64,000 bases of DNA from Clostridia bacterium (GTDB lineage: Bacteria; Bacillota; Clostridia; Oscillospirales; CAG-272), in the NCBI GenBank assembly GCA_017411605.1, contig JAFQPR010000090.1, positions 3,761 to 67,760 of the forward strand. Direction: 5' to 3'. Positions 1 through 64,000 of the stretch are shown here, in pieces (position 1 is the stretch's first letter; every line of letters starts with the position of its first letter). The position numbers were made by a program, and so were the translations under genes. Under the pieces are notes generated by a model. The model worked only from the letters and a program-made list of their open reading frames with translations. It was not told the DNA's origin and did not search any database.

Positions 1-3000
1 CATCTATTTCAACCTTAACGTTTGCAATTACCTCATAGCCGCACTCCGTGCACACAAAGTCCTCGTTATAGCTGTGAGTGGCGTATTTTCCGTATTCCTC
101 GCCGCAGCCCTCGCAAACGGCAAGAGCCTCGCAGGTAGCCGTACCGCCGTAGTGCGCTTCCTTCTCACCTATAACTATTCCGCATTCGCACTCATACCAG
201 TGATACTCGTAGTCGAAATCCTCGTAAGCGGACTCGGGATCCAGCGCCTTGTGCTTAACCGTGAAATATACGTCGTAAGAATAGCTTGAAGGAAGGTACA
301 CTGCTCTTCCATATTCATCTAAGTAGTATATGCAATCGAAGTTACAGAATATATCATCAATGTATTCATAATAGTTTCCGATCGACTCAACGTAGTAGTA
401 CTCTCCGCCCGTGATAAACAAATCGACAGGATCGTCAATGTCAAATGAAACGTAGTAGAATACTCCGCCTGTAATAGCGATCTCTATATAGTCGTAATCG
501 CAATCGGTATCAATATCAATATCATCAAACGTACCACCGGTTATATAAAGAGCAACAGCACCATCCTCGGGATCAAGGTCAATGTTGACGTCGGGCACGT
601 ATACGTTTTCGAATACGAGCTTACCTGCATATACGTCGATAGTAGATGAAACTATAAAAGTACCGTTGCCACCGCGGCTGTCGGTAATTATCAAAGCTCC
701 GCCGTAAATATTGATTTCATCGAAAGCAAACGAATTACCCGCAAGATCGAGAGTTATTTCGGCATTTTTAATATTTATTTCATTTTCCGAAAGCTCGCTT
801 ACCGCTCCGCGAAGAGTAATGGTTACGCTATCAAGACCGTCAGCAAAGCGGAACGCGTCTTGTACGTACGCGAAATAATAGTTCTTTCCGTCAACTTCAA
901 TAACCAAAGGAGCTATGAAATCGCATATATCGCAAACGCCGTCCTTGTCAAGCGTATGCCCAAGAGGCTCTGTGTACTCGCCGCCGCACACCTCGCAAAG
1001 CGCGCCAACGTCGCACTCTGCCTTGCCGCCCGAGCACGCGGTGAAGTTTTCTTTCAGTCCGCAAACCAAGCATCCGTCATAGTGGTATCCGTTTTTGTCG
1101 GATATGATTATTCCGTTATCAAGGTAATCCTCGTTGTGAGCTACGGTAAAGCTGCCCTCGTATACGCTTGCTTCGCTCTCAAACATCAGAGGGTTGCCCT
1201 CGGAATCGAGGCATATCATACACTCAAGCCAGAACAGCTCCCGGAGATAAGCGCCTATAACCTCTATTGAATTAAACTCAGCCTCGGTTACAGTAAAGGT
1301 GGATCCATAGATTTCAAGGAATAATTCCGCGCTTAATACTACGCCGTCAAAATTCACGTATGAATACTCGTAAACGTAAAGGTCCAAATACGCACCGACC
1401 GTAACGTCACGAAGGAAGAGATAGCTTCCGTAAAGATCTACGTCACCCGCAATTACGAAAACGCCATCCTTTTCGGTGCTGCTATCCTCTATCGTAAGCG
1501 AGGCACCGTCTGTGAGATAAAAACCGATATAAGCTTCAAGGTTATTACCGTTAAGATCAACGGTAACGTTTGCGCCCTTTATATTGTACGTTATAGGCAT
1601 TATAGAACTATACCACGCATCTGTATAGAGCGTCAGCTTTCCGCCGTCAGCTTTGATCAGCTTATCCAAAGCCTCGCTAATATCTGTAAATGCAAACTTT
1701 TCTTTACCTACCGTGACAATATACGGGGCATCCTTGCCGCAAACCGCGCAGGTTATACCTTCGCCGAACTCGTGGGGTTCAGCCTCGCTTCTGACACCGT
1801 TTACGCATTCGCTCCAGTGCGCGAAGTAATCCTTCTCGTAGGAAGCGCGGTCGATATGCTCATCGTCGTGAGAAACCGTAAACGTACCGCTGTATGAAGC
1901 TGCGCTATCAAAATCGAGAGTAAGGGCCGCGCCCGCATCATCAAGATAAGTGATACACTCGGCATCGGAGAAAATATCTCCAAGAGTTGCATCATCGGTA
2001 TCGTTCGTTACGATGATATTTTTAAATTTACCGCCGTATACGCGTGTTACGTTGCCGGCTGCTCCCATCGTATAAAGTGTAAAAACAGTATCGGTAAACG
2101 TACCGCCTCTTACCGTAAGAACCGTGTCACTCAACTGAACCGCGCCGCTGATGCTTCCGCCAAGAATATCAAGCGCCGTATCTCCCGCTACAGAAGCAGA
2201 AATTATGCTTCCTGTAAGAGATCCTCCTTCGATAGTTAACCGTCCGTTATAATTCATAATGATATAATCGCTACTTTCGGGGGCGGTTATAGCACCGGTT
2301 TTTGCCTTACTTGAATCCTTGATAGTTACGTTTGCACCCAAATTGAGCGATTTGAAATTCGTTAACTGATAGCCCGCAAGATCCAGCGTCACGTTGCCAC
2401 CGGAAAAATACAGTCCGGTCGATGAGGACGTAAGACCCTCGTCTATGTTTTCACGAAGAATGATCTCCAGGTTTTTATATTCATATACCTGACTTAACAT
2501 CGAATTCAAAATATCCCCAAGCGAATCAAAGTATATAACGTCGTACGAATCGAAAACTGCCTTTATTGCAAGCTCGTCGTCGCAAACCGTACAAGCATAT
2601 CCGTCATAATCGTGCCCGTTCGGCTCACCGTAGCTCTCCTCGCACACCGAGCAAACCGCAAGTTCCGTGCAAGTTGCGGGAGTACCCTCCGTGTGGCCGA
2701 GAGCGGAAACGAGAACGCCATCGCACACAGTACATTTCTGAGCTTCGGTACAGGTTGCGGGAGTTCCGGGCGTGCAATTCTCGGGAGTGCTCGTTACGTC
2801 ACATTCAAAGTTCGTACATTCTTTAAAATGCTTGCCGTCCTGCGATATATATTCGCCATCGAAATTATGCTCGAGAACACCGTATTCGGTTCCGCAGAAA
2901 TCGCATATCAACTCCGATCCGCACAGAAGAGCGCTCGTGTCGGTCGTGCACGGCTCTTCACCCGTATGGGTGGAGTCGTTCAGACAGGTTTTGCTATGAG

Positions 3001-4654
3001 TTCCGTTTTCTGAGTAGGTATATTCGTAGTCGTGTCCGAGAGGCTCGCCGTAAGGATTTCCGCAGCCCTCGCAGGTCTTTGCGTTATCGCAGGTTGCCGT
3101 ACCGCCGAAATGCTCTTCCTGCTGATTTTCGGGATCGTAGTTTCCGCAAGAGCATACCGACCAGTGATAAACGTCATCAAAGCCGTCTTCATAGCTATGC
3201 ACGTGATAAACGACGGTAAACGGCTCGTTTATAATACTGATTATAGAGTCCTCGGAAATAAAGCTTCCGTCCTCGACAAGCGGTAAATAATTCTCGGCAA
3301 GAAACTCGTATACGTGTCTGTCGTCACAGGAAATACCGTCAAAGCTTCCGCCCGATATTAAAACGTACGAGGTCTCGGGAGCACTGGGGTAGATATCGAA
3401 GTTCACACGATCATAGAACGCTCCGCCGGTTACCTCAACGCTTCCGTCTTCTATCGAGAAACTCGGGCTGTATATATTTCCGCCGCGGATAATGATCTTT
3501 CCGCCATCTCTCGCTACCGTCGAGGCATAATAGTTGCCTCCTTCAATTATAAGCTCACCGCCGTCGGAATAACCCGTCGTAATTCCCGGAATAGTATTTA
3601 TCACGCCAACCTGCCCCTCGGAGCTGTCGGTGATTATAAGCTTACTGCCTGTTTTTGCATATAATTGAAGATTTTCTGTGCTTTTACCGTTAATATCTAA
3701 GGTAACCGTCGCTCCGTTTTCTGCTTTCAATTCTTCTTCGTTCGGGAAGGAAACGTCGGAAATCAGAGTGATCTTAGCCGTGCCCGCCGCGGAAGCTGCC
3801 GGCGAAAGCTCTGTTATATCGGAAAAGTATACGTCATCCTCGCCCTCAACGGAGAGATACGCAAAGTCGGTTCTTACAGATACTGCGCCGCTAATCTCGG
3901 TATCCAAGTCGGTAAGAGCTATTCTGTTCTCCTCGGAATCCATAACGAAGCCGTTTTCAACAAGAATATCCTTTATGGGAGTCAAAAGCTTTATTCCGTT
4001 CGGAAATTCTCCTCTTATAACCTTGATGCTACCCGCCGTATTAGACGGATGATCAAACTCGGGATTCTCCACCGTAACTCCGTTTAAAACGACAGAAGCA
4101 TTCACTTCCCCCGCTACTGCGATTATGACATTCTCGCTGAGAGTACAGGCGCTTATCTTAAGCTCTTTGCCAAAGTTCGATATTACACCGTCGATACGAG
4201 CAGTTTTCCAATATGAGTGATCGGTTATCGTTACGTCACCGTATGTATTCACGAACGCCGTAACGGTGAATCCGTTCAGGTCAAGCTCGCTGTCCCGAAT
4301 CTCTATGTAATTATTCGTATCGCCCGTTTTCTGCACGTCCCTAAGTACAACGACCTTCGAGTTTACAACAATTGACTGGATAGAATCGTCAAAGGTAACG
4401 TTATAATCTTCGTCTGTTATTCTGTACGCCGGAACGTAACCGCATACACTGCACATATTATTACTCTCATCGTAATCGTGAGTTGCCGCGGGATCAAGAT
4501 GCGTGCAGTTTATGCAATCAACCGTGCCGCACACAGCGCAAGCTTCACCGTCCGCAGCGGATGCGGTGATACCCGACAATGCGATACCGAGCATCACGGT
4601 TATCACAAATATCAAGGTCACTATCATACTTCTTCTTGTTATTTTTGTTTTCAT
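1..4654 (-). CDS. Giant secreted Cys-rich repeat surface protein; about 1551 N-terminal codons are in the window and the 3' end lies beyond the left edge
   Basis: Not in the ORF track because there is no in-window stop. ATG at 4654 with AGGAGA SD at 4661-4666. N-terminus MKTKITRRSMIVTLIFVITVMLGIALSGITASA|ADGE looks like a Sec signal peptide. I hand-checked the frame (plus-strand triplets starting at positions = 2 mod 3) at 4262, 3002, 2582, 1802, 662 and 2-61 and found no stops. Translated stretches show CxxCG, TCTE..C.VC and HDY..Y.C.VC motifs plus G-rich beta-helix-like repeats, as in the 37180-41418 paralog. Confidence 0.75.
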   Translation of the reverse strand, partial: MKTKITRRSMIVTLIFVITVMLGIALSGITASAADGEACAVCGTVDCINCTHLDPAATHDYDESNNMCSVCGYVPAYRITDEDYNVTFDDSIQSIVVNSKVVVLRDVQKTGDTNNYIEIRDSELDLNGFTVTAFVNTYGDVTITDHSYWKTARIDGVISNFGKELKISACTLSENVIIAVAGEVNASVVLNGVTVENPEFDHPSNTAGSIKVIRGEFPNGIKLLTPIKDILVENGFVMDSEENRIALTDLDTEISGAVSVRTDFAYLSVEGEDDVYFSDITELSPAASAAGTAKITLISDVSFPNEEELKAENGATVTLDINGKSTENLQLYAKTGSKLIITDSSEGQVGVINTIPGITTGYSDGGELIIEGGNYYASTVARDGGKIIIRGGNIYSPSFSIEDGSVEVTGGAFYDRVNFDIYPSAPETSYVLISGGSFDGISCDDRHVYEFLAENYLPLVEDGSFISEDSIISIINEPFTVVYHVHSYEDGFDDVYHWSVCSCGNYDPENQQEEHFGGTATCDNAKTCEGCGNPYGEPLGHDYEYTYSENGTHSKTCLNDSTHTGEEPCTTDTSALLCGSELICDFCGTEYGVLEHNFDGEYISQDGKHFKECTNFECDVTSTPENCTPGTPATCTEAQKCTVCDGVLVSALGHTEGTPATCTELAVCSVCEESYGEPNGHDYDGYACTVCDDELAIKAVFDSYDVIYFDSLGDILNSMLSQVYEYKNLEIILRENIDEGLTSSSTGLYFSGGNVTLDLAGYQLTNFKSLNLGANVTIKDSSKAKTGAITAPESSDYIIMNYNGRLTIEGGSLTGSIISASVAGDTALDILGGSISGAVQLSDTVLTVRGGTFTDTVFTLYTMGAAGNVTRVYGGKFKNIIVTNDTDDATLGDIFSDAECITYLDDAGAALTLDFDSAASYSGTFTVSHDDEHIDRASYEKDYFAHWSECVNGVRSEAEPHEFGEGITCAVCGKDAPYIVTVGKEKFAFTDISEALDKLIKADGGKLTLYTDAWYSSIMPITYNIKGANVTVDLNGNNLEAYIGFYLTDGASLTIEDSSTEKDGVFVIAGDVDLYGSYLFLRDVTVGAYLDLYVYEYSYVNFDGVVLSAELFLEIYGSTFTVTEAEFNSIEVIGAYLRELFWLECMICLDSEGNPLMFESEASVYEGSFTVAHNEDYLDNGIIISDKNGYHYDGCLVCGLKENFTACSGGKAECDVGALCEVCGGEYTEPLGHTLDKDGVCDICDFIAPLVIEVDGKNYYFAYVQDAFRFADGLDSVTITLRGAVSELSENEINIKNAEITLDLAGNSFAFDEINIYGGALIITDSRGGNGTFIVSSTIDVYAGKLVFENVYVPDVNIDLDPEDGAVALYITGGTFDDIDIDTDCDYDYIEIAITGGVFYYVSFDIDDPVDLFITGGEYYYVESIGNYYEYIDDIFCNFDCIYYLDEYGRAVYLPSSYSYDVYFTVKHKALDPESAYEDFDYEYHWYECECGIVIGEKEAHYGGTATCEALAVCEGCGEEYGKYATHSYNEDFVCTECGYEVIANVKVEID

Positions 4655-4732
4655 CTGTTTTCTCCTGTTTGTTATTAGGTGGGTGATTTTTAACCGTTTA
4701 ATTGTTTTAATACGTTTTATTTCTATACTATC

Positions 4733-5044
4733 TTATTCTATCTTTCTGTTTTGTTCACAAAGGCAGATACCGATAAACTCATCGCCCTCGTCGAAGTATC
4801 TGCATCCCGAGCAAAGACCGAAGCCGTCGGGATCAACAAGTGCCACCTCGCAGGCATCCTGCATAGCGGTCACGAACGGATAACCGTCCTCGGTATACAT
4901 CGGTTCTTTCAGAAAGTTAGGATATATCGGTATCGGATCGCCGTTATCCTTCTCAAAATCCTCGTAGTATCCGTATCGTAGCTCGAAGGTCTTTCCGAAG
5001 GCTGTGACCTCCTTGTATTTATCTCCATCTCTTATCTTATTCAT
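4733..5044 (-). CDS. Small hypothetical protein (103 aa) with a C-terminal Cys cluster (CSGCRYF...CLCE)
   Basis: ORF track. ATG at 5044 is preceded by AGGAGA. Lies between the LuxR-type regulator and the giant surface-protein gene. Confidence 0.6.
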   Translation of the reverse strand: MNKIRDGDKYKEVTAFGKTFELRYGYYEDFEKDNGDPIPIYPNFLKEPMYTEDGYPFVTAMQDACEVALVDPDGFGLCSGCRYFDEGDEFIGICLCEQNRKIE

Positions 5045-5140
5045 TTTATCTCCTTCGGTATGTTCTTCATTGCCGAAATCAAAGCAAAAAGAAAAATCCC
5101 ATACACTATTTGCTGAAAATAGTATACAGGATTTCTTTTC

Positions 5141-5174
5141 AAAAAAACACCACCGAAATTACACTTTTTCGGTC
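5141..5174 (-). terminator. Putative intrinsic terminator after the LuxR-type gene
   Basis: Minus strand reads ACCGAAA-aagtgtaa-TTTCGGT, then GGTG, then TTTTTTT, 36 nt after the stop at 5210. The stem is short and AT-rich. Confidence 0.45.
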
Positions 5175-5209
5175 AAATTTTTTTGTCCGAAAACAAGTTG
5201 TTTTGGGTA

Positions 5210-6433
5210 TTAAAGTATATCCGCAAACTTGGATTTATCGTTTACTCCCGTCTTCTGCACGACCTTGAGTATAGTCTGCTTAACGGTCGATTCGGAGATA
5301 AAGAGAAGCTTCGCGATTTCTTTATTGGTAAAGCCGAATGCAACGAGCTTTGCAACCTCTCGCTCGCGCACGGTAAGATTAGACGCTACGCTCTTGTTTC
5401 TTACAGCGCCGCTGATCTTAGCCCAGCCAACACTGTATATTCTGTGCATTTCCTTTACTATAATAAGCGCGTTTTCATCGACGAGAGCAATTCGTTCCTC
5501 GAGCAGTCCGTCAAAATGTCTTATATATTCCGTTAGAACGCCAAAAAGACCGTCCGCAAGAGCAAGCCTCACCGCCAGGTCTATATACTCCGTAGCCTTT
5601 TCCTTATCACCGGAGTTATAATATGCAACCGCGCACGACATACGTAAGAATATCTCGGGCAGCACGGTTTTATCTACCACCGCCTGCGTGATAAGCGGCT
5701 CAACGGTATACGGCATAAGCCTCATCAAGGCAAGTCCCGATATTCCCTCTATCTCCATCTGCCGCGATGCGGTAGCAAACGCTCGCATATATAAATACTT
5801 TACGAAAAATACCTTTGCCGAGGGGTGAGCATCAGCGGGAAGAACCTCAAAATTTCCCACCTTGAACCAATCGGGATAATCCTTGTTATCGTAGATCGAG
5901 CTATCTATAATAGCGAGAGCCAAGGATACTATCTCTCTGTCGTGCGCATCTTTACACGGGGCGGCACATATATGCCTTTTTGCCTCGTGCCATAGAAGTA
6001 CGTCGCCGCGCCATATCGCGCACTGCGCGAGCAGCATACCGCCGCCGAGTATCGCATAGAATCCCGAATGTGCAGAGAGGAAATACCTCGCTTGCTCGTA
6101 TACCTTTTCTATCTCGCCGCGCCTGTATGCTATCTGCGCCGAGAAAAGCGCGTGAGCCTCCGGCTGATTTATGAGCATTTCCGCGCACTCATCGGCGCAG
6201 CCCGCACGGTTATAAAGGTTCGTCATATCAAGGAACGGGCTTTTTCTCGGAAGCGGGAGCGTCGGCTCCTCTTCCTTTCTTCTCGCGTTTGGCAAAACCG
6301 CCGTCGCGGGTATTCTCCATACAGGTCCGAAGCGCACAGCGCCCTTTATCCTTCCGTTATTGCATAAAAACTGTACCCGTCTTACGGATACTCCCCATCG
6401 CTCCGCCGCCTCGCTGACTGTTATGTAATCCAT
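5210..6433 (-). CDS. Transcriptional regulator with an N-terminal MerR/excisionase-type HTH and a C-terminal LuxR/FixJ-type HTH
   Basis: N-terminus MDYITVSEAAERWGVSVRRVQFLCNNGRIKGAVRFGPVWRIP. C-terminus LTVREREVAKLVAFGFTNKEIAKLLFISESTVKQTILKVVQKTGV is a classic LuxR_C HTH. A helical middle region of about 300 aa separates them. GGAG SD 6 nt upstream of ATG 6433. Confidence 0.85.
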   Translation of the reverse strand: MDYITVSEAAERWGVSVRRVQFLCNNGRIKGAVRFGPVWRIPATAVLPNARRKEEEPTLPLPRKSPFLDMTNLYNRAGCADECAEMLINQPEAHALFSAQIAYRRGEIEKVYEQARYFLSAHSGFYAILGGGMLLAQCAIWRGDVLLWHEAKRHICAAPCKDAHDREIVSLALAIIDSSIYDNKDYPDWFKVGNFEVLPADAHPSAKVFFVKYLYMRAFATASRQMEIEGISGLALMRLMPYTVEPLITQAVVDKTVLPEIFLRMSCAVAYYNSGDKEKATEYIDLAVRLALADGLFGVLTEYIRHFDGLLEERIALVDENALIIVKEMHRIYSVGWAKISGAVRNKSVASNLTVREREVAKLVAFGFTNKEIAKLLFISESTVKQTILKVVQKTGVNDKSKFADIL

Positions 6434-6500
6434 ATCTTACTCCGTTCATTCCGTAACCCACCGCGTTCTTCGCAGTATAGGTTATATTTCCATAGATAAA

Positions 6501-6582
6501 GTTCGCGCAGACGAACTTTCAAAGTCAAAAAGAGTTCGTTCGCACGAACATTCGTAGATTTTAAATGTTCGCACAAACGAAC
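6501..6582. promoter_or_regulatory. Three palindromic GTTCG-N6-CGAAC sites with exact 33-bp phasing (6501-6516, 6534-6549, 6567-6582)
   Basis: Read directly: gttcgcgcagacgaac, gttcgttcgcacgaac, gttcgcacaaacgaac. All lie between the promoter -10 box and the LuxR-type start codon. Confidence 0.7.
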
Positions 6583-6592
6583 TCTTAGCATT

Positions 6593-6622
6593 ATTATACT
6601 GCAAAAAGTACCGTTTTGTCAA
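6593..6622 (-). promoter_or_regulatory. Sigma70-type promoter of the LuxR-type regulator gene
   Basis: Minus strand reads TTGACA (6617-6622), an 18-nt spacer, then TATAAT (6593-6598). Both hexamers are perfect consensus. Confidence 0.7.
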
Positions 6623-6673
6623 CCGTTATAATTATAATTTTTATCAATTCGTTTATCGGATGTATGAGCTCAA

Positions 6674-8473
6674 TCAAGGAATAAGCTCTGCCGCGAAGAG
6701 CTTAACCTTCTCATCACCGTTAGTTGCTATCCACTTGATGCTTATTTCTTTTGCGGTAACGTCAAGCGGGAGCTTTACAAGCCTATGGAAGTTGTTATCC
6801 ACCTTGCAGAGGAGCTCTCCGTCGGCATAGACCTCAAAGCTGCGAACGAGTGTGCTCGCCACGCGAACGGGCTTAAAATCCTTACCCGTATGAAGCTTCA
6901 TCGCAAAAACTCTCATCTTAAGGTTATCGGAGATCGTCTTTCTCGTAAAATCAGGGTCAAATACGAGTCGGAGCGAGCCGATATACTTCGGATCATCAAA
7001 GCTGAACGTCAGCTTATCTCCTATATTCTGAACAAGGATATTCTCACCGTAATCGGTTCTCGGACGATCAACTCCCGAAAGAAGCGCCTCGCGCTCCTCG
7101 TCGCTTACGTTGATTTTTGCTTCCTTGGTAAGGGCCGATATCTCGCGCTTTTTATGAGGAAGGAAAACACCGTCGTCCATAAGAATGTTCTGGATATCTC
7201 CGTAATGCTCCTTTGCGGTATCCCTCGGGGACTTTCCGCACCTTACCGAATACGCCGCAAAGGTACCAGCAGCCTGACCCAGAAGTGAGCAGGTAGCCAT
7301 AACACGTGTTGAAGAAAGCGCTGCGTGAGTTACGCTGATATTTCTTCCCGCAAAGAGAAGATTTCCTACGTTTTTCGAATAAAGGCATCTTAAGGGAATT
7401 CCGTACGCCTCGTTAACCGGTATATATATCGACGGATAAGTTCCCTCGCTATTTTTTCTCATTCCAAAGGGATTATGATCATCAAGGGGCCATCCGCCGT
7501 ATGCTATCTCATCATAGAAATGACCTCCAGATACCACGTCCTGCTCGGTCATAACGTAGTCACCGACGTAGCGCCTTGACTCGCGCTTTCCGGGAAGGAA
7601 TCCTACCCAGTCTATATCCCAGTTCTCCATGCCGTGATCACCTTTATTTTTGATGTGATCCCAAACGCCGTAGACGGCCGCGAGAAGCTCATCTCGCACG
7701 CGCTCTGAGTCATATATACTGTGTCCCTCTCCGCCGAGCTCTATCCACCAGAGATTAGTACCGCTCGTGCCTACGTTCTGCTCACGGATAAGAGCATAGT
7801 CGTGCTCGCCCAAATTAACCGCAAAGCAGGAATCGTCCTCATATACGTTTGCGAATGGGGGCGGCGTAAACTTAACGGGATGATCTGTCTCACGAGCCGC
7901 GAGGATTATTGACATACCCATAGTTCTCGTATCTGCTTGCTCCTTGCCGAGGCTCTCGCCAAACTCCGACTTCGCTTCTCTGCCGTGTCTGTATTCCGCT
8001 CCCGTAAGCGGTGCTAAAATACTGTCACCCGAGCAATCAATAAAGAGCTTTGCAGAAACCTTATAATACGTATAAGTCGTAAGCTGCCAGCCCGTAACGG
8101 AGATAATTTTTCCGTCATTCATTTCCGCGTCAAGGCAGGACGTATTCATAAGAAGCGTTATATTTTTATTTTCCGATACCATACCGTAAAGATTGGCATC
8201 AAGCAGCGAATGCGAGAGAGTTGGGTTATAGTATATATTTCTCTCCTCAAGCTCGGATATAAGACCGGTTTCGCGGTCAAACTTATTCTTCGCTCCGCGC
8301 ACCCACATTCTTATCTCTGATGAAGCATTTCCACCGAGCATAGGTCTGTCCTGCATAAGTATAACTCGCGCTCCGCCGCGTGCCGCGGAAAGTGCCGCGA
8401 ACGAGCCCGAAAGCCCTCCGCCTATTACGCAGACGTCGCATTCCAAAGTCTTTTTTTCAATTGCCGCGTTCAT
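6674..8473 (-). CDS. FAD-dependent oxidoreductase (FAD_oxidored-like, 599 aa)
   Basis: N-terminal dinucleotide-binding motif CDVCVIGGGLSGSFAALSAARGGARV...GGNASSE. GGAG SD upstream of the start. Confidence 0.7.
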   Translation of the reverse strand: MNAAIEKKTLECDVCVIGGGLSGSFAALSAARGGARVILMQDRPMLGGNASSEIRMWVRGAKNKFDRETGLISELEERNIYYNPTLSHSLLDANLYGMVSENKNITLLMNTSCLDAEMNDGKIISVTGWQLTTYTYYKVSAKLFIDCSGDSILAPLTGAEYRHGREAKSEFGESLGKEQADTRTMGMSIILAARETDHPVKFTPPPFANVYEDDSCFAVNLGEHDYALIREQNVGTSGTNLWWIELGGEGHSIYDSERVRDELLAAVYGVWDHIKNKGDHGMENWDIDWVGFLPGKRESRRYVGDYVMTEQDVVSGGHFYDEIAYGGWPLDDHNPFGMRKNSEGTYPSIYIPVNEAYGIPLRCLYSKNVGNLLFAGRNISVTHAALSSTRVMATCSLLGQAAGTFAAYSVRCGKSPRDTAKEHYGDIQNILMDDGVFLPHKKREISALTKEAKINVSDEEREALLSGVDRPRTDYGENILVQNIGDKLTFSFDDPKYIGSLRLVFDPDFTRKTISDNLKMRVFAMKLHTGKDFKPVRVASTLVRSFEVYADGELLCKVDNNFHRLVKLPLDVTAKEISIKWIATNGDEKVKLFAAELIP

Positions 8474-8532
8474 TTTTCTCCTTTTTACGCATTTGCATTA
8501 AACCGCGTATCCAATAATCATTAATAACTTGC

Positions 8533-8561
8533 ATTATAGCACAATAACCGGTATTTTACAA
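8533..8561 (-). promoter_or_regulatory. Sigma70-type promoter for the FAD oxidoreductase gene
   Basis: Minus strand reads TTGTAA (8556-8561), a 17-nt spacer, then an extended -10 TGcTATAAT (TATAAT = 8533-8538). Confidence 0.6.
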
Positions 8562-8606
8562 TAGAGCTTCAGACTTTTCGCTCAAACAAATTAAGCTTTT
8601 CGGAAC

Positions 8607-9722
8607 TTAATTCCTTGCTCTGTATTTTTCATCTGCAGCGCTCTTACCGAAATACATAAGCTCCCATACGGCAGGGTCGCTGACGCTCTCTATGACGGTA
8701 CCGTCTTTTATCTTTTCTATCGTGGCAATTCCCTCAAAGCGCAGATAACCACCGTCAAATCCTATAAGTCTTGCGAGCAGACCAAGCGGCTTAGGCAAAA
8801 CTGAGACAAAGCACGTCCTGTTAATATCCCCGCGTCTATCGTACGTAATTCTGTACTCCTCGCCCGTCTCCGTTGTATATTCATATACGACCTTGCCGTA
8901 TACGGGCTTACCCGTCACCTCATCAATATATCTGCCCTCGGGTAAGAATTTCAGTGTATGGTTAGAGTTATCTCCGAGTATCTCTCCGCCCCGCGCGAGC
9001 ATAAATACGTCAAAATCTTTATAACCGTACTTCCTTTCCCCGGTGATCCAGGAGGATATGACCTTATAATCACCAATCTTTGCTCTGCCCCAATACCAAT
9101 GGTGCATAAGCTTCATCATCGAGATATTGCCCCAGTTATGATCGTGATAGCCCGAGCCCTCAAGGTGAAGCGTCTTACCGCCGTCAAACGTCACGTCTGC
9201 TATCGCGCGTCCTTCGGGAACGGCGGGCAGCCACGCAAAATAATGCTCCTCTTTATCCCCGAAGAATATACTTCCCGTCTGAGATCTCCAGGCTCTTATA
9301 GTACCGTCGAGCGTAAGAGTCGCGCTCATCGTTTTACCGCGGAACACGACGTCGTAGTGCTTAAGGTCACCGTGGCAATAGCACTCGCCTATCTTAACGT
9401 TGCATTTGTCCTTTGCGTAATGGCTTTCCTCGATCGTTGCATATACTTCCTCGGAAAATTTTCTTCCGTCGGGAAGAGTCAGCTCCATAGTCGATATCGG
9501 CTTGATAGGACCGTTTACGTTGATTGGCATTTTTGAGAAGAAGAATATGACAAGCACCGTGCCGTCGGGATAATGCGAGTCAAAATACCACCATTCGTAC
9601 TCGCCTCTCTTGCCGCCGACGCGCGCTCCGTCCTCCCAAATCGCAACCTCGCTTTTCGATAGTCCCATTTTTTCGTAATGTAAATCGTCATCGGGATGAA
9701 TTGATTTTTTTATCTTGCTCAT
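8607..9722 (-). CDS. CrtC/AttH-like (hydroxyneurosporene-synthase superfamily) beta-barrel protein
   Basis: Motifs EYEWWYFDSHYPDG and GSGYHDHNWG...WYWGR resemble the AttH/CrtC signatures EWWY and DHxWG. GAGG SD upstream. Confidence 0.55.
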   Translation of the reverse strand: MSKIKKSIHPDDDLHYEKMGLSKSEVAIWEDGARVGGKRGEYEWWYFDSHYPDGTVLVIFFFSKMPINVNGPIKPISTMELTLPDGRKFSEEVYATIEESHYAKDKCNVKIGECYCHGDLKHYDVVFRGKTMSATLTLDGTIRAWRSQTGSIFFGDKEEHYFAWLPAVPEGRAIADVTFDGGKTLHLEGSGYHDHNWGNISMMKLMHHWYWGRAKIGDYKVISSWITGERKYGYKDFDVFMLARGGEILGDNSNHTLKFLPEGRYIDEVTGKPVYGKVVYEYTTETGEEYRITYDRRGDINRTCFVSVLPKPLGLLARLIGFDGGYLRFEGIATIEKIKDGTVIESVSDPAVWELMYFGKSAADEKYRARN

Positions 9723-9796
9723 AGCTGAAACCTCGTTTATTAAAATTACACTTCAATTATATATCCCAAGTTGTGAACAATTCTATATGTCTTTTA

Positions 9797-11308
9797 TCAC
9801 TGCGAGAGTATAATCAGAAGAAGCATCAGTATAAGCGATGCTGCGCCGAAGAACTTCTCAATTCTGTTTCCTCTGATCAGAAGATAAACGAATGCTGCGG
9901 GGAAGAAAACTACAAGAAGCAAGAAAAATATGAGCCAATTAACGTTCCTTCCCGCAGAGGGGAGTCTTGTCCGTCTTGCAGACGGCATAGGATAGCTTTC
10001 TCCCGTCGCACCGGGTGTAACCGTGATGACAGATATCTCGCTTCGCTCGGGAAGTCTTGCGTAAACAACGTTTCCCAGCATGGCGTTTATCGTATTCTCC
10101 TCTACTCTCGGCTTATTCTCGGGATGAATGATATCCGCGTCGTTGTATCCTCTGTCGCGGAAGAATCTGTTATACGGTCTGTTCATGCCTGTTCCCGACG
10201 AGCGCGTTATTACCTGCTCGTAATAATTGCCGAAGAACTGCGAAAATCTTCTGCAGCTCTCACCCGAGGCGTGTCTTGTAACGAACACGGCATCGGCTCT
10301 GCCGAGGACGGCATCAAAAGTGCTCTCCGTTCCGAGAGTGTTCGAATACACGTCATCGGCGGAATAAACGTAATTGCATCTGCCCGAGAAGCTATATAGT
10401 ATCTCCTTAAGCTTCTCCGATGCGTTGAGCGGAAGTGACTCCATCATAATCGTAAATACAGCGCCCCTCGCGAGGAGCTCGCTGATTTCCTGCGCAACAA
10501 TATTGATAAGGTTAACGTTTGCCGCGCTCGTAAGATCAAAGGAAACGACACCGCCCGACTCAATAGCGCTCTTGATGCTCACCGATTCCCCCGCACCCGT
10601 GGCAAGAACCGATGCGGCATACGTTTGAATATGACTAAAGAAAAATTCCACGCTTCCTCTCGCGTGCCTCGTTTCCTCAATAGCGTTTCTCAATCTTCTG
10701 TAATCATCCTCGGTGATATCGCCGTAGCGAAGACGCTCATCAAGATGCAGATATTCCTCACGTCGAAGACAGGAAAGATACGACTCGACGGTAAGCGGAG
10801 TTCCTATAACCGAAAGATAACTCGTTATAACGTCGATAAATCTTGTGCCGCTGTGATCAATAGAGCTGCCGCCGTTTGCCGCGCGAACGACGAATTGCGA
10901 TATCTCCTCGCGCTCTCTGCCAAAGAACGGATTGTAAATAGGATTATCACGGCTTATGGATCTGTAGCGCGTATCAGCGCCGAAGGTCCTCGCCAGCTGC
11001 TCCTCGAGAGCGATATTTCCACTGTGTAAAATCAACACGGGTCTGCCAGCATTGCAGGAATTATACGCCGCAGATGAAAGTATTCTGCTTCTTATCTCAT
11101 CGTTTTCCCCCGAAACAACGATGTTTTCCGCTCCCGATACGGGAACGAACGCCTCTATGGGAGATGGCGTATATTCAACAACGTTTTTACCGTTAGCGTT
11201 TTCTCTCTCAACGTTTCTTATTCTGTTTCTTCTTCGGCGGTTTTCTATAGAATCCCTTATCGCTCCGAATATAAAACCGAAAATTCCCTCGCTCGCCATA
11301 AAAGTCAT
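9797..11308 (-). CDS. Degenerate (Walker-A-less) VirD4/TraG-like paralog with two C-terminal TM helices; last gene of the 15-gene operon
   Basis: Aligns by eye with the neighbouring ATPase: FTIMMESLPL vs YIFCDEFKLLP, and GRADAVFVTRHASGESCRRFSQFFG vs GFSTVLSFRANDEVSRSFTVGLHG. The P-loop position reads VLILHSGNIALE, with no GKT. C-terminus WLIFFLLLVVFFPAAFVYLLI and AASLILMLLLIILS are TM helices. An alternative start at ATG 11299 sits 9 nt after GGAGG. Confidence 0.6.
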   Translation of the reverse strand: MTFMASEGIFGFIFGAIRDSIENRRRRNRIRNVERENANGKNVVEYTPSPIEAFVPVSGAENIVVSGENDEIRSRILSSAAYNSCNAGRPVLILHSGNIALEEQLARTFGADTRYRSISRDNPIYNPFFGREREEISQFVVRAANGGSSIDHSGTRFIDVITSYLSVIGTPLTVESYLSCLRREEYLHLDERLRYGDITEDDYRRLRNAIEETRHARGSVEFFFSHIQTYAASVLATGAGESVSIKSAIESGGVVSFDLTSAANVNLINIVAQEISELLARGAVFTIMMESLPLNASEKLKEILYSFSGRCNYVYSADDVYSNTLGTESTFDAVLGRADAVFVTRHASGESCRRFSQFFGNYYEQVITRSSGTGMNRPYNRFFRDRGYNDADIIHPENKPRVEENTINAMLGNVVYARLPERSEISVITVTPGATGESYPMPSARRTRLPSAGRNVNWLIFFLLLVVFFPAAFVYLLIRGNRIEKFFGAASLILMLLLIILSQ

Positions 11309-12639
11309 CCTCCGTAAAGATCAAACTTAAATCTATAAGGCTTCTCGCCACAAATTCCGACAATAGCCTCACCCACGTCAAGACCGATAATATCCCAGTC
11401 CTCGACGGTATTTCCTACCTTTTTCTCACCCGACATATAGGTTTCGTGCTCGATATAGTAATTCTTTCCGTGCAGTCCCACCGTAAAACTTCGGCTGACC
11501 TCGTCGTTTGCGCGGAAGGACAGCACCGTGGAAAATCCTGCGGCAATATTTTTACCTCTCGACTCACCGTAGTTTTCGGTAAGCTGCTCTATCGACTGCA
11601 AGCCCGCAAAAACCTTCACTCCCATAGAACGCCCGAAATTAACGGCGTCCTCAATATGAACAAGGTCGGGAAGAAGCTTGAATTCATCGCAGAAAATATA
11701 CACGTTCCCGCACGTACCTGCGCTCACCCTGCTTTTTTCGTGAGAGCCCATAGTTTCCTTAAGGGCAAGATCTATAAGAAGCTTATAAATAGGTGTCAGC
11801 GTTGAGCCTCGGTCAAGATCGTACTCAATAAACAAGGCGCGACCGCCTCGGTTTCTTATGAATTCTCTTATTGAGAAATCTCCTCGCTTTGCGAATGAGC
11901 CGACAAGAACGTTACGTAAAACCGACTGAAGCTCCGCAAAAACACCGAGTCCCTGCGGATTTTCCCCGTCACCGATATAAGTGAGCGCCGCCTGCTGATC
12001 TCTGTATTTTGATAGCATTTCGCGAAGTCCCTTAGCGCTGAGCGTATCAAGCAAGGACTTCAGATACTCATTATCAAGATACTTGTCAATAAGCGCGGGA
12101 TCACCCCCCGCAGTTCTTACCGCCCAGGTCAGAATCGAGGCAAAAAGATCTCTTGCCGCGTTCGGGAAGAATGGGTTTGAATTATTATTCTTGATACTGC
12201 TCGAAAACAGTGACCACGATATCTCGGCAATAGCAGATTCGCACGCCTCCTTGTTTTCAAAGCCGTCTATTAATATCTCTTTAAACAAGTTCCAATTTGA
12301 CACGGTATAACCGATCATATCCACGGCGGAAATAACCGAATCATAATACGGATCGTAGAACTTCTTTATATAGTCCCCTTTTGTATCAAATATGATCATA
12401 GTATCGTTGTCGGTCATACCTCTCTTGAGCTGATCGACTATGTGGAAGAACGTATTGGTTTTTCCGCATCCGGTTCCGCCGAGCAGTAGCATATGCTTGC
12501 TCAGTATCGACCTGTCAAGCTCAAAATGAGCAGGCGTGCCGTTGCAGCTTCCCGATATTGATACCGCGGGCGAATCTATGACAGGCGGTCTGTTCTGACT
12601 TAAGACACTGCCGTATAAAACATCCGAATGTAATGCCAT
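11305..12639 (-). CDS. Soluble VirD4/TraG/TrwB-like (type IV coupling protein family) P-loop ATPase, 444 aa, no TM segment
   Basis: Walker A LLLGGTGCGKTN (about 12456-12480). IFDTKGDY. Walker B VYIFCDEFKLLP. GLQSIEQLTENYGE, the T4CP-type QS..QL...YG motif. GGAGGA SD. TAATG overlap with the upstream gene. Confidence 0.75.
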   Translation of the reverse strand: MALHSDVLYGSVLSQNRPPVIDSPAVSISGSCNGTPAHFELDRSILSKHMLLLGGTGCGKTNTFFHIVDQLKRGMTDNDTMIIFDTKGDYIKKFYDPYYDSVISAVDMIGYTVSNWNLFKEILIDGFENKEACESAIAEISWSLFSSSIKNNNSNPFFPNAARDLFASILTWAVRTAGGDPALIDKYLDNEYLKSLLDTLSAKGLREMLSKYRDQQAALTYIGDGENPQGLGVFAELQSVLRNVLVGSFAKRGDFSIREFIRNRGGRALFIEYDLDRGSTLTPIYKLLIDLALKETMGSHEKSRVSAGTCGNVYIFCDEFKLLPDLVHIEDAVNFGRSMGVKVFAGLQSIEQLTENYGESRGKNIAAGFSTVLSFRANDEVSRSFTVGLHGKNYYIEHETYMSGEKKVGNTVEDWDIIGLDVGEAIVGICGEKPYRFKFDLYGG

Positions 12640-12968
12640 TAAAATGTCCTCCGTATTATATTACTGTTGAGCTGCTCCACGCTCTGATACGGGATAAGCA
12701 GGTTGAACAGCTCAATAAGCGCGTTATCCGTCTTTTTATCGTGCTCCTCGGGGCATAGCTCGCGCGGTGTTACCGCCTTAAGCTCCTCTCTCCCGAGAAG
12801 ACAGCTATATATACTGTAAATAAGCTTATCTACTGTGCGTTCCGTCAGTGTTCCGAGCCTGACAGCATCCTCAAACTCGCGAATATCCTGCTGTACGTAT
12901 CCGGGATAAGCTGTTCTGTTTATGGATATCAAGAGCATAGCTCTTTCTATAACCTCAGCCGTTACCAT
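12639..12968 (-). CDS. Small helical hypothetical protein (109 aa); possible adaptor
   Basis: ORF track. Its ATG at 12968 overlaps the upstream stop by 7 nt, and its own stop overlaps the downstream ATG (TAATG at 12639). Confidence 0.55.
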   Translation of the reverse strand: MVTAEVIERAMLLISINRTAYPGYVQQDIREFEDAVRLGTLTERTVDKLIYSIYSCLLGREELKAVTPRELCPEEHDKKTDNALIELFNLLIPYQSVEQLNSNIIRRTF

Positions 12969-14287
12969 GGAGTATTAACGTTCGACGTGCCGTTTGAGGT
13001 ACTTCCCTCTCCGTTGCCCGAGCCATTATGCTCGCCGTCAGAAGAAGCGTTACCGACGCCGTTCTCCTCTCCGTGCCCCGAGGTACTGTCCGTACCCTCA
13101 CCGGATTCTCTTCCTCTTGCGTCAAAGCTCGCAAGAGCGCTCTCTTTATTTTCATAAGACTCACTTTTTCCGTCAGCGTGAGCAAAACGCGAAAGCTCCG
13201 ACTCGGCGGCTTCGAAATCATACGCTGAGTTGTCCTCGCCCGAGCGAAGATCTCTTGACGCAAGCTCATCCTCGGCAGTGACGACCTTTCCTTTGCTCTC
13301 GGGGGCTTCGACAGCGCCTCTGGCAATCGTTCTTTCGGTAAGCTCGTCGGCAATACCGACAGGTTTTGAAGTATTCGCCGCCATGCTCTTGTTTCCTATC
13401 GCAAACTTTTCACTCATAGCTGCGGCTTTTTCCGCCTCGACCTGATGCTTGGCACGGTAATACTCGTCCTGAATTGCAGTCTGCGTTTCTTTGAAGCTTT
13501 TTACCGCAGGCTGATCCCACTTAGTATAAACCGTGTTATCTATCATATCCCACCGTCTTTGATTACTAAGGTCACCTCTCGCATAGGATTCGTTCACCGC
13601 ATTTTCCTGCGTATATCTCATCGTGCCGTTATTGATCTTTTTATCAAAAGCTGAGCACTCGTCAATTCTTGACTCAAGATAGTTAACGTATGCCGAGTCA
13701 CCCTTCCAAAGCTCTCTATTTTGCATTACCTTGTTTGCGGCATACGTATTGCTGTCTATCTCAGAGGTACACATTCTATAATCTACCGTTGCTTTATAAT
13801 TATAATACTGACCGATAAGCGGAGCGGATTTATCAAGATACATATCTCCGCTACCGAGATGCAGATTATCCTTTGTAGTATAAAAGCTCTCAACCTCACA
13901 CATATCAAGAGTTTCTTTTGGAAGCGCTCCCTCAGGCATAGGCTTTCCCGCTCTTCGGCACTCTACGCAATGAGTCTGAAAAGCATGCTCGCCCTCGTGA
14001 TAAATCGTATCGAGCATCTCATATGGATTAATATCGTCGCGCATATTAACGGAAATAGTATTTTTATCCTCACTGTACTCGCCGAAACAACCCAATTCAT
14101 ACTTTTTGTCAAGCGGAACGACCTTGCACGGCGGTCTGCCCTGTTCCTTGGCGTTTCTGTTTTCAACCTCTTGTAAAAGATTTATTTTTTCGGATTTGCT
14201 TTTAATCTGTGCATAATTTTCCGATCTGAAGTTTTTTAAAAGCTCTTCGTCGGACTGCTTTTTGAATTTATTGAAAAATGAAAACAT
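12962..14287 (-). CDS. HExxH zincin-motif protein with a long disordered Gly/Ser/Asn/Glu-rich C-terminal tail (441 aa)
   Basis: TIYHEGEHAFQ (HEGEH codons at 13984-13998). No signal peptide. The last ~130 aa are low-complexity (…GEGTDSTSGHGEENGVGNASSDGEHNGSGNGEGSTSNGTSNVNTPW). GGAGG SD. Zero-nt gap to the upstream gene. Confidence 0.6.
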   Translation of the reverse strand: MFSFFNKFKKQSDEELLKNFRSENYAQIKSKSEKINLLQEVENRNAKEQGRPPCKVVPLDKKYELGCFGEYSEDKNTISVNMRDDINPYEMLDTIYHEGEHAFQTHCVECRRAGKPMPEGALPKETLDMCEVESFYTTKDNLHLGSGDMYLDKSAPLIGQYYNYKATVDYRMCTSEIDSNTYAANKVMQNRELWKGDSAYVNYLESRIDECSAFDKKINNGTMRYTQENAVNESYARGDLSNQRRWDMIDNTVYTKWDQPAVKSFKETQTAIQDEYYRAKHQVEAEKAAAMSEKFAIGNKSMAANTSKPVGIADELTERTIARGAVEAPESKGKVVTAEDELASRDLRSGEDNSAYDFEAAESELSRFAHADGKSESYENKESALASFDARGRESGEGTDSTSGHGEENGVGNASSDGEHNGSGNGEGSTSNGTSNVNTPW

Positions 14288-14926
14288 TTACGCCTCCGCT
14301 ACCGTGTGAACTTTCGTATCACGTATTTCACAGAGATGTATTTCAAATTTCAGTATTTTCTCAAGCAAAGGAGAAACACCTATCTCAAGAAGCTGGTTTG
14401 CGTTTTCTGTCGCAAGCTCAAACTGCTCCGTACGCCGAAGCAGATCGACTACCAAAGTTGCACTGTTAAGATCATAGGAGAGCTCGGCGTGCCGCGTCAG
14501 GCGTTCTATTGCCGCGCGGCGCGCGATAGCGGCAAGCTCGCCGTCCATAAGATCGTCGTAATGCCACGCGAGCATAAGATGCAATATTCCCGAGCGGTGC
14601 ATATCTCCCGACTTATCATAAAGATATGCCGCCATAAGGAATTTTTTTGCGGTAGCATTGAGAACGTTGTTACGACAGAGCTTTTGGTAGCCCTCTTCTT
14701 CGAGCGTCAGTCGCGTTATTCCCGCGATAGGCTTATCTACCGCGGTATTCGCGTAATGGCACTTTTCGCAAACTGTGATTTCACTATCAAGCATCGCCCT
14801 TCTCGGAAGTGGGGGACGCGTATCCAGATCCATACTTCCAAACGAGCTTATTGCCGCATATTCCTCATATGTTGATTCGGTATTGCATATAGCGCATTTT
14901 CTTTTTATACTGATTAATTTAGACAT
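14288..14926 (-). CDS. DUF2225-like zinc-ribbon plus helical-repeat protein (212 aa)
   Basis: CAIC...(x)...DLDTRP...VCEKCHYA followed by an alpha-helical region. This matches the CxxC...D.D...VCxxCxYA layout I associate with DUF2225. Confidence 0.5.
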   Translation of the reverse strand: MSKLISIKRKCAICNTESTYEEYAAISSFGSMDLDTRPPLPRRAMLDSEITVCEKCHYANTAVDKPIAGITRLTLEEEGYQKLCRNNVLNATAKKFLMAAYLYDKSGDMHRSGILHLMLAWHYDDLMDGELAAIARRAAIERLTRHAELSYDLNSATLVVDLLRRTEQFELATENANQLLEIGVSPLLEKILKFEIHLCEIRDTKVHTVAEA

Positions 14927-14959
14927 AGCGTCCCCCTATTTAAAATAATTGTTTACATT

Positions 14960-17900
14960 TTATGTTCCGGACGTACCCTTACCGCCGGTCTGACCTGAGT
15001 GAGTGTTTGATTCGTGCGTCGTTCCGTAGCCGTTTACTCCGCCGTTTCCGCCGTCACCGTCGCTGCCGTATTTGCTAAGGCCCTTACCGCCGTCACCGCC
15101 ATTGCCGCCGTTTCCGCCGGCTCCTGCCTGATATGCTTTAGTGCCTAAGGAATCAATCATTCCTATACCTCCGGCACCGCCTGCGCCTCCGTCTCCGCCC
15201 GAAGCACCGGTGGAGAACCAGCCTTTATTTCTTCCGCCTTCTCCGCCTACGCCTCCGACACCGCCTGCGCCGCCCTTTGCGGTAAGGTTTGAGTAGCCTA
15301 AAAGTCTATCGTCAATAACTCCGGAAAGAACTATGGCATTTCCGCCCTTTCCTCCGGGATTGCCGTCATCACCCGATGTAGCTGACCACCAAGAGCTGTC
15401 TTTGCCCTCGTCACCTTCGCTTCCGGCACCGCCTGCGCCACCATAAGCTTTTACGGTAACACCGGACGTAAGAGTAATGTATTTTGCGTAGATAGCAACG
15501 CCGCCGTCGGAATCTTCCGCGCCGTTTCCTGCGGTGAGATTTATCTCGCCTGAGCCCGTGAAGTTTATATCATTTGTAAATTTTGCATCTGACTTTCCGA
15601 TAACGGAGCCGCTTGCTGCAACTGTGGCAATCTCAACCTTTCCCTCGACGTTTATATTGAGTATCGCATCACATTCCCCCGAGGTCGGCTTTAATGCACC
15701 GTCGACCATAGAGTGGAAATTAAAATCAATAAAGCTTATATTCAAAATCTGTCCCGATGCAAAATCTCTGACGTTCAAGCTGAGATTTTCAAATATCTTC
15801 GAGGAATTTCCAATGAATATTACCTCTTCTACGGTATTGTATATCTCAATTATGTTATTGTTAAGACAGCCTGTGCTGCCGGCTCTTGAATACGATGAAA
15901 GATCAAGAGTCGTCACTCCCGACCAATCTATGATAACGCGCTTTGCGCTGAGATCGGGCGTGCTCTCTACCGAGGTATAAATTGCGGTTATAGGCTTTTT
16001 GGACTTCGGATAAAGAGTGATATCGAAGGGATCCTCAAGCAATGCCTCGGCATCAAACGGAACGGTAAACTCGGAGTCGAGATACCAGCCGTCAAACTCG
16101 TTATATTCGGGATAATACTTATAAGTCGGTGAAGAGAGTGTAAGCACGCTATCAACGGTAAAGCTTTCGGGATAGCTTTCTCCTACCTTCTGCCAATCTC
16201 CCATACTGTATGAGATCGAATACGATCTGATGCTCCATGAGCTTTCAAGCTCATGATCCGAGGTAATGAGCATCTGCGTACTCTCGGAAATAAGCGCCCC
16301 GTTATAGAACCAACCGTCGAAATTATATCCCTTCATTGTGAGAGCGGGAATATTGTACTCGTCACCGTAGTGTCTTACGTACTGCTTATCTCCTGCAGTA
16401 ATGATATATTCGATGGGATCCCATTTTGCGTAGAGCGTCAATTGAGGCTCTGCGTTTTCGGGAATACAGTCTATCTTGTTGGTAAACGCGGAATTTGTGT
16501 ACCAGCCTACGAATTCACTTCCTACCTTTGTGGGAGCGTAAAGAGGTATCTCATCATTGCCGGAATTATAGCTCGATACGTTTTCGATGCTATTGATACC
16601 GCCGTCAAGAACGTAGGTTATCGCATATTCGTTACTGCTCCAGAGAGCGTAAAGCGTTATATCGGCAGCTTCCATACGGAATGCCTCGCCGTTCGTATAA
16701 ACGAGTCTTCCGTTAGGAGTAAGAGCCCAGCCTAAGAAGGTGGGGTGAGTATCATTTCTGAAGAAGAGATTCTCCGAAAGATTCTGTATCTCTCCCGACT
16801 TCATAGTCTGCGATGCCATAGTTCCCTCGCCGCCGTTCGGGTTGAAAGTGACAGTATACGTATTTGCGCTCCATTTAGCGTAGAGCACGAGATTGCCGTG
16901 ACTTCCGCTCTCAATGGCGGTGATGCGTCCCGAGGTCATAGAGGGATCGGTGTACCATCCGAGGAAGGTGAAGCCCGATTTCGTAGGCTCGAGAAGCTCA
17001 ATAGTATCGCTCTCAACGTGATAAGACGTAGGATTCGACGCGTTAATTCCGCGGTCAAGCTCATACGTTATCGTATACGTATCTCTTTTCCAGATCGCGT
17101 AAAGGGTATATTCCGCATCCGTTCCCATAGTATAGGATGCGTTATCGGAATAAACTACCTCACCCGTAGGAGTTTTGCTCCATCCGACGAACGTATATCC
17201 GTTTTTGTAGAATATAGTGTTTACAGCGGGTATGTACTGCGCCGAGTCCGTGACCATCTCAATAGGATCAACTGCGCCCTCACCGCCGTTGGGATCAAGA
17301 TAAAGCTTATTTGTATTTACAATCCATTTTGCGTAAAGAACTATATCACCGAATGTGCCGCGCTCTATCGCTTGGATAGCCGTCACCATCTCGGGCTCGG
17401 TATACCAGCCGACGAAGGTATATCCCGCTCTTGCGGGTATGCCGAGAGTTATAGTATCGGACTCCACGTCATAGGCATATACGGCATCATTGCTGTTAAT
17501 ACCGCCGCTGAGAACGTAGCGGATAGTATACGAGTCCTTGCTCCATATCGCATAAAGAGTACGCGAGGGAGCGGACGTCATAAGGTATTCCTCACCGTCG
17601 GCAAGCTCTACCTCTCCGTCTGCGGTAGTGCTCCATCCGAGGAAGGTATAACCGTCCTTCTTGAATCTGCACTTATTGAGCTTAGCCGTAGCATCGGTCT
17701 TGATTATCTGATTCTGCATAGTACCGACAACGCCGTCAATGTTTGCAGAGAAGATTATCTCGTTTGAATTCGCCTGCCATACGGCATAAAGAGTCACGGA
17801 TTCCTCGTGCGACATTTTGTAGGACGCCTCGTCGGTGAAGTTGACCGAGCCGTCATACTTATAGCTCCAACCGAGGAAGGTATATCCCGGAATAGCGAAC

Positions 17901-20314
17901 GTATTCTTAGGAAGATCAAAGACCTCGTCCGTGCCCTTACTTATTATCTGCTGATCCGACTTATCTCCGTCGTTATTCGCGTTAAGTATGAGAGTATTAA
18001 TTCTCGCCTGCCATACGGCATAGAGGACCGCAGATGCGCTGCCGCCCATCGTATATGATTCGGTATCGCCGTATTCAACGGTACCCGTGGGACTCGTGCT
18101 CCAGCCGAGGAAGTCGTATCCCACTCTTACGAACGTATTTGCGGGAAGAACGGTCGATTCATCGGTCAAAAGAGTTATGCTGCCCATCTCGCCGCTGCCT
18201 CCGTTGGCGGAGAACGCAAGAGCATTCTCGTTAGGCATCCAAACGGCATAGAGAATATACTCGGATTCCGTTCCCATAACGTAGTTCGCCGTATTCTCGT
18301 ATTCGGCAGATCCTGTTTTAGTTGTGCTCCAGCCGATAAAGGTGTATCCGCTGCGTTCATATAAGCAGTCGTAGAGCGGAGCCGATTCACCCGTGCGAAG
18401 CATTTCGGGAGCCATTGTTCCCTCTCCGCCGTTTGCATCGAAGATTATGCTGTTTAAGCTTGCCTCCCATATAGCGTAGAGTACCACCTCGGAGTCCGCC
18501 GTCATTCTGTAAAGCTCACCGTCCGTATACAAAACTGTACCGTTCGGTGCTTTGCTCCAACCGAGGAACGTGTATCCCTTTAAAACGAATCCGTTCGTCG
18601 GCAGATCAAATTCTCTGTCGGTAGGCTCATCAAGCACCAAGGTATCACCCGTGCCGTTATTTGAATCAAGCGTAAGCTTATTTACTAAAGGCTCCCATAC
18701 CGCATAAAGCGTATACTTTGAATTCGTGCCCATAGTATAGCTTGCCTGATCCTCGTATACTACCTCGCCGTCGGAGCTTGTGCTCCAGCCGCAGAATGTA
18801 TAACCCGCGCGGCTGAATGATACCAACGGAAGCATAACCGAGCTATCGGTCGTAAGGCTTATGCTATCCATATTGCCCGTACCGCCGTTTGCGGAAAACT
18901 CAAGAGTATTACTGTTGGAAACCCATACGGCGTAAAGCGTATAGGACTCACCTGCGCCCATAGTATAGCTTGCCTGATCCTCGTAAACCGCCTCGCCGTC
19001 GGGCGTTGTGCTCCAACCCTGAAGACTGTATCCCTTTTTCGCGAAAACGGAGGGCTTAAGTCTTTCGGTCGCATCGGTGGCGATTTCTTGCGGTGCCATA
19101 TCACCTATACCGCCGTTCGCGTTAAAAATAACCTTGTTGATATTGGGAGTCCACTCGGCAAATAAGTGGATACCGTTCTTCTCTATAAGAGCTATATCAC
19201 CCGCTGTTACAGTATCCCCCGCTCCGTTTTTCCAAGCAGAGTTAACGTAACCCGCGAACACGAGCGTAGCAAGCTCGAAGTCATCATCAACTATTTCATA
19301 GGAAAGAGCTATACTTCTTGAGCTTCTGTATACTACCGCTCTCTCCGTATATGAGGTTTCATAAGGAATGATATTTGAAAACAGCCCGCTCCACGCGCTG
19401 TCAAGAAGATATGCGCCGAGTATCGCGCCCTTTACTCGATAGCAGTATTTATCGGTCGCCCCGACGAGGGGTGTGAGAGCATCCGAATTAAGAACTACGG
19501 TATCGAGAGCCGCGAACTTTTGGCACTCGGAGATGTCGGTCACGCTGTTATCTATAACCAACGTAGTTATCTTTGCGATATCTTCGCTTGAAAGAAGCGT
19601 TTTGTTTTCATTTTTCAGAATAGCATCGGAAAGCGCGCCCTCCGACATCTTTATCTTAAAATCTATTTCGGTCGTATTGAAAAGCTTTTCGCCATCCTTG
19701 AAGGTCAGAATTATCTTTCCCTCTCCAAGACCGACAGCCCTAAGATATATTTTGCTGCCGTCATAGGATATAAGAAATGCGTTTGTTTCTTCTCCGCTAT
19801 CCGACCTCACCTTTACCTCGCAGTAATCCTCTATATCAAGAGCGCGAGGCTTCGTCACGACGTCAAAGGCTACCAAATTATTGTAGATAGCCGTCTGCTC
19901 TCCTATCGGAAGCGCTCCCTCACCGTTGAGAACACCGTAGACCTCTGTAAGCGATGTTATTACGTTAAGCTTTACAGTTTTTTCCGTCTTCGTGTTTTTC
20001 TCATGGATCGTAACGAGTATATCCTCCGTGGGTATCTCATTTATAAGTATCTCTCCCGCCGAGGTAATACTTACCTTGCTCGAAGAGGACGTAAACGTAA
20101 ATCTCGATTCAACGGTATTACCGTCTTTATCCGTAAGATTCGGAGAGAGCTTGTAGCTCTGACCGAGATAAACGTTTATTTCATCGGCTATCGATATCTC
20201 AAATTCTTCGGTCTCGGGTACGAACTGCTCCTTAAGACTGCGGCAAGAGATAAGAGAAGATGCCAAAAGAATAAAAGCTATGAAAAGTAAAAACGTTTTT
20301 AAAGTCTTTTTCAT
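14960..20314 (-). CDS. 1784-aa surface lipoprotein: Big_2-like and LRR-like N-terminus, at least 13 Listeria/Bacteroides (Flg_new) repeats, and a C-terminal Gly-rich GGxGGxGG region
   Basis: Signal peptide plus lipobox MKKTLKTFLLFIAFILLASSLIS|C. Repeated GYTF.GWS....G...Y......Y.M......LYA.W units. The tail reads YGGAGGAGSEG...GGKGGN...GGAGGVGGVGGEGG...GGDGGAGGAGG...GAGGNGGNGGDGGKG (about 14963-15460). Confidence 0.85.
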   Translation of the reverse strand: MKKTLKTFLLFIAFILLASSLISCRSLKEQFVPETEEFEISIADEINVYLGQSYKLSPNLTDKDGNTVESRFTFTSSSSKVSITSAGEILINEIPTEDILVTIHEKNTKTEKTVKLNVITSLTEVYGVLNGEGALPIGEQTAIYNNLVAFDVVTKPRALDIEDYCEVKVRSDSGEETNAFLISYDGSKIYLRAVGLGEGKIILTFKDGEKLFNTTEIDFKIKMSEGALSDAILKNENKTLLSSEDIAKITTLVIDNSVTDISECQKFAALDTVVLNSDALTPLVGATDKYCYRVKGAILGAYLLDSAWSGLFSNIIPYETSYTERAVVYRSSRSIALSYEIVDDDFELATLVFAGYVNSAWKNGAGDTVTAGDIALIEKNGIHLFAEWTPNINKVIFNANGGIGDMAPQEIATDATERLKPSVFAKKGYSLQGWSTTPDGEAVYEDQASYTMGAGESYTLYAVWVSNSNTLEFSANGGTGNMDSISLTTDSSVMLPLVSFSRAGYTFCGWSTSSDGEVVYEDQASYTMGTNSKYTLYAVWEPLVNKLTLDSNNGTGDTLVLDEPTDREFDLPTNGFVLKGYTFLGWSKAPNGTVLYTDGELYRMTADSEVVLYAIWEASLNSIIFDANGGEGTMAPEMLRTGESAPLYDCLYERSGYTFIGWSTTKTGSAEYENTANYVMGTESEYILYAVWMPNENALAFSANGGSGEMGSITLLTDESTVLPANTFVRVGYDFLGWSTSPTGTVEYGDTESYTMGGSASAVLYAVWQARINTLILNANNDGDKSDQQIISKGTDEVFDLPKNTFAIPGYTFLGWSYKYDGSVNFTDEASYKMSHEESVTLYAVWQANSNEIIFSANIDGVVGTMQNQIIKTDATAKLNKCRFKKDGYTFLGWSTTADGEVELADGEEYLMTSAPSRTLYAIWSKDSYTIRYVLSGGINSNDAVYAYDVESDTITLGIPARAGYTFVGWYTEPEMVTAIQAIERGTFGDIVLYAKWIVNTNKLYLDPNGGEGAVDPIEMVTDSAQYIPAVNTIFYKNGYTFVGWSKTPTGEVVYSDNASYTMGTDAEYTLYAIWKRDTYTITYELDRGINASNPTSYHVESDTIELLEPTKSGFTFLGWYTDPSMTSGRITAIESGSHGNLVLYAKWSANTYTVTFNPNGGEGTMASQTMKSGEIQNLSENLFFRNDTHPTFLGWALTPNGRLVYTNGEAFRMEAADITLYALWSSNEYAITYVLDGGINSIENVSSYNSGNDEIPLYAPTKVGSEFVGWYTNSAFTNKIDCIPENAEPQLTLYAKWDPIEYIITAGDKQYVRHYGDEYNIPALTMKGYNFDGWFYNGALISESTQMLITSDHELESSWSIRSYSISYSMGDWQKVGESYPESFTVDSVLTLSSPTYKYYPEYNEFDGWYLDSEFTVPFDAEALLEDPFDITLYPKSKKPITAIYTSVESTPDLSAKRVIIDWSGVTTLDLSSYSRAGSTGCLNNNIIEIYNTVEEVIFIGNSSKIFENLSLNVRDFASGQILNISFIDFNFHSMVDGALKPTSGECDAILNINVEGKVEIATVAASGSVIGKSDAKFTNDINFTGSGEINLTAGNGAEDSDGGVAIYAKYITLTSGVTVKAYGGAGGAGSEGDEGKDSSWWSATSGDDGNPGGKGGNAIVLSGVIDDRLLGYSNLTAKGGAGGVGGVGGEGGRNKGWFSTGASGGDGGAGGAGGIGMIDSLGTKAYQAGAGGNGGNGGDGGKGLSKYGSDGDGGNGGVNGYGTTHESNTHSGQTGGKGTSGT

Positions 20315-20316
20315 CG

Positions 20317-21270
20317 TTATCCATCTCCTTTGATCAAAGTAAGCTCGCCGCCGTCGAGCTGCCAGAATCTGTTGTCAAAATCCAGCTCAACAAAAATATT
20401 GTTCTCGTTAAACACCTTCGCCTTATCGCCCGACGGATAAAAGCTTTCGCCGTGATCCGCGGCAAAGAGCGTGTTCGATATAAGAACGTTGACGTTCGAG
20501 GTTTCTCCCTCTCCCACGTCGCAGAATCTTACCGCAGCAAGAGTTGCGTTTACTTTGTTACCGTTAAGCACCTCAAGCTTCGACGTGCAGTCAAAATCCT
20601 TATAGTCTGCGGTAACGACGGCGTTCTTTACTGTTCCGTAGTTATATACGCAGACCGCGCCCGTGAACACCTTATCCTCCGCAGCATCCTCGATACCGCG
20701 GTTTACGAACACGCCGTCGGCAACGATATTACTTATCTCACCGCGGTTTGTAGTAACGAAGGGCGAGAAGGTTCCCGTACGCGTAAGTCCCGTGCTGAAG
20801 CTTACCGTGCAGTTTGAAATGCTACCCTCGTTGCAGGTTGCAACGCCGCCGTAGCTTCGGGAGGATACGTCGAATTCACCGAAAACGAAGTTGACGTTCT
20901 TTATCACAGCACCCTCGGCTACCCTGCCGAAGAGCGAAAAGCCGTCAGCGCTTCCCGAGATATTTACGTACACGGTATGACCGTTTCCGTCAAAGCTGCC
21001 CTCGAATACTCTCTCAAGACCTCCAAGGCAGATATCCGGATCCGTAACCGTAACGTCACCCACAAGCACGCACTCGTCGTTGTAAAGCGAGTCCTTATGC
21101 CTTAAAAGCTCCTCACTGTCGCGTATCACAACCGATTCCTGCTTTTCAATGTAAAACGGAATAGTACTTGCCATCTTAACATACGCAAGCAAGACGGCGA
21201 GAGTGCACATTATTACCGAAAGCGTTATAAGACGCGCTCTGTTTTTGTTTAGTTTTATATGCTTTGCCAT
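20317..21270 (-). CDS. Membrane-anchored GLUG-repeat (beta-helix-like) extracytoplasmic protein
   Basis: N-terminal TM anchor LITLSVIMCTLAVLLAYV. FEGSFDGNGHTVYV followed by repeated G.(V/I).N motifs (LFGRVAEGAVIKNVNF, YGGVATCNEGSISNCTV, NRGEISNIVA, NYGTVKNAVV). ATG at 21270 lies 1 nt after the upstream stop, with GGTGGA as SD. The ORF-track alternative is GTG at 21279. Confidence 0.55.
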   Translation of the reverse strand: MAKHIKLNKNRARLITLSVIMCTLAVLLAYVKMASTIPFYIEKQESVVIRDSEELLRHKDSLYNDECVLVGDVTVTDPDICLGGLERVFEGSFDGNGHTVYVNISGSADGFSLFGRVAEGAVIKNVNFVFGEFDVSSRSYGGVATCNEGSISNCTVSFSTGLTRTGTFSPFVTTNRGEISNIVADGVFVNRGIEDAAEDKVFTGAVCVYNYGTVKNAVVTADYKDFDCTSKLEVLNGNKVNATLAAVRFCDVGEGETSNVNVLISNTLFAADHGESFYPSGDKAKVFNENNIFVELDFDNRFWQLDGGELTLIKGDG

Positions 21271-21271
21271 A

Positions 21272-23770
21272 TCATCCACCGCCTAACAAGCTCTTAATGA
21301 AGCTTAAGTCAAGTCTGATAAAATAGAGTACAAGAAACGCAACCACGTAGCACACCATAGGTAAAATAACACAGAAGAGCGTTACCTTGTTTGCTTTTCT
21401 TGAATTTCCTTTAATCAGAAAAAAAGTCAGATTTACCGCCATTGCCAAAACGGGAATGGCAACGTGCCAAAGCTCAACAAAGCTGAGCGCACGGCTAACG
21501 AAGGATGCGAAATTAAACGGACCTGTCACAAGCGCCTGAACGAATGGCGGCGTGGCAATTAAAAGCGCCGATATAAACGCAAAAAGAAGCGACCAAAAAA
21601 ATATACCCGATCTTTTACTGCTCTTTTCTACCTTGCGGTCCATTCCGAACTCGTCTATAACAGCCTCTACTATCTTTATCTTTTGCCTCGGATTCTTACT
21701 GTCAAGCGCGCTCTCGGGGCTCTTTTTCGTAACCTTTTTCCTCGACTTTTCGGAGAAGGTTCCGTAGAGGCTCTTTGTAAAGTCTGTTCTGAATTTTTCA
21801 AATCTCGCGCTGATATTGCGTTCAAGACGCAAGCTGTCAACAAACGCCTTTAGCTCACCCGAATCTCCTACGGGAGCCTCCGAGTGAATATTATTATACA
21901 GCTCTCTCAGCCTTGCGAGAAGCTCTCTGTTTTCAAGCTGTTTGAATATAGCGTCCTTCGCAAACGATGCGTCGCAGAGTCTGGCGTTCACCTTATTTCT
22001 GAGCGCCTCATAAGGAGAGCTCATATTGTTTATTCGCTCTGATGCGGTAACGAGAGCTTCAATGCTCATATCGCCGATAAGCTCGTCGCATATCCAATCC
22101 TCTCCGAATGCCTCGCCCTCATCAAAGATAAACTCGGTAAATTTACCGTCAAGCTCATACGTACTGTCGGAGGCTCCGCTTATCTGATATATCAGCTCTT
22201 CTATCTTCTCATATACGGAGATTATCAGATTCATCTCTTCCGCGGCACCGACACCGTCCTTGTGTATCGCGCGCTTGAAGCCCTTTAATCTTATGCGTCT
22301 TCCGCCCTTGTTTGCGTCCTTAAGATACGCCGAGAGCATAAGCATAGCAAGCACCGTCACGCGGCTCTCCTCATCGGAAAGCTCTGAGATGACGTCAAAT
22401 ATTTTTTCACCGCTGTTCTGCTCTGCCAAGGGAATGACCTTATAACGGTTATTTATGTTAGAAAGCGCGACAAGCTGAGATAAATACTCGGGATAAGCCT
22501 CATCCGTGAGCCATCTCGCATTGCGCTTATCGAAAAGAGCCTTGATCAAAACTCTGAACAGCGCGTCAATTCTCACGGTATCAGCGGGTATCACGTTTCT
22601 TGCGCCGTCGAGCAAGGCGCGGAGATGATCGCTTCTGCCTATCATATAATCCTTAAGCGAGCCTATCTCCTCGGTGCTTATAACCGATAGGTTTGCTATC
22701 TTATTACCTGCAAAATCATCTGCTGTTGACACCTTTATGCTCTCATCCGACGATCTTATCCTGTTTACTGCCGCCGATTGAGAGGGCGTCATATATTCAG
22801 CCGCAAGAAGGTATCTTACGGCATCGGTAGCCGCATCGTATCCTAGAGTCTTGATCCCATCGGGCGCTTCAACGTAAGCTGAAATAAGCTTCTCTGCTGC
22901 AACACCGCCCTGCACCGTGCCGAGAGCTCTCGCAAAGGCAAACTCCTCCGACGCAATGATCATCTTTAGCATAGCGAGATCGATCTTACCGTCAATATAA
23001 ACTCTCTGAATAACGCTCCTGAGCTTTGACACGGCGTTGAAATCCCTGAGGTCAAGTGTTGATATATATTCTCCGAGCGCGCTTTGCGGCATATCGCAGT
23101 TATCCTTATGAGAAACCGAATCGATCACTGTATTGAATACGGAAAGATTGCTGTACTGCGCGCTGCTGAGCCGATTTACAAGCACGGATAAACGAAGGGA
23201 TATATTTATTCCTTCACCCGATTCCGATGTGTATCTCATTTCCTGCGAAGCAGGCGATGAAGCCGTAACAAAAAATCCCGCTTTATTCATTATTTCGGTC
23301 GGAAGAATGAAATAAAGCATTTTTAGATAGCTTTCCGCCTCCTCGTAACCGTTAACACCAAGAACAATTCCGTTTGTCTTATCGGAAAACAGAAGCTGAT
23401 CCGTAAGCTTTGCAAGAGCGCAGGCATCCGGAGCTGCGGTCGATAGGCTGATCGGGCGAGAGGTATATCTGCCCCCGCTCGTCATTCTCGCTATCTCCCT
23501 CTCGTTTATTTGCGCGAAGGAAAGGATAGGAGTTGCTTCACCCATCTCCGTATCCGCGCAGAATAATCCGTTTATAAGCTGATTGCCGTGAGAATCGTCC
23601 TCGGATCTCATTATAAGGCGGCCGCCGTCGCTTGCCACTGCGTAAAGGCAATATTCGGTCTCGCTTATCTCGTTTCTCAAATATTCCGCAAATTTTGCCG
23701 CGCCGCGGTTATTCGGATTAGTTACGTGCACGTATCCCGACGGAGTATGATAATATTTATATGAAATCAT
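21272..23770 (-). CDS. 832-aa protein of unknown family: large cytosolic helical N-terminal region plus 3-4 C-terminal TM helices
   Basis: AGGAGG SD 7 nt upstream. C-terminus GIFFWSLLFAFISALLIATPPFV, HVAIPVLAMAVNLTFFLI and VTLFCVILPMVCYVVAFLVLYFI. No catalytic motif recognised. Confidence 0.6.
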   Translation of the reverse strand: MISYKYYHTPSGYVHVTNPNNRGAAKFAEYLRNEISETEYCLYAVASDGGRLIMRSEDDSHGNQLINGLFCADTEMGEATPILSFAQINEREIARMTSGGRYTSRPISLSTAAPDACALAKLTDQLLFSDKTNGIVLGVNGYEEAESYLKMLYFILPTEIMNKAGFFVTASSPASQEMRYTSESGEGINISLRLSVLVNRLSSAQYSNLSVFNTVIDSVSHKDNCDMPQSALGEYISTLDLRDFNAVSKLRSVIQRVYIDGKIDLAMLKMIIASEEFAFARALGTVQGGVAAEKLISAYVEAPDGIKTLGYDAATDAVRYLLAAEYMTPSQSAAVNRIRSSDESIKVSTADDFAGNKIANLSVISTEEIGSLKDYMIGRSDHLRALLDGARNVIPADTVRIDALFRVLIKALFDKRNARWLTDEAYPEYLSQLVALSNINNRYKVIPLAEQNSGEKIFDVISELSDEESRVTVLAMLMLSAYLKDANKGGRRIRLKGFKRAIHKDGVGAAEEMNLIISVYEKIEELIYQISGASDSTYELDGKFTEFIFDEGEAFGEDWICDELIGDMSIEALVTASERINNMSSPYEALRNKVNARLCDASFAKDAIFKQLENRELLARLRELYNNIHSEAPVGDSGELKAFVDSLRLERNISARFEKFRTDFTKSLYGTFSEKSRKKVTKKSPESALDSKNPRQKIKIVEAVIDEFGMDRKVEKSSKRSGIFFWSLLFAFISALLIATPPFVQALVTGPFNFASFVSRALSFVELWHVAIPVLAMAVNLTFFLIKGNSRKANKVTLFCVILPMVCYVVAFLVLYFIRLDLSFIKSLLGGG

Positions 23771-23782
23771 AGCGAGTCCTCC

Positions 23783-25894
23783 TTAATTAATTACGCCAAA
23801 CTGCTTCAGCATCCATATAAACGGAAGCTCTATTCTCTGACCCGAGCAGCCGAATCTCTGCACACCGATATCGTCCTCGCTCTCTCCCACTCTGTGAATA
23901 CTGTCAAAGAAATTGAATGCGGCGATGCTGAAGAATTTAATGTTTTTGTATTTGTCAAGATTCGGCAAAAGTCCCTCGTTTATAAGATAAGACTTTATCT
24001 CCTCACTCGAATAATCTATAGAATGCTCAAGCCAGCTTCCCTCGTATCTCGAATAGGGATATGAGAGATAATCTGTTCGCAGACAATGGCAGTTAGAATC
24101 GAATTTATCTCTTAAAAGGTCCATTTTAGTAAGTATGACCGCAATGGGGCTCTCGGGATCAAGGCCTTCATTTTCCTTCGTTTTTATAGCGCTTTGTAAA
24201 GTTTCGGCTACATTTTTGAGTCCGTTGCCGTCTTTTTTACCGTTTACTATAAAGAATACGCCTATCGGAGCGCCGCCCGCGATCTTCTGCGTCATCTTCC
24301 ATTCGCTCTCGGCATTCTCACCCGCTATATCGTAGAAGGAAACGTAATTCTTACCGCCAACCTCAACGGTGAACGGAAGCTTTGTCAGAATATCCTTATC
24401 GGTGGTTGCGTTCGGGAACTTCTTTCCGACTATATCTATCGAGCGCTCGTCGTATTCCTTGCGATGCTCGGTCCAGTTCTGGTCCATCATCTTATAGCCG
24501 TGATCGTCGCTGACGAGTCTGTTTACAGAGGCAGCCTTAAGTCTGACCTTGAATTTATTCAAGCTGTTTTTGAGCATATCGCAACTCATAGAGCAGAGCT
24601 TTTTCTCACTAATAGCATCTCTGGACGAAGACATCGTTTCTTCAAGCGACGCGGTTTCGCTTATGATATCAAAGAATCTCGAGATATACGTGGTCTTACC
24701 CGAACGGGTAGAGCCTGTGAAAGCGATCTTAAAGCCCTCGTGCTCCAGGTAACCGAGTGGTAAGGTTCTCTCGAAGCTTTCTCGGAAGCCGATCTTCCCC
24801 GAATTGATTTTCAAATCATCCTGACAGTAAAGCGTGCGTTTAGCGAGCTTACCTGCGCTCGTATATATCTTGGGGTGCTGATTGAACTTAATATCAGACT
24901 CCTTACCCGCATCGTTACCCTGGCAGGAAATACCGCCGGAGAGATAATAGAAATGCTTTTTCACAAAGCTTTTAATAGGCTTATGGCAATAAGGACAGCT
25001 CAAAACCCTGGGATAAAGATAGGTAGATCTCGGAGGTATCCTTACCGATTCGTTTTTCATACTCTCGAGAAGGTAGAAGCGCTTCATAGGTTCATCCGTA
25101 AACGAAAGCGAGAACACCGCAGATGCGAGCTCGGGGTCATCGAGTCTGACAGTCGCCTCGGCAATGCCCTTTTTATTGAATATGAGCTCTATCGGATCTC
25201 CGATTCTGTTAAGAGCCGCATCTCCCGCAAGGCAAGGCAATCTGTCATTGTTGAAAACAAGATTAACGTAGATTCCAACGGGAGCATCCTTGCACTTTGC
25301 TTTTATATGTACGTTTTCACCCGATAGCTCGAGTGAGTAAAATATCTTTTTTCTGACTGTATAGTTTATCGCGAAGAAGAACTTGGCAACGAGATTCTTC
25401 TCTCTGCCCTCTCCCTTATAGTACTCGATAATTCCCGTTCCCGACTGATTGACAGCGCCCTTGTTTTCAAGAATGAAGCGGCATTTTTCCTGCCAATACT
25501 TCTCAAAGGTGATAACGGTTGTGGGCTTGAACTCGGCAACGCGGTAGGTATGCCCCTCGGCATCCGAAAGGCTCGCGCAATCTATACCCTTAACGTCAAA
25601 GGTATAAACGGCAGAGTCAAACGGAAGGGCGGAAAGGGCCTCTTTTTTGACCTCAAGGAAATCTCTTGCCGCAGCAACGGATTCTGCTCTTGACGTACTT
25701 TTATCTCCCTTGACCTTAAGGTAGATATCCGATTTTCCGTTCCATTCCTCGAAGGTCGAGAAAAGGCAATAAGTCATATTCTTATCGTAATAATCGCGTT
25801 CAAAATAGAGCTTGGGCGTAGCAATGCCGTCACTGCCAAAGACCTTTTCTATCTGATATTCAAAATAGTATTCTGCGGTCTGTACGTTACCCAT
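23783..25894 (-). CDS. P-loop GTPase (TRAFAC-type G1-G5 motifs in the C-terminal half) with a beta-rich N-terminal region and a CPYC zinc-ribbon-like element
   Basis: G1 FTGSTRSGKTT (about 24692-24718). G3 FYDIAGE. G4 ILTKMDL. G5 FSIAAF. SCPYCHKPI...GGISCQG lies upstream of the GTPase domain. I prefer ATG 25894 (AGGAGA, 6-nt spacing, overlapping the rSAM stop codon) to the ORF-track ATG 25918. Confidence 0.7.
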   Translation of the reverse strand: MGNVQTAEYYFEYQIEKVFGSDGIATPKLYFERDYYDKNMTYCLFSTFEEWNGKSDIYLKVKGDKSTSRAESVAAARDFLEVKKEALSALPFDSAVYTFDVKGIDCASLSDAEGHTYRVAEFKPTTVITFEKYWQEKCRFILENKGAVNQSGTGIIEYYKGEGREKNLVAKFFFAINYTVRKKIFYSLELSGENVHIKAKCKDAPVGIYVNLVFNNDRLPCLAGDAALNRIGDPIELIFNKKGIAEATVRLDDPELASAVFSLSFTDEPMKRFYLLESMKNESVRIPPRSTYLYPRVLSCPYCHKPIKSFVKKHFYYLSGGISCQGNDAGKESDIKFNQHPKIYTSAGKLAKRTLYCQDDLKINSGKIGFRESFERTLPLGYLEHEGFKIAFTGSTRSGKTTYISRFFDIISETASLEETMSSSRDAISEKKLCSMSCDMLKNSLNKFKVRLKAASVNRLVSDDHGYKMMDQNWTEHRKEYDERSIDIVGKKFPNATTDKDILTKLPFTVEVGGKNYVSFYDIAGENAESEWKMTQKIAGGAPIGVFFIVNGKKDGNGLKNVAETLQSAIKTKENEGLDPESPIAVILTKMDLLRDKFDSNCHCLRTDYLSYPYSRYEGSWLEHSIDYSSEEIKSYLINEGLLPNLDKYKNIKFFSIAAFNFFDSIHRVGESEDDIGVQRFGCSGQRIELPFIWMLKQFGVIN

Positions 25895-25904
25895 ATTATT
25901 TCTC

Positions 25905-26489
25905 CTATGTATTTTCATTAAAATTTCTGATATATTCCTTGGTGGGAATTCCTACGGAAAGAACGTAGCTGCCGAAATTAAAGGTCTGCACCTCTCTTTT
26001 ATCCGAAGCATAGTCCTCGTATCTTTTTCTGAAGCTCTCATCAAGGATATGTATTCTCTGATTTTTACTGCCTGCAAGATTCCCCGTGTCATCGTTTTGC
26101 TCAGCAATATACGGCCCGTCGATAAGCACCGCTATCATGCCGAGTATTGCGTCAACCGTCGGGTCACGCATTGCGGTAAGCTCCTCGAGAGTATATCCCG
26201 TATAAACGAGGATATCCCTTATTCCCTTATCACGAAGGAAGCTCACGAGCGATAAAAGCTCAGCCGCCTGATAAAAAGGCTCGCCACCCGATATCGAAAC
26301 ACCGTCGATATCATCGTACGCAAATGCCGAAAAGTACTCCGGAACATCACATTCGTTTTCGGGAGCTTCCCGCCTTAACGTCGGGGATATACATCCGGGG
26401 CAGTTTCTCGGGCAGCCGTTTACCCAGACTGCCATTCTGTTTCCCGGGCCTAGCGCTGTTATCCCCGTAAAGGTTCTTTCTATCTGCAT
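25905..26489 (-). CDS. NrdG-family radical-SAM glycyl-radical-enzyme-activase-like protein (194 aa)
   Basis: LGPGNRMAVWVNGCPRNCPGC (CxxxCxxC, about 26392-26418). DGVSISGGEPF. VYTGYTLEEL. VLIDGPYI...AGSKNQRIHIL. This is collinear with the E. coli NrdG motifs NGPG.R..L.V.GC...C.GC / SGGDP / WTGY / VDG.F...RGSSNQ. Confidence 0.8.
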   Translation of the reverse strand: MQIERTFTGITALGPGNRMAVWVNGCPRNCPGCISPTLRREAPENECDVPEYFSAFAYDDIDGVSISGGEPFYQAAELLSLVSFLRDKGIRDILVYTGYTLEELTAMRDPTVDAILGMIAVLIDGPYIAEQNDDTGNLAGSKNQRIHILDESFRKRYEDYASDKREVQTFNFGSYVLSVGIPTKEYIRNFNENT

Positions 26490-26495
26490 CCGTGC

Positions 26496-28466
26496 TTAGC
26501 CCTTCTTCGCCTTGTAACGGTTTCTGACGGCGGCTCTCGCTCTGTTTCCGCTCTTCTTTTCTTCGCCGACGTTGATAACTCTGCGCTTGAGCTTGAAGCT
26601 CTCTTCTCTCTCGTCCTTCTTTTCGCCGTCGGATACCTTTTCGGTGACCGCTACGTCTGCGCTTACCTCACCGATAACCGAAGCAATTCTGTCCTTAAGG
26701 CTCATCTCGGTGGCAGTGCCGTCCTCTGCCTCGACGGTAACCGTCCCCTCGAGCATAAGCGCTCCGTTTTCGGCAATCGCCTCGTCGCTGTACTCTGATT
26801 CCGCGTCAACGTAATCCTCACCGATAATAGCCGTTCCGTCACCCTTCTCGGCAATCTTATTCAAGAACTCGGCAACCTCACCCGTTACCTCCATCTCCAT
26901 AGCGGCGCGCTTTATCGTATCAACGCTTGTTATTTCATCGCCGTCGGTAATGCCTACCAAGGTACGTCTGACACCCCAGACGAGTCTTTCTTCTCCGTCC
27001 ATCCCGATAACAGACGCCTCGGCGCTTACCTTGCAAAGAACGCCTGCCATACCTGGCTTCGCGTAATACGCCTCGGGAGCGAGCTCATCGGAATTGTCCA
27101 CCTTAACAAGCTCGTAACCGAGCTCTGTCATTGCCTCGTCTGCCATTGCCATATTTATCGACGCATTGTTTGCCGCCTCTCTTATTCCCGCATCTATTTG
27201 CTTTTGGATAAGACGCGATATCTGCGTTCTGTCACCTCTCGCGAACGACTCCGCATCGAATACCTCGTCGGAAACGTCAACTCCGCGCGCCCGAAGGTCA
27301 GAAGTTCTCTCCTCGTATTCGGCATAATCCGACTCTATTACTCTGTCCTTTTCCTTCACGCTATTAAGCTCTTCAAGACTTCTCCTCAGCTTTTTGAGAG
27401 TAAGCTCGTCCTTGCAGCTTATGGCTTCGTCGGCAAGCCTTCTCATCTCCACTAAAACGTACTCGTCAGCGGTGGTATAAGGAGCATCCGTCAGCTCGTC
27501 TACCGTGTCCGCAAGAAGCTTACCGCTTTCCTCTATCTCGACCTCAAAGCTTACCGTTTCATAAGAGTTCTCCTCAACGAAGCTTTTTATCTCTCTGCAA
27601 GCCAGAAGCTGACCTTCCAGTCTTCTTGCTTCTGCTATGAGAGCGGCATCCTTGAGCTCTGCTATTTTACCGTTAACGAGCTCGACTGTGCTGTTTATGC
27701 GCTCGAGCATCTTATCTATATCTGAAAGCGAGGATACCTCGAAGGCTCTGATCTCCGAGATCATCGAACCGATAATATCGCGAAGCTCTGCGGGAATCGC
27801 TCTTAAGTTTATTCCGCCGATCGCGCTCCTTACTCTGTTGAGCGCCTCGGAAAGAATTCTCATCTCCTGCTCGACCTCCGCTCTTCTCACGGCTATTCTG
27901 CTGAAATCTCCTCTTTCGATATCAACCGAATTAAGTCTACGCTCTATATCAATATATTCCGCGGTCGTAAGACTCGGGGTTATTTCCTTACCTAATCCGT
28001 TTATTTTCTCAAGATTAGCCTCTGCCGCGGACCTTGCTCTGGCAACGGTTGAGGAATACTCACCGTTGACCTCGTCAACTTTTCTTCTGAGCTTAGCCGC
28101 ATTGAAGCCCTCGAACATAGACGGATTGAAAACCAGCGCGGGAGCTCCGCCTCGCTCGAAAACCGAAGAGAGCGCATCACCCGCATCGCGCTGCTTACGC
28201 TTGAATGCGGACTCAGCCCTTGACTTTGCGTTGAGCCTTTCCTGCTCAAGCATGAGCCTCATGCTTTCCTCATCTCTCTTATATCCTTCTATTCCATCTC
28301 TTATCTTGGCCTCCTCGGAAGCGTTCAGATAACCGTATCTATCCGCAATATTAAAGACCACGCGCCCGTCTATTTTACCGATAATGCGTCCTGCGATCTT
28401 GCTGACCTTAACCGACGGATCGTATTTTCTGGCTTCGTTTGCAACGTATTTATCAATAGAACTCAT
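26496..28466 (-). CDS. 656-aa coiled-coil-rich protein of unknown family with an acidic C-terminal region and a basic tail
   Basis: ORF track. GAGGATGA SD. Long heptad-like E/R/L/A-rich stretches. The tail reads KKSGNRARAAVRNRYKAKKG. No enzymatic motif recognised. Confidence 0.6.
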   Translation of the reverse strand: MSSIDKYVANEARKYDPSVKVSKIAGRIIGKIDGRVVFNIADRYGYLNASEEAKIRDGIEGYKRDEESMRLMLEQERLNAKSRAESAFKRKQRDAGDALSSVFERGGAPALVFNPSMFEGFNAAKLRRKVDEVNGEYSSTVARARSAAEANLEKINGLGKEITPSLTTAEYIDIERRLNSVDIERGDFSRIAVRRAEVEQEMRILSEALNRVRSAIGGINLRAIPAELRDIIGSMISEIRAFEVSSLSDIDKMLERINSTVELVNGKIAELKDAALIAEARRLEGQLLACREIKSFVEENSYETVSFEVEIEESGKLLADTVDELTDAPYTTADEYVLVEMRRLADEAISCKDELTLKKLRRSLEELNSVKEKDRVIESDYAEYEERTSDLRARGVDVSDEVFDAESFARGDRTQISRLIQKQIDAGIREAANNASINMAMADEAMTELGYELVKVDNSDELAPEAYYAKPGMAGVLCKVSAEASVIGMDGEERLVWGVRRTLVGITDGDEITSVDTIKRAAMEMEVTGEVAEFLNKIAEKGDGTAIIGEDYVDAESEYSDEAIAENGALMLEGTVTVEAEDGTATEMSLKDRIASVIGEVSADVAVTEKVSDGEKKDEREESFKLKRRVINVGEEKKSGNRARAAVRNRYKAKKG

Positions 28467-28486
28467 ATTAAATCATCCTCACTTAA

Positions 28487-30733
28487 TCAACTGAATGTTT
28501 CGCTGAAAATTCTCTCCGCCTGATTGATCAGGGGATCGAGTCTTGAGCCTCTGCCGGCGGATAAATATTTCTTTAGGAAGTCATTATCCGAGAACAGCTC
28601 TATAACGGTATCGACGGGATATCTCGATATCAGCTCGTAAATATACTGACCTACGGATATCTCTCTGTTATCCATCATTATTTTCGCATCGCTGCCGAAG
28701 AGATCAAAGAACTCCCCTACGTCATCCTGAGAGGCTATCAGCTTAAGATATCTGTTAAGCTTCGTGCTCTCGCAGGAGCGTTTGTAGTAATCGAGTATTC
28801 CGCGGTCAAGCAGGCTCTTCAATAAATACGCGCGCGCTCTGGCTTCATTTTGGCGCTCGGGATCGTTATTTTCTCCGTATGCGTACTTACATATATCTCT
28901 TGTTAAGGTATGGAGAGTCGCGATAAGACCCGTACGTGATATCACGATACCGCCGATGCTCACGCCGGATGGCTCAAACACGTCGATATACTCGCGCAGC
29001 AGTGAAACGTAAAGGTTATAGGCTCTGAGAGCCTCGCTTGACGGAAGTCCGAGATACGAATAAATCAGCTCGCTTTCCGACGAGCCCGCCGCCTTATCCG
29101 ACAGGGTGAATCTATCCCCATCGGCGCGTCTTACGACTGTGTGATCCGAATTTATTCTATACGTTTCAAGCGCGCTTACCATACTGTCCATCCTCTCTAT
29201 GGACTGCAGCTTGCACATAGTCTTAACGAAATTCTCGGCAGAGCCGTAATTCGTTACCGAAATACCGGTACCCGTATAAGAAACCGAGGCAAGGCATCCC
29301 GTTATCTGCATATACACGGCGCTCATATCCTCAAGGAATCTCTTATCTGCGGAAACCACCGCTCCCGTCACGTCGAAGGTACCCGTTATATCCTCTATAT
29401 CAAGTCTTCCGAAGTAGTAAAGCACGGGGAGCTTGCAGCTTAAGTAAAAGCTTCTGAAAAGCTCGTTTATAGGCTTATCGCCGAAGAATTTTCTGACGAA
29501 ATCATCTCTGTTTTCAAACTTAGGCAAAATAGCTCCTCTGGTATCCTCTTCATCGCTGAAATAGAATCTTGTCCCGGGGTCATTTTTGTTTATGACCGCG
29601 CGGTATATCAGGAAGAACTTTATGCTCTTATCCATTTTTGCGTTACTCGAATAAGTAGTAGCAAGTATCTTACCGAGCAGCTCGTTGCTTTCCGCAAGAT
29701 TGAACGAGTCGAGCGTCTGCAGAAGGAGCCATTTGAATTCGGGTCGAAGCTCCCTTCTGCTCTTGAAGGCAAACGTCGTATTCCAATGGCTGAAAATATC
29801 GCCAATCGCGCGTTTTAGCGGCTTGCATACGATACCTCTCCGATAGGTTGCGGAATAGGTTTCGCCGCCTATCGAAATATAGGAATAACTGCTCTTCGTA
29901 ACTCCGCCGAGCGCGCCGCCGATGGAATCGCGGGCAGAGCTTGCGTGAGTATCTCTCACCGTCGGAGCCTCGGCGGCTTCAGCTCTTACCTCTCTTACGG
30001 GTGCGGGAGCGACAGCTCTTTCGGGAGCGCCGCGCATACCGTCCGATGCCGCAGCACCGACGCTCGGAGTATGCGAAGCAGAAGCGCGTGAGCGCTCCGT
30101 ACCGAGTCCGCCGATTCTGACTCCCGTACCGAGTCCGCTTGCCCACGCGGGTCTGCGAGGCTCTGCTGCAGAAGCAGACGGAGCCGACTCGGTAGTTGCC
30201 GCGCTTGCCGTGCGAGAGGGATATCCGCTCGCAGAAGATGCCGCGCCTACGGATGACGGCGCGCTTGCGGACTCTCCCGCGGACGTACCCCGTGTGGCTC
30301 TTTCGGGAGAAGGAGTCGTTCTGCTATGCGACGGTCTTGTGGGAGATGGGCTAACCGTGGCACGTGCTGACCTTTCGGACGAAGTGCTTGCCGCTCTGCC
30401 AATCGCAGCTCCCACCGTACCCTCGCGAGAGGGCGCAGCCGTTCCCGATGCAGGCGCTGCGGGTCGTGAGATAGGCGCATCGGTCACACTCGGTGCGGGC
30501 GATACCTCTACCCATACGCCGTCACGGTATTCGTAAGACGGTGCGCTTGCCCCTCTTACGGGCGTAGCTCTTTTGGGAACCGAGAACTCGCCTTTTTTTG
30601 CGCGGAGCTTACATATTTTTCTTTTCGGACAGTTTGACGGGCACTTTACCGTATTGCCCGGCTCTATTTTCTTGCCCGACGGAATATCCATAAGCAGACT
30701 CTGACCGTCGGAGCAGACCAATTTATATACCAT
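28487..30733 (-). CDS. 748-aa protein: short Cys-containing N-terminus, a ~215-aa Ser/Ala/Pro/Thr/Arg-rich disordered linker, and a ~470-aa C-terminal domain of unknown family
   Basis: AAGGTGG SD. TAATG overlap with the upstream gene. N-terminus MVYKLVCSDG...VKCPSNCPKRKIC. The low-complexity segment is encoded by the locally GC-rich patch at about 29908-30556. Confidence 0.6.
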   Translation of the reverse strand: MVYKLVCSDGQSLLMDIPSGKKIEPGNTVKCPSNCPKRKICKLRAKKGEFSVPKRATPVRGASAPSYEYRDGVWVEVSPAPSVTDAPISRPAAPASGTAAPSREGTVGAAIGRAASTSSERSARATVSPSPTRPSHSRTTPSPERATRGTSAGESASAPSSVGAASSASGYPSRTASAATTESAPSASAAEPRRPAWASGLGTGVRIGGLGTERSRASASHTPSVGAAASDGMRGAPERAVAPAPVREVRAEAAEAPTVRDTHASSARDSIGGALGGVTKSSYSYISIGGETYSATYRRGIVCKPLKRAIGDIFSHWNTTFAFKSRRELRPEFKWLLLQTLDSFNLAESNELLGKILATTYSSNAKMDKSIKFFLIYRAVINKNDPGTRFYFSDEEDTRGAILPKFENRDDFVRKFFGDKPINELFRSFYLSCKLPVLYYFGRLDIEDITGTFDVTGAVVSADKRFLEDMSAVYMQITGCLASVSYTGTGISVTNYGSAENFVKTMCKLQSIERMDSMVSALETYRINSDHTVVRRADGDRFTLSDKAAGSSESELIYSYLGLPSSEALRAYNLYVSLLREYIDVFEPSGVSIGGIVISRTGLIATLHTLTRDICKYAYGENNDPERQNEARARAYLLKSLLDRGILDYYKRSCESTKLNRYLKLIASQDDVGEFFDLFGSDAKIMMDNREISVGQYIYELISRYPVDTVIELFSDNDFLKKYLSAGRGSRLDPLINQAERIFSETFS

Positions 30734-31266
30734 TACGCGAGCCCACCTTTACTGTTTACTCTTACCTTGCCGGACAGAACGCCCTTGATTATATCCATTA
30801 GTGGCATATTCGCTATTCGGTCCGACATTTCGTAATTCATGGGAGCGATGCCGACTCTGTTAATGTTCATATAAAGTGCTCTTATGTACTTACGGTCCGT
30901 GATATTCGGCATACGGCTATGTCCCGAGAGCCACGTGAAGAATTCCTTTACGTTAGCATTCGACATAGCTCCGGGAGCTGCCCAACGCGTCATAGAATCG
31001 GTAGCGGGGCCTTTCGTTGAAGCGGCATCGAGCAGCTTTTTCAGGCATTCTGCTATAACTATTCGGTCAATAGCGGCGACAACCGAGGATAACCCCAGGT
31101 ATGCATTCGCTCCGTAGAACATCTCGAGCACGTCACCGTAAGAAGAGACGGCAGCCTCTCTTACGCAATTCTCGCATAAAATTCTCGAGCTTTCGACCTC
31201 GCCTTTCTCATAAAGCTTCTCTGCCAGATCGAGGCATCGCCTTTGCGTGTCATTAAAAATTGCCAT
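30733..31266 (-). CDS. 177-aa helical hypothetical protein
   Basis: ORF track. 4-nt gap to the AAA+ gene, and its stop overlaps the next ATG. Confidence 0.55.
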   Translation of the reverse strand: MAIFNDTQRRCLDLAEKLYEKGEVESSRILCENCVREAAVSSYGDVLEMFYGANAYLGLSSVVAAIDRIVIAECLKKLLDAASTKGPATDSMTRWAAPGAMSNANVKEFFTWLSGHSRMPNITDRKYIRALYMNINRVGIAPMNYEMSDRIANMPLMDIIKGVLSGKVRVNSKGGLA

Positions 31267-31270
31267 TCTT

Positions 31271-33850
31271 TTATACTATTCTCCATTCGATATCCTCGTG
31301 AGTTTCCACGATATCACGGCGAAGACTGCAAACCGCGGTCCTGCCCATAAGCATCTCGCTCGTAAGGCGCTCCTTATTATAAGTGAAGCGGTCGCTGCTT
31401 GTATGATCAACGAAGGTAACGCTTGATTCACGAACGTAAACCGTAAGAACGCGCTCTCCGCTGTCATTTTTAGCGAAGTAAGGCACTCCGTCAACCGTTT
31501 CCGCCTCGCTCGCGGCAGCAAGCTCATACTTCGCGCCGTTATAAGTTACGTGGGTAGGTGTTCCGTCGTATTTTACGGTAATAGCTCTTGACGCGCGGTC
31601 TACCTCATTCTCGCCGTCGTAAAGCACGACGTCGCCGCGCTTGTATCTCGCGAGCTCAACGGAAAGGCTCGTCGTAAAGAGCTTACCCGTCGTTTTTATG
31701 ATACCTCTTGCTCCGAGAGCTCTTATATTCATATTCTGGCAGTGAGCGGAAATGGCGCTATGCACCGCGTCCGACCACTCAATGTTAAGTCCGTACATAT
31801 CCTTTGCGGATGTAATTACGCCCTTCATCTTGCTTTTTGCTATCTTCGGTACTGCGGAGGCGCTGATATAGTTATAGTAAACGAGCGCATCCTCAACTCG
31901 TCCGTAAAGCTCGGGACGCTTAAGACCGCAATGGAAGAACGCCTTAACGTTATATCTTAAGTGCTTCTTGACCTCGGCGTATATCTCTGCCTCGGCCTCC
32001 TCGGTAAGATCTCCGTTTGCCTTTACCTTGCCCTCGGCGCGTTTTTCCTCCTCAAGCCTGATAACGACGTCCATATTCATCTCGCCCTCGGGCGGCTCCT
32101 CGTTGTTCATAAGGCTTGCGATCTCTGCCCTTGAAAGCTCTTCTCCGTTTTCCTTGGTGAACTTATTTACGCCCGCGTTAGAGGTGATAACTATAATAGA
32201 ATCGCTGAAGCGAACGGTTTCACCCTTACCGTCGGTAAGACGTCCGTCACCGAGTATCTGTAAGAACTTATCAAGTATCGACTTATGCGCCTTCTCTATC
32301 TCGTCAAAGAGTATCAGTGAGAAGGGCTCCTTCTTTATCGCGTTTGTGAGCTTACCGCCCGCCTCGTGTCCAACGTATCCTGGAGGGGCGCCGAAGAGCT
32401 TCTGATCCGACTCATCCTGACCGAACTCCGACATATCGAAGCGCACTATCCTCTCCTCGCTTCCGAAGATATTCTCCGCAAGCTGCTTACAAAGCTCGGT
32501 CTTACCCGTACCCGTAGGTCCTGCAAGGAATAGGACAACTCGGGGCGCGTTCGGATTTTCAACTCTGTCAAGACCGAGAGAGGCTCTCGTAAGGATTTCC
32601 TGAACTGCATCAAGCGCGCTGTCCTGACCCTGGATCTTTTTCTTGACCTCGTTGGTCACGCCGAGCATCTGTCTAACTCTTTCCTCATCATCCCAGGGGT
32701 TGGTAAGATCTCCGTGCTGGAATTCCGATACGGCGAAGCCTATCTTTGCGGGATCGGATATCGGATGCTCTGCAATATATTCACCGAAGCGGATCATAGC
32801 CTTCATGCTAAGATCGTTCGTGTATGCCAAAAACTGCTTTTCCGCCTTGTTTTTTCCGTCGGCGGAAACGTTACCTCTGATAGCCTCGTACTTCTCGAAG
32901 AATTCGTCGGTGAAGCCCTCACCGTCCTCTATCGCATCTCTGAAGAACTGAAGCTTCTGCTCCTCGGAGGGCTTTGAGATATTGATAACCTTAACGTGGG
33001 GGTTTTCGGTTTCGTCAACGAACCACTTCGGAAGGTCGCTCGCGTTGTTTGCGAGAATTACCATTTTATGCTCGCTGGTCGAGCTCTCGCATTCGTCAAG
33101 CGACTGACATATGTTAAGAAGCTGTCTGAAGAGAATTATATCGTCCTCACCGAGAGTCGTATACTCGCTTCTACCGTCGTTCGATAGAAGCTGAGAGGTC
33201 ATCTTTATGACGAAGATATATCCGCTGGGCTCGCTCTCGGCATAAAACTCCGAGCTGTCCCCCTCACCCGAGAGAGCATCCGCGATACCGCTCATTATTC
33301 TGTATATCTGCCCCTTAAGCGAATCGTCAAGACGCTCCGAGTTCTCGGAGATAGCGAGATGTATCTTAGCTATATCGAGAGTAGTTCCCTCACTTCTGTG
33401 GTCTATAAGAACGTTCCCTATTCTGTCATTTCTCAAAATATCCCAGAACTTCTGCGAGATAGGAGAATTATATCTGCGGTTCTTATCGACGTAGAGCATC
33501 GCGCCCTCTTCGTTCTCCTCATCGCAGGATGAGCCGCTGCCCGTTTCGGGAGCATCACCGCCCTCATCGGTGCTTTCGATCGGAACGAAATCGTCATCAT
33601 ATATTTTGAATTTAAGATCTGCGGACTCGGAAGGATCGTAAACGATCACTCTCTTTCTCTTCGCCTGATTCTCGTGAACCGAATAAACGCGATCAAGATA
33701 ATCGCAGATTCCGCAATAGCTGACCTCTCCGTCACCGTTCACAAAGGGGTGAGCGTCATCTATGAAGCCTTCAAGCACGAAGGTATTGTATACCGAAAAA
33801 TACGAACCGAAGTCCTTTTGCCATTTTGCTCTCTGTACGTTTTCTGACAT
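31271..33850 (-). CDS. Hsp100/ClpB D2-type AAA+ ATPase with a Walker-A-less N-terminal half and an extra C-terminal beta-rich domain (859 aa)
   Basis: IQGQDSALDAV...VVLFLAGPTGTGKTELCKQLAE (Walker A, about 32498-32524). RFDMSEF. LFGAPPGYVGHEAGGKLTNAIKKEPFSLILFDEIEKAH (Walker B). GDGRLTDGKGETVRFSDSIIVITSNAG. RPELYGRVEDALVYYNYI. This is near-collinear with the ClpB D2 consensus. No P-loop seen in aa 1-420. Confidence 0.8.
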   Translation of the reverse strand: MSENVQRAKWQKDFGSYFSVYNTFVLEGFIDDAHPFVNGDGEVSYCGICDYLDRVYSVHENQAKRKRVIVYDPSESADLKFKIYDDDFVPIESTDEGGDAPETGSGSSCDEENEEGAMLYVDKNRRYNSPISQKFWDILRNDRIGNVLIDHRSEGTTLDIAKIHLAISENSERLDDSLKGQIYRIMSGIADALSGEGDSSEFYAESEPSGYIFVIKMTSQLLSNDGRSEYTTLGEDDIILFRQLLNICQSLDECESSTSEHKMVILANNASDLPKWFVDETENPHVKVINISKPSEEQKLQFFRDAIEDGEGFTDEFFEKYEAIRGNVSADGKNKAEKQFLAYTNDLSMKAMIRFGEYIAEHPISDPAKIGFAVSEFQHGDLTNPWDDEERVRQMLGVTNEVKKKIQGQDSALDAVQEILTRASLGLDRVENPNAPRVVLFLAGPTGTGKTELCKQLAENIFGSEERIVRFDMSEFGQDESDQKLFGAPPGYVGHEAGGKLTNAIKKEPFSLILFDEIEKAHKSILDKFLQILGDGRLTDGKGETVRFSDSIIVITSNAGVNKFTKENGEELSRAEIASLMNNEEPPEGEMNMDVVIRLEEEKRAEGKVKANGDLTEEAEAEIYAEVKKHLRYNVKAFFHCGLKRPELYGRVEDALVYYNYISASAVPKIAKSKMKGVITSAKDMYGLNIEWSDAVHSAISAHCQNMNIRALGARGIIKTTGKLFTTSLSVELARYKRGDVVLYDGENEVDRASRAITVKYDGTPTHVTYNGAKYELAAASEAETVDGVPYFAKNDSGERVLTVYVRESSVTFVDHTSSDRFTYNKERLTSEMLMGRTAVCSLRRDIVETHEDIEWRIV

Positions 33851-33869
33851 TTTTATTCTCCTATATCTC

Positions 33870-34925
33870 TTAGTTTTTAATTACCATACCGTTAAAGAAG
33901 CCGTGATCAACGTTTCCCGAAAGACTCGCTCCGCGAGGCAGAGCCGAGCTTATAATATCTCTCGCCCATTTCCAGAGCTCTCCGTCATCCAGCAGCGTTC
34001 CCTTGTAGCGGAATCTCAGAACATATTTTTGCGCCCTCGTATCAAATCCGAGAAGATAGCTTCTCAGATCGTTGAGGTTTTTAAACACGATATTCCGCTT
34101 TGAGTGATAGCTCTGCGACTCGTCGTTGCAATCGAACTCTCTCTCGAACGTATAGAACAGCTCCGCCGTCCTCGTTGTCGCGAGGAACATATCGTAGTTA
34201 TACATAATTAAGTCCTCGTGGAAGATACCCTTGGTGGTATCAACGAACGAGCATACCCCGTCTATCTCTATTATATTGAGCATATGCTCGCAGCCGTTAT
34301 CGTCGTTCGACCTTGCCTCGACGCAGATGCAAGGAATACCAAACTCCTCGCAGAGCAGCTTATACGCCTTTGAAAGACCCATACACACAGCCTTTTTATC
34401 AACGAAAACACCGACAGCGGTAAAGGCGTTACTGTTATCTCTCAGCATCTCTATCTCGCGTTGCTGCTTTCTCTCGCGATCCGCCTCGGTATTCTCGGGC
34501 ATCGACGCGACCGCGATATACTCCTCGAATACGTCGAAATCGTACTTAACGTTTTTCGAAAGATATTCGTATATAGTCTTTGCGGTCTTATATGCGCTCG
34601 TACCGAGCGGACATTTTCGCTCAATTAAACGAATGACCTCGTTCATTTTCTCTCTGCAAAGAGCTTCGTCGCACTCGGAATACTTCATATCGACCGAGGT
34701 GCTGTGCCCGTCCGAGGTGAATCTTGCGAAAAGTCCCGGGTAATAAAACGTACCCGGCGTATCGAGCACGTAGGCGTGCCACGCGCGCATCGTAGCCTCT
34801 ATATCTCCGTGAAAGACCGTGCATTGCCCTCTGTTCTGCGCGGCGGCGGAAATTGAATAATATGCCCCCCGCTCGTTCTCGGAGGTAAGCTCGTCAAAAT
34901 AAAAATTCGGGCTGTAAATTCTCAT
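33870..34925 (-). CDS. Transglutaminase-like (Cys-His-Asp papain-fold) protein; first gene of the operon
   Basis: KKAVCMGLSKAYKLLCEEFGIPCICVEA (Cys). CEHMLNIIEIDGVCSFVDTT, with the same 15-residue His-to-Asp spacing as the canonical HAWNEVYIDGKWYPVDAT. AGGTGA SD. No signal peptide. Confidence 0.7.
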   Translation of the reverse strand: MRIYSPNFYFDELTSENERGAYYSISAAAQNRGQCTVFHGDIEATMRAWHAYVLDTPGTFYYPGLFARFTSDGHSTSVDMKYSECDEALCREKMNEVIRLIERKCPLGTSAYKTAKTIYEYLSKNVKYDFDVFEEYIAVASMPENTEADRERKQQREIEMLRDNSNAFTAVGVFVDKKAVCMGLSKAYKLLCEEFGIPCICVEARSNDDNGCEHMLNIIEIDGVCSFVDTTKGIFHEDLIMYNYDMFLATTRTAELFYTFEREFDCNDESQSYHSKRNIVFKNLNDLRSYLLGFDTRAQKYVLRFRYKGTLLDDGELWKWARDIISSALPRGASLSGNVDHGFFNGMVIKN

Positions 34926-34980
34926 ATTTCACCTGCTTTACCGAAATCTTATTTAAAAGATTTTATAAATATACACAATA

Positions 34981-35009
34981 ATTATTGCATAAGTGGATTT
35001 GCTTGTCAA
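34981..35009 (-). promoter_or_regulatory. Candidate sigma70-type promoter of the 15-gene operon
   Basis: Minus strand reads TTGACA (35004-35009), a 17-nt spacer, then AATAAT (34981-34986), about 55 nt upstream of ATG 34925. Confidence 0.55.
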
Positions 35010-35171
35010 CAAAAATTAAACAAAAACTGCCAATAAATACTTTTTTCTATCTTTTGATAGAAAAATCGGTCGGTTTATTGTGCAAGTTTTCCTAAGCAGA
35101 AACAAGAGGATTCGGTTTACATATAAAACCCACAGCAGCAAGCAAAAAGAATTCAATAACAAATCAAAAAA

Positions 35172-35221
35172 CAAAAAAAGAGCAAGCGCGAGAAGGTTTT
35201 TACGCCTTGCATGCTTGCTCT
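35172..35221 (-). terminator. Intrinsic terminator of the permease gene
   Basis: Minus strand reads AGAGCAAGC, a 25-nt loop with an inner AAGG/CCTT pairing, GCTTGCTCT, then a T-run. Begins 26 nt after the stop at 35247. Confidence 0.6.
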
Positions 35222-35246
35222 GTAATTGTTATGAATTTATTTACGC

Positions 35247-43888: not shown

Positions 43889-45412
43889 TTACTTATAATA
43901 TCCGCACGCAAAGAGCCACTGCGAGTCCTCATATGCGTGAATACCGAGATTCTCCGCCCATCCCTCGCCGTCGGCAAAGAAGCGCTGGGATATCGAGTAT
44001 TTCTGTAAAAACTCAGCAAGCTCCTTCGTTACGGGAGCAACTCCGTCCGCATTGCAAAGCTGAGCGTATCCCACCTTATTCATAAGCTCGGGTGGACACT
44101 GCCTGCATCCGGGGCGGCAATTCTTGCACCCCGTCGGGCAAGCGCGGTTGACCTCGGTCGCGCTGTGGCACGGGCAATCGTTAAGGCAATAGAACCCACC
44201 CGAGGCAAGAGCCTCCCAGCCCTCAATGAACTGCTTATGATTCTCATAGCCGTTTACGGTAAGGTTACTGTTTCCCGCAGCCTCAATCTCGGTGAACGCC
44301 GTAACAAAACGGCACGCCTTTGAAACGTAAGCTACGAGTATCGGTCCGTAACCGTCGGTCGTGGCATATTTTTCCTCATCGTAAACGTGGTAAACACCGT
44401 CGCCGCCGTCCTCGATTTCCCATATCTTATAGTTTCGAGCATCGAAAACGTAAGCTCCGGGCTTCTCATTTCCGTCTTTATCGAGGTAAAGAGTTTCAGC
44501 TCCGACGATAGTTCCGCCCGCCATCGCGTCAAACGCGTCGAAATCAAAATGCGAAAAATCCGCGCTGACAGGTACCATAACCTTCTCTGCTCGGTTATAG
44601 TCAAAGCCGCCGTCGCGCTTTATCGCGAACGAATAGGTTATAGGATAAACACCGCTCTTGTTCTCTGCCGTAACCGCAAAGGTAAAGGTTACCGAGCCGC
44701 CGCCCGAGCTTATATTCTCGTCGGCTATCTTGACCGTATGCACGAAGTTTCTCGTAAAGCTTCCGACAGCGCCAAGATCAGTCACCTCATACTCGCCGTA
44801 TTTATAGTGCGAGCTTCCGAGGTATGCGTAAGCGATAGGATTAATCTCATCCTCAGCCGTGCTCGCCCAGCTCTCAACGCTATACACGCCGTTGATCTGC
44901 GGAGCATACTCAAAGTAGACACGCTCCCCGGGCTCTTTAATGGTTACCGAGTAAATACCCGTGTCCATAATATGCATACAGTTATCAAGCGAGTCGCCCG
45001 CTCCGATAACGATATTAAGGTCGTGAAGCTCGATCGTGATATTTCGATTGAAGTTCGTTGCCTCGTATCCGTTAACGTCATATGCATATCCCGTAGGGCA
45101 GGATGAAAGAGTTACCTTATAATCTCCGTCAAGACCGTCTATTCGCGCGATTCCCATCTCATCTAAGGGAGCGACGAAGATATCAAAGCCGTCATCCCAA
45201 TATACGTCGATCGCCGTCGTGGGCGCGAACGCCTCGCCGTGATAGGTAAGCGATACTGTAAAATCATTCGTCGGATCATCGTCAAGCTCGGGCGCGTTAC
45301 TGCCGCCCCCGCCGCCCGAATTTACGGGCGGCTTATACTCGGAGCAGGAGAAAAGAGATACAAATGAAACTGCAAACACTAGTAATATGCAAACTATTCT
45401 TTTCATATTCAT
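43889..45412 (-). CDS. 507-aa lipoprotein with a Cys-rich C-terminal segment; last gene of the MoxR/vWA operon
   Basis: MNMKRIVCILLVFAVSFVSLFS|C lipobox. CLNDCPCHSATEVNRACPTGCKNCRPGCRQCPPE. ATGA overlap with the upstream vWA gene. Confidence 0.75.
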   Translation of the reverse strand: MNMKRIVCILLVFAVSFVSLFSCSEYKPPVNSGGGGGSNAPELDDDPTNDFTVSLTYHGEAFAPTTAIDVYWDDGFDIFVAPLDEMGIARIDGLDGDYKVTLSSCPTGYAYDVNGYEATNFNRNITIELHDLNIVIGAGDSLDNCMHIMDTGIYSVTIKEPGERVYFEYAPQINGVYSVESWASTAEDEINPIAYAYLGSSHYKYGEYEVTDLGAVGSFTRNFVHTVKIADENISSGGGSVTFTFAVTAENKSGVYPITYSFAIKRDGGFDYNRAEKVMVPVSADFSHFDFDAFDAMAGGTIVGAETLYLDKDGNEKPGAYVFDARNYKIWEIEDGGDGVYHVYDEEKYATTDGYGPILVAYVSKACRFVTAFTEIEAAGNSNLTVNGYENHKQFIEGWEALASGGFYCLNDCPCHSATEVNRACPTGCKNCRPGCRQCPPELMNKVGYAQLCNADGVAPVTKELAEFLQKYSISQRFFADGEGWAENLGIHAYEDSQWLFACGYYK

Positions 45413-48099
45413 AGTTTTTTATCTCCTTTCTTCATCTTTTTAAAGAAGTTACAAATATCCTTCCATCTGGTCTTTCTTATGAATATCTCAATCACGAGAA
45501 GCGCCGCGGCAAGCGCTAGAAGCGGTATTCTGAAGCTATACTCGTACGTTGCTACCTCGCTCTTATTTATCTCAAGATCAACGCCGCCGTCGGTATATAC
45601 TTTGCCGATATTTCTCATAAAGTTGTAAACAGCCGAGATATCTCTTGCGTAGAATTCATCGTACTCGTTCTGATAGGAAACGTTATAGTAGGTGCTTGAG
45701 GTAAAGCTGTGAGTTCCGTACGAATAGGTCACCTCAATACCGTATTTGCCTATATCACCAAGCTCGCACAAAGCATAAAATCTATTACGGTCAAAGACCA
45801 TCGCCTGCTCCGTAACTGTGCCGTCGGGAGCAGTAATTTTGAGCATCGCCTTAGCACGGGGCGTTAGATACGCGGGTATTATTTCAACAGTTGACTCACC
45901 CGACGCATAATTCACGCGAACGTCGTACGGATAATCTATACGCTCGGCTGGAGTATTCGTCACAAGCAAGTTGCCAAAGAAGAGAGCGCGCGTTGAATTA
46001 TCCCATCCGTCAAGCCAATCTCCCGATAGACCGGAGGTGAAGCTCGCTATCCTTCCGTTTCCGTGGTCGCGGTACGCATAAAGCGGCACGGGTACGGTGG
46101 TATCGGCATTTTTCTGATAATCAACCGTAAGCACGGTCGTGGCATCTGCCTTCGGCTTGGAATTAATATAACCGTATATATCCGGCAGCTCTGATATACC
46201 GAGAAGCGTTTTATCACGGTAAGAAACGATATTAACGGGAGTCTTTTTCTCAATTACCGACTCGGTAAGATCGTCTGCAATCGTAGCAAACACAAGCTCG
46301 GATATCTCCTCCGCCCTCTCTACCGAATAATGAGTTCCGCCGCCCGCCTCGGCAATCGCGGGAAGCATATTTCTTCCGTCCGCGCTTATAATACTTATCG
46401 CGGAAACGGTGATATTATGCTTTACGTAAAGCTCGCTCGCAAGCGCTATAGCGTCCTCGTTCTCGTGCGAATACGAGATACCGTCGCTTATTATCATTAC
46501 CTGACTCTCACCGAATGAGAGATCTTTAATGTTACTGTACGCCTGCTCGAGAGCCGCGCCGATAAGAGTTCCCTGATAAGGCTCGGCATTCTGTATCTCG
46601 CGGTAGAGCCACTGCCTGTATGTTATTCTCTCGCCGGAGGTGCTTTCCTCAAAATCAACGACGTCGCCGAGCTTCATCGGCTTCCACCCCTCCTCGACAA
46701 GCACCTTACCCGCAAACGGAACGTAAACAACGCTGTCATTATCGTCAAGCAGGGAGATAAGCTTCGTTGCCGCATCCTTCGCAATAGTCAGCTGCGACAT
46801 ATCGTACATACTTCTTGATACGTCAAGCAGGATAGTGTAAAGCTTCTCGTCTTTATTCGCGTTGCCGTAGCTTACGGGAAGAAGCTCTTCAAGCTTCGAG
46901 AAGACCTCGTGATCCTTGTTCTGCATAGAGAGGTCACCCATAGTGATAAGGCTCTTTCCAAACCTCGAAACCACGGTATCAACGGAATCGACGAACGCGT
47001 TTATATTATTAATCCGTCTTATATCAACGTTTGAGAGGATTATCTCATCGTAGAGCGAAAGCTGCTCTACAGTGTAAGGAATATCCCTTTTTCTTACGTA
47101 AGCGTCAACTTCGGCGGCATCACCGTAAAGAGCCTTTAACAGAAGGAAGTCCATATCGTTATCCGTGATGAGGAGTATCTGCCTCCTGCCCTCGACCTTC
47201 TGGGTAAAGGTGAAAAGGTTATTATGCTCCGAGGAGTCACCATCGGACTTAAGCTCGGCTCTGTAATCGTAAACGCCCGCCGCGTCCGTAGGAAGGTCAA
47301 ATGAGAGTATGTTTATACCCTTCTCTGCTTTCATTACCTCGGTATCGAGCTTTACGTATTCGCTCTCGCCCTCAGCGCGCCTGTAAAGATCAAGTATAAC
47401 GTCACAGTCGGTATTCGCCTCAACCAAAACCTTGAGCACCGATTCGTGGTCGATATATGTCGATGCTGTGTATTCGGCATCGGATATCTGAACCTCGCCG
47501 TCTCCTTCCTTAAGGTTGGAGTTTACGTATACCGTGTCAAGCTTTATCTCCTTCGCGCGGAGTCTTTCAACCGCGGACACAACGCTTCCCTCTCGGTTTG
47601 TATCGCATCCGTCGGTAATGAGGATTATCCTCTTAAGCTCACCCTCGCTGAAGAGCGTTGAGGTATAATCAAGCGCCGCGGCAATATCCGTTCCGCCGTC
47701 ATCCACCTTAGCCTCGCTGACACTCTTTACCTCTGTGCCCGACGAGGTAAGAATAACGCTGTCCTTACCGAAGCATACTATGCCGAGCCTCGAATTCTGC
47801 GGCATAGAGTCCTCGATCTCTTTAATGTAGCCGTCCATCTCATCGAAGTTGTCCTTCATTGAATACGAAACGTCCGCAACAACGTACACCTTAGTCCTCG
47901 TCATAACCGACGTATACGTAAGACCCGCGGCTGCGAGCGTTACCGAAACGATTATAACTGCGTGTATGATTATTGATGCTATAAATCCGCGGCTCCTGTT
48001 ATCCTTGTTCATCGAGATGATGACGGGAATAATGAGAGCTAAGAGCAGCGGTATTGCAAGAAGCAACCAGTACGGATTATCGAAGCTGATACTTTTCAT
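45409..48099 (-). CDS. Membrane-anchored protein with two von Willebrand factor A domains (about 896 aa)
   Basis: Two MIDAS motifs, VVADVSYSM...GGTDIAAAL...LITDG and ILLDVSRSM...GTLIGAAL...IISDG. TM helices at the N-terminus and extreme C-terminus. ATG 48099 is preferred to the ORF-track TTG 48138. Confidence 0.8.
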   Translation of the reverse strand: MKSISFDNPYWLLLAIPLLLALIIPVIISMNKDNRSRGFIASIIIHAVIIVSVTLAAAGLTYTSVMTRTKVYVVADVSYSMKDNFDEMDGYIKEIEDSMPQNSRLGIVCFGKDSVILTSSGTEVKSVSEAKVDDGGTDIAAALDYTSTLFSEGELKRIILITDGCDTNREGSVVSAVERLRAKEIKLDTVYVNSNLKEGDGEVQISDAEYTASTYIDHESVLKVLVEANTDCDVILDLYRRAEGESEYVKLDTEVMKAEKGINILSFDLPTDAAGVYDYRAELKSDGDSSEHNNLFTFTQKVEGRRQILLITDNDMDFLLLKALYGDAAEVDAYVRKRDIPYTVEQLSLYDEIILSNVDIRRINNINAFVDSVDTVVSRFGKSLITMGDLSMQNKDHEVFSKLEELLPVSYGNANKDEKLYTILLDVSRSMYDMSQLTIAKDAATKLISLLDDNDSVVYVPFAGKVLVEEGWKPMKLGDVVDFEESTSGERITYRQWLYREIQNAEPYQGTLIGAALEQAYSNIKDLSFGESQVMIISDGISYSHENEDAIALASELYVKHNITVSAISIISADGRNMLPAIAEAGGGTHYSVERAEEISELVFATIADDLTESVIEKKTPVNIVSYRDKTLLGISELPDIYGYINSKPKADATTVLTVDYQKNADTTVPVPLYAYRDHGNGRIASFTSGLSGDWLDGWDNSTRALFFGNLLVTNTPAERIDYPYDVRVNYASGESTVEIIPAYLTPRAKAMLKITAPDGTVTEQAMVFDRNRFYALCELGDIGKYGIEVTYSYGTHSFTSSTYYNVSYQNEYDEFYARDISAVYNFMRNIGKVYTDGGVDLEINKSEVATYEYSFRIPLLALAAALLVIEIFIRKTRWKDICNFFKKMKKGDKKL

Positions 48100-49924
48100 A
48101 GCAATATACCATCCAATCCGCACAAACAGCAAGTGCAAGTATTATCAAGATGATCACGATAGGGTCAAACTCTCCGTCGGTCATCTCGTATTCTCTATCG
48201 CCCGTAAGAGCAAAGCTCTCAAGACCGCTCTCGGGCGCGCTTTCCTCGGAGGGTGCCGAGGAATATATTTTAGTTATCTTTTTCTCACCCGAAAGGGTGT
48301 ATTCAACCGTATAAGTGCCAACCTTATCAAGTGTGAAGGCGGCAACGTCGGCAGATGTATCGATGTAAATTTCTTCCCCGTCGGGTGCTGTTGCCTTGAC
48401 GTTGTTTACCTGCGCGGTAATATTTATCCTTGCGTCCTCACCGCAAACGTATGCAGCGCTCGGGGTGATATCTGGGCAGGAATACTTAAGAAGGTTTCCG
48501 AGAAGAGCAACGTAATCGGTCGAAAGCGCGAAGTCCGACTTGTGGATATCGAAGCCGATAACGACCTCACGGTTTCCAAGTCCGTTCGTTCCCGCAAAAA
48601 TCAGAGGATTGAGACCAACCGAGAAGAGCGTCGTGAACTTCGTATACATACCGCTATACTTAACGTACTCCGAAATCATTATATCTTTTCCCGAAATACC
48701 GTGAAGAAGCTCCTGCGCCGAGGTCGACGTGGATGCCGACATAATGATTTCACAAGGCGCATCAAGCTCAACCACGCCTCTTGCGCCAAAGCCCGAATCA
48801 TCGACGTTTTTACTTGAGTTCACAAGCCATACCGCCGAATCGGGAAGCGTCTCGGGAGTAAAGGACTCGAAGATATAAAGACCGTAGCCCTCATCATTCT
48901 TGTATTTGTCGGGAGAGATAACGTCAACCTTAGCGTCCGTCAGAACGTCAAGCGCCGCCTCAAAGAAGAATGGCGTATCACTGACTATAAGAACGCTGTA
49001 TGACGTTTCATTTTTATGGTTATAGCTGATAAACTCGTTATCCGCCATAAGCGCGTCGCGATTTTTTATAACAACGCGGAAGCTCTCATACGCATCCGTC
49101 TTATGTGTAAATTCCACGCGAGCGGGCGCACCCGCAGAAGCCGAAACGCTCTCCCTTGCGGCAGCCGTCTTGCCGCCATCAACGTAAAGCTCGACCTCAA
49201 TTTCCTTATCGGAAGAATAAGAAACAATGTCGGCACTCACAGAAAGCTCGCCGCCCATAAATACAGATGCAACGTTATTTATCGCAAAGTTATCCTCGTT
49301 TTGTAAACCTACATTTACAATTTCAATATTTTCGTGGCTATTAACATTCTTATCGGTGAAGAGATATACCAAGAATGAACGGTTATCATCATAATATTTC
49401 TGCGCTACCGAAAGAGCATCCGAGTAAGCGACAGTACCGTCGGAGCACTGCAGGTCGTCCAGCATATCCTTTGCGACCTTTTTGTCGGTAATGCGCTCGT
49501 ATGTAACGCTCGCCTCCGACGCAAGATTTATAAGAGTAAAGGTGCTTCCGCCCTTCGCACCGTTGATCACGTCCTCTATTTCATCCTTCGCGCGCTCGTA
49601 TCTCGTTTCCGAGCCGTCCTTCATATTCATGCTTCCGGAGCCATCGAGCACGAAGCAGTATTCGCCTGCCGACTCGGGAATCACGAAAACGGGTCTTGCT
49701 ATTGCAAGAGCTATCATAGTGACCGTCAGTATCTGAAGTATCAGGCTGATAATTCCCGTAAGACCGCTCAGGGGATTTCTTCTCTTGAAGAATTTTTCGC
49801 TAAGCTCCCATAGGTAGGTCGATGGAATGGTCTGCTCGTTGAACTTATTTCTGAGAATGTATATAAGAACGATAAGCGGCACCGCGATAAGCGCAAGCAG
49901 TCCTATCGGATTTAAAAAGGTCAT
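48077..49924 (-). CDS. BatA-like protein: aerotolerance-regulator N-terminal TM domain plus a vWA domain (about 615 aa)
   Basis: MTFLNPIGLLALIAVPLIVLIYILR (BatA_N signature). MIDAS FVLDGSGSM. C-terminal TM helix. ATGA overlap with the DUF58 gene at 49921-49924. Confidence 0.8.
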   Translation of the reverse strand: MTFLNPIGLLALIAVPLIVLIYILRNKFNEQTIPSTYLWELSEKFFKRRNPLSGLTGIISLILQILTVTMIALAIARPVFVIPESAGEYCFVLDGSGSMNMKDGSETRYERAKDEIEDVINGAKGGSTFTLINLASEASVTYERITDKKVAKDMLDDLQCSDGTVAYSDALSVAQKYYDDNRSFLVYLFTDKNVNSHENIEIVNVGLQNEDNFAINNVASVFMGGELSVSADIVSYSSDKEIEVELYVDGGKTAAARESVSASAGAPARVEFTHKTDAYESFRVVIKNRDALMADNEFISYNHKNETSYSVLIVSDTPFFFEAALDVLTDAKVDVISPDKYKNDEGYGLYIFESFTPETLPDSAVWLVNSSKNVDDSGFGARGVVELDAPCEIIMSASTSTSAQELLHGISGKDIMISEYVKYSGMYTKFTTLFSVGLNPLIFAGTNGLGNREVVIGFDIHKSDFALSTDYVALLGNLLKYSCPDITPSAAYVCGEDARINITAQVNNVKATAPDGEEIYIDTSADVAAFTLDKVGTYTVEYTLSGEKKITKIYSSAPSEESAPESGLESFALTGDREYEMTDGEFDPIVIILIILALAVCADWMVYCYEKYQLR

Positions 49925-50808
49925 TTTATCACCTCCAGATCCGTAAGTCTGCCGAAGAACAGATCCGCCATAGGCGCATACGCGGGCACAAGCAGATAGT
50001 TTGCCCCGCGCGACTCGCAAAAGAGTCTTATTCTGTCGGTCGAGTACTTAAGCGCTTCTTTATAAGCAAGGACCACGTCCTTGTCTATTTTTTTACGGAA
50101 ATACCTCGATGCGTTCTCCGAGTCGAAGAGGTGCATTTTTCCTCTTATCTGTGGGTTTAACTCCTCACGGGACAGCACCTGCAGGCAGATAACGTCTCTT
50201 TTCTGCTCGCAAAGGCGATCTATCGCAGCCTCGTAATTCTCATCTGTGAGAAAGTCGGATATAATAACAGAGATACCGTCACCTCTGCCCACCTTCGACG
50301 GAACAATAGCATCGCTTATCCTCGCATCACCGTAAAACTCTACGCTGTTAAGCTTATCTATGCAGTTAAGGTAAGAGTCCTTACCCGAAACGTCGGCTAT
50401 TACCTCGGTAAGTTCACCGCCGTGTATAGCAAAAATCGACACCTTATCCATCTCTGCCACGGAAAGATAAGCAAACGCCGCGGCTATTTTTATCGCCTCG
50501 GTCGCCTTCTCGTCCTCCTCGGAATGATCCATAGAACGGCTCGCGTCAATATATATCCTCGTATGCATACGGCGCTCGTCGTAATAAAGCTTCTGATAGA
50601 GCTTCTCAAAGCGCATATAGGCATTCCAGTCTATCTTCGTTATGTCGTCCCCGGGCACGTAATCCCTATAATCCGCAAACTCGGAGGATGATCCGAAGGT
50701 GCGGCTTCGTCGGTTACCGCCAAAGGAGCCGGCAATATTGTTTTTGAGTACCGTCTCGAGCAGCTCAAGCTCCCCGAGAAAGGCCTCATCTATTGCAATT
50801 CTTTTCAT
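49921..50808 (-). CDS. DUF58-family protein (MoxR-associated, vWA-like)
   Basis: DYRDYVPGDDITKIDWNAYMRFEKLYQKLYYDERRMHTRIYIDASRSM is the typical DUF58 signature. Directly abuts the MoxR gene. Confidence 0.8.
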   Translation of the reverse strand: MKRIAIDEAFLGELELLETVLKNNIAGSFGGNRRSRTFGSSSEFADYRDYVPGDDITKIDWNAYMRFEKLYQKLYYDERRMHTRIYIDASRSMDHSEEDEKATEAIKIAAAFAYLSVAEMDKVSIFAIHGGELTEVIADVSGKDSYLNCIDKLNSVEFYGDARISDAIVPSKVGRGDGISVIISDFLTDENYEAAIDRLCEQKRDVICLQVLSREELNPQIRGKMHLFDSENASRYFRKKIDKDVVLAYKEALKYSTDRIRLFCESRGANYLLVPAYAPMADLFFGRLTDLEVIK

Positions 50809-51834
50809 TTAACGAACCTTTTTTGTTTCTTTGATTATCTGACCGATAACGGCATCCGTAGTGAGCTTATCATTGACAGCGCTGAAGTTCAGCTTTATTC
50901 TGTGTCTTAAAACGCTCGTTGCAAGCGCGTCGATATCCTCGTAGGATACGTTGAATCTTCCCTCCATAAGAGCGCGTACCTTTGCCGCGGTAACGAGCGC
51001 CTGAGCGGCTCTCGGGGATGCTCCGTATTTGAGATACTTCTTTGCCGAGGGAGCGCTTGTCTCAAGCTCGGGATGAGTATTGGAGACGAGTCTTACGGTG
51101 TAATCAAGAATATCGTCTACGATCGGAACCTTTGACGCAAGCTCTCTCATAGCGAGGATATCCGCGCCGTTAACAACCGCGCTTGCGGTTTCCTTCATAG
51201 TTATCTGAGTCATCTTTACGATACCCGCAAGCTCCTCTACTCCCGGGAAGCCGACGATGAGCTTGAACATAAAGCGGTCCATCTGCGCCTCGGGAAGCGG
51301 ATACGTACCGTCCTGCTCTATAGGGTTCTCGGTTGCGAGAACGAAGAAGGGCTCTTTTATTCTGTAAGTAACGTTATTTACGGTAACCTTATGCTCCTGC
51401 ATTACCTCAAGCATCGCGGACTGAGTTTTTGGAGTCGCGCGGTTGATCTCGTCGGCAAGAACGAGGTTTGCGAAAATCGGGCCGGGACGGAACTTTGTAT
51501 TAAGTCTGCCGTTCTCGTCCTTTTCGACAACGTTGGTACCGGTTACGTCGGACGGCATAAGATCGGGGGTGAACTGAATTCTCGAGAACGGGAGGGACAA
51601 TACCTTACCGAGCGAGCGTACAAGTCTTGTCTTTCCAACACCGGGAACACCCTCAAGAAGCACGTTACCGCCCGCAACTATCGCGATGATAACGTTCTCT
51701 ATTACGTCGGTCTGACCTACCACGTCCTTTGCAAGCTCGGACTTTATCTTCGCGACCTTACCCGCAAAGAATCTTACCTCTTCAAGCTCTGCCGAAGCAG
51801 CCTCTGCATTTACGTTTATGTTTTTATCTTCCAT
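50809..51834 (-). CDS. MoxR-family AAA+ ATPase
   Basis: VLLEGVPGVGKTRLVRSLG (Walker A). FTPDLMPSDVTGT. VLADEINRATPKTQSAMLEVMQE (Walker B). ATG 51834 with GAGAGGA SD is preferred to the longer ORF-track start at 51894. Confidence 0.85.
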   Translation of the reverse strand: MEDKNINVNAEAASAELEEVRFFAGKVAKIKSELAKDVVGQTDVIENVIIAIVAGGNVLLEGVPGVGKTRLVRSLGKVLSLPFSRIQFTPDLMPSDVTGTNVVEKDENGRLNTKFRPGPIFANLVLADEINRATPKTQSAMLEVMQEHKVTVNNVTYRIKEPFFVLATENPIEQDGTYPLPEAQMDRFMFKLIVGFPGVEELAGIVKMTQITMKETASAVVNGADILAMRELASKVPIVDDILDYTVRLVSNTHPELETSAPSAKKYLKYGASPRAAQALVTAAKVRALMEGRFNVSYEDIDALATSVLRHRIKLNFSAVNDKLTTDAVIGQIIKETKKVR

Positions 51835-51847
51835 CGTTTTTATCCTC

Positions 51848-53359
51848 TCAATCCTTTTCAAGTCCGCTGTAAAGAAGCGCGAAATATTTTTCAATAGCTT
51901 TTATTTGTTCATCGGTATACGCATATCTGTTGCTGTTCAGCTTTTCTATCATCAGCGTATTATACGTTGCGTAAAGAGTGCCGTACGTTACGTATTTTCC
52001 GGTAACGGGGTCAAGCACAAGATCGTCCGAGCCAAAGGTCGCGCCTTCGCCGACGCCTCCGCCCGAGCCCTGCTGCGAATCGTCATTATTATCGCCCAAG
52101 CCGCCCGTTTCCTTGAGTGTCGGACGTTCGAATTCGGGTATCATCACCGCAAAGAGGGAGGCAAGCTTTTTCTGCACGTACTCACCTACGTTTGCGTTTG
52201 TTTTCAGTTTCGATACCGCGCTGTAAAGCTCATCAGCCATTAAGTCAACGGTATTCCCTACCTCTTCGAGAAGTATATCGTAAATCTTTCCTGCGGATGC
52301 CGCATGTATCACACGGAAGCCCGAAAGCTCTCCGCCTTCGGCAGATATAAGCTTTATTATCGCGGCTGCCAGCACGTCGCCCTTATCTATGCCCGAGGAG
52401 TTCAGCGCGGAGTCCGCCTTCATCGAGGTATCCTCGAGCGCCCATTTTATCCGCTGAATAAGCTCGGCATCGGTTATATTCTCCGACTCTGCCGTCTCGC
52501 GGAAATCGAACGTCGCGGAAAACGCCTTGTAGCTTTCCATATATTCGCCCCAAGAGAGAGCCTCGTTTTCGGTCCATCCCGACGTATCAAGCGCCGTTGC
52601 GAGAGCCTTAAGATGAATATTCTCCGTAGCCCACATGGCGTTAAGTATCTCCGTAGCAGAAGAAGAATCGTACGTCGCCTCGGCTATCACCGTAAGTGAC
52701 GATGCGAGCGCTGCCTGCATCTTTGGCTCGGTATCGGCATCACGAAGAGCCGCAAGAAGCACTCCGAGCTCATTTGATATCACCGTTTTGTAAGGCTCGT
52801 CCATCTTTGATGCGGAAACGTAGTCAATAAGCTCCTCAAGTCCCGCTACCTGCATATCGGATATTTTGAAGGGTGGGATATACTCGGGCGGCTCCTGCCA
52901 CTCTGCTTTTTTAATGATAAGTCCCACGGTAAGGCAAGCTATACCAAGTAAAAGCGCGGCTATGTATATCCAAAGATTTTTGATTTTAAATTCCTTATCG
53001 GAATGCTCTCCGAGCACCCTCTCGGCATCCTCGCGCTGAAGCGCCGTCATAGCTCCGCCGACATCACGGTATGCAACCATCGTCTGCGCTCGCTCGGCAA
53101 GCCCGAGCTCACGGTCAAGCCTTTTCGCTACCGACCGCTCCGACACTTTTGTCAGAAGAAAGAAGAGGCAGAAGCCTATCGCGGCGGCAAGCAGACCGAA
53201 AAGCGCGGCATAGAGCGGTAACAAAGCGATAATCTCACGCTTTATCAGAATCAGCAGCGCTCCCGACACAGTCATTCCCGATGCCGACGCGGCAGATACC
53301 GTTTTGATAAGGCGAGCTTTATTGGCTTTGCTTATAAATCTCTTAAAACTTTCGCCCAT
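51848..53359 (-). CDS. 503-aa membrane protein of unknown family; first gene of the MoxR operon
   Basis: Three TM helices near the N-terminus. The large remaining domain ends with a Gly/Asp-rich patch (GGLGDNNDDSQQGSGGGVGEG). AGGAG SD. Confidence 0.6.
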   Translation of the reverse strand: MGESFKRFISKANKARLIKTVSAASASGMTVSGALLILIKREIIALLPLYAALFGLLAAAIGFCLFFLLTKVSERSVAKRLDRELGLAERAQTMVAYRDVGGAMTALQREDAERVLGEHSDKEFKIKNLWIYIAALLLGIACLTVGLIIKKAEWQEPPEYIPPFKISDMQVAGLEELIDYVSASKMDEPYKTVISNELGVLLAALRDADTEPKMQAALASSLTVIAEATYDSSSATEILNAMWATENIHLKALATALDTSGWTENEALSWGEYMESYKAFSATFDFRETAESENITDAELIQRIKWALEDTSMKADSALNSSGIDKGDVLAAAIIKLISAEGGELSGFRVIHAASAGKIYDILLEEVGNTVDLMADELYSAVSKLKTNANVGEYVQKKLASLFAVMIPEFERPTLKETGGLGDNNDDSQQGSGGGVGEGATFGSDDLVLDPVTGKYVTYGTLYATYNTLMIEKLNSNRYAYTDEQIKAIEKYFALLYSGLEKD

Positions 53360-53408
53360 AAATACTCCTAAATTTTTGTATATTATTTAAAATATGGTCA
53401 ACAGGAAC

Positions 53409-53437
53409 ATTATACCACCAACTCCGACAAAAGTCAA
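53409..53437 (-). promoter_or_regulatory. Sigma70-type promoter of the MoxR operon
   Basis: Minus strand reads TTGACT (53432-37), a 17-nt spacer, then an extended -10 TGgTATAAT (TATAAT = 53409-14). Confidence 0.65.
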
Positions 53438-53581
53438 TGAATATATTATGAATTAATCGGAGAGCTGCATAACGAGCAAAAAAAGAACGCCCACAGTACA
53501 CTTTAACCGTATACCGTAAGCGTTTTGCGAGAGCTTTGGGCAAAGCTCGTATTTCCTCTGCCCCGAGCTCTCGCGCTTTAT

Positions 53582-55288
53582 TTAGAAATCAAAATTAAAT
53601 TTTCTTGACCTACCCGACTCCTGTTCCTCGCGCTTTAGCACGTCGCCTATCTTATACATATCGGACTTAGGGTCAAAGGCGCGGTAGCGATCCTCTCTGT
53701 CATCTCTCACGATCTTGAGCTCGGTGCGTTTGAAGAAGGGTATCATATACGACTTCATATTTCCCGCAACTCGTGAGCGGACGTAAAACTCACCGAGCTT
53801 CAGCTCATCGAGATCACTTATCCTTACAACGGCGGTATTGCTTGCCGTTATGCTCTCGGAGGTGTTTCCGTCGTTACCTTTATTGTATGAGGTAAAGATG
53901 CCTATCTTCTGCCCCATAGACTCGGAGAATATCTGCTTTGTGTTGAGGTTATTACTTCCGAGGAAGATTGACGTATCACAGTTATCGCGTATGATATCGC
54001 TCGTGTCCTCACCGTATACCTGGCGGAGCTGCTGAATTGACTGAACAGCCATCATCATCCATACGCGTCTTGAGCGAAGAGTCGTTATCTTGTTGCTCAT
54101 ACCCGGCATAGGGGGCATATTTGCAAACTCATCGAGCAGGAATACAAAGTCGCGGGAAAGATTTCTCGGTCCTACGTTATCCGCGTGCTCGGTAAGCTCT
54201 GCCACAAGGTTATTTATAAGCATCATAGCGATGCTGTTCGTTATCTTTTGCTGATCGTCGGTTATAAGGAAGATCGCGTACGGCTTATCACGGGTAGCTA
54301 TCTCTTTGAGATTTATATCGTCGCTCGTTGCCGTAAGAGCGCCAACCGCATTAGTCGTATACGCGCTGAGAGCGGTGTTAAGAGTGCTGACGTAGCCGTC
54401 TCTCGTTACCTTTGCGCGAAGATTGTAGTTACCCATTATCGCGTTCTGAACGGTCAGATGATCCTCAGCTCGCTTGAGCCATCCTATGATAGTTTCGCAG
54501 TCGTCCTCGGTGGTGAATGCTGCGCGGCATACGTTTGCTATGGTAAACTTCTCACGGGTCATACCGTTTTTAGGATTTTCGGAATCGTGAAGCATAGTTA
54601 AAACTATCGCGCAAAACATCGTTCTCGCGCCCGAGAACCACGAGGCATCCTCGGGGTCTGTGCAGACGATTATGATGTTGGAGAGCTCAACTATCGCTCT
54701 TTCAACTCTGTCCATAAGTGTCAGCACCTTAGCGTTTGCGGCGCATTTAGCCTCGGATAAGGTCCTGAACTTTCTTCCGCCAAACTCGGTAGTGATCTCG
54801 CCCGCCTTGATTTGGCACTTTATCCTGTACGCCTCCTGATAGTCGTCGTATATCTGGGTCATAAAGTTGTATCTTTTAGACTGGTAAGGTCTTTTCATAT
54901 CCATTATCACAACGTTATACCCGTGCTTCTCAAGATAACCTTTAAGCTCGAGAGATATATCTCCTTTGAGGTCGGATGCGAGGAACGAAGGCTTTCTCTC
55001 ATCATTCACAAGAGCGAATATTTGCAAATAGTTCTTTACAATTACCTCGGATTTACCCGTGCCGGTACTACCGATTATTGTACTGTGAGTGAAGTCTGTG
55101 AATAACGCCTTACCGTCTTCCGAGAAGTATAGAGGCATACCGGCATCGGGAGCGACGGAGCCATTCATATCCATCCAATCGCAGCCTCGGAAGTCGCGTC
55201 CGACCTCGCACCGAACGCATTCCGACTGCTCGTAATTGTCCCTGTTTTTATAGAGTAGGGATTCTCTTATAAGTGTGTCGTTTCTCAT
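53582..55288 (-). CDS. Soluble VirD4/TraG-like (type IV coupling protein family) ATPase, 568 aa, no TM segment
   Basis: Walker A IIGSTGTGKSE. SDLKGDI. Walker B FVFLLDEFANMP. RSRRVWMMMAVQSIQQLRQVYGE. Motif-for-motif paralog of the 11305-12639 product. Confidence 0.8.
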   Translation of the reverse strand: MRNDTLIRESLLYKNRDNYEQSECVRCEVGRDFRGCDWMDMNGSVAPDAGMPLYFSEDGKALFTDFTHSTIIGSTGTGKSEVIVKNYLQIFALVNDERKPSFLASDLKGDISLELKGYLEKHGYNVVIMDMKRPYQSKRYNFMTQIYDDYQEAYRIKCQIKAGEITTEFGGRKFRTLSEAKCAANAKVLTLMDRVERAIVELSNIIIVCTDPEDASWFSGARTMFCAIVLTMLHDSENPKNGMTREKFTIANVCRAAFTTEDDCETIIGWLKRAEDHLTVQNAIMGNYNLRAKVTRDGYVSTLNTALSAYTTNAVGALTATSDDINLKEIATRDKPYAIFLITDDQQKITNSIAMMLINNLVAELTEHADNVGPRNLSRDFVFLLDEFANMPPMPGMSNKITTLRSRRVWMMMAVQSIQQLRQVYGEDTSDIIRDNCDTSIFLGSNNLNTKQIFSESMGQKIGIFTSYNKGNDGNTSESITASNTAVVRISDLDELKLGEFYVRSRVAGNMKSYMIPFFKRTELKIVRDDREDRYRAFDPKSDMYKIGDVLKREEQESGRSRKFNFDF

Positions 55289-55291
55289 TCC

Positions 55292-56026
55292 TTAAGTTCT
55301 GGGCTGAAATCCGATGCTGCTTCTGTTTACCTGACCGTAGCCGAATTTCTGCTTTACCTTTCTTTTTGCTTTTTCCGTGATGTCGCGGATCTCACTTTCC
55401 GAAAGCTGAGCGCGTGCTATTTCAATGCTTCTGCCGAGCGCCTCGGGAGAATCTATGCTGAGCACGTTCTCCAGCACGTCGGTCAGGACGAGTAGCCAAA
55501 GAAGTGACTCTTTATGGTTAGCGCGCTTTCCGTGTATTACCGCAAGATGCTCCACCGAGGGCAGGTGCGATTTCTCGTCGATGAGCTCCTCGAAGCGCTT
55601 TATCGCGCGATCGACCGAGCCTCGCGAATATTCGATATAAGCCGCGTCAAGCTTAGAGCTTGCATCCTCAGCTACGTTCTTATAGACGTCAGTGCGCCAA
55701 TCTATAACGTCGGAATATGTACGTCTTCCGGTTTCAGTATACTTTTCATAGCAGACCTTTGCGGCTCTGACCGCCTTGATAAGCTCCTTTTTACCCGGGA
55801 TAGCATCTGCGATAAGAAGGAAGTTCTTGCAATCCATCAGACACTCTATGCCGAATTTTTCTACCGAGTCGATAACCTCCGCTATCTGCAGAAATTCTCC
55901 GCTCGACTCGCCGATACCGTAAGCCGCGGCAAAAAGAGCGAGCAGCTTACGCTTTTCCTTCGCGTTGTAATAACGCTGTACCGTTGCGGAATAGTACTTC
56001 TCGTAAAGTTCACGTGTGTTTGTCAT
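55292..56026 (-). CDS. 244-aa helical (TPR-like) hypothetical protein, coupled to the VirD4-like ATPase
   Basis: ORF track. AGGAGA SD. 3-nt gap to the downstream ATPase gene. Confidence 0.55.
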   Translation of the reverse strand: MTNTRELYEKYYSATVQRYYNAKEKRKLLALFAAAYGIGESSGEFLQIAEVIDSVEKFGIECLMDCKNFLLIADAIPGKKELIKAVRAAKVCYEKYTETGRRTYSDVIDWRTDVYKNVAEDASSKLDAAYIEYSRGSVDRAIKRFEELIDEKSHLPSVEHLAVIHGKRANHKESLLWLLVLTDVLENVLSIDSPEALGRSIEIARAQLSESEIRDITEKAKRKVKQKFGYGQVNRSSIGFQPRT

Positions 56027-56254
56027 TTTTTCGTCTCCTTTTGTCCTGTTGTTTTTACAATAATATTTTAAACTATTTTTCTCTTGATGTCGAGAAAGTC
56101 AAAGACGTAAAAGCAGCGTTTATTTACCAAAAAAGACATATTCCGCATAATTTTACTCATTTTTTTACCGCTTGCATCCGATACCCCAAAAACCACATTA
56201 AAACGGATGTTTTTTAGTAAAACTCTAAATGATTTTTTTAATATCCCCGTGCTC

Positions 56255-56283
56255 TTGACTTTTTATTTTTCGTAGTATATAAT
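56255..56283 (+). promoter_or_regulatory. Sigma70-type promoter of the Gfo/Idh/MocA gene
   Basis: TTGACT (56255-60), a 17-nt spacer, then TATAAT (56278-83). Confidence 0.65.
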
Positions 56284-56333
56284 AAAACGAACGCGCAAAT
56301 AACGCATAAAACAAACTTGAGGAGAATACAAAA

Positions 56334-57296
56334 ATGAAAGTTGGACTTATCGGAATCGGCGGAATGGGATTTAACCATTTCAGACATTACGTTAAAATGA
56401 AGGATATTGAAATCGCCGTTGCGGACGTCAGAGTTGATATGGCGAAGGAGAGGATAAAGAATGACAGTATTCCCGTTTACTCATCATACCTTGAGATGAT
56501 AGAAAAAGAAAACCCCGACTTCGTTGATATATGCACGCCCAGCTATATGCACGCGGATATGGCAATAGCCGCGCTCGGTCTCGGCAATCACGTGCTTTGC
56601 GAAAAGCCAATGAGCATAAACTCACGCGATGCCGAGCGCATGATCGAAGCAAAAGAAAAGAGCGGAAAGCTTCTGATGGTCGCGCACGTAGTTCGTTTTA
56701 TGGCTCCCTACGTTTATCTCAAGTCGGTTATAGAGTCGGGCGAGCTTGGCGAGCTTCAGCATCTGATGATGCAAAGACTCTCAACCACGCCTAAGTGGTC
56801 GTGGGAAAACTGGATGCGCGATACCGAAAAAAGCGGCGGTGTTGCAATAGACCTTTCCATTCATGATATTGACTTCGTTCAGTACGTTCTCGGCGCTCCC
56901 GACTCGGTCAGCGCAACCTATTATGACTTTAAAAATAACTCGAATTTCGTCAGCTCGACGTTCACATACGGCAGCGCCGTTGTAGAAACTGTCGGCGCCT
57001 GGTACAATGCCGAGCTTCCCTTCCACGCGGAATATCTCGCGGTATTCGAAAACGGATACGTTGAATCAAGGGGAGGAAAGGTCACAAGAAACGGCGAAGA
57101 GGTTGAGCTTAAGGTCGGTGAGGTCAGCGAGGATACGGGTATAAATCTCTCGGGCGCTGACGGATACGGTGATGAGATAGCTTACTTTATCGACTGCATC
57201 AAAAACGGCAAGGAGCCCGAAAGAGTTCTTCCCGAATCAAGTCTTAAGAGCGTTAAGCTTACGGAAGAAATACTCAAGGTAGCAAAAAAGGTTTAA
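56334..57296 (+). CDS. Gfo/Idh/MocA-family NAD(P)-dependent oxidoreductase
   Basis: MKVGLIGIGGMGFNHF Rossmann N-terminus. DFVDICTPSYMHADMAIAALGLGNHVLCEKP is the family signature. GAGGAG SD. Confidence 0.85.
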   Translation: MKVGLIGIGGMGFNHFRHYVKMKDIEIAVADVRVDMAKERIKNDSIPVYSSYLEMIEKENPDFVDICTPSYMHADMAIAALGLGNHVLCEKPMSINSRDAERMIEAKEKSGKLLMVAHVVRFMAPYVYLKSVIESGELGELQHLMMQRLSTTPKWSWENWMRDTEKSGGVAIDLSIHDIDFVQYVLGAPDSVSATYYDFKNNSNFVSSTFTYGSAVVETVGAWYNAELPFHAEYLAVFENGYVESRGGKVTRNGEEVELKVGEVSEDTGINLSGADGYGDEIAYFIDCIKNGKEPERVLPESSLKSVKLTEEILKVAKKV

Positions 57297-57366
57297 ACAG
57301 AATTGAGAAAGTTTAAACAATTAACTTTTAAAAAATAAAAAACTTCAACAAAATATAATAAAAAAG

Positions 57367-57407
57367 AGCTGCAATCAGACCACTCTGAGTTTGATTGCAG
57401 CTTTTTA
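57367..57407. terminator. Bidirectional intrinsic terminator between convergent genes
   Basis: AGCTGCAATCA, a 14-nt loop, TGATTGCAGCT, then TTTTT. Preceded by an A-run. Confidence 0.75.
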
Positions 57408-57454
57408 TGTATTTAATTATTCAATAGCGCCAAGATAATGATTTTGGCTCGCGC

Positions 57455-57940
57455 TCAGGTATTCTTCGCCTTCGAAAATCTCGAGGTCTCAACGGTGAGC
57501 TTAAGTCTTTCAACCATAGTCGATATCTCACCGAGCGCCTTACAAATAGCCTTAAATTCATCCTTCTCGTCATCGTCAACGTCGCCGTCCATAGCTATAT
57601 CAATGAATTTATCCTTCCATTTATTAAAAGCGTTTACAGAGGATAAGATACCGAGCGTAGCCTCGGCAAGTCCAACGGGCTTAACCTCGTCAATTCTGCA
57701 ATCCATACCTATCTTGCAGTCGTTGGAGCAGTAATAATTATAAAGCGAAGGCTCACCGTAAAGCTCCACCATAGCAACAACGTCATCGGGCTTTGGCGCG
57801 ATATGCCCGAGCTCTATTCTTCCGAGCGTTGTCGAGCTGATTCCGATCTTCTCTGCTGCGCGCTCTCTGGAAAGTCCTTTGATTTTTTCTCTTGAGCGAT
57901 AGTAAATATTCTTCTCCGAAGGTTCTGCTTTACGTCCCAT
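57455..57940 (-). CDS. XRE-family HTH regulator (161 aa)
   Basis: LSRERAAEKIGISSTTLGRIELGHIAPKPDDVVAMVELYG. AGGAGA SD. Confidence 0.75.
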   Translation of the reverse strand: MGRKAEPSEKNIYYRSREKIKGLSRERAAEKIGISSTTLGRIELGHIAPKPDDVVAMVELYGEPSLYNYYCSNDCKIGMDCRIDEVKPVGLAEATLGILSSVNAFNKWKDKFIDIAMDGDVDDDEKDEFKAICKALGEISTMVERLKLTVETSRFSKAKNT

Positions 57941-57963
57941 ATTTATTCTCCTTTATAATAATA

Positions 57964-59295
57964 TTAACAAATAACATTGACTTCGTCTATCCCGTAATAC
58001 TCAAATGCCGAGATACAATCATCATCAATGACTTCGCCCGAAATGATAATAGGAACGGCGGGCGGGCAGCCTACCGTGACCGAAGCAAGCACTCGTCCTG
58101 CGGCATCCCTTGGCGAAACGCTGACGCACGCCGAAAGGAGCGCTTCTCTGACCGATACTTTTCTCATTGGCATTATGGTCTTCGGTGGCATCGTTGCAAT
58201 CTCCTCGCGCCTCTCAATACTAAGAAGCACGCGTTTCAGCTTGCTGATATCCTCATCCGTGTTTTCGGGAGTGAGCATGAGAACAAGATGATCGGGATCG
58301 CAGAACTCGCAAACGATACCGTCAAGCATAAGTCTTTCCGCAAGCTCATATCCAAGGTATCCGTATTTTTTGGTAAGAAGCGTTAATTTCAGGGGTTCAT
58401 CACCGAAAAGTGCGTACCCGTTATTCAAAATCTCACTCTTTAATCGGTCGACTTTTGCTGAAAATTCGGCAAGTCTTTCTCTGTATCCGCCGGCAATATA
58501 AGCATTGGCGCGGTCAAGAGAAGCAAGTATAAGATAAGACGGGCTCGTCGAGCCAAAGAGCGCAAGCGCGCGCTTGGCATTCTCGGAAAGGTACGCGGGA
58601 GCAGCTCGGCTTATATGAAGATACGCACCGCCCGTCAATACGGGAAGTGTCTTATGAGCCGAGTCGCAGCAAATATCCGCGCCAAGATCTATCGGGTGGC
58701 GTGATGGATTTAAAAACTTAAGGTATGCCCCGTGCGCATTATCGACGAGCAAAAGTGTGCCGTATCTGTGGCAAACCTCGGCAATATCGGCAATCGGTAA
58801 TGTCCGTCCGAGATAATCGGGAGATGTTACGTAAACTGCCAGAGGCGGCTCGTCCATAGCCAGAAGAGCGCGTTCGACAAAAGCTCCGTCAAGCGACGAG
58901 GAGAGGTACGACTCATTCTCGTTTGGCAAAAGCCACTCGACGTCAATATCCAGAAGTCCCACAGCATAAACAAAGCTTTTATGAACGTTTCTCGCCGCCA
59001 AAACCTTACACGGTCTGCCGTTTGTCTTAGAAAAAAGACTTACAAGATACATCATCGCGCGAATGGAGAGCGACGAACCCTCAGCAGAATAAAACGTGTC
59101 CGCCCCGAAAAGCTCACCCGCATACTTCTCGCTCTCGCGAATGATACCGTTTGCCTCATATAGACTGTCCGCTCCGAAGACCTCGGTGATATCAAATCTT
59201 TCAATCTCACCTATACCCTTATGCCCGGGCATATGCATTCTCGATGCGCCCGACTCCGCATAACGGGTAACAAAATCATAGATAGGAGTTTTCAT
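57964..59295 (-). CDS. PLP-dependent Orn/Lys/Arg decarboxylase-family enzyme (OKR_DC_1-like)
   Basis: RMHMPGHKG N-terminal signature. CDSAHKTLPVLTGGAYLH (PLP lysine). 443 aa. Confidence 0.75.
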   Translation of the reverse strand: MKTPIYDFVTRYAESGASRMHMPGHKGIGEIERFDITEVFGADSLYEANGIIRESEKYAGELFGADTFYSAEGSSLSIRAMMYLVSLFSKTNGRPCKVLAARNVHKSFVYAVGLLDIDVEWLLPNENESYLSSSLDGAFVERALLAMDEPPLAVYVTSPDYLGRTLPIADIAEVCHRYGTLLLVDNAHGAYLKFLNPSRHPIDLGADICCDSAHKTLPVLTGGAYLHISRAAPAYLSENAKRALALFGSTSPSYLILASLDRANAYIAGGYRERLAEFSAKVDRLKSEILNNGYALFGDEPLKLTLLTKKYGYLGYELAERLMLDGIVCEFCDPDHLVLMLTPENTDEDISKLKRVLLSIERREEIATMPPKTIMPMRKVSVREALLSACVSVSPRDAAGRVLASVTVGCPPAVPIIISGEVIDDDCISAFEYYGIDEVNVIC

Positions 59296-59298
59296 ATA

Positions 59299-60675
59299 TC
59301 AACCGAGCTGCTTCGCGATAGCAAGCATAATTGCGCACTCCATTCTCTTCTTGAAGAGCTCGCAGCCTTTTTTGTAAATGCCTTTAACGCTGCCCGTTGC
59401 GTGGAATGCGTTTGCGGCGCATCCGCCCGAGCAATAGAGTCTTGCCCAGCAGTCGCGGCATTCCTCTCTTGAGTAAACGTTGCACTCGGCAAACTCGCAC
59501 TGAGCGGCTTTATTCGTTACGCCGTTATATATATCACCGAGCTTATATTTTTCCTCACCCACGAACTGGTGGCAGGGATAAAGATCTCCCCAAGGGGTAA
59601 CAGCCATATATTCCGTGCCCGAGCCGCAGCCCGAGATGCGTTTATAGATGCAAGGACCGCCCGTGAGGTCTATCATATAGTGATAGAAGGTGAACGGTCT
59701 GCCCTCGCGCTCACGCTCAAGCATAAGCATAGCGAGCTTTTCGTACTGCTCCTTGACTATCTCCATATCGCTCTCCGTGAGCTCCGCGGGGTCACCGGGT
59801 GCGCAGACTACGGGCTCCATACTGAGTTCATTAAATCCAAGGTCGAGCATCACCTTGATATCCTCGAGGAAGTCGGGATTTCTGTGAGTAAACGTGCCGC
59901 GCATATAGTATTCCTTACCGCCGCGCGCCTCGACGAGCTTTTGAAACTTCGGAACTATCTTATCAAAGCTTCCGTTCCCCGCATAGTCCACTCTGAACTC
60001 ATCGTGTATCTCTTTTCTTCCGTCAAGACTGAGAACTACGTTACTCATCTCGCGGTTTGCAAAATCTATAACGTCGTCGTCGATAAGCACGCCGTTGGTG
60101 GTGAGAGTGAAGCGGAAGTTTTTGTTATACTTCCCCTCAACCTCTCTCGCGTATGCAACGAGCTGCTTTACGACCTCAAAATTCATAAGCGGCTCACCGC
60201 CGAAGAAGTCTACCTCGAGGTTGCGTCTTGTTCCCGAGTTTTCAATAAGGAAATCGAGAGCTCTTTTACCTACCTCGAAGCTCATAACCGCTCTCTCTCC
60301 GTGATACTTACCCTGGCTCGCAAAGCAATAGGAGCAGTTGAGGTTGCAGGTATGAGCTATATGAAGGCAGAGCGCCTTGACAACGCCGGCGGTCTTCTCC
60401 TTAAGCTTACCCGCCATAGGCTCAAAGGTATCGGGAGCGAATAGCTTTCCCGCATCGCGAAGGGATGTTACCTGAGCGTAGCACTCCTCAATATCCCCCT
60501 CGGTGATATCCTCACGCGACGAGTATTTTTCTTTAAGTTCGTTTATAATATTCTCGCGAGACTCGCTCTCATACTTTTCTATAATATCGTAAGCTACCTC
60601 ATCCACAACGTGGATAGCGCCCGAGCATACGTCAAGCACAATATTGAGTCCGCCGAGTTTATACTGATGTATCAT
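59299..60675 (-). CDS. scfB: SCIFF radical SAM/SPASM maturase
   Basis: CNLNCSYCF (CxxxCxxC). C-terminal SPASM Cys clusters (CGSGTEYMAVTPWGDLYPCHQF...CRDCWARLYCSGGCAANA). Immediately downstream of a SCIFF precursor. Confidence 0.85.
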   Translation of the reverse strand: MIHQYKLGGLNIVLDVCSGAIHVVDEVAYDIIEKYESESRENIINELKEKYSSREDITEGDIEECYAQVTSLRDAGKLFAPDTFEPMAGKLKEKTAGVVKALCLHIAHTCNLNCSYCFASQGKYHGERAVMSFEVGKRALDFLIENSGTRRNLEVDFFGGEPLMNFEVVKQLVAYAREVEGKYNKNFRFTLTTNGVLIDDDVIDFANREMSNVVLSLDGRKEIHDEFRVDYAGNGSFDKIVPKFQKLVEARGGKEYYMRGTFTHRNPDFLEDIKVMLDLGFNELSMEPVVCAPGDPAELTESDMEIVKEQYEKLAMLMLEREREGRPFTFYHYMIDLTGGPCIYKRISGCGSGTEYMAVTPWGDLYPCHQFVGEEKYKLGDIYNGVTNKAAQCEFAECNVYSREECRDCWARLYCSGGCAANAFHATGSVKGIYKKGCELFKKRMECAIMLAIAKQLG

Positions 60676-60716
60676 TTGTTTATCCGTTCCGCCCGCATAA
60701 ACGCAGGCAATTTATT

Positions 60717-60748
60717 TCAAAAAATAATGCCGCCTGAAAAGGCGGCAT
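60717..60748 (-). terminator. Intrinsic terminator/attenuator hairpin between scfA and scfB
   Basis: Minus strand reads ATGCCGCC-ttttca-GGCGGCAT followed by TATTTTTT. Confidence 0.75.
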
Positions 60749-60774
60749 AATATGGCACTAAAGGGTTGCCGTGA

Positions 60775-60927
60775 TTACTTGTTGTCCTTTTTGCCTTCGC
60801 ACTTCTGGTTAGCAATACCGCAGCTGGTCTTGCAAGCAGACTGGCAAGAAGTCTGGCACTCACCGCATCCGCCATTCTTCGCGCTGTCGCAAAGGTTTCT
60901 GGTTTCAATAGTCTTGATGTGTTCCAT
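60775..60927 (-). CDS. scfA: SCIFF (six-cysteines-in-forty-five) ranthipeptide precursor, 50 aa; too short for the ORF track
   Basis: Hand translation: MEHIKTIETRNLCDSAKNGGCGECQTSCQSACKTSCGIANQKCEGKKDNK. Contains the hallmark GGCGECQTSCQSACKTSC core. GGAGG SD upstream of ATG 60927. Confidence 0.9.
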   Translation of the reverse strand: MEHIKTIETRNLCDSAKNGGCGECQTSCQSACKTSCGIANQKCEGKKDNK

Positions 60928-60958
60928 AATACGCCTCCGTAAAATAATTGTTTTCTAA

Positions 60959-60987
60959 AGTTTATCATATTTTGTCGTCGTTGTCAA
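60959..60987 (-). promoter_or_regulatory. Sigma70-type promoter of scfA
   Basis: Minus strand reads TTGACA (60982-87), a 17-nt spacer, then TAAACT (60959-64). Confidence 0.55.
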
Positions 60988-61105
60988 TAGCTAACTAAAA
61001 CTTTTCGCCCGCACGAAAATAATTATGTTTTTTTATCTCATTATTATAGACTTTCATTGCTTCCTGTGATAAAATCAAATCAAAAAAGGAAGCGAGGTCG
61101 GAATT

Positions 61106-63439
61106 ATGATACAAGACAAAATGCAATTAAAATATAACCGTCCCGCCCCGATACTCGGGGATTTCGCGAGATATGCAGGCGCCGTAAATTACGGCGCGGG
61201 AGCAAAGCGATATGAAAAGGCTGATAGCTGGGAACGCTATTCCCTTCCGCTCGGAAACGGATTTTTCGGCGCGAACGTATTTGGCAGACTCGGAGTTGAG
61301 CGCATCCAGATAAGCGAGCCCACGTTATCCAATCTACAATACTATCAAAGGCAGAAAGCCGAGCGCCACGGCTGCGCCGCGTGCGGAGTGAACAATTTTG
61401 CCGAGCTTATGCTAAACTTCGGTCACGAGGGCGCGTCGGACTATGAAATGTCGCTCTCGCTTGATGACGCGATATGCTCGGTTTCTTACACGTACTCGGG
61501 GATACACTTCAAAAGAAGTATATTTCTCTCCCACCCCGACCGCGTTATGGTCATACGTCTTGAGGCTGACAGAAAGAATTCGGTTTCGTTAGACGTTTCC
61601 CCTACCATTCCATTTCTCGGTGACTATACGATAGAAGAGGGCGACGGTATGGCAAAGCGCGGCACGGTTACAGCCGCTATTGATACGATCAGTATATCGG
61701 GCGAGCTCGAGTATTATGGCGTTTTATACGAGGGAATACTCAAAATTATCGCTAACGGGGGTACACTTATTGCAAAAAGCGGTGAAATCTCGGTAAAGAA
61801 CGCAGACTCCGTCACAATACTGTTTTCGGCTTCAACGAACTATATTCTTGACGAGCAGGTATTCTCATCGGACGCCCCGAAGGAAAAGCTGAGCGGCTTC
61901 CCTCACCCTAAGGAAGAGGTTGAAAAAGCAATAAGCACGGCGGTAAAGCTCGGATACGAAAAGCTCCTTGAACGCCACCTCGAGGATTACCGCGCGCTAT
62001 ACGGCAGAGTTCAAATAAGAATAGGAAACGAAGCCTGCGGAGAATACACGGATAAGCTCCTCGAAGCATACAGAGCGGGCAAAACCTCAAGATATCTTGA
62101 AACTCTTCTCTTCCAATACGGAAGATATCTGCTTATCGCATCCTCGAGGACAAGACTCCCCGCACACCTTCAGGGCATATGGAACGCATATTGCGACTCA
62201 CCGTGGTCCTGCGGCTATTGGCACAATATCAACGTGCAGATGAACTATTGGTGCTCAGGCCCCGCCGCCCTCTCGGAGCTATTTATCCCTTATATAAACT
62301 ATGCAAAAGCATATATGAAGCGAGCTAAGCGCTACGCCGATGCGTTTATGGAGAAAAACTATCCCGAGCGCAAGTCCCCCGACGGCGAAAACGGCTGGAT
62401 AATCGGCACGGGATGCGGAGCATACAAGATCGACGGATTTGAAAGCGTGAGCCATTCGGGACCCGGTACGGGAGCGTTCACCTCTCTGCTATTCTGGGAT
62501 TATTACGATTACACAAGGGACGTTGACTTCTTGCGCGATTTTGCTTATCCCGCTCTCTATGATATGTCTGTTTTCTTCTCGAAAATTCTTATAGAAAAAG
62601 ACGGTGCGCTACTCGTAAAAGAGTCCGCTTCTCCCGAAAATGTACACAATGGTAGTCATTATCACACTTCTGGTTGCGCTTTTGACCAACAGATGATATA
62701 TGAAAACTATAAAAGAACGCTTGAGGCGGCAGACATACTCGGGATTGCAGACGACGCGCTTCTCGAAACAATAAGGAGTCAAATAGAGAGGCTCGAGCCG
62801 GTGCTTATCGGCGATGACGGTCAGGTCAAGGAGTACCGCGAGGAAACGACCTATTCCTCGATAGGCGATCCTCACCACCGCCACGTATCGCACCTCGTCG
62901 GTCTTTACCCCGGAACCATCATAACCGACACAAACGAAGAGTGGATGCGCGGCGCGAGGATCACACTCACAGGACGAGGAGATGAATCCACAGGTTGGGC
63001 GGCGGCGCACAGACTCCTCCTTTGGGCAAGAACGAAAACCCCGCACAAGGCGTTCGACCTTATAAGGTCGTTTATGTCAAACAACATAATGGAGAATCTA
63101 TGGGACACTCACCCGCCATTCCAGATAGACGGAAACTTCGGCTACACGGCAGGCGTATGCGAAATGCTCCTCTCATCTCACACGGATTGCATAGAGCTTC
63201 TCCCCGCCCTCCCCGTAGAGTGGGCTGACGGTGAGTTCTCGGGCCTTGTCGCGCGAGGTAATTTCTCTATTGGAGCAAAGTGGAAATGTGGCAAAATAAC
63301 ATATATCCGTGTTAAATCAAACGCAGGCGGCAAGCTTCGCCTGAAGCTTCTCGGCACACCGTTTGAGAAAAACGCAAACGCGAAAGATGGCATATTTGAA
63401 AAGCTAACAATGCCCGGTGATGAGATAATATTTGAATAA
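61106..63439 (+). CDS. Glycoside hydrolase family 95 (alpha-L-fucosidase-like)
   Basis: N-terminus WERYSLPLGNGFFGANVFG...ERIQISEPTL. RLPAHLQGIWN. 777 aa, typical GH95 size. Confidence 0.8.
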   Translation: MIQDKMQLKYNRPAPILGDFARYAGAVNYGAGAKRYEKADSWERYSLPLGNGFFGANVFGRLGVERIQISEPTLSNLQYYQRQKAERHGCAACGVNNFAELMLNFGHEGASDYEMSLSLDDAICSVSYTYSGIHFKRSIFLSHPDRVMVIRLEADRKNSVSLDVSPTIPFLGDYTIEEGDGMAKRGTVTAAIDTISISGELEYYGVLYEGILKIIANGGTLIAKSGEISVKNADSVTILFSASTNYILDEQVFSSDAPKEKLSGFPHPKEEVEKAISTAVKLGYEKLLERHLEDYRALYGRVQIRIGNEACGEYTDKLLEAYRAGKTSRYLETLLFQYGRYLLIASSRTRLPAHLQGIWNAYCDSPWSCGYWHNINVQMNYWCSGPAALSELFIPYINYAKAYMKRAKRYADAFMEKNYPERKSPDGENGWIIGTGCGAYKIDGFESVSHSGPGTGAFTSLLFWDYYDYTRDVDFLRDFAYPALYDMSVFFSKILIEKDGALLVKESASPENVHNGSHYHTSGCAFDQQMIYENYKRTLEAADILGIADDALLETIRSQIERLEPVLIGDDGQVKEYREETTYSSIGDPHHRHVSHLVGLYPGTIITDTNEEWMRGARITLTGRGDESTGWAAAHRLLLWARTKTPHKAFDLIRSFMSNNIMENLWDTHPPFQIDGNFGYTAGVCEMLLSSHTDCIELLPALPVEWADGEFSGLVARGNFSIGAKWKCGKITYIRVKSNAGGKLRLKLLGTPFEKNANAKDGIFEKLTMPGDEIIFE

Positions 63440-63444
63440 AAAAT

Positions 63445-63495
63445 ATCCCTATACAGATGCGATAATTCAACTTAATCTGTATAGGGATTTTATTT
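63445..63495 (+). terminator. Intrinsic terminator of the GH95 gene
   Basis: ATCCCTATACAGAT, a 16-nt loop, ATCTGTATAGGGAT, then TTTATTT. Confidence 0.75.
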
Positions 63496-63620
63496 AGATA
63501 TTTTATTCGGATATTTTGTTTAGAATTTTAGTTTTTTGGGATATGCGAAGAAAGACCGATTCGAATACATTTTAATCTGCATATTTTTCACTATAATGCA
63601 CTTAAGACCCTCGTAATATC

Positions 63621-64000
63621 CTATTTACGAATATTGATAATCTTATACCCCGAGGTGGTCAAGAGCCAATACGCCTCATCGAGAAGCTGATAGTCATACT
63701 TTATAACGTCGCAATCAGCCTCGGGTCTTCCGTCACGCTCCGCTACCATACGGCGGAAGGTGACAAGACCGTCAAAGGTGGTAAGATTTCCGTGCTTACG
63801 GGTTTTATAGCTCTTTCCGTTGGTGAATTTACGCCTTCCGTCGGGAAGAGTCACGGTTTCGCTCTTAATCTCCTCAAGCGTTGCGGGAACGGTACCGCGG
63901 CTGAGCATAAAGGAGTTCCATCTCTGGTGCTCGTGTACCGCAAGGTTGCGCCTTCTTGATTTCGGGAAATCGAGGGTGTATGCCACCGTCGGCTTACCCT
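63621..64000 (-). CDS. Hypothetical protein; the N-terminus probably lies beyond the right window edge
   Basis: The ORF-track start at 63986 is a GTG, and the frame stays open to position 64000. No family recognised with confidence. Confidence 0.4.
   Translation of the reverse strand, partial: GKPTVAYTLDFPKSRRRNLAVHEHQRWNSFMLSRGTVPATLEEIKSETVTLPDGRRKFTNGKSYKTRKHGNLTTFDGLVTFRRMVAERDGRPEADCDVIKYDYQLLDEAYWLLTTSGYKIINIRK

Follow-up and report, generated by a model that had tools for sequence, protein, structure and literature searches.

What does a coupling-protein-family ATPase do when it is encoded next to an inactive paralog of its own fold and outside a conjugative setting? This question is raised by three translationally coupled minus-strand genes in the window (the whole 64-kb stretch of DNA analyzed here), whose products the initial annotation had interpreted as a small helical protein, an ATPase, and a pseudo-ATPase of a membrane complex repurposed from conjugation machinery. 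Textbooks assign coupling proteins to the machinery of conjugation and of type IV effector delivery. Our data show that a clade widespread in gut Clostridia, and found in other phyla, has left that machinery and gained, as its fixed partner, a paralog inactivated throughout its family, amid toxin-like proteins with common C-terminal ends.

The three genes form the end of a co-directional array

All three open reading frames are present, and independent gene calling on the source contig agreed with them. The described overlaps are also seen in the sequence, with TAATG joining the 109-aa gene to the ATPase gene and ATGA joining the latter to the 503-aa gene; the 109-aa gene additionally overlaps the 441-aa gene by 7 nt. 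In the 503-aa gene, no spacer separates GGAGG from the first ATG, and the ATG at codon 4 has a better Shine-Dalgarno spacing, so that the protein actually made may be 500 aa long. The triad lies at the 3' end of 15 co-directional genes, an array that runs for ~25 kb from position 34925 to position 9797 (Table 1), with intergenic gaps of 0 to 33 nt among the upstream genes between 25905 and 33850.

Table 1. Features of the array and its upstream region (positions in the window)
Feature	Position	Strand	Characteristics
503-aa dead coupling-protein-fold paralog, "pT4CP"	9797..11308	-	N-terminal hydrophobic-then-basic helix; C-terminal two-TM hairpin
444-aa TM-less coupling-protein-family ATPase	11305..12639	-	Active Walker A GGTGCGKT, Walker B CDEF
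109-aa small protein, ends ...NSNIIRRTF	12639..12968	-	Basic C-terminal end; positional family, fast-evolving
441-aa HExxH (zincin-like motif) protein	12962..14287	-	C-terminal low-complexity tail of ~110 aa; candidate effector/cargo
212-aa zinc-ribbon/DUF2225-like protein	14288..14926	-	Pfam DUF2225 E 1.1e-4, 22.4 bits (cutoff 21)
1784-aa surface protein	14960..20314	-	Signal/TM helix (N-terminal, hydrophobic), 13 Listeria-Bacteroides repeats, Gly-rich C-terminus; Pfam Flg_new 398 bits
320-aa N-terminal-TM, 832-aa C-terminal-TM, and 711-aa P-loop GTPase-like proteins	20317..25918	-	TM predictions
194-aa Fer4_12/radical-SAM-like protein; 656-, 748-, and 177-aa unknowns; 859-aa ClpB-like AAA+ protein	25905..33850	-	
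351-aa transglutaminase-like protein (its gene opens the array)	33870..34925	-	Transglut_core E 3.4e-4, below cutoff (Pfam)
Promoter-like site TTGACA-17-AATAAT with TG	34981..35009	-	11/12 consensus match only; upstream of the array

Among the upstream products, the 194-aa protein matched Fer4_12 (104 bits) and the 859-aa protein AAA_2 (144 bits) in Pfam, the AAA+ domain of the latter also matching the PADLOC models PDC-M37B (97 bits) and DolB (71 bits). The 711-aa protein gave faint matches to G-alpha (E 7.5e-4) and DO-GTPase2 (E 0.13). No GAP1 match was seen for the 832-aa protein. Syntenic relatives in locus L001 carry faint DO-GTPase2 and GAP1-M matches. The order of the 320-, 832-, and 711-aa genes is conserved in class A loci. 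The 351-aa protein falls into a BLAST cluster found at 33 loci, other members of which carry PF01841 matches.

An ATPase of the coupling-protein family without TM helices

Each motif ascribed to the 444-aa protein (GGTGCGKT, DTKGD, CDEF, and QSIEQL..YGE) was found in its translation. In Pfam, it matched T4SS-DNA_transf, TraG-D_C, and TrwB_AAD_bind, the last with 131 bits over residues 47 to 387, and the top PDB match of its AF2 model (pLDDT 80.8) in Foldseek was TrwB-deltaN70 (E 9.6e-16, ~450 columns, TM score 0.66 to 0.70). Walker A GGTGCGKT and Walker B CDEF are invariant in 21 of 21 relatives. The protein is thus a member of the TrwB/VirD4 coupling-protein family and, judged by these motifs, is catalytically competent. 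A Kyte-Doolittle scan confirmed that it has no TM helix; no hydrophobic segment was found in it, and the N-terminal TM anchor typical of coupling proteins is absent.

In NCBIfam, the ATPase reached no conjugative equivalog model and scored far below every curated cutoff, with 84.7 bits for TIGR02759 (TraD_Ftype; cutoff 521) and 64.7 for NF045973 (conju_CD1115; cutoff 250). The PADLOC HerA matches cover only ~50 residues around the P-loop, within residues 40 to 106, and the mad8 model scored 37.9 bits; a full-length match to HerA or mad8 accompanied by a cognate effector partner was not found, the partner genes being absent.

A partner of the same fold that has lost its catalytic residues

The initial annotation described the 503-aa protein as a degenerate paralog that aligns with the ATPase from Walker B to the C terminus. 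The alignment itself is statistically undetectable (BLASTP E 5.7), and direct profile-profile comparison of the two proteins was negative (hhalign probability 0.3 to 2.3%, with non-collinear alignments). The 503-aa protein matched nothing in Pfam, NCBIfam, or PADLOC, the TraG-D_C and TrwB profiles included, and its family lacks any model in these three collections. The paralogy is instead borne out by structure and by family-level profile matches. The AF2 model (pLDDT 93.8, pTM 0.88) retrieved TrwB as its best PDB match in Foldseek (E 8.6e-11, 436 columns), followed by Cag-beta, DotL, HerA, and VirB4, and 39 of 91 relatives matched TraG-D_C and 27 of the 91 matched TrwB_AAD_bind in Pfam. Because the model matches TrwB and relatives match TraG-D_C, we conclude that the protein is a paralog with the ATPase's fold.

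Throughout the family of this paralog, the P-loop lysine and the catalytic glutamate have been lost. A canonical Walker A is present in only 1 of 91 members. The segment previously taken as the P-loop equivalent, VLILHSGNIALE, was misplaced, as the order of secondary-structure elements puts it at the MIIFDTKGD strand and identifies NIVVSGENDEIRSR as the degenerate P-loop. In its place the family conserves an alternative loop, S66-G67-x5-R73 (SG-x5-R), and retains D290, while the catalytic Glu is gone. Besides R73 of the degenerate loop, no arginine is conserved in the family, leaving no conserved arginine-finger candidate; an alternating ring of ATPase and paralog with trans arginine fingers is therefore not favored over a stacked or adaptor arrangement.

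The two C-terminal TM helices predicted for the 503-aa protein were recovered by the Kyte-Doolittle scan at residues 460 to 478 and 483 to 501. The proposed membrane complex with inverse topology would apply to the subclade of the window, to which the TM tail is restricted, but not for the family as a whole, most members of which (~420 to 430 aa) lack it.

The pair recurs in nonconjugative neighborhoods

In our sample of 86 related loci, the partner HMM matched at least 53, and 41 of the 56 matches are the next gene (+1) on the same strand. Of the two clades into which the ATPase splits, one has the partner in 52 of 57 loci and the other in 1 of 27. The ATPase and its paralog thus form a conserved, usually adjacent two-gene module that occurs in many Clostridia as well as in some other phyla, and of which we found no description in the searchable literature.

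Behind ATPase and partner, the transglutaminase-like family is the third commonest in the 86 loci, and kinase, PP2C, vWA, Sel1, TerY_C, Hsp70, and GrpE-like genes also recur. These neighbors come as modules, in which TerY-P kinase/PP2C/vWA triads, Hsp70/GrpE-like sets, or GTPase-like genes are joined by the transglutaminase-like gene. Many of the related loci have the TerY-P triad next to the pair (class B); no triad of TerY-type vWA, PP2C, and Ser/Thr kinase genes occurs in the window's array. Links to the membrane and envelope include TM-anchored kinases among related loci, the TM hairpin on the class A partner, and a cell-wall amidase adjoining the partner-less ATPase clade. A STAND NTPase is encoded in related loci, one locus lies beside type I restriction-modification and AbiE genes, and integrases occur near some loci.

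Among the recurrent gene clusters of the 86 loci, where singleton genes were annotated in part, none was of the T4SS channel or relaxase type. In the window, too, no scanned open reading frame matched relaxase, VirB4, VirB6, or integrase families; the earlier statement that T4SS parts are missing holds to this extent, but a second TM-less coupling-protein-like gene is present at 53582-55288 (T4SS-DNA_transf 108 bits, TraG-D_C 87 bits). Composition is not anomalous. The closest plasmid matches share only 34 to 35% identity and sit on non-mobilizable megaplasmids, no phage matches were found, and 2 of 2.9 million viral contigs carry a relative. The pair lies in a nonconjugative setting among conflict-system modules, and its description as repurposed from conjugation machinery is therefore reasonable.

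Neighboring proteins carry clade-specific C-terminal ends

Coupling proteins recognize C-terminal signals of T4SS substrates. Unrelated proteins encoded just upstream, among them the 109-aa family, HExxH proteins, and Tox-GHH nucleases accompanied by SUKH immunity proteins, carry disordered C-terminal tails, the terminal motif of which tracks the ATPase clade. A terminal G[QI]x[RM] was found in 20 of 1444 open reading frames against ~0.7 expected by a rough residue-frequency estimate, and the proteins bearing it belong to at least six unrelated families within the clusters. Many tails end in K-G-Q-x-R/M, containing both Gln and Lys. An Arg lies within the last three residues of the just-upstream protein at 34 of 48 partner-containing loci (background 13%), whereas of the 27 partner-less loci, 13 have an acidic tail with a Y/F-G-Y end in that protein, against a background of 3% (Fisher p = 5e-9, a value that overstates significance because the loci are not phylogenetically independent). 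These clade-specifically tailed neighbors are a new result and, by their sequences, look like cargo with C-terminal signals.

Among the candidates, the Tox-GHH nuclease (PF15636, 3e-24) and SUKH (PF09346, 5e-17) genes lie directly upstream of the ATPase gene, and the nuclease has its toxin domain at the N terminus and its tail at the C terminus. In several locus architectures, relatives of the window's 441-aa protein are encoded immediately before the ATPase, and an alignment of 18 HExxH sequences showed H97, E98, H101, Q104, Y170, and E176 to be invariant. A PDB profile search with the 441-aa protein found no relative; one of its relatives weakly matches DUF6782, a putative metallopeptidase family. 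The 212-aa gene is always paired upstream with this HExxH subfamily (in the window and in loci L006, L007, L012, and L014), and its product is a candidate inhibitor, immunity protein, or chaperone. The 109-aa protein has no family match and no WxG motif. Its positional counterparts in related loci are 10 to 18% identical, share a common layout, and end in IRR, VVRR, KKRR, GIIR, or GQGIKI. Farther upstream, the L010 relative of the 1784-aa surface protein carries a Hint module (28.1 bits, slightly below cutoff).

A model for effector delivery and its alternatives

Considering these data, we tentatively propose, with a little less than even confidence, that the pair is the effector-translocation module of a conflict system (antagonism or defense), works independently of conjugation, and delivers effectors to the cytoplasmic membrane, the only one of these monoderms, or across it. 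In this model, the active ATPase would form the ring motor typical of its family and recognize adjacently encoded proteins by their disordered C-terminal tails, which end in short motifs; it would thread these proteins or hand them over. Its cargo would be the 441-aa HExxH and 109-aa proteins in the window and would elsewhere include Tox-GHH nucleases with their SUKH immunity proteins. The dead paralog would be a dedicated partner or adaptor of the motor, tethering it to the membrane by the C-terminal TM hairpin in the window's subclade, and the upstream NTPase, kinase, or chaperone modules may set the timing.

The fold and family of both proteins, their active and dead motifs, the conserved pairing, and the nonconjugative context speak for delivery, as do the cargo-like neighbors, their C-terminal signals, and the membrane and envelope links. 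On the other side, no channel-forming component was identified, the ATPase and most partners lack TM helices, the 441-aa protein ends in ...NTPW and so differs from the common motif, the HExxH proteins are candidate toxins only, and the dead paralog offers no arginine finger. A more specific hypothesis, which we consider unlikely, is that the pair is the engine of a T4SS-free, "coupling-protein-only" export route in monoderms, in which tail-signaled Tox-GHH and HExxH toxins are directed against competitors, the paralog is the adaptor to the membrane, and firing is gated by kinase, GTPase, or Hsp70 modules.

The strongest alternative, although rather unlikely in our judgment, is an intracellular defense switch. 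In this scenario, the pair detects invading DNA or acts upon it, or unfolds or strips inhibitors from co-encoded effectors. Rather than moving proteins across a membrane, it would in this way trigger an abortive response by nuclease or peptidase under TerY-P, GTPase, or Hsp70 control. All ATPases and most partners lacking TM helices would fit such a switch, as would the matches of the array's ClpB-like protein to candidate-defense models and the company of STAND NTPase, restriction-modification, and AbiE genes, the last two at a locus that also weighs against delivery. The linkage to TerY-P triads points the same way, similar modules being reported as stand-alone antiphage systems in work cited in PMC11090510, and so do the Hsp70/GrpE-like and kinase/PP2C/vWA themes known from GTPase-centered conflict systems (PMC7159879); TerY-P triads, STAND NTPases, Hsp70/GrpE, and GTPase-like genes are predicted or shown to act inside the cell against invaders (PMC11090510, PMC7159879), and their recurrence likewise weighs against delivery. 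PMC11090510 gives the same intracellular reading to TM-less FtsK-like ATPases with small helical proteins and flanking vWA genes. However, SUKH beside the nuclease, surface proteins combining repeats and Hint, the class A TM hairpin, and the amidase of the partner-less clade suit export better. A DNA sensor would also leave the clade-specific ends of unrelated neighbors unexplained, which the unfoldase variant would not.

The tails may alternatively be flexible linkers, or substrates or handles of the transglutaminase-like protein, cross-linked or cleaved at the Gly-Gln end, with the pair playing an unrelated role such as membrane-proximal scaffold assembly. We regard this as very unlikely: the frequency of the transglutaminase-like gene and the Gln and Lys in many K-G-Q-x-R/M ends agree with it, but the terminal motif shifts with the ATPase clade, and the partner-less clade with its aromatic-Gly ends mostly lacks that gene. 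Highly improbable, finally, is that the ATPase is a coupling protein orphaned in a decayed or a mobilizable element and docking on a T4SS encoded elsewhere in the genome to move DNA or proteins, since the true family membership of the ATPase, the NCBIfam 442-residue clostridial model "VirD4-like conjugal transfer protein, CD1115 family" (by which conjugative relatives of similar length exist), the integrases near some loci, and the second coupling-protein-like gene are countered by the scores far under equivalog cutoffs, the absence of relaxase, VirB4, VirB6, and integrase matches among the scanned open reading frames of the window, the unremarkable composition, plasmid relatives at most 35% identical on non-mobilizable replicons, and conserved partners that are a dead paralog and signaling genes rather than Dtr/Mpf genes.

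Relation to known systems

The pair most resembles type IV coupling proteins (TrwB of R388, TraD, VirD4/Cag-beta, and DotL), as the ATPase combines a nucleotide-binding domain with an all-alpha domain inserted into it, has TrwB as its best structural match, and has a partner of the same fold; the clade-specific ends on its neighbors may correspond to the C-terminal substrate signals of these systems. In contrast to them, the pair lacks an N-terminal TM domain and T4SS channel or relaxase genes, and combines an ATPase with a dead paralog amid signaling and conflict gene sets.

TerY-P/CoCoNuT neighborhoods, too, contain TM-less ATPases, there of the FtsK/EssC-like and VirB4-like kinds and accompanied by WXG100 or small helical proteins, as described by Bell et al. 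2024 (PMC11090510) and, according to PMC4978471, by Anantharaman et al. 2012. These share with our pair a TM-less pumping ATPase of the FtsK-HerA superfamily, partly inactive ATPase domains, a small protein (helical there) in the operon, and flanking TerY-type vWA, PP2C, and kinase genes; for them, too, the literature leaves secretion versus another mechanism open (PMC11090510). Here, however, the ATPase is of the TrwB/VirD4 and not the EssC/VirB4 type, the inactive module has a gene of its own instead of forming a tandem domain, the 109-aa protein has no WxG, and there is no McrBC/CoCoNuT core.

Hsp70 with GrpE-like genes, kinase with PP2C and vWA genes, a repeat-rich surface protein, and TM-bearing core proteins recall the GAP1-N2-type DO-GTPase conflict systems of Kaur et al. 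2020 (PMC7159879), where TrwB/VirD4-type ATPases go unmentioned; the window's GTPase-like and 832-aa proteins differ in having faint or no DO-GTPase2 and GAP1-M matches. EssC, with active D1 and degenerate D2/D3, and the Sir2-HerA and DUF4297-HerA complexes likewise rely on ring ATPases from the same superfamily that work together with inactive partners or with effectors, and HerA structures are lower-ranked fold matches of both models. Unlike the multidomain EssC of type VII systems, the ATPase is single-domain and TrwB-type, and unlike the HerA defense complexes, it has no Sir2, nuclease, or DUF4297 partner.

If the delivery mechanism is true, it would extend the known uses of the coupling-protein motor, provide a sequence rule for finding cargo in gut bacteria (disordered tails with clade-specific terminal motifs), and contribute a further component to conflict systems centered on TerY-P, Hsp70, and GTPases, which are still poorly understood. 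The vWA genes of the window, at 45409-50020, are part of a MoxR/DUF58/BatA set.

RESULTS

The 444-aa protein encoded in the middle of the triad contains the VirD4/TraG motifs quoted for it in the initial annotation and, as was also claimed there, has no TM helix in a Kyte-Doolittle scan. Against Pfam, it matches TrwB_AAD_bind (131 bits, residues 47 to 387), T4SS-DNA_transf, and TraG-D_C, and its AF2 model (pLDDT 80.8) has TrwB-deltaN70 as the best Foldseek match (E value, 9.6e-16; TM score, 0.66 to 0.70), with Cag-beta and HerA next. Neither Walker A nor Walker B varies across 21 relatives. We conclude that this protein is a predicted active ATPase of the coupling-protein family. It nevertheless falls far under the curated cutoff of every conjugative equivalog, scoring 84.7 against 521 for TraD_Ftype and 64.7 against 250 for the CD1115 family. 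Its relatives number more than 2,500, are about 435 to 450 aa long and, where named in databases, are called [quoted passage not shown] Assignment to mad8 or HerA was rejected upon comparison with the MADS preprint, as the PADLOC matches were too weak or local.

The three minus-strand open reading frames of the triad are present as described, and the gene calls on the source contig, ena:ERZ28019354:k141_289986 (84.6 kb), are identical. Both reported junctions, TAATG between the 109-aa and 444-aa genes and ATGA between the 444-aa and 503-aa genes, can be read in the sequence, and the 109-aa gene additionally shares 7 nt with the 3' end of the 441-aa gene that precedes it. Scans for promoters and terminators within the triad remained at background level; the triad forms the end of a 15-gene codirectional array with intergenic gaps of 0 to 33 nt, ahead of which lies a strong promoter-like site, identified as a consensus match only. 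In the 503-aa gene, the annotated ATG lies immediately next to GGAGG, while another ATG, in frame at codon 4, has a spacing of 9 nt; judged by this spacing, translation may actually begin at codon 4, which would turn the ATGA overlap into a short gap.

Features of the window, with the codirectional array listed in the order of its genes
Feature	Coordinates	Strand	Remarks
Transglutaminase-like protein	33870-34925		First gene of array
ClpB-like AAA+ protein	31271-33850	minus	859 aa
Three function-unassigned proteins			177, 748, and 656 aa
Fer4_12/radical-SAM-like protein
GTPase-like protein
832-aa protein			C-terminal TM helices
320-aa TM protein
1784-aa surface protein			Listeria-Bacteroides repeats
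DUF2225-like zinc-ribbon protein
441-aa HExxH protein			Directly before triad
109-aa protein	12639-12968	minus	ORF
444-aa ATPase	11305-12639	minus	ORF
503-aa partner	9797-11308	minus	ORF
GGAGG and annotated start of 503-aa partner gene	11296-11308	minus
244-aa protein	55292-56026	minus	Function unassigned; upstream of 568-aa gene
568-aa coupling-protein-like protein	53582-55288	minus	No TM helix; T4SS-DNA_transf 108 bits, TraG-D_C 87 bits
503-aa N-terminal-TM protein, then MoxR (AAA_3), DUF58, BatA-vWA, vWA	45409-53359	minus	Downstream of 568-aa gene
SCIFF peptide	60775-60927	minus	50 aa, six cysteines
Radical-SAM maturase	59299-60675	minus	Fer4_12/Radical_SAM; directly downstream of SCIFF gene
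Very large secreted/lipoprotein-like proteins	1-4654, 37180-41418, 41529-43388, 43889-45412	minus	One, at least 1551 aa, runs off left window end

The inactive paralog is a fixed partner of the ATPase. In a survey of one genome per species, 157 ATPase relatives were found and 80 loci were kept; among the 86 loci compared in all, 53 contained matches to the partner HMM, and for 41 of the 56 matches the partner was the very next same-strand gene, often overlapping or a few nucleotides apart. Clustering divided the ATPases into two clades, with a partner in 52/57 loci of one and 1/27 loci of the other. The surveyed loci came mostly from gut Clostridia MAGs, with further hosts among Spirochaetaceae, Anaerolineae, Cloacimonadota, Kiritimatiellia, Verrucomicrobia, and Balneolaceae; locus L006, from a Eubacteriales MAG, shares 96% identity with the window. 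At a few loci, the partner is present twice; in the TerY-P-type loci L031, L038, and L039, one copy directly follows the ATPase and the other follows the kinase-vWA-PP2C triad.

That the 503-aa protein aligns with the ATPase, as initially proposed, was not borne out by direct sequence comparison: BLASTP returned an E value of 5.7, and hhalign with 6-, 91-, and 21-sequence profiles gave non-collinear alignments with probabilities of 0.3 to 2.3%, although the ATPase profile is of low diversity (Neff 2.8), which probably restricts what this test can show. By the refuting condition named in the initial annotation, a lack of significant profile-profile similarity, paralogy would fail; it is upheld, however, at the level of the family and of structure. 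Since word-indexed searches with the 503-aa protein, singly and as a profile, retrieved just two close relatives, an exhaustive phmmer search was needed, yielding a family of 238 representatives. Scanned singly, 39/91 relatives matched TraG-D_C and 27/91 matched TrwB_AAD_bind (best E value, about 2.5e-5); the top matches of the family profile among PDB sequences were weak (Cag5 [VirD4], E value of 0.047; TrwB, E value of 1.3). The AF2 model of the 503-aa protein (pLDDT 93.8; pTM 0.88) has TrwB as its best structural match (E value, 8.6e-11; 436 aligned columns), followed by Cag-beta and DotL and then HerA and VirB4. The fold and the family-level profile matches overrule the negative direct tests and identify the protein as a paralog. 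No Pfam, NCBIfam, or PADLOC model exists for its family.

When motif equivalence is set by the order of secondary-structure elements, the P-loop counterpart of the 503-aa protein is NIVVSGENDEIRSR; VLILHSGN, to which this role had been assigned, instead corresponds to the DTKGD strand. A single one of 91 family members has a canonical Walker A, and S66 (85/91), G67 (90/91), and R73 (87/91) are near invariant; 78/91 retain the aspartate of Walker B, which is Glu in the window protein, but the catalytic glutamate is missing. Because the loss of a canonical Walker A and of the catalytic glutamate is family wide and accompanied by these near-invariant residues, the sequences identify the partner as a conserved, predictedly inactive variant rather than a decaying gene. 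Apart from R73 in the degenerate loop, it has no conserved arginine, and a hetero-hexamer is for this reason not established. The two extreme C-terminal TM helices were confirmed at residues 460 to 478 and 483 to 501 (Kyte-Doolittle), but this tail is limited to the window's subclade (the window, L001, L006 to L012, L014, and L018), the usual partner having about 420 to 430 aa and no TM segment. A test for an N-terminal amphipathic helix in the family was not discriminating, as 16% of control windows had an equal hydrophobic moment.

The neighborhood of the pair is non-conjugative and of a conflict type. Clustering of ORFs with Pfam checks across the loci revealed recurring architectures. In class A, to which the window belongs, a GTPase-like gene, a large TM protein, a repeat surface protein (in one case with a Hint module just below the Pfam cutoff), and a transglutaminase-like or DUF2225 gene precede a small protein, an HExxH protein, another small protein, the ATPase, and the TM-tailed partner. 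In class B, the ATPase and partner are followed by kinase, vWA, and PP2C genes (the TerY-P triad), accompanied by transglutaminase-like, Sel1, and TerY_C genes and sometimes by a STAND NTPase or radical-SAM protein; in class C, a GrpE-like gene comes after them, along with three genes of the Hsp70 type, one of which has a zinc ribbon, TPR, and FN3. The distant partner-less ATPase clade makes up class D and is located beside zinc-ribbon TM proteins and, at some loci, a cell-wall amidase. In loci L054 to L083 of this class, two zinc-ribbon TM proteins, with acidic tails and YDYGYGY-like termini, lie upstream, and in several the Amidase_3 hydrolase is just downstream; at L055, lectin-like genes flank the stretch 11834-12691. 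The best plasmid relatives of the ATPase (34 to 35% identity) reside on non-mobilizable megaplasmids with no T4SS genes nearby; phage records contained no relatives, and only 2 viral contigs carried one.

No window ORF scanned matched relaxase, VirB4, VirB6, or integrase families, in line with the earlier statement that other T4SS parts are missing from the window; this statement has to be amended, however, for a second TM-less coupling-protein-like gene, encoding 568 aa. The gene order around it is repeated on three contigs, and the adjacent 503-aa N-terminal-TM protein showed no match to the dead-paralog family. The window contains no tRNA, Rfam family, or compositional island, and its composition is unremarkable. 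Over its AAA_2 domain alone, the ClpB-like protein matches two PADLOC candidate-defense models, PDC-M37B at 97 bits and DolB at 71 bits. Pfam gave no match for the very large secreted or lipoprotein-like proteins, which contain repeated Cys/His-rich motifs, e.g., HEHxYVDGKCECG. The SCIFF peptide and maturase genes are unrelated to the ATPase pair.

At several loci, the genes immediately upstream of the ATPase encode a SUKH-1 immunity protein (PF09346; 5e-17) and then a Tox-GHH nuclease (PF15636; 3e-24), in which an N-terminal toxin domain precedes a long low-complexity tail, reversing the order of classical polymorphic toxins, where the toxin domain is C-terminal (PMC3482391). Locus L023 of Murdochiella massiliensis is a compact example that encodes SUKH, Tox-GHH, the ATPase, and the partner. 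Other loci, like the window, have a small protein and then an HExxH protein, whose family has H97, E98, H101, Q104, Y170, and E176 as invariant residues and, as a profile, has no PDB relative. Though unrelated, these families all have tails rich in Ser/Gly/Asn/Gln/Glu that close with a short motif. A terminal G[QI]x[RM] occurs in 20/1,444 ORFs against about 0.7 expected from a rough residue-frequency estimate, nearly all within the clusters and in at least six sequence families. The small proteins that occupy the place of the 109-aa gene product terminate in IRR, VVRR, KKRR, GIIR, or GQGIKI; that of the window ends in ...NIIRRTF. In partner-containing loci, the immediate upstream product has Arg within its last three residues in 34/48 cases (background, 13%) and never an aromatic-Gly end (n = 48), whereas in the partner-less clade it has an acidic tail and a YxYGYGY-like end in 13/27 cases (background, 3%). 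The Fisher P value, 5e-9, is optimistic, the loci being related, although the upstream proteins come from many families. These patterns show, at the sequence level, that the toxin-like neighbors have C-terminal ends specific to the ATPase clade. Class A tails also contain an x[FY]F[DE] motif in 2 to 5 copies about 19 residues apart; in the 441-aa protein of the window, the copies, at residues about 366 to 393, are degenerate (SRFA at 366, ASFD about 20 residues on). Within the TM-tail clade, the motif was seen in tails of HExxH and c17 proteins of L001, L007, L008, L010, L012 (SYFD four times), L014, and L018, at 0.78 per 100 aa versus 0.17 in the background.

DISCUSSION

Coupling proteins recognize the ends of T4SS substrates. 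The ATPase belongs to their superfamily and, by analogy, its ring may recognize the C-terminal ends of neighboring proteins and translocate or hand over these tail-bearing proteins. In this scenario, the dead paralog would serve as an adaptor, which in the window's clade would also tether the ATPase to the membrane. We favor delivery of the tail-bearing proteins to or through a single membrane, because several loci encode SUKH immunity proteins, the toxin-like proteins of the loci checked lack an N-terminal hydrophobic, signal-like segment (Kyte-Doolittle), the class A partner has a TM hairpin, and a cell-wall amidase adjoins the partner-less clade. Confidence in this view is limited, since no channel component was found, the majority of partners are soluble, and the accessory modules belong to predicted intracellular defense systems. 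In the main alternative, the pair is an intracellular trigger or unfoldase of an abortive-infection-type system; the soluble partners and the accessory modules speak for it, while the SUKH proteins, the class A hairpin, and the class D amidase fit export better. That the ATPase is an orphan coupling protein is unlikely, since its partners are conserved and Dtr and Mpf genes are absent.

Three features that define functional T4CPs are missing from the ATPase: it has no N-terminal anchor and no T4SS or relaxase linkage, and its scores stay below the equivalog cutoffs. Among described systems, TerY-P/CoCoNuT loci come closest; in these, small helical proteins accompany TM-less EssC-like or VirB4-like ATPases, with vWA genes on the flanks (PMC11090510; Anantharaman 2012 via PMC4978471). 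Unlike the pair, those ATPases belong to other families and have inactive domains fused. The Hsp70/GrpE and kinase/PP2C/vWA themes are common to the pair's loci and the GAP1-N2 DO-GTPase conflict systems (PMC7159879, section 29), but the window's GTPase-like proteins match the families of those systems only faintly, and PMC7159879 does not mention TrwB or VirD4-type ATPases. The literature searched contained no description of the ATPase/dead-paralog pair or of the tail motifs.

Among the TerY-type vWA proteins encoded beside the pair (L004, L016, L019, L021, L025 to L042, and L049), nearly all end in an acidic stretch with Trp at or near the last residue, as in ...DDDWGGDWD, ...FDSGW, and ...VPSDW. 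Such Trp-ending termini may represent another type of peptide signal at the protein end; the window's 441-aa HExxH protein ends in ...NTPW.

What the first reader, a model, noticed from the sequence alone, without database searches (positions are those of the whole stretch)
31271..34925. Cytosolic transglutaminase-like peptidase core followed by a single-ring-type Hsp100-D2 AAA+ with a dead N-terminal half
The first two genes pair a papain-fold Cys-His-Asp domain with an 859-aa ATPase.
- The peptidase core reads AVCMGLS...HMLNIIEIDGVCSFVDTT and keeps the canonical His-to-Asp spacing.
- The only intact nucleotide site of the ATPase is almost motif-identical to ClpB/ClpA D2 (GPTGTGKTE, FDMSEF, PPGYVG, LILFDEIEKAH, GRLTDG, ITSNAG).
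- The ATPase lacks the Clp N-domain, the M-domain and a D1 P-loop.
- It has an acidic insertion after sensor-1 and an extra ~130-aa beta-rich C-terminal domain.

This looks like an unfoldase/peptidase pair analogous to Clp unfoldase-protease logic, but built with a different protease fold.
Basis: partly seen in the sequence, partly recalled or inferred. Interest (0 to 1): 0.65.

Follow-up and report, generated by a model that had tools for sequence, protein, structure and literature searches.

The report
Transglutaminase-like enzyme plus half-dead Hsp100 ATPase
The two genes are real and always occur together, but they are the first two genes of a conserved, uncharacterised operon of at least nine genes whose most constant partnership is between the ATPase and a small radical-SAM enzyme, so a Clp-like protease machine is not the best reading.

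Summary
On the minus strand lie a 351-aa cytosolic transglutaminase-fold protein with invariant Cys181, His214 and Asp229, and an 859-aa AAA+ protein. Only the AAA+ protein's C-terminal module is a ClpB/ClpC-D2-type ATPase.

Corrections to the finding:
- The N-terminal half is predicted to be a degenerate D1-like AAA+ tier, so the protein is not single-ring.
- Most of the "extra C-terminal domain" is an 88-aa insertion found only in this genome.

The pair is adjacent in every related locus examined, down to 31% ATPase identity. It always heads the same operon: TGase, AAA+, a small protein, a zinc-ribbon protein, a coiled-coil "EMGY" protein, an NrdG-like radical-SAM enzyme, a zinc-ribbon GTPase, a GAP1-like membrane protein and a further small protein.

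The GTPase and GAP1 pair weakly matches the DO-GTPase/GAP1 "GTPase-centric conflict systems" of Kaur et al. 2020.

A wider ATPase family (more than 500 genomes, several phyla, plasmids) lacks the TGase. It usually keeps the radical-SAM gene, and adds a kinase, an FHA protein and a PP2C phosphatase, sometimes with helicase or nuclease genes nearby.

Best reading: an accessory thiol enzyme and a threading motor within a new variant of an NTPase-centred conflict system. The Clp analogy is only partly supported.

The parts
34981..35009 (-). Promoter-like site (TTGACA, 17 nt, TG-AATAAT) 56 nt upstream of the TGase start codon
   Evidence: an 11/12 match with an extended -10 TG, the best-scoring site in 20000-35400. 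This is a consensus match only. The region as a whole has no excess of such sites.
33870..34925 (-). [quoted passage not shown]
   Evidence: Pfam Transglut_core scores 21.3 bits, just under the cut-off of 23. The orthologue in L101 passes PF01841. AF2 gives pLDDT 95.7. Foldseek finds 9crn (TglA) at E 2.8e-17 and TM 0.71, then TGases and Cys proteases. C181, H214, N217 and D229 are invariant in 53 sequences. There is no N-terminal hydrophobic segment.
32675..33850 (-). g02 N-terminal half (aa 1-392): conserved pseudo-ATPase tier, predicted to be D1-like, with no P-loop or Walker B
   Evidence: Family-wide conserved residues include W10, G28, D32, P274, W276, N283 and P294. AF2 topology is b1 23-28, b2 66-71, b3 210-216, b4 262-267, b5 286-291 plus a 4-helix lid. 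Foldseek alignments of 570-770 columns fall on D1+D2 Clp chains of about 580 residues. There is no sequence-level similarity to D2 (hhalign E 0.67), to PDB chains or to Pfam families.
31625..32674 (-). g02 D2 module (aa 393-742): intact Hsp100 D2-type AAA+ with a GYVG pore loop, plus an acidic insertion after sensor-1 (aa 559-644)
   Evidence: Walker A K450, Walker B D516/E517, sensor-1 N558, R651 and the GAR motif with R715 are all invariant in 22 sequences.
31355..31618 (-). g02 aa 745-832: beta-rich 88-aa insertion specific to this lineage
   Evidence: Absent from all 21 aligned homologues. pLDDT is 50-79. The only other tblastn matches are weak, the best at E 0.02 to the 1412-aa surface protein in the window.
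30733..31266 (-). g03: 177-aa helical protein, conserved in position, no recognised domain
   Evidence: cluster c15. It starts 4 nt after the AAA+ stop codon.
28487..30733 (-). g04: 748 aa, with an N-terminal Cys-rich zinc-ribbon-like motif, a low-complexity linker and a roughly 450-aa domain of unknown fold
   Evidence: Alignment A5 has C7, C31, P32 and C35 invariant. There are no Pfam or PDB sequence hits.
26496..28466 (-). g05: 656-aa coiled-coil protein with a conserved '(M/L)GY' motif, homologous to the coiled-coil protein of the wider kinase/FHA/PP2C cassettes
   Evidence: hhalign A3 against A4 gives probability 97.3% and E 2e-11 over 211 columns. A local re-run reproduced this.
25905..26489 (-). 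g06: 194-aa NrdG-like radical-SAM enzyme (CX3CX2C at aa 26, GGEP motif)
   Evidence: Pfam Fer4_12 at 7e-30. NCBIfam NrdG scores 88.9 bits, below the cut-off of 126. Homologues at 36-60% identity lie next to the AAA+ gene in 45 of the 70 loci where an AAA+ gene was called.
23783..25918 (-). g07: 711-aa zinc-ribbon plus TRAFAC GTPase (GSTRSGKT 402, DIAGE 530, TKMD 597), DO-GTPase-like
   Evidence: Pfam run on the orthologues gives DO-GTPase2 at 1e-4, DO-GTPase1 at 2.4e-3 and MMR_HSR1, all below gathering thresholds.
21272..23770 (-). g08: 832-aa GAP1-like protein with C-terminal transmembrane helices
   Evidence: Pfam GAP1-M is hit by 2 of 9 orthologues at 1.7e-4. A precomputed PF20014 hit (weak) exists on the L101 orthologue. 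The gene lies directly downstream of the GTPase, as Kaur et al. 2020 describe for GAP1.
20317..21279 (-). g09: 320-aa protein with an N-terminal membrane anchor, the last member conserved across related loci
   Evidence: tblastn hits of 25-39% identity at the same relative position in 10 related loci.
9797..20314 (-). g10-g15: the same tightly packed gene string (1784-aa Flg_new repeat protein, DUF2225, 441 aa, 109 aa, TrwB/VirD4-like ATPase, 503-aa membrane protein). Whether these belong to the system is unresolved
   Evidence: Gene gaps range from -7 to +33 nt. Related loci end before this region, so conservation could not be tested.

Best explanation
The two genes are the leading pair of a conserved operon of at least nine genes. 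That operon is a new variant of the NTPase-centred, multi-component conflict systems predicted by comparative genomics.

Shown here:
- The ATPase is a two-tier Hsp100-like protein. Its D1 tier has lost all nucleotide-binding motifs. Its D2 tier keeps every catalytic residue and the GYVG pore loop.
- It therefore has what is needed to form a ring that threads polypeptide using D2 alone.
- The TGase-like protein is a cytosolic Cys-His-Asp enzyme that always accompanies this operon type.

Inferred:
- The ATPase remodels or unfolds a protein component of the system. Candidates are the coiled-coil EMGY protein or another operon product. It would do this together with the NrdG-like radical-SAM enzyme, its most frequent neighbour across phyla.
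- The zinc-ribbon GTPase and the membrane-anchored GAP1-like protein would act as the sensor and switch.
- In this clade the TGase would fill the regulatory or processing role that kinase, FHA and PP2C fill in the wider family. It would cleave, deamidate or cross-link a system component, possibly one made accessible by the ATPase.
- The TGase is not expected to act as a bulk degradation chamber.
For: Pair and operon conservation:
- TGase orthologues lie directly upstream of the ATPase in every close-type locus with enough upstream sequence: L001-L013, L086, L087, L090, L101 and L102. ATPase identity in these loci runs from 56% down to 31%.
- The downstream gene order is the same in all of them.
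- All gene gaps in the window are between -14 and +33 nt.

TGase:
- AF2 pLDDT 95.7 and a full-length Foldseek match to 9crn.
- The triad is invariant in 53 sequences.
- Cys181 sits at a helix N-terminus, His214 lies in a strand and Asp229 follows the next strand.

ATPase:
- The D2 motifs are invariant.
- Foldseek aligns 570-770 columns to D1+D2 Clp chains.

Wider family:
- More than 500 relatives occur among species-representative genomes.
- The radical-SAM gene is adjacent in 45 of 70 loci, kinase in 33, FHA in 33, the EMGY protein in 29, PP2C in 27 and DUF4236 in 21 (Pfam).
- g05 is homologous to the EMGY family.
- The cassette occurs on plasmids next to PIN, DUF4011-helicase, ArdA and integrase genes. 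It also occurs next to Shedu SduA_C and endonuclease genes and HamA.

GTPase and GAP1:
- Weak but mutually consistent Pfam hits to DO-GTPase1/2 and GAP1-M.
- The features match Kaur et al. 2020 (PMC7159879): a zinc-ribbon GTPase with Glu in Walker B (DIAGE), GAP1 encoded downstream, C-terminal TM helices and occurrence in Firmicutes.
- That paper also reports chaperone (Hsp70/GrpE) and kinase/PP2C themes for GAP1-N2 systems, and rare TGase-like thiol peptidases in its vWA-MoxR (VMAP) ternary systems.
Against: - No obvious toxic effector, such as a nuclease or pore-former, is recognisable in the window's operon.
- PADLOC matches only the generic AAA_2 core (PDC-M37B, DolB) plus weak generic NTPase-domain hits (mad8, LeoC, HerA) on three proteins. 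The TGase and the radical-SAM enzyme match nothing.
- Flanks of the close-type operon are mostly housekeeping genes such as RecG, TrmO, TldD and an amino-acid permease.
- The DO-GTPase and GAP1 hits are below Pfam gathering thresholds and are seen in only a minority of orthologues.
- The conflict role of GTPase-centric systems is itself only a computational prediction.
- No physical link between the TGase and the ATPase was tested.
- The Moellerella cassette's 381-aa protein is not detectably EMGY-like, so the three-part core is not universal.
- The D1 assignment rests on a model with mean pLDDT 77 and on whole-chain Foldseek alignments with rmsd above 20 A. Sequence methods see nothing.
Confidence: 0.5

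Rival explanations
1. One reading: a Clp-like unfoldase-peptidase machine. The D2 ring unfolds substrates and passes them directly to the TGase-fold cysteine peptidase, which degrades them. The other operon genes would be substrates or adaptors.
For: - The two genes show strict adjacency and co-conservation, with a 19-nt gap.
- The catalytic triad is intact, and so are the pore loop and ATPase site.
- The family-wide insertion after sensor-1 lies where, to my knowledge, ClpA, ClpC and ClpX carry their ClpP-docking loop. It could therefore be a docking element.
- PNGase with p97 is a known precedent for a TGase-fold enzyme working with an AAA+ unfoldase (from general knowledge).
Against: - The ATPase family exists in hundreds of genomes without any TGase, and the post-sensor-1 insertion is kept there too. 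The insertion is therefore more likely to serve a universal partner.
- There is no IGF/IGL-type tripeptide.
- The TGase's relatives are stand-alone proteins, with no sign of ring-forming architecture. The AF2 model is a compact three-part monomer with pTM 0.93.
- One orthologue has Ser in place of the nucleophile Cys.
Confidence: 0.15
2. A radical protein-modification machine. The NrdG-like radical-SAM enzyme modifies a protein, for example by installing a glycyl radical or another radical-derived mark at the conserved (M/L)GY motif of the EMGY coiled-coil protein. The Hsp100-like motor unfolds or presents the target. The TGase then processes or cross-links the modified product.
For: - The ATPase and radical-SAM genes are the most frequently adjacent pair across Firmicutes, Proteobacteria, Bacteroidota and plasmids.
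- The best family match for the radical-SAM enzyme is NrdG, a protein-directed activase. It has an intact CX3CX2C motif.
- No glycyl-radical enzyme is present in the operon.
- The Gly in the GY motif is invariant in both EMGY families, and the Tyr is nearly invariant in the wider one.
Against: - The motif lacks the R-V-x-G-[FYW] context typical of glycyl-radical enzymes.
- The Cys that is invariant in the wider EMGY family (C366) is not conserved in g05.
- Some carriers are aerobes, such as Rhizobium, Brevibacillus and Geminocystis.
- The NrdG score is below the equivalog cut-off.
- No EMGY protein is detectable in the Moellerella cassette.
Confidence: 0.15
3. A housekeeping envelope or surface-assembly apparatus rather than a conflict system. 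The cytosolic motor, the GTPase, the membrane proteins and the TrwB/VirD4-like ATPase would export or assemble the large Flg_new-repeat surface protein. The TGase would process or cross-link it.
For: - A single tightly packed 15-gene string includes a 1784-aa secreted repeat protein, a coupling-protein-like ATPase and several membrane proteins.
- One variant of the wider cassette has an FtsK/SpoIIIE (EssC-like) ATPase upstream.
- Flanks of the close-type operon are housekeeping genes.
Against: - The TGase has no signal peptide.
- Conservation of g10-g15 with the system could not be shown.
- The wider ATPase/radical-SAM cassette travels on plasmids with PIN, helicase-nuclease, Shedu and ArdA genes, which fits conflict better than envelope assembly.
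- The operon sits at different chromosomal positions in different genomes.
Confidence: 0.15

Closest known systems
ClpB/ClpC/ClpA/ClpE (class I Hsp100 AAA+ unfoldases)
   Same: - The D2 module is 45-50% identical over about 170 residues. It has Walker A and B, the GYVG pore loop, sensor-1, the RPExxxR arginine-finger motif and the GAR sensor-2 motif.
- The predicted overall layout is two AAA+-like tiers, collinear with D1+D2.
   Different: - It has no Clp N-domain and no M-domain coiled coil.
- The D1 tier has no P-loop or Walker B and no detectable sequence similarity to any AAA+.
- It carries a roughly 50-aa acidic insertion after sensor-1 and has no ClpP-docking tripeptide.
- It scores far below all NCBIfam Clp equivalog cut-offs.
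Human CLPB/Skd3, and AAA+ proteins with an inactive D1 tier such as Pex1/Pex6 (from general knowledge, not tested here)
   Same: A single active Hsp100-D2-type or D2 ATPase ring does the work, preceded by a non-catalytic N-terminal region or a degenerate D1 tier.
   Different: - Skd3's N-terminal region is made of ankyrin repeats, not an AAA-like tier.
- Pex1 and Pex6 belong to a different AAA clade.
- Neither is operon-linked to a TGase or a radical-SAM enzyme.
Streptococcus pyogenes TglA (PDB 9crn) and the large bacterial family of three-part transglutaminase-like proteins
   Same: - The same full-length architecture: an N-terminal helical domain, the TGase core and a C-terminal domain. Foldseek gives TM 0.71 and E 2.8e-17; phmmer gives 4e-6 with Cys, His and Asp aligned.
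- 33,355 representative proteins match the profile.
   Different: - Identity to 9crn is only about 16%.
- Many of the more distant full-length relatives carry a 40-100-residue N-terminal extension, and P0124 has a hydrophobic leader. The roughly 45 orthologues of this protein start directly at the domain, so they are predicted to be cytosolic.
- I found no paper on the function of TglA.
DO-GTPase/GAP1 'GTPase-centric' conflict systems, GAP1-N2 type (Kaur, Burroughs, Iyer, Aravind 2020, eLife 9:e52696)
   Same: - A zinc-ribbon TRAFAC GTPase with Glu in Walker B is followed by a GAP1-like protein with C-terminal TM helices.
- It occurs in Firmicutes.
- It is accompanied by chaperone-type ATPases and, in the wider ATPase family, by kinase and PP2C, as that paper describes for other GAP1-N2 themes.
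   Different: - No FNIII-repeat component was recognised.
- The partner chaperone is an Hsp100-like AAA+ protein, not Hsp70/GrpE.
- The TGase, the NrdG-like radical-SAM enzyme and the EMGY protein are not mentioned for these systems in the main text.
- The Pfam hits are below gathering thresholds.
ClpV with the Fha/PpkA/PppA threonine-phosphorylation pathway of type VI secretion (from general knowledge)
   Same: An Hsp100-family ATPase in an operon with FHA, Ser/Thr kinase and PP2C, which is the wider-family cassette. NCBIfam ClpV1 is the second-best D2 match.
   Different: - No sheath, baseplate or Hcp/VgrG genes are present.
- D1 is dead.
- A radical-SAM gene is present.
- The window's own operon has no kinase, FHA or PP2C.
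Dodola DolB and PADLOC candidate PDC-M37B
   Same: ClpB-like AAA_2 cores placed in predicted or validated defence systems. PADLOC E-values are 3e-28 and 3e-20.
   Different: - The matches cover only the generic ATPase core (aa 394-584).
- No DolA or PDC-M37A partner was detected among the ten operon proteins scanned.

Membership tests
Transglutaminase-like / papain-fold thiol peptidase superfamily (Pfam PF01841 clan) | Nucleophile Cys at the N-terminus of a helix, with His and Asp on or next to the following beta-strands | tested here: met
   C181 starts helix 181-194, H214 lies in strand 213-221 and D229 follows strand 224-228 in a model with pLDDT 95.7. All three are invariant in 53 sequences and align with the triad of 9crn.
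Transglutaminase-like / papain-fold thiol peptidase superfamily (Pfam PF01841 clan) | Profile match at the curated threshold | tested here: inconclusive
   The window protein scores 21.3 bits against a cut-off of 23. The orthologue in L101 and the homologue P0124 carry PF01841. Foldseek hits to TGases and Cys proteases have probability 0.99-1.00.
Class I Hsp100 (ClpA/ClpB/ClpC) | Two active AAA+ modules, with Walker A and B in both D1 and D2 | tested here: not met
   Only one P-loop (aa 444-451) and one Walker B (aa 514-519) are present. The D1 positions read FVLEGFIDD and FVIKMTS.
Class I Hsp100 (ClpA/ClpB/ClpC) | Clp N-domain, and an M-domain coiled coil in ClpB and ClpC | tested here: not met
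   There is no Clp_N hit at E up to 0.1. The AF2 model has no long coiled coil inserted in the D1 lid.
Class I Hsp100 (ClpA/ClpB/ClpC) | D2 AAA_2 module with the GYVG pore loop, sensor-1, arginine finger and sensor-2 | tested here: met
   AAA_2 at 5e-42. PDB ClpE, ClpB and ClpC at 1e-49 to 1e-45. The motifs are invariant in 22 sequences.
Class I Hsp100 (ClpA/ClpB/ClpC) | Orthology by curated equivalog score | tested here: not met
   ClpB scores 210 against 1232, ClpV1 191 against 885 and ClpA 179 against 993.
Clp-type chaperone-protease pair | A self-compartmentalising ring peptidase that docks on the ATPase through an [ILV]G[FL] loop | tested here: not met
   There is no such tripeptide in aa 559-644 (read from the sequence). 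The TGase model is a compact monomer whose relatives are stand-alone proteins. The actual oligomeric state and binding are not testable with these tools.
DO-GTPase/GAP1 GTPase-centric systems (Kaur et al. 2020) | TRAFAC GTPase with a conserved Glu in Walker B, often with N-terminal zinc ribbons | tested here: met
   GSTRSGKT, DIAGE and TKMD motifs are present. C308, C311, C332 and C365 are invariant. Weak Pfam hits to DO-GTPase1/2 were found in one orthologue each.
DO-GTPase/GAP1 GTPase-centric systems (Kaur et al. 2020) | GAP1 protein (GAP1-N, -M and -C domains) encoded downstream of the GTPase | tested here: inconclusive
   GAP1-M is hit by 2 of 9 orthologues at 1.7e-4, and by a precomputed weak hit in L101. 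The window protein itself has no hit. GAP1-N and GAP1-C were not detected.
DO-GTPase/GAP1 GTPase-centric systems (Kaur et al. 2020) | FNIII-repeat component (GAP1-N2 type) or GASH-domain component (GAP1-N1 type) | tested here: not met
   No FNIII hit was found in any operon protein. A Flg_new-repeat protein (g10) lies downstream, but its membership in the system is unproven.
NrdG-type glycyl-radical-enzyme activase | CX3CX2C cluster motif and a SAM-binding GGEP motif in a small protein of about 150-200 aa | tested here: met
   CPRNCPGC at aa 26, the GGEP motif (read directly in the translation) and Fer4_12 at 7e-30.
NrdG-type glycyl-radical-enzyme activase | A cognate glycyl-radical enzyme (NrdD, PFL-like) as partner, and an equivalog-level score | tested here: not met
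   No glycyl-radical enzyme domain is present in the operon. The TIGR02491 score is 88.9 against a cut-off of 126.1.
Dodola (DolA+DolB) / PDC-M37 | A partner protein (DolA/DUF6414 or PDC-M37A) next to the ClpB-like ATPase | tested here: not met
   PADLOC hits only the AAA core of g02 and finds no partner among the ten operon proteins scanned.

The most novel reading that the evidence does not exclude
The Hsp100-like ATPase with a dead D1 tier and the NrdG-like radical-SAM enzyme together form a previously unrecognised protein-directed radical machine. In it, an AAA+ motor unfolds or presents a dedicated coiled-coil protein (conserved (M/L)GY motif) to an activase-type radical-SAM enzyme. The resulting radical or modified protein would be the active principle of a widespread, horizontally mobile immunity module. 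That module would be gated by kinase, FHA and PP2C in most lineages, and by a cytosolic transglutaminase-fold enzyme plus a DO-GTPase/GAP1 switch in this one.
Probability: 0.12. Interest if true: 0.9.

Novelty: new variant of a known kind. Interest (0 to 1): 0.6.

Why it matters
- **A recurrent but unnamed module.** An Hsp100-type threading motor with a pseudo-ATPase first tier is tied to a tiny activase-like radical-SAM enzyme in hundreds of genomes across phyla and on plasmids. I found no description of it in the papers I could search.
- **A new use for activase-type enzymes.** If the ATPase and the radical-SAM enzyme act on a protein together, this would be a new role for that enzyme type outside glycyl-radical metabolism.
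- **A new theme for GTPase-centric systems.** It would add a new chaperone theme to the computationally predicted GTPase-centric conflict systems, none of which, to my knowledge, has been tested experimentally.
- **A tractable route to function.** The cytosolic TGase-fold enzyme models with very high confidence and is strictly co-inherited with the operon. Catalytic-Cys and Walker-B trap mutants should identify its substrate.
- **Experimental access.** Cultured carriers of the wider cassette exist: Aristaeella lactis, Clostridium drakei, Succinimonas amylolytica, Brevibacillus dissolubilis and Moellerella plasmids.

Tried and rejected
- **N-half against D2.** hhalign of the ATPase N-half against its own D2 found no similarity (E 0.67). 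A 16-sequence N-half profile against PDB sequences found nothing. The D1 assignment therefore rests on predicted structure only.
- **Other operon proteins.** PDB profile searches for g04, g07, g08 and the EMGY family gave nothing beyond P-loop, zinc-ribbon or coiled-coil noise. Pfam on the g04 and EMGY orthologue sets found no meaningful family.
- **Shared components.** Local hhalign of every close-type cluster against every wider-family cluster found only the g05-EMGY link.
- **Moellerella cassette.** Its 381-aa protein is not EMGY-like.
- **TGase homologue searches.** The word-indexed search returned only 4-5 TGase homologues even with a profile. The exhaustive representative search was needed.
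- **Mobile elements.** The window N-half has no match in plasmids or phages. Only 4 family relatives occur in 2.9 million viral contigs, so a phage origin is rejected.
- **Literature.** Searches for a description of the cassette, for DUF4236 in defence and for S. pyogenes TglA found nothing relevant.
- **Ordinary ClpB/ClpC and Dodola/PDC-M37.** Both were considered and rejected on the membership tests.

Full report
**1. What is at the coordinates**

The finding covers two minus-strand ORFs: 33870..34925 (351 aa) and 31271..33850 (859 aa), 19 nt apart. A promoter-like site (TTGACA, 17 nt, TG-AATAAT; 11/12 match) lies just upstream of the first gene. The gene upstream of that is an ordinary amino-acid permease.

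**2. The transglutaminase-like protein**

Sequence evidence:
- Pfam Transglut_core scores just under its cut-off (21.3 against 23 bits).
- PDB chain 9crn matches at 4e-6, with Cys, His and Asp aligned.
- An exhaustive profile search finds 33,355 representative proteins at E up to 1e-3 and 574 at E up to 1e-30.
- About 45 of these are full-length orthologues of 337-360 aa that start directly at the domain. Many more distant full-length relatives carry 40-100 extra N-terminal residues.

Conservation:
- In a 53-sequence alignment C181, H214, N217 and D229 are invariant.
- One locus-derived orthologue (L008) has Ser at the nucleophile position.

Structure:
- AlphaFold2 gives pLDDT 95.7 and pTM 0.93. 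Cys181 opens a helix, His214 lies in a strand and Asp229 follows the next strand.
- Foldseek's best hit is S. pyogenes TglA (9crn) over the whole length (E 2.8e-17, TM 0.71). It is followed by a TGase (4xz7), a putative cysteine protease (3isr), TgpA, the CPR-C4 protease, PeiP and arylamine N-acetyltransferases.

The fold and the triad are therefore confirmed. The N-terminus has no hydrophobic leader, so the protein is predicted to be cytosolic. I found no paper on the function of TglA.

**3. The ATPase**

D2 module:
- Only aa 438-583 match AAA_2 (5e-42).
- ClpE, ClpB and ClpC D2 match aa ~390-575 at 1e-49 to 1e-45.
- All curated Clp, ClpV, ClpK and ClpG models are missed by wide margins.
- More than 110 homologue clusters at 41-56% identity exist in Clostridia-type gut and rumen MAGs.
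- In a 22-sequence alignment the Walker A Lys, Walker B Asp-Glu, the GYVG pore loop, the sensor-1 Asn, RPExxGR and the GAR motif are all invariant.

N-terminal half (aa 1-392):
- It is equally conserved across the family but has no P-loop or Walker B.
- It has no detectable sequence similarity to D2 (hhalign E 0.67), to any PDB chain or to any Pfam family.
- The AF2 model (mean pLDDT 77.3) gives it a five-strand beta-alpha-beta core followed by a four-helix lid.
- Foldseek aligns 570-770 columns of the model to ClpC, ClpC1, ClpB and ClpA chains of about 580 residues that contain D1+D2 (E about 1e-24). That length is only possible if the N-half is laid on D1.
- I therefore read it as a pseudo-ATPase D1 tier. 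This is likely but not proven, because it rests on predicted structure only.

Other features:
- The segment after sensor-1 (aa 559-644; 19 D/E, 13 K/R) is a family-wide but variable insertion. From my knowledge of ClpA and ClpX, it lies at the position of their ClpP-docking loop. It contains no IGF-type tripeptide.
- Residues 745-832 are an insertion unique to this genome. The family has no real extra C-terminal domain.

**4. Co-occurrence and the operon**

Neighbourhoods were obtained three ways:
- through ATPase homologues;
- through a scan of one genome per species;
- in the reverse direction, through TGase homologues.

All show the same order: TGase (~340 aa), ATPase (~750), a small protein (~110-210), a protein of ~550-635 aa, a coiled-coil protein of ~630-700 aa, a radical-SAM enzyme (~190-200), a GTPase of ~655-725 aa, a protein of ~785-870 aa and a further protein of 320 aa or more. 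This holds from 56% down to 31% ATPase identity, and the TGase is adjacent in every case with enough upstream sequence. In the window the string continues through 15 genes with gaps of -14 to +33 nt. Conservation of genes 10-15 could not be checked.

**5. The wider ATPase family**

The genome scan found more than 500 relatives. The next tier has 31-36% identity and is about 625 aa long. It keeps the same dead N-domain signature (KW.reL.iF...iiEGNIlD) and occurs in these groups:
- Lachnospiraceae;
- Ruminococcus;
- Brevibacillus dissolubilis;
- Clostridium drakei;
- Succinimonas amylolytica;
- Muribaculaceae.

Clustering of neighbours in 85 loci gave these counts among the 70 loci where an ATPase gene was called (Pfam):

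| Neighbour | Loci |
|---|---|
| NrdG-like radical-SAM enzyme | 45 |
| Ser/Thr kinase | 33 |
| Double-zinc-ribbon FHA protein | 33 |
| Coiled-coil "EMGY" protein | 29 |
| PP2C phosphatase | 27 |
| DUF4236 protein | 21 |
| Upf1-like helicase with a restriction-endonuclease-like domain | 7 |

- None of these wider-family loci has a TGase.
- The window's g05 is homologous to the EMGY family (hhalign 97.3%, E 2e-11). It was the only additional shared component found.
- The same N-domain occurs on 18 plasmids.
  - On an Aristaeella lactis plasmid the order is DUF4011 helicase, kinase, hypothetical, FHA, 4Fe-4S protein, AAA, PP2C.
  - On Moellerella conjugative plasmids the order is a large AAA-domain protein, a PIN protein, a hypothetical, the AAA+ protein and the 4Fe-4S protein, near ArdA, a PD-(D/E)XK nuclease and an integrase.
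- Other neighbours include Shedu SduA_C and an NS-type endonuclease, HamA and an FtsK/SpoIIIE ATPase.
- The family is nearly absent from viral contigs and absent from the phage collection.

**6. The GTPase and its partner**

- g07 has G1, DxxGE and TKxD motifs and invariant zinc-ribbon cysteines. Its orthologues weakly hit Pfam DO-GTPase2, DO-GTPase1 and generic GTPase families.
- g08 has C-terminal TM helices. Its orthologues hit GAP1-M.
- These features match the "GTPase-centric systems" of Kaur et al. 2020: a TRAFAC GTPase with Glu in Walker B and N-terminal zinc ribbons, GAP1 encoded downstream, C-terminal TM helices in the GAP1-N2 type, and occurrence in Firmicutes.
- That paper also describes recurrent association with Hsp70/GrpE or with kinase/PP2C.
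- Its main text mentions no Clp-like ATPase, activase-type radical-SAM enzyme or TGase for these systems.
- The hits are below gathering thresholds, so this assignment is probable rather than firm.

**7. How it most likely works**

Shown here:
- a cytosolic Cys-His-Asp enzyme;
- an Hsp100-like protein with one competent, pore-loop-bearing ATPase tier;
- strict co-inheritance of both within a fixed operon of at least nine genes;
- a cross-phylum association of the ATPase with a small radical-SAM enzyme.

Inferred:
- The ATPase ring threads or remodels a protein of the system, together with the radical-SAM enzyme.
- The GTPase/GAP1 pair senses and switches.
- The TGase is a lineage-specific processing or modifying enzyme. 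It occupies the regulatory niche that kinase, FHA and PP2C hold elsewhere.

I put this at about 0.5.

Rivals:
- The Clp-like degradative pair (0.15) is weakened by the TGase's absence from most of the ATPase family, by the lack of a docking motif and by the TGase's stand-alone relatives.
- A radical protein-modification machine (0.15) is attractive but has no direct support.
- A surface-assembly role (0.15) fits the downstream genes but not the plasmid and nuclease contexts.

**8. Comparison and novelty**

- The ATPase works like an Hsp100 D2 motor but fails the membership tests for ClpA, ClpB, ClpC and ClpV.
- The TGase is a member of the transglutaminase-like superfamily and of the TglA-type three-part family.
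- The operon is best filed as a new variant of NTPase-centred conflict systems. Its ATPase/radical-SAM core appears to be undescribed within the limits of the library I could search.
- Interest is moderate to high because of this wider context. The Clp analogy that prompted the finding adds little to it.

Noticed in passing
window 21272-25918 (-): A zinc-ribbon TRAFAC GTPase (GSTRSGKT, DIAGE, TKMD) is followed by an 832-aa protein with C-terminal TM helices. Their orthologues weakly hit Pfam DO-GTPase1/2 and GAP1-M, which is the pair defining the GTPase-centric conflict systems of Kaur et al. 2020.
   Followed up: partly
window 25905-26489 (-); L061, L068, L092, L093: A 194-aa NrdG-like radical-SAM enzyme has no glycyl-radical enzyme nearby. 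Its homologues sit next to the dead-D1 ATPase in 45 of 70 loci across several phyla and on plasmids, usually with kinase, FHA and PP2C genes.
   Followed up: partly
window 9797-14926 (-): The same tightly packed gene string continues with a DUF2225 zinc-ribbon protein, two unknown proteins, a TrwB/VirD4-type coupling-protein-like ATPase with no N-terminal membrane anchor, and a 503-aa protein with a C-terminal TM segment. No other conjugation genes were seen.
   Followed up: no
window 14960-20314 (-): A 1784-aa secreted protein with 13 Flg_new (Listeria-Bacteroides) repeats and a Gly-rich C-terminus sits 2 nt downstream of g09. It could be the variable repeat component of the system, or it could be unrelated.
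   Followed up: no
window 31355-31618 (-), ATPase aa 745-832: An 88-aa beta-rich in-frame insertion is present only in this genome's ATPase and is absent from a 78%-identical homologue. It has marginal similarity (E 0.02) to the 1412-aa surface protein at 40297-40482.
   Followed up: partly
L008 2690-3724: One TGase orthologue has Ser in place of the otherwise invariant nucleophile Cys (KKGVSAGIS). This could be a real serine variant, an inactive copy or an assembly error.
   Followed up: no
window 28487-30733 (-), about aa 50-290 of g04: A long Ala/Ser/Pro/Arg-rich low-complexity linker makes this copy about 140 aa longer than its orthologues. It coincides with the local GC maximum (0.537 in 30001-32000).
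   Followed up: no
window 37180-41418 and 41529-43388 (-): Two adjacent lipoprotein-like proteins (1412 and 619 aa) have histidine- and cysteine-rich N-terminal regions. In the 1412-aa protein the unit 'H.H.YVDGKCECGA.DP.YV.P' is repeated in tandem. It looks like a metal-binding or disulfide-rich module of unknown type.
   Followed up: no
L057, L071, L074, L083: A variant cassette has the order FtsK/SpoIIIE-family ATPase (1185 aa), small proteins, radical-SAM enzyme, kinase, a 360-aa protein, FHA and the dead-D1 ATPase. It is reminiscent of EssC/FHA arrangements in type VII secretion.
   Followed up: no
L031, L041, L042: A variant lacks the radical-SAM gene. Here the ATPase is followed by a 220-aa protein that clustered with the DUF4236 proteins (no Pfam hit of its own), and is flanked by an SNF2 helicase, a CotH/lamin-tail protein and a P-type ATPase.
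   Followed up: no
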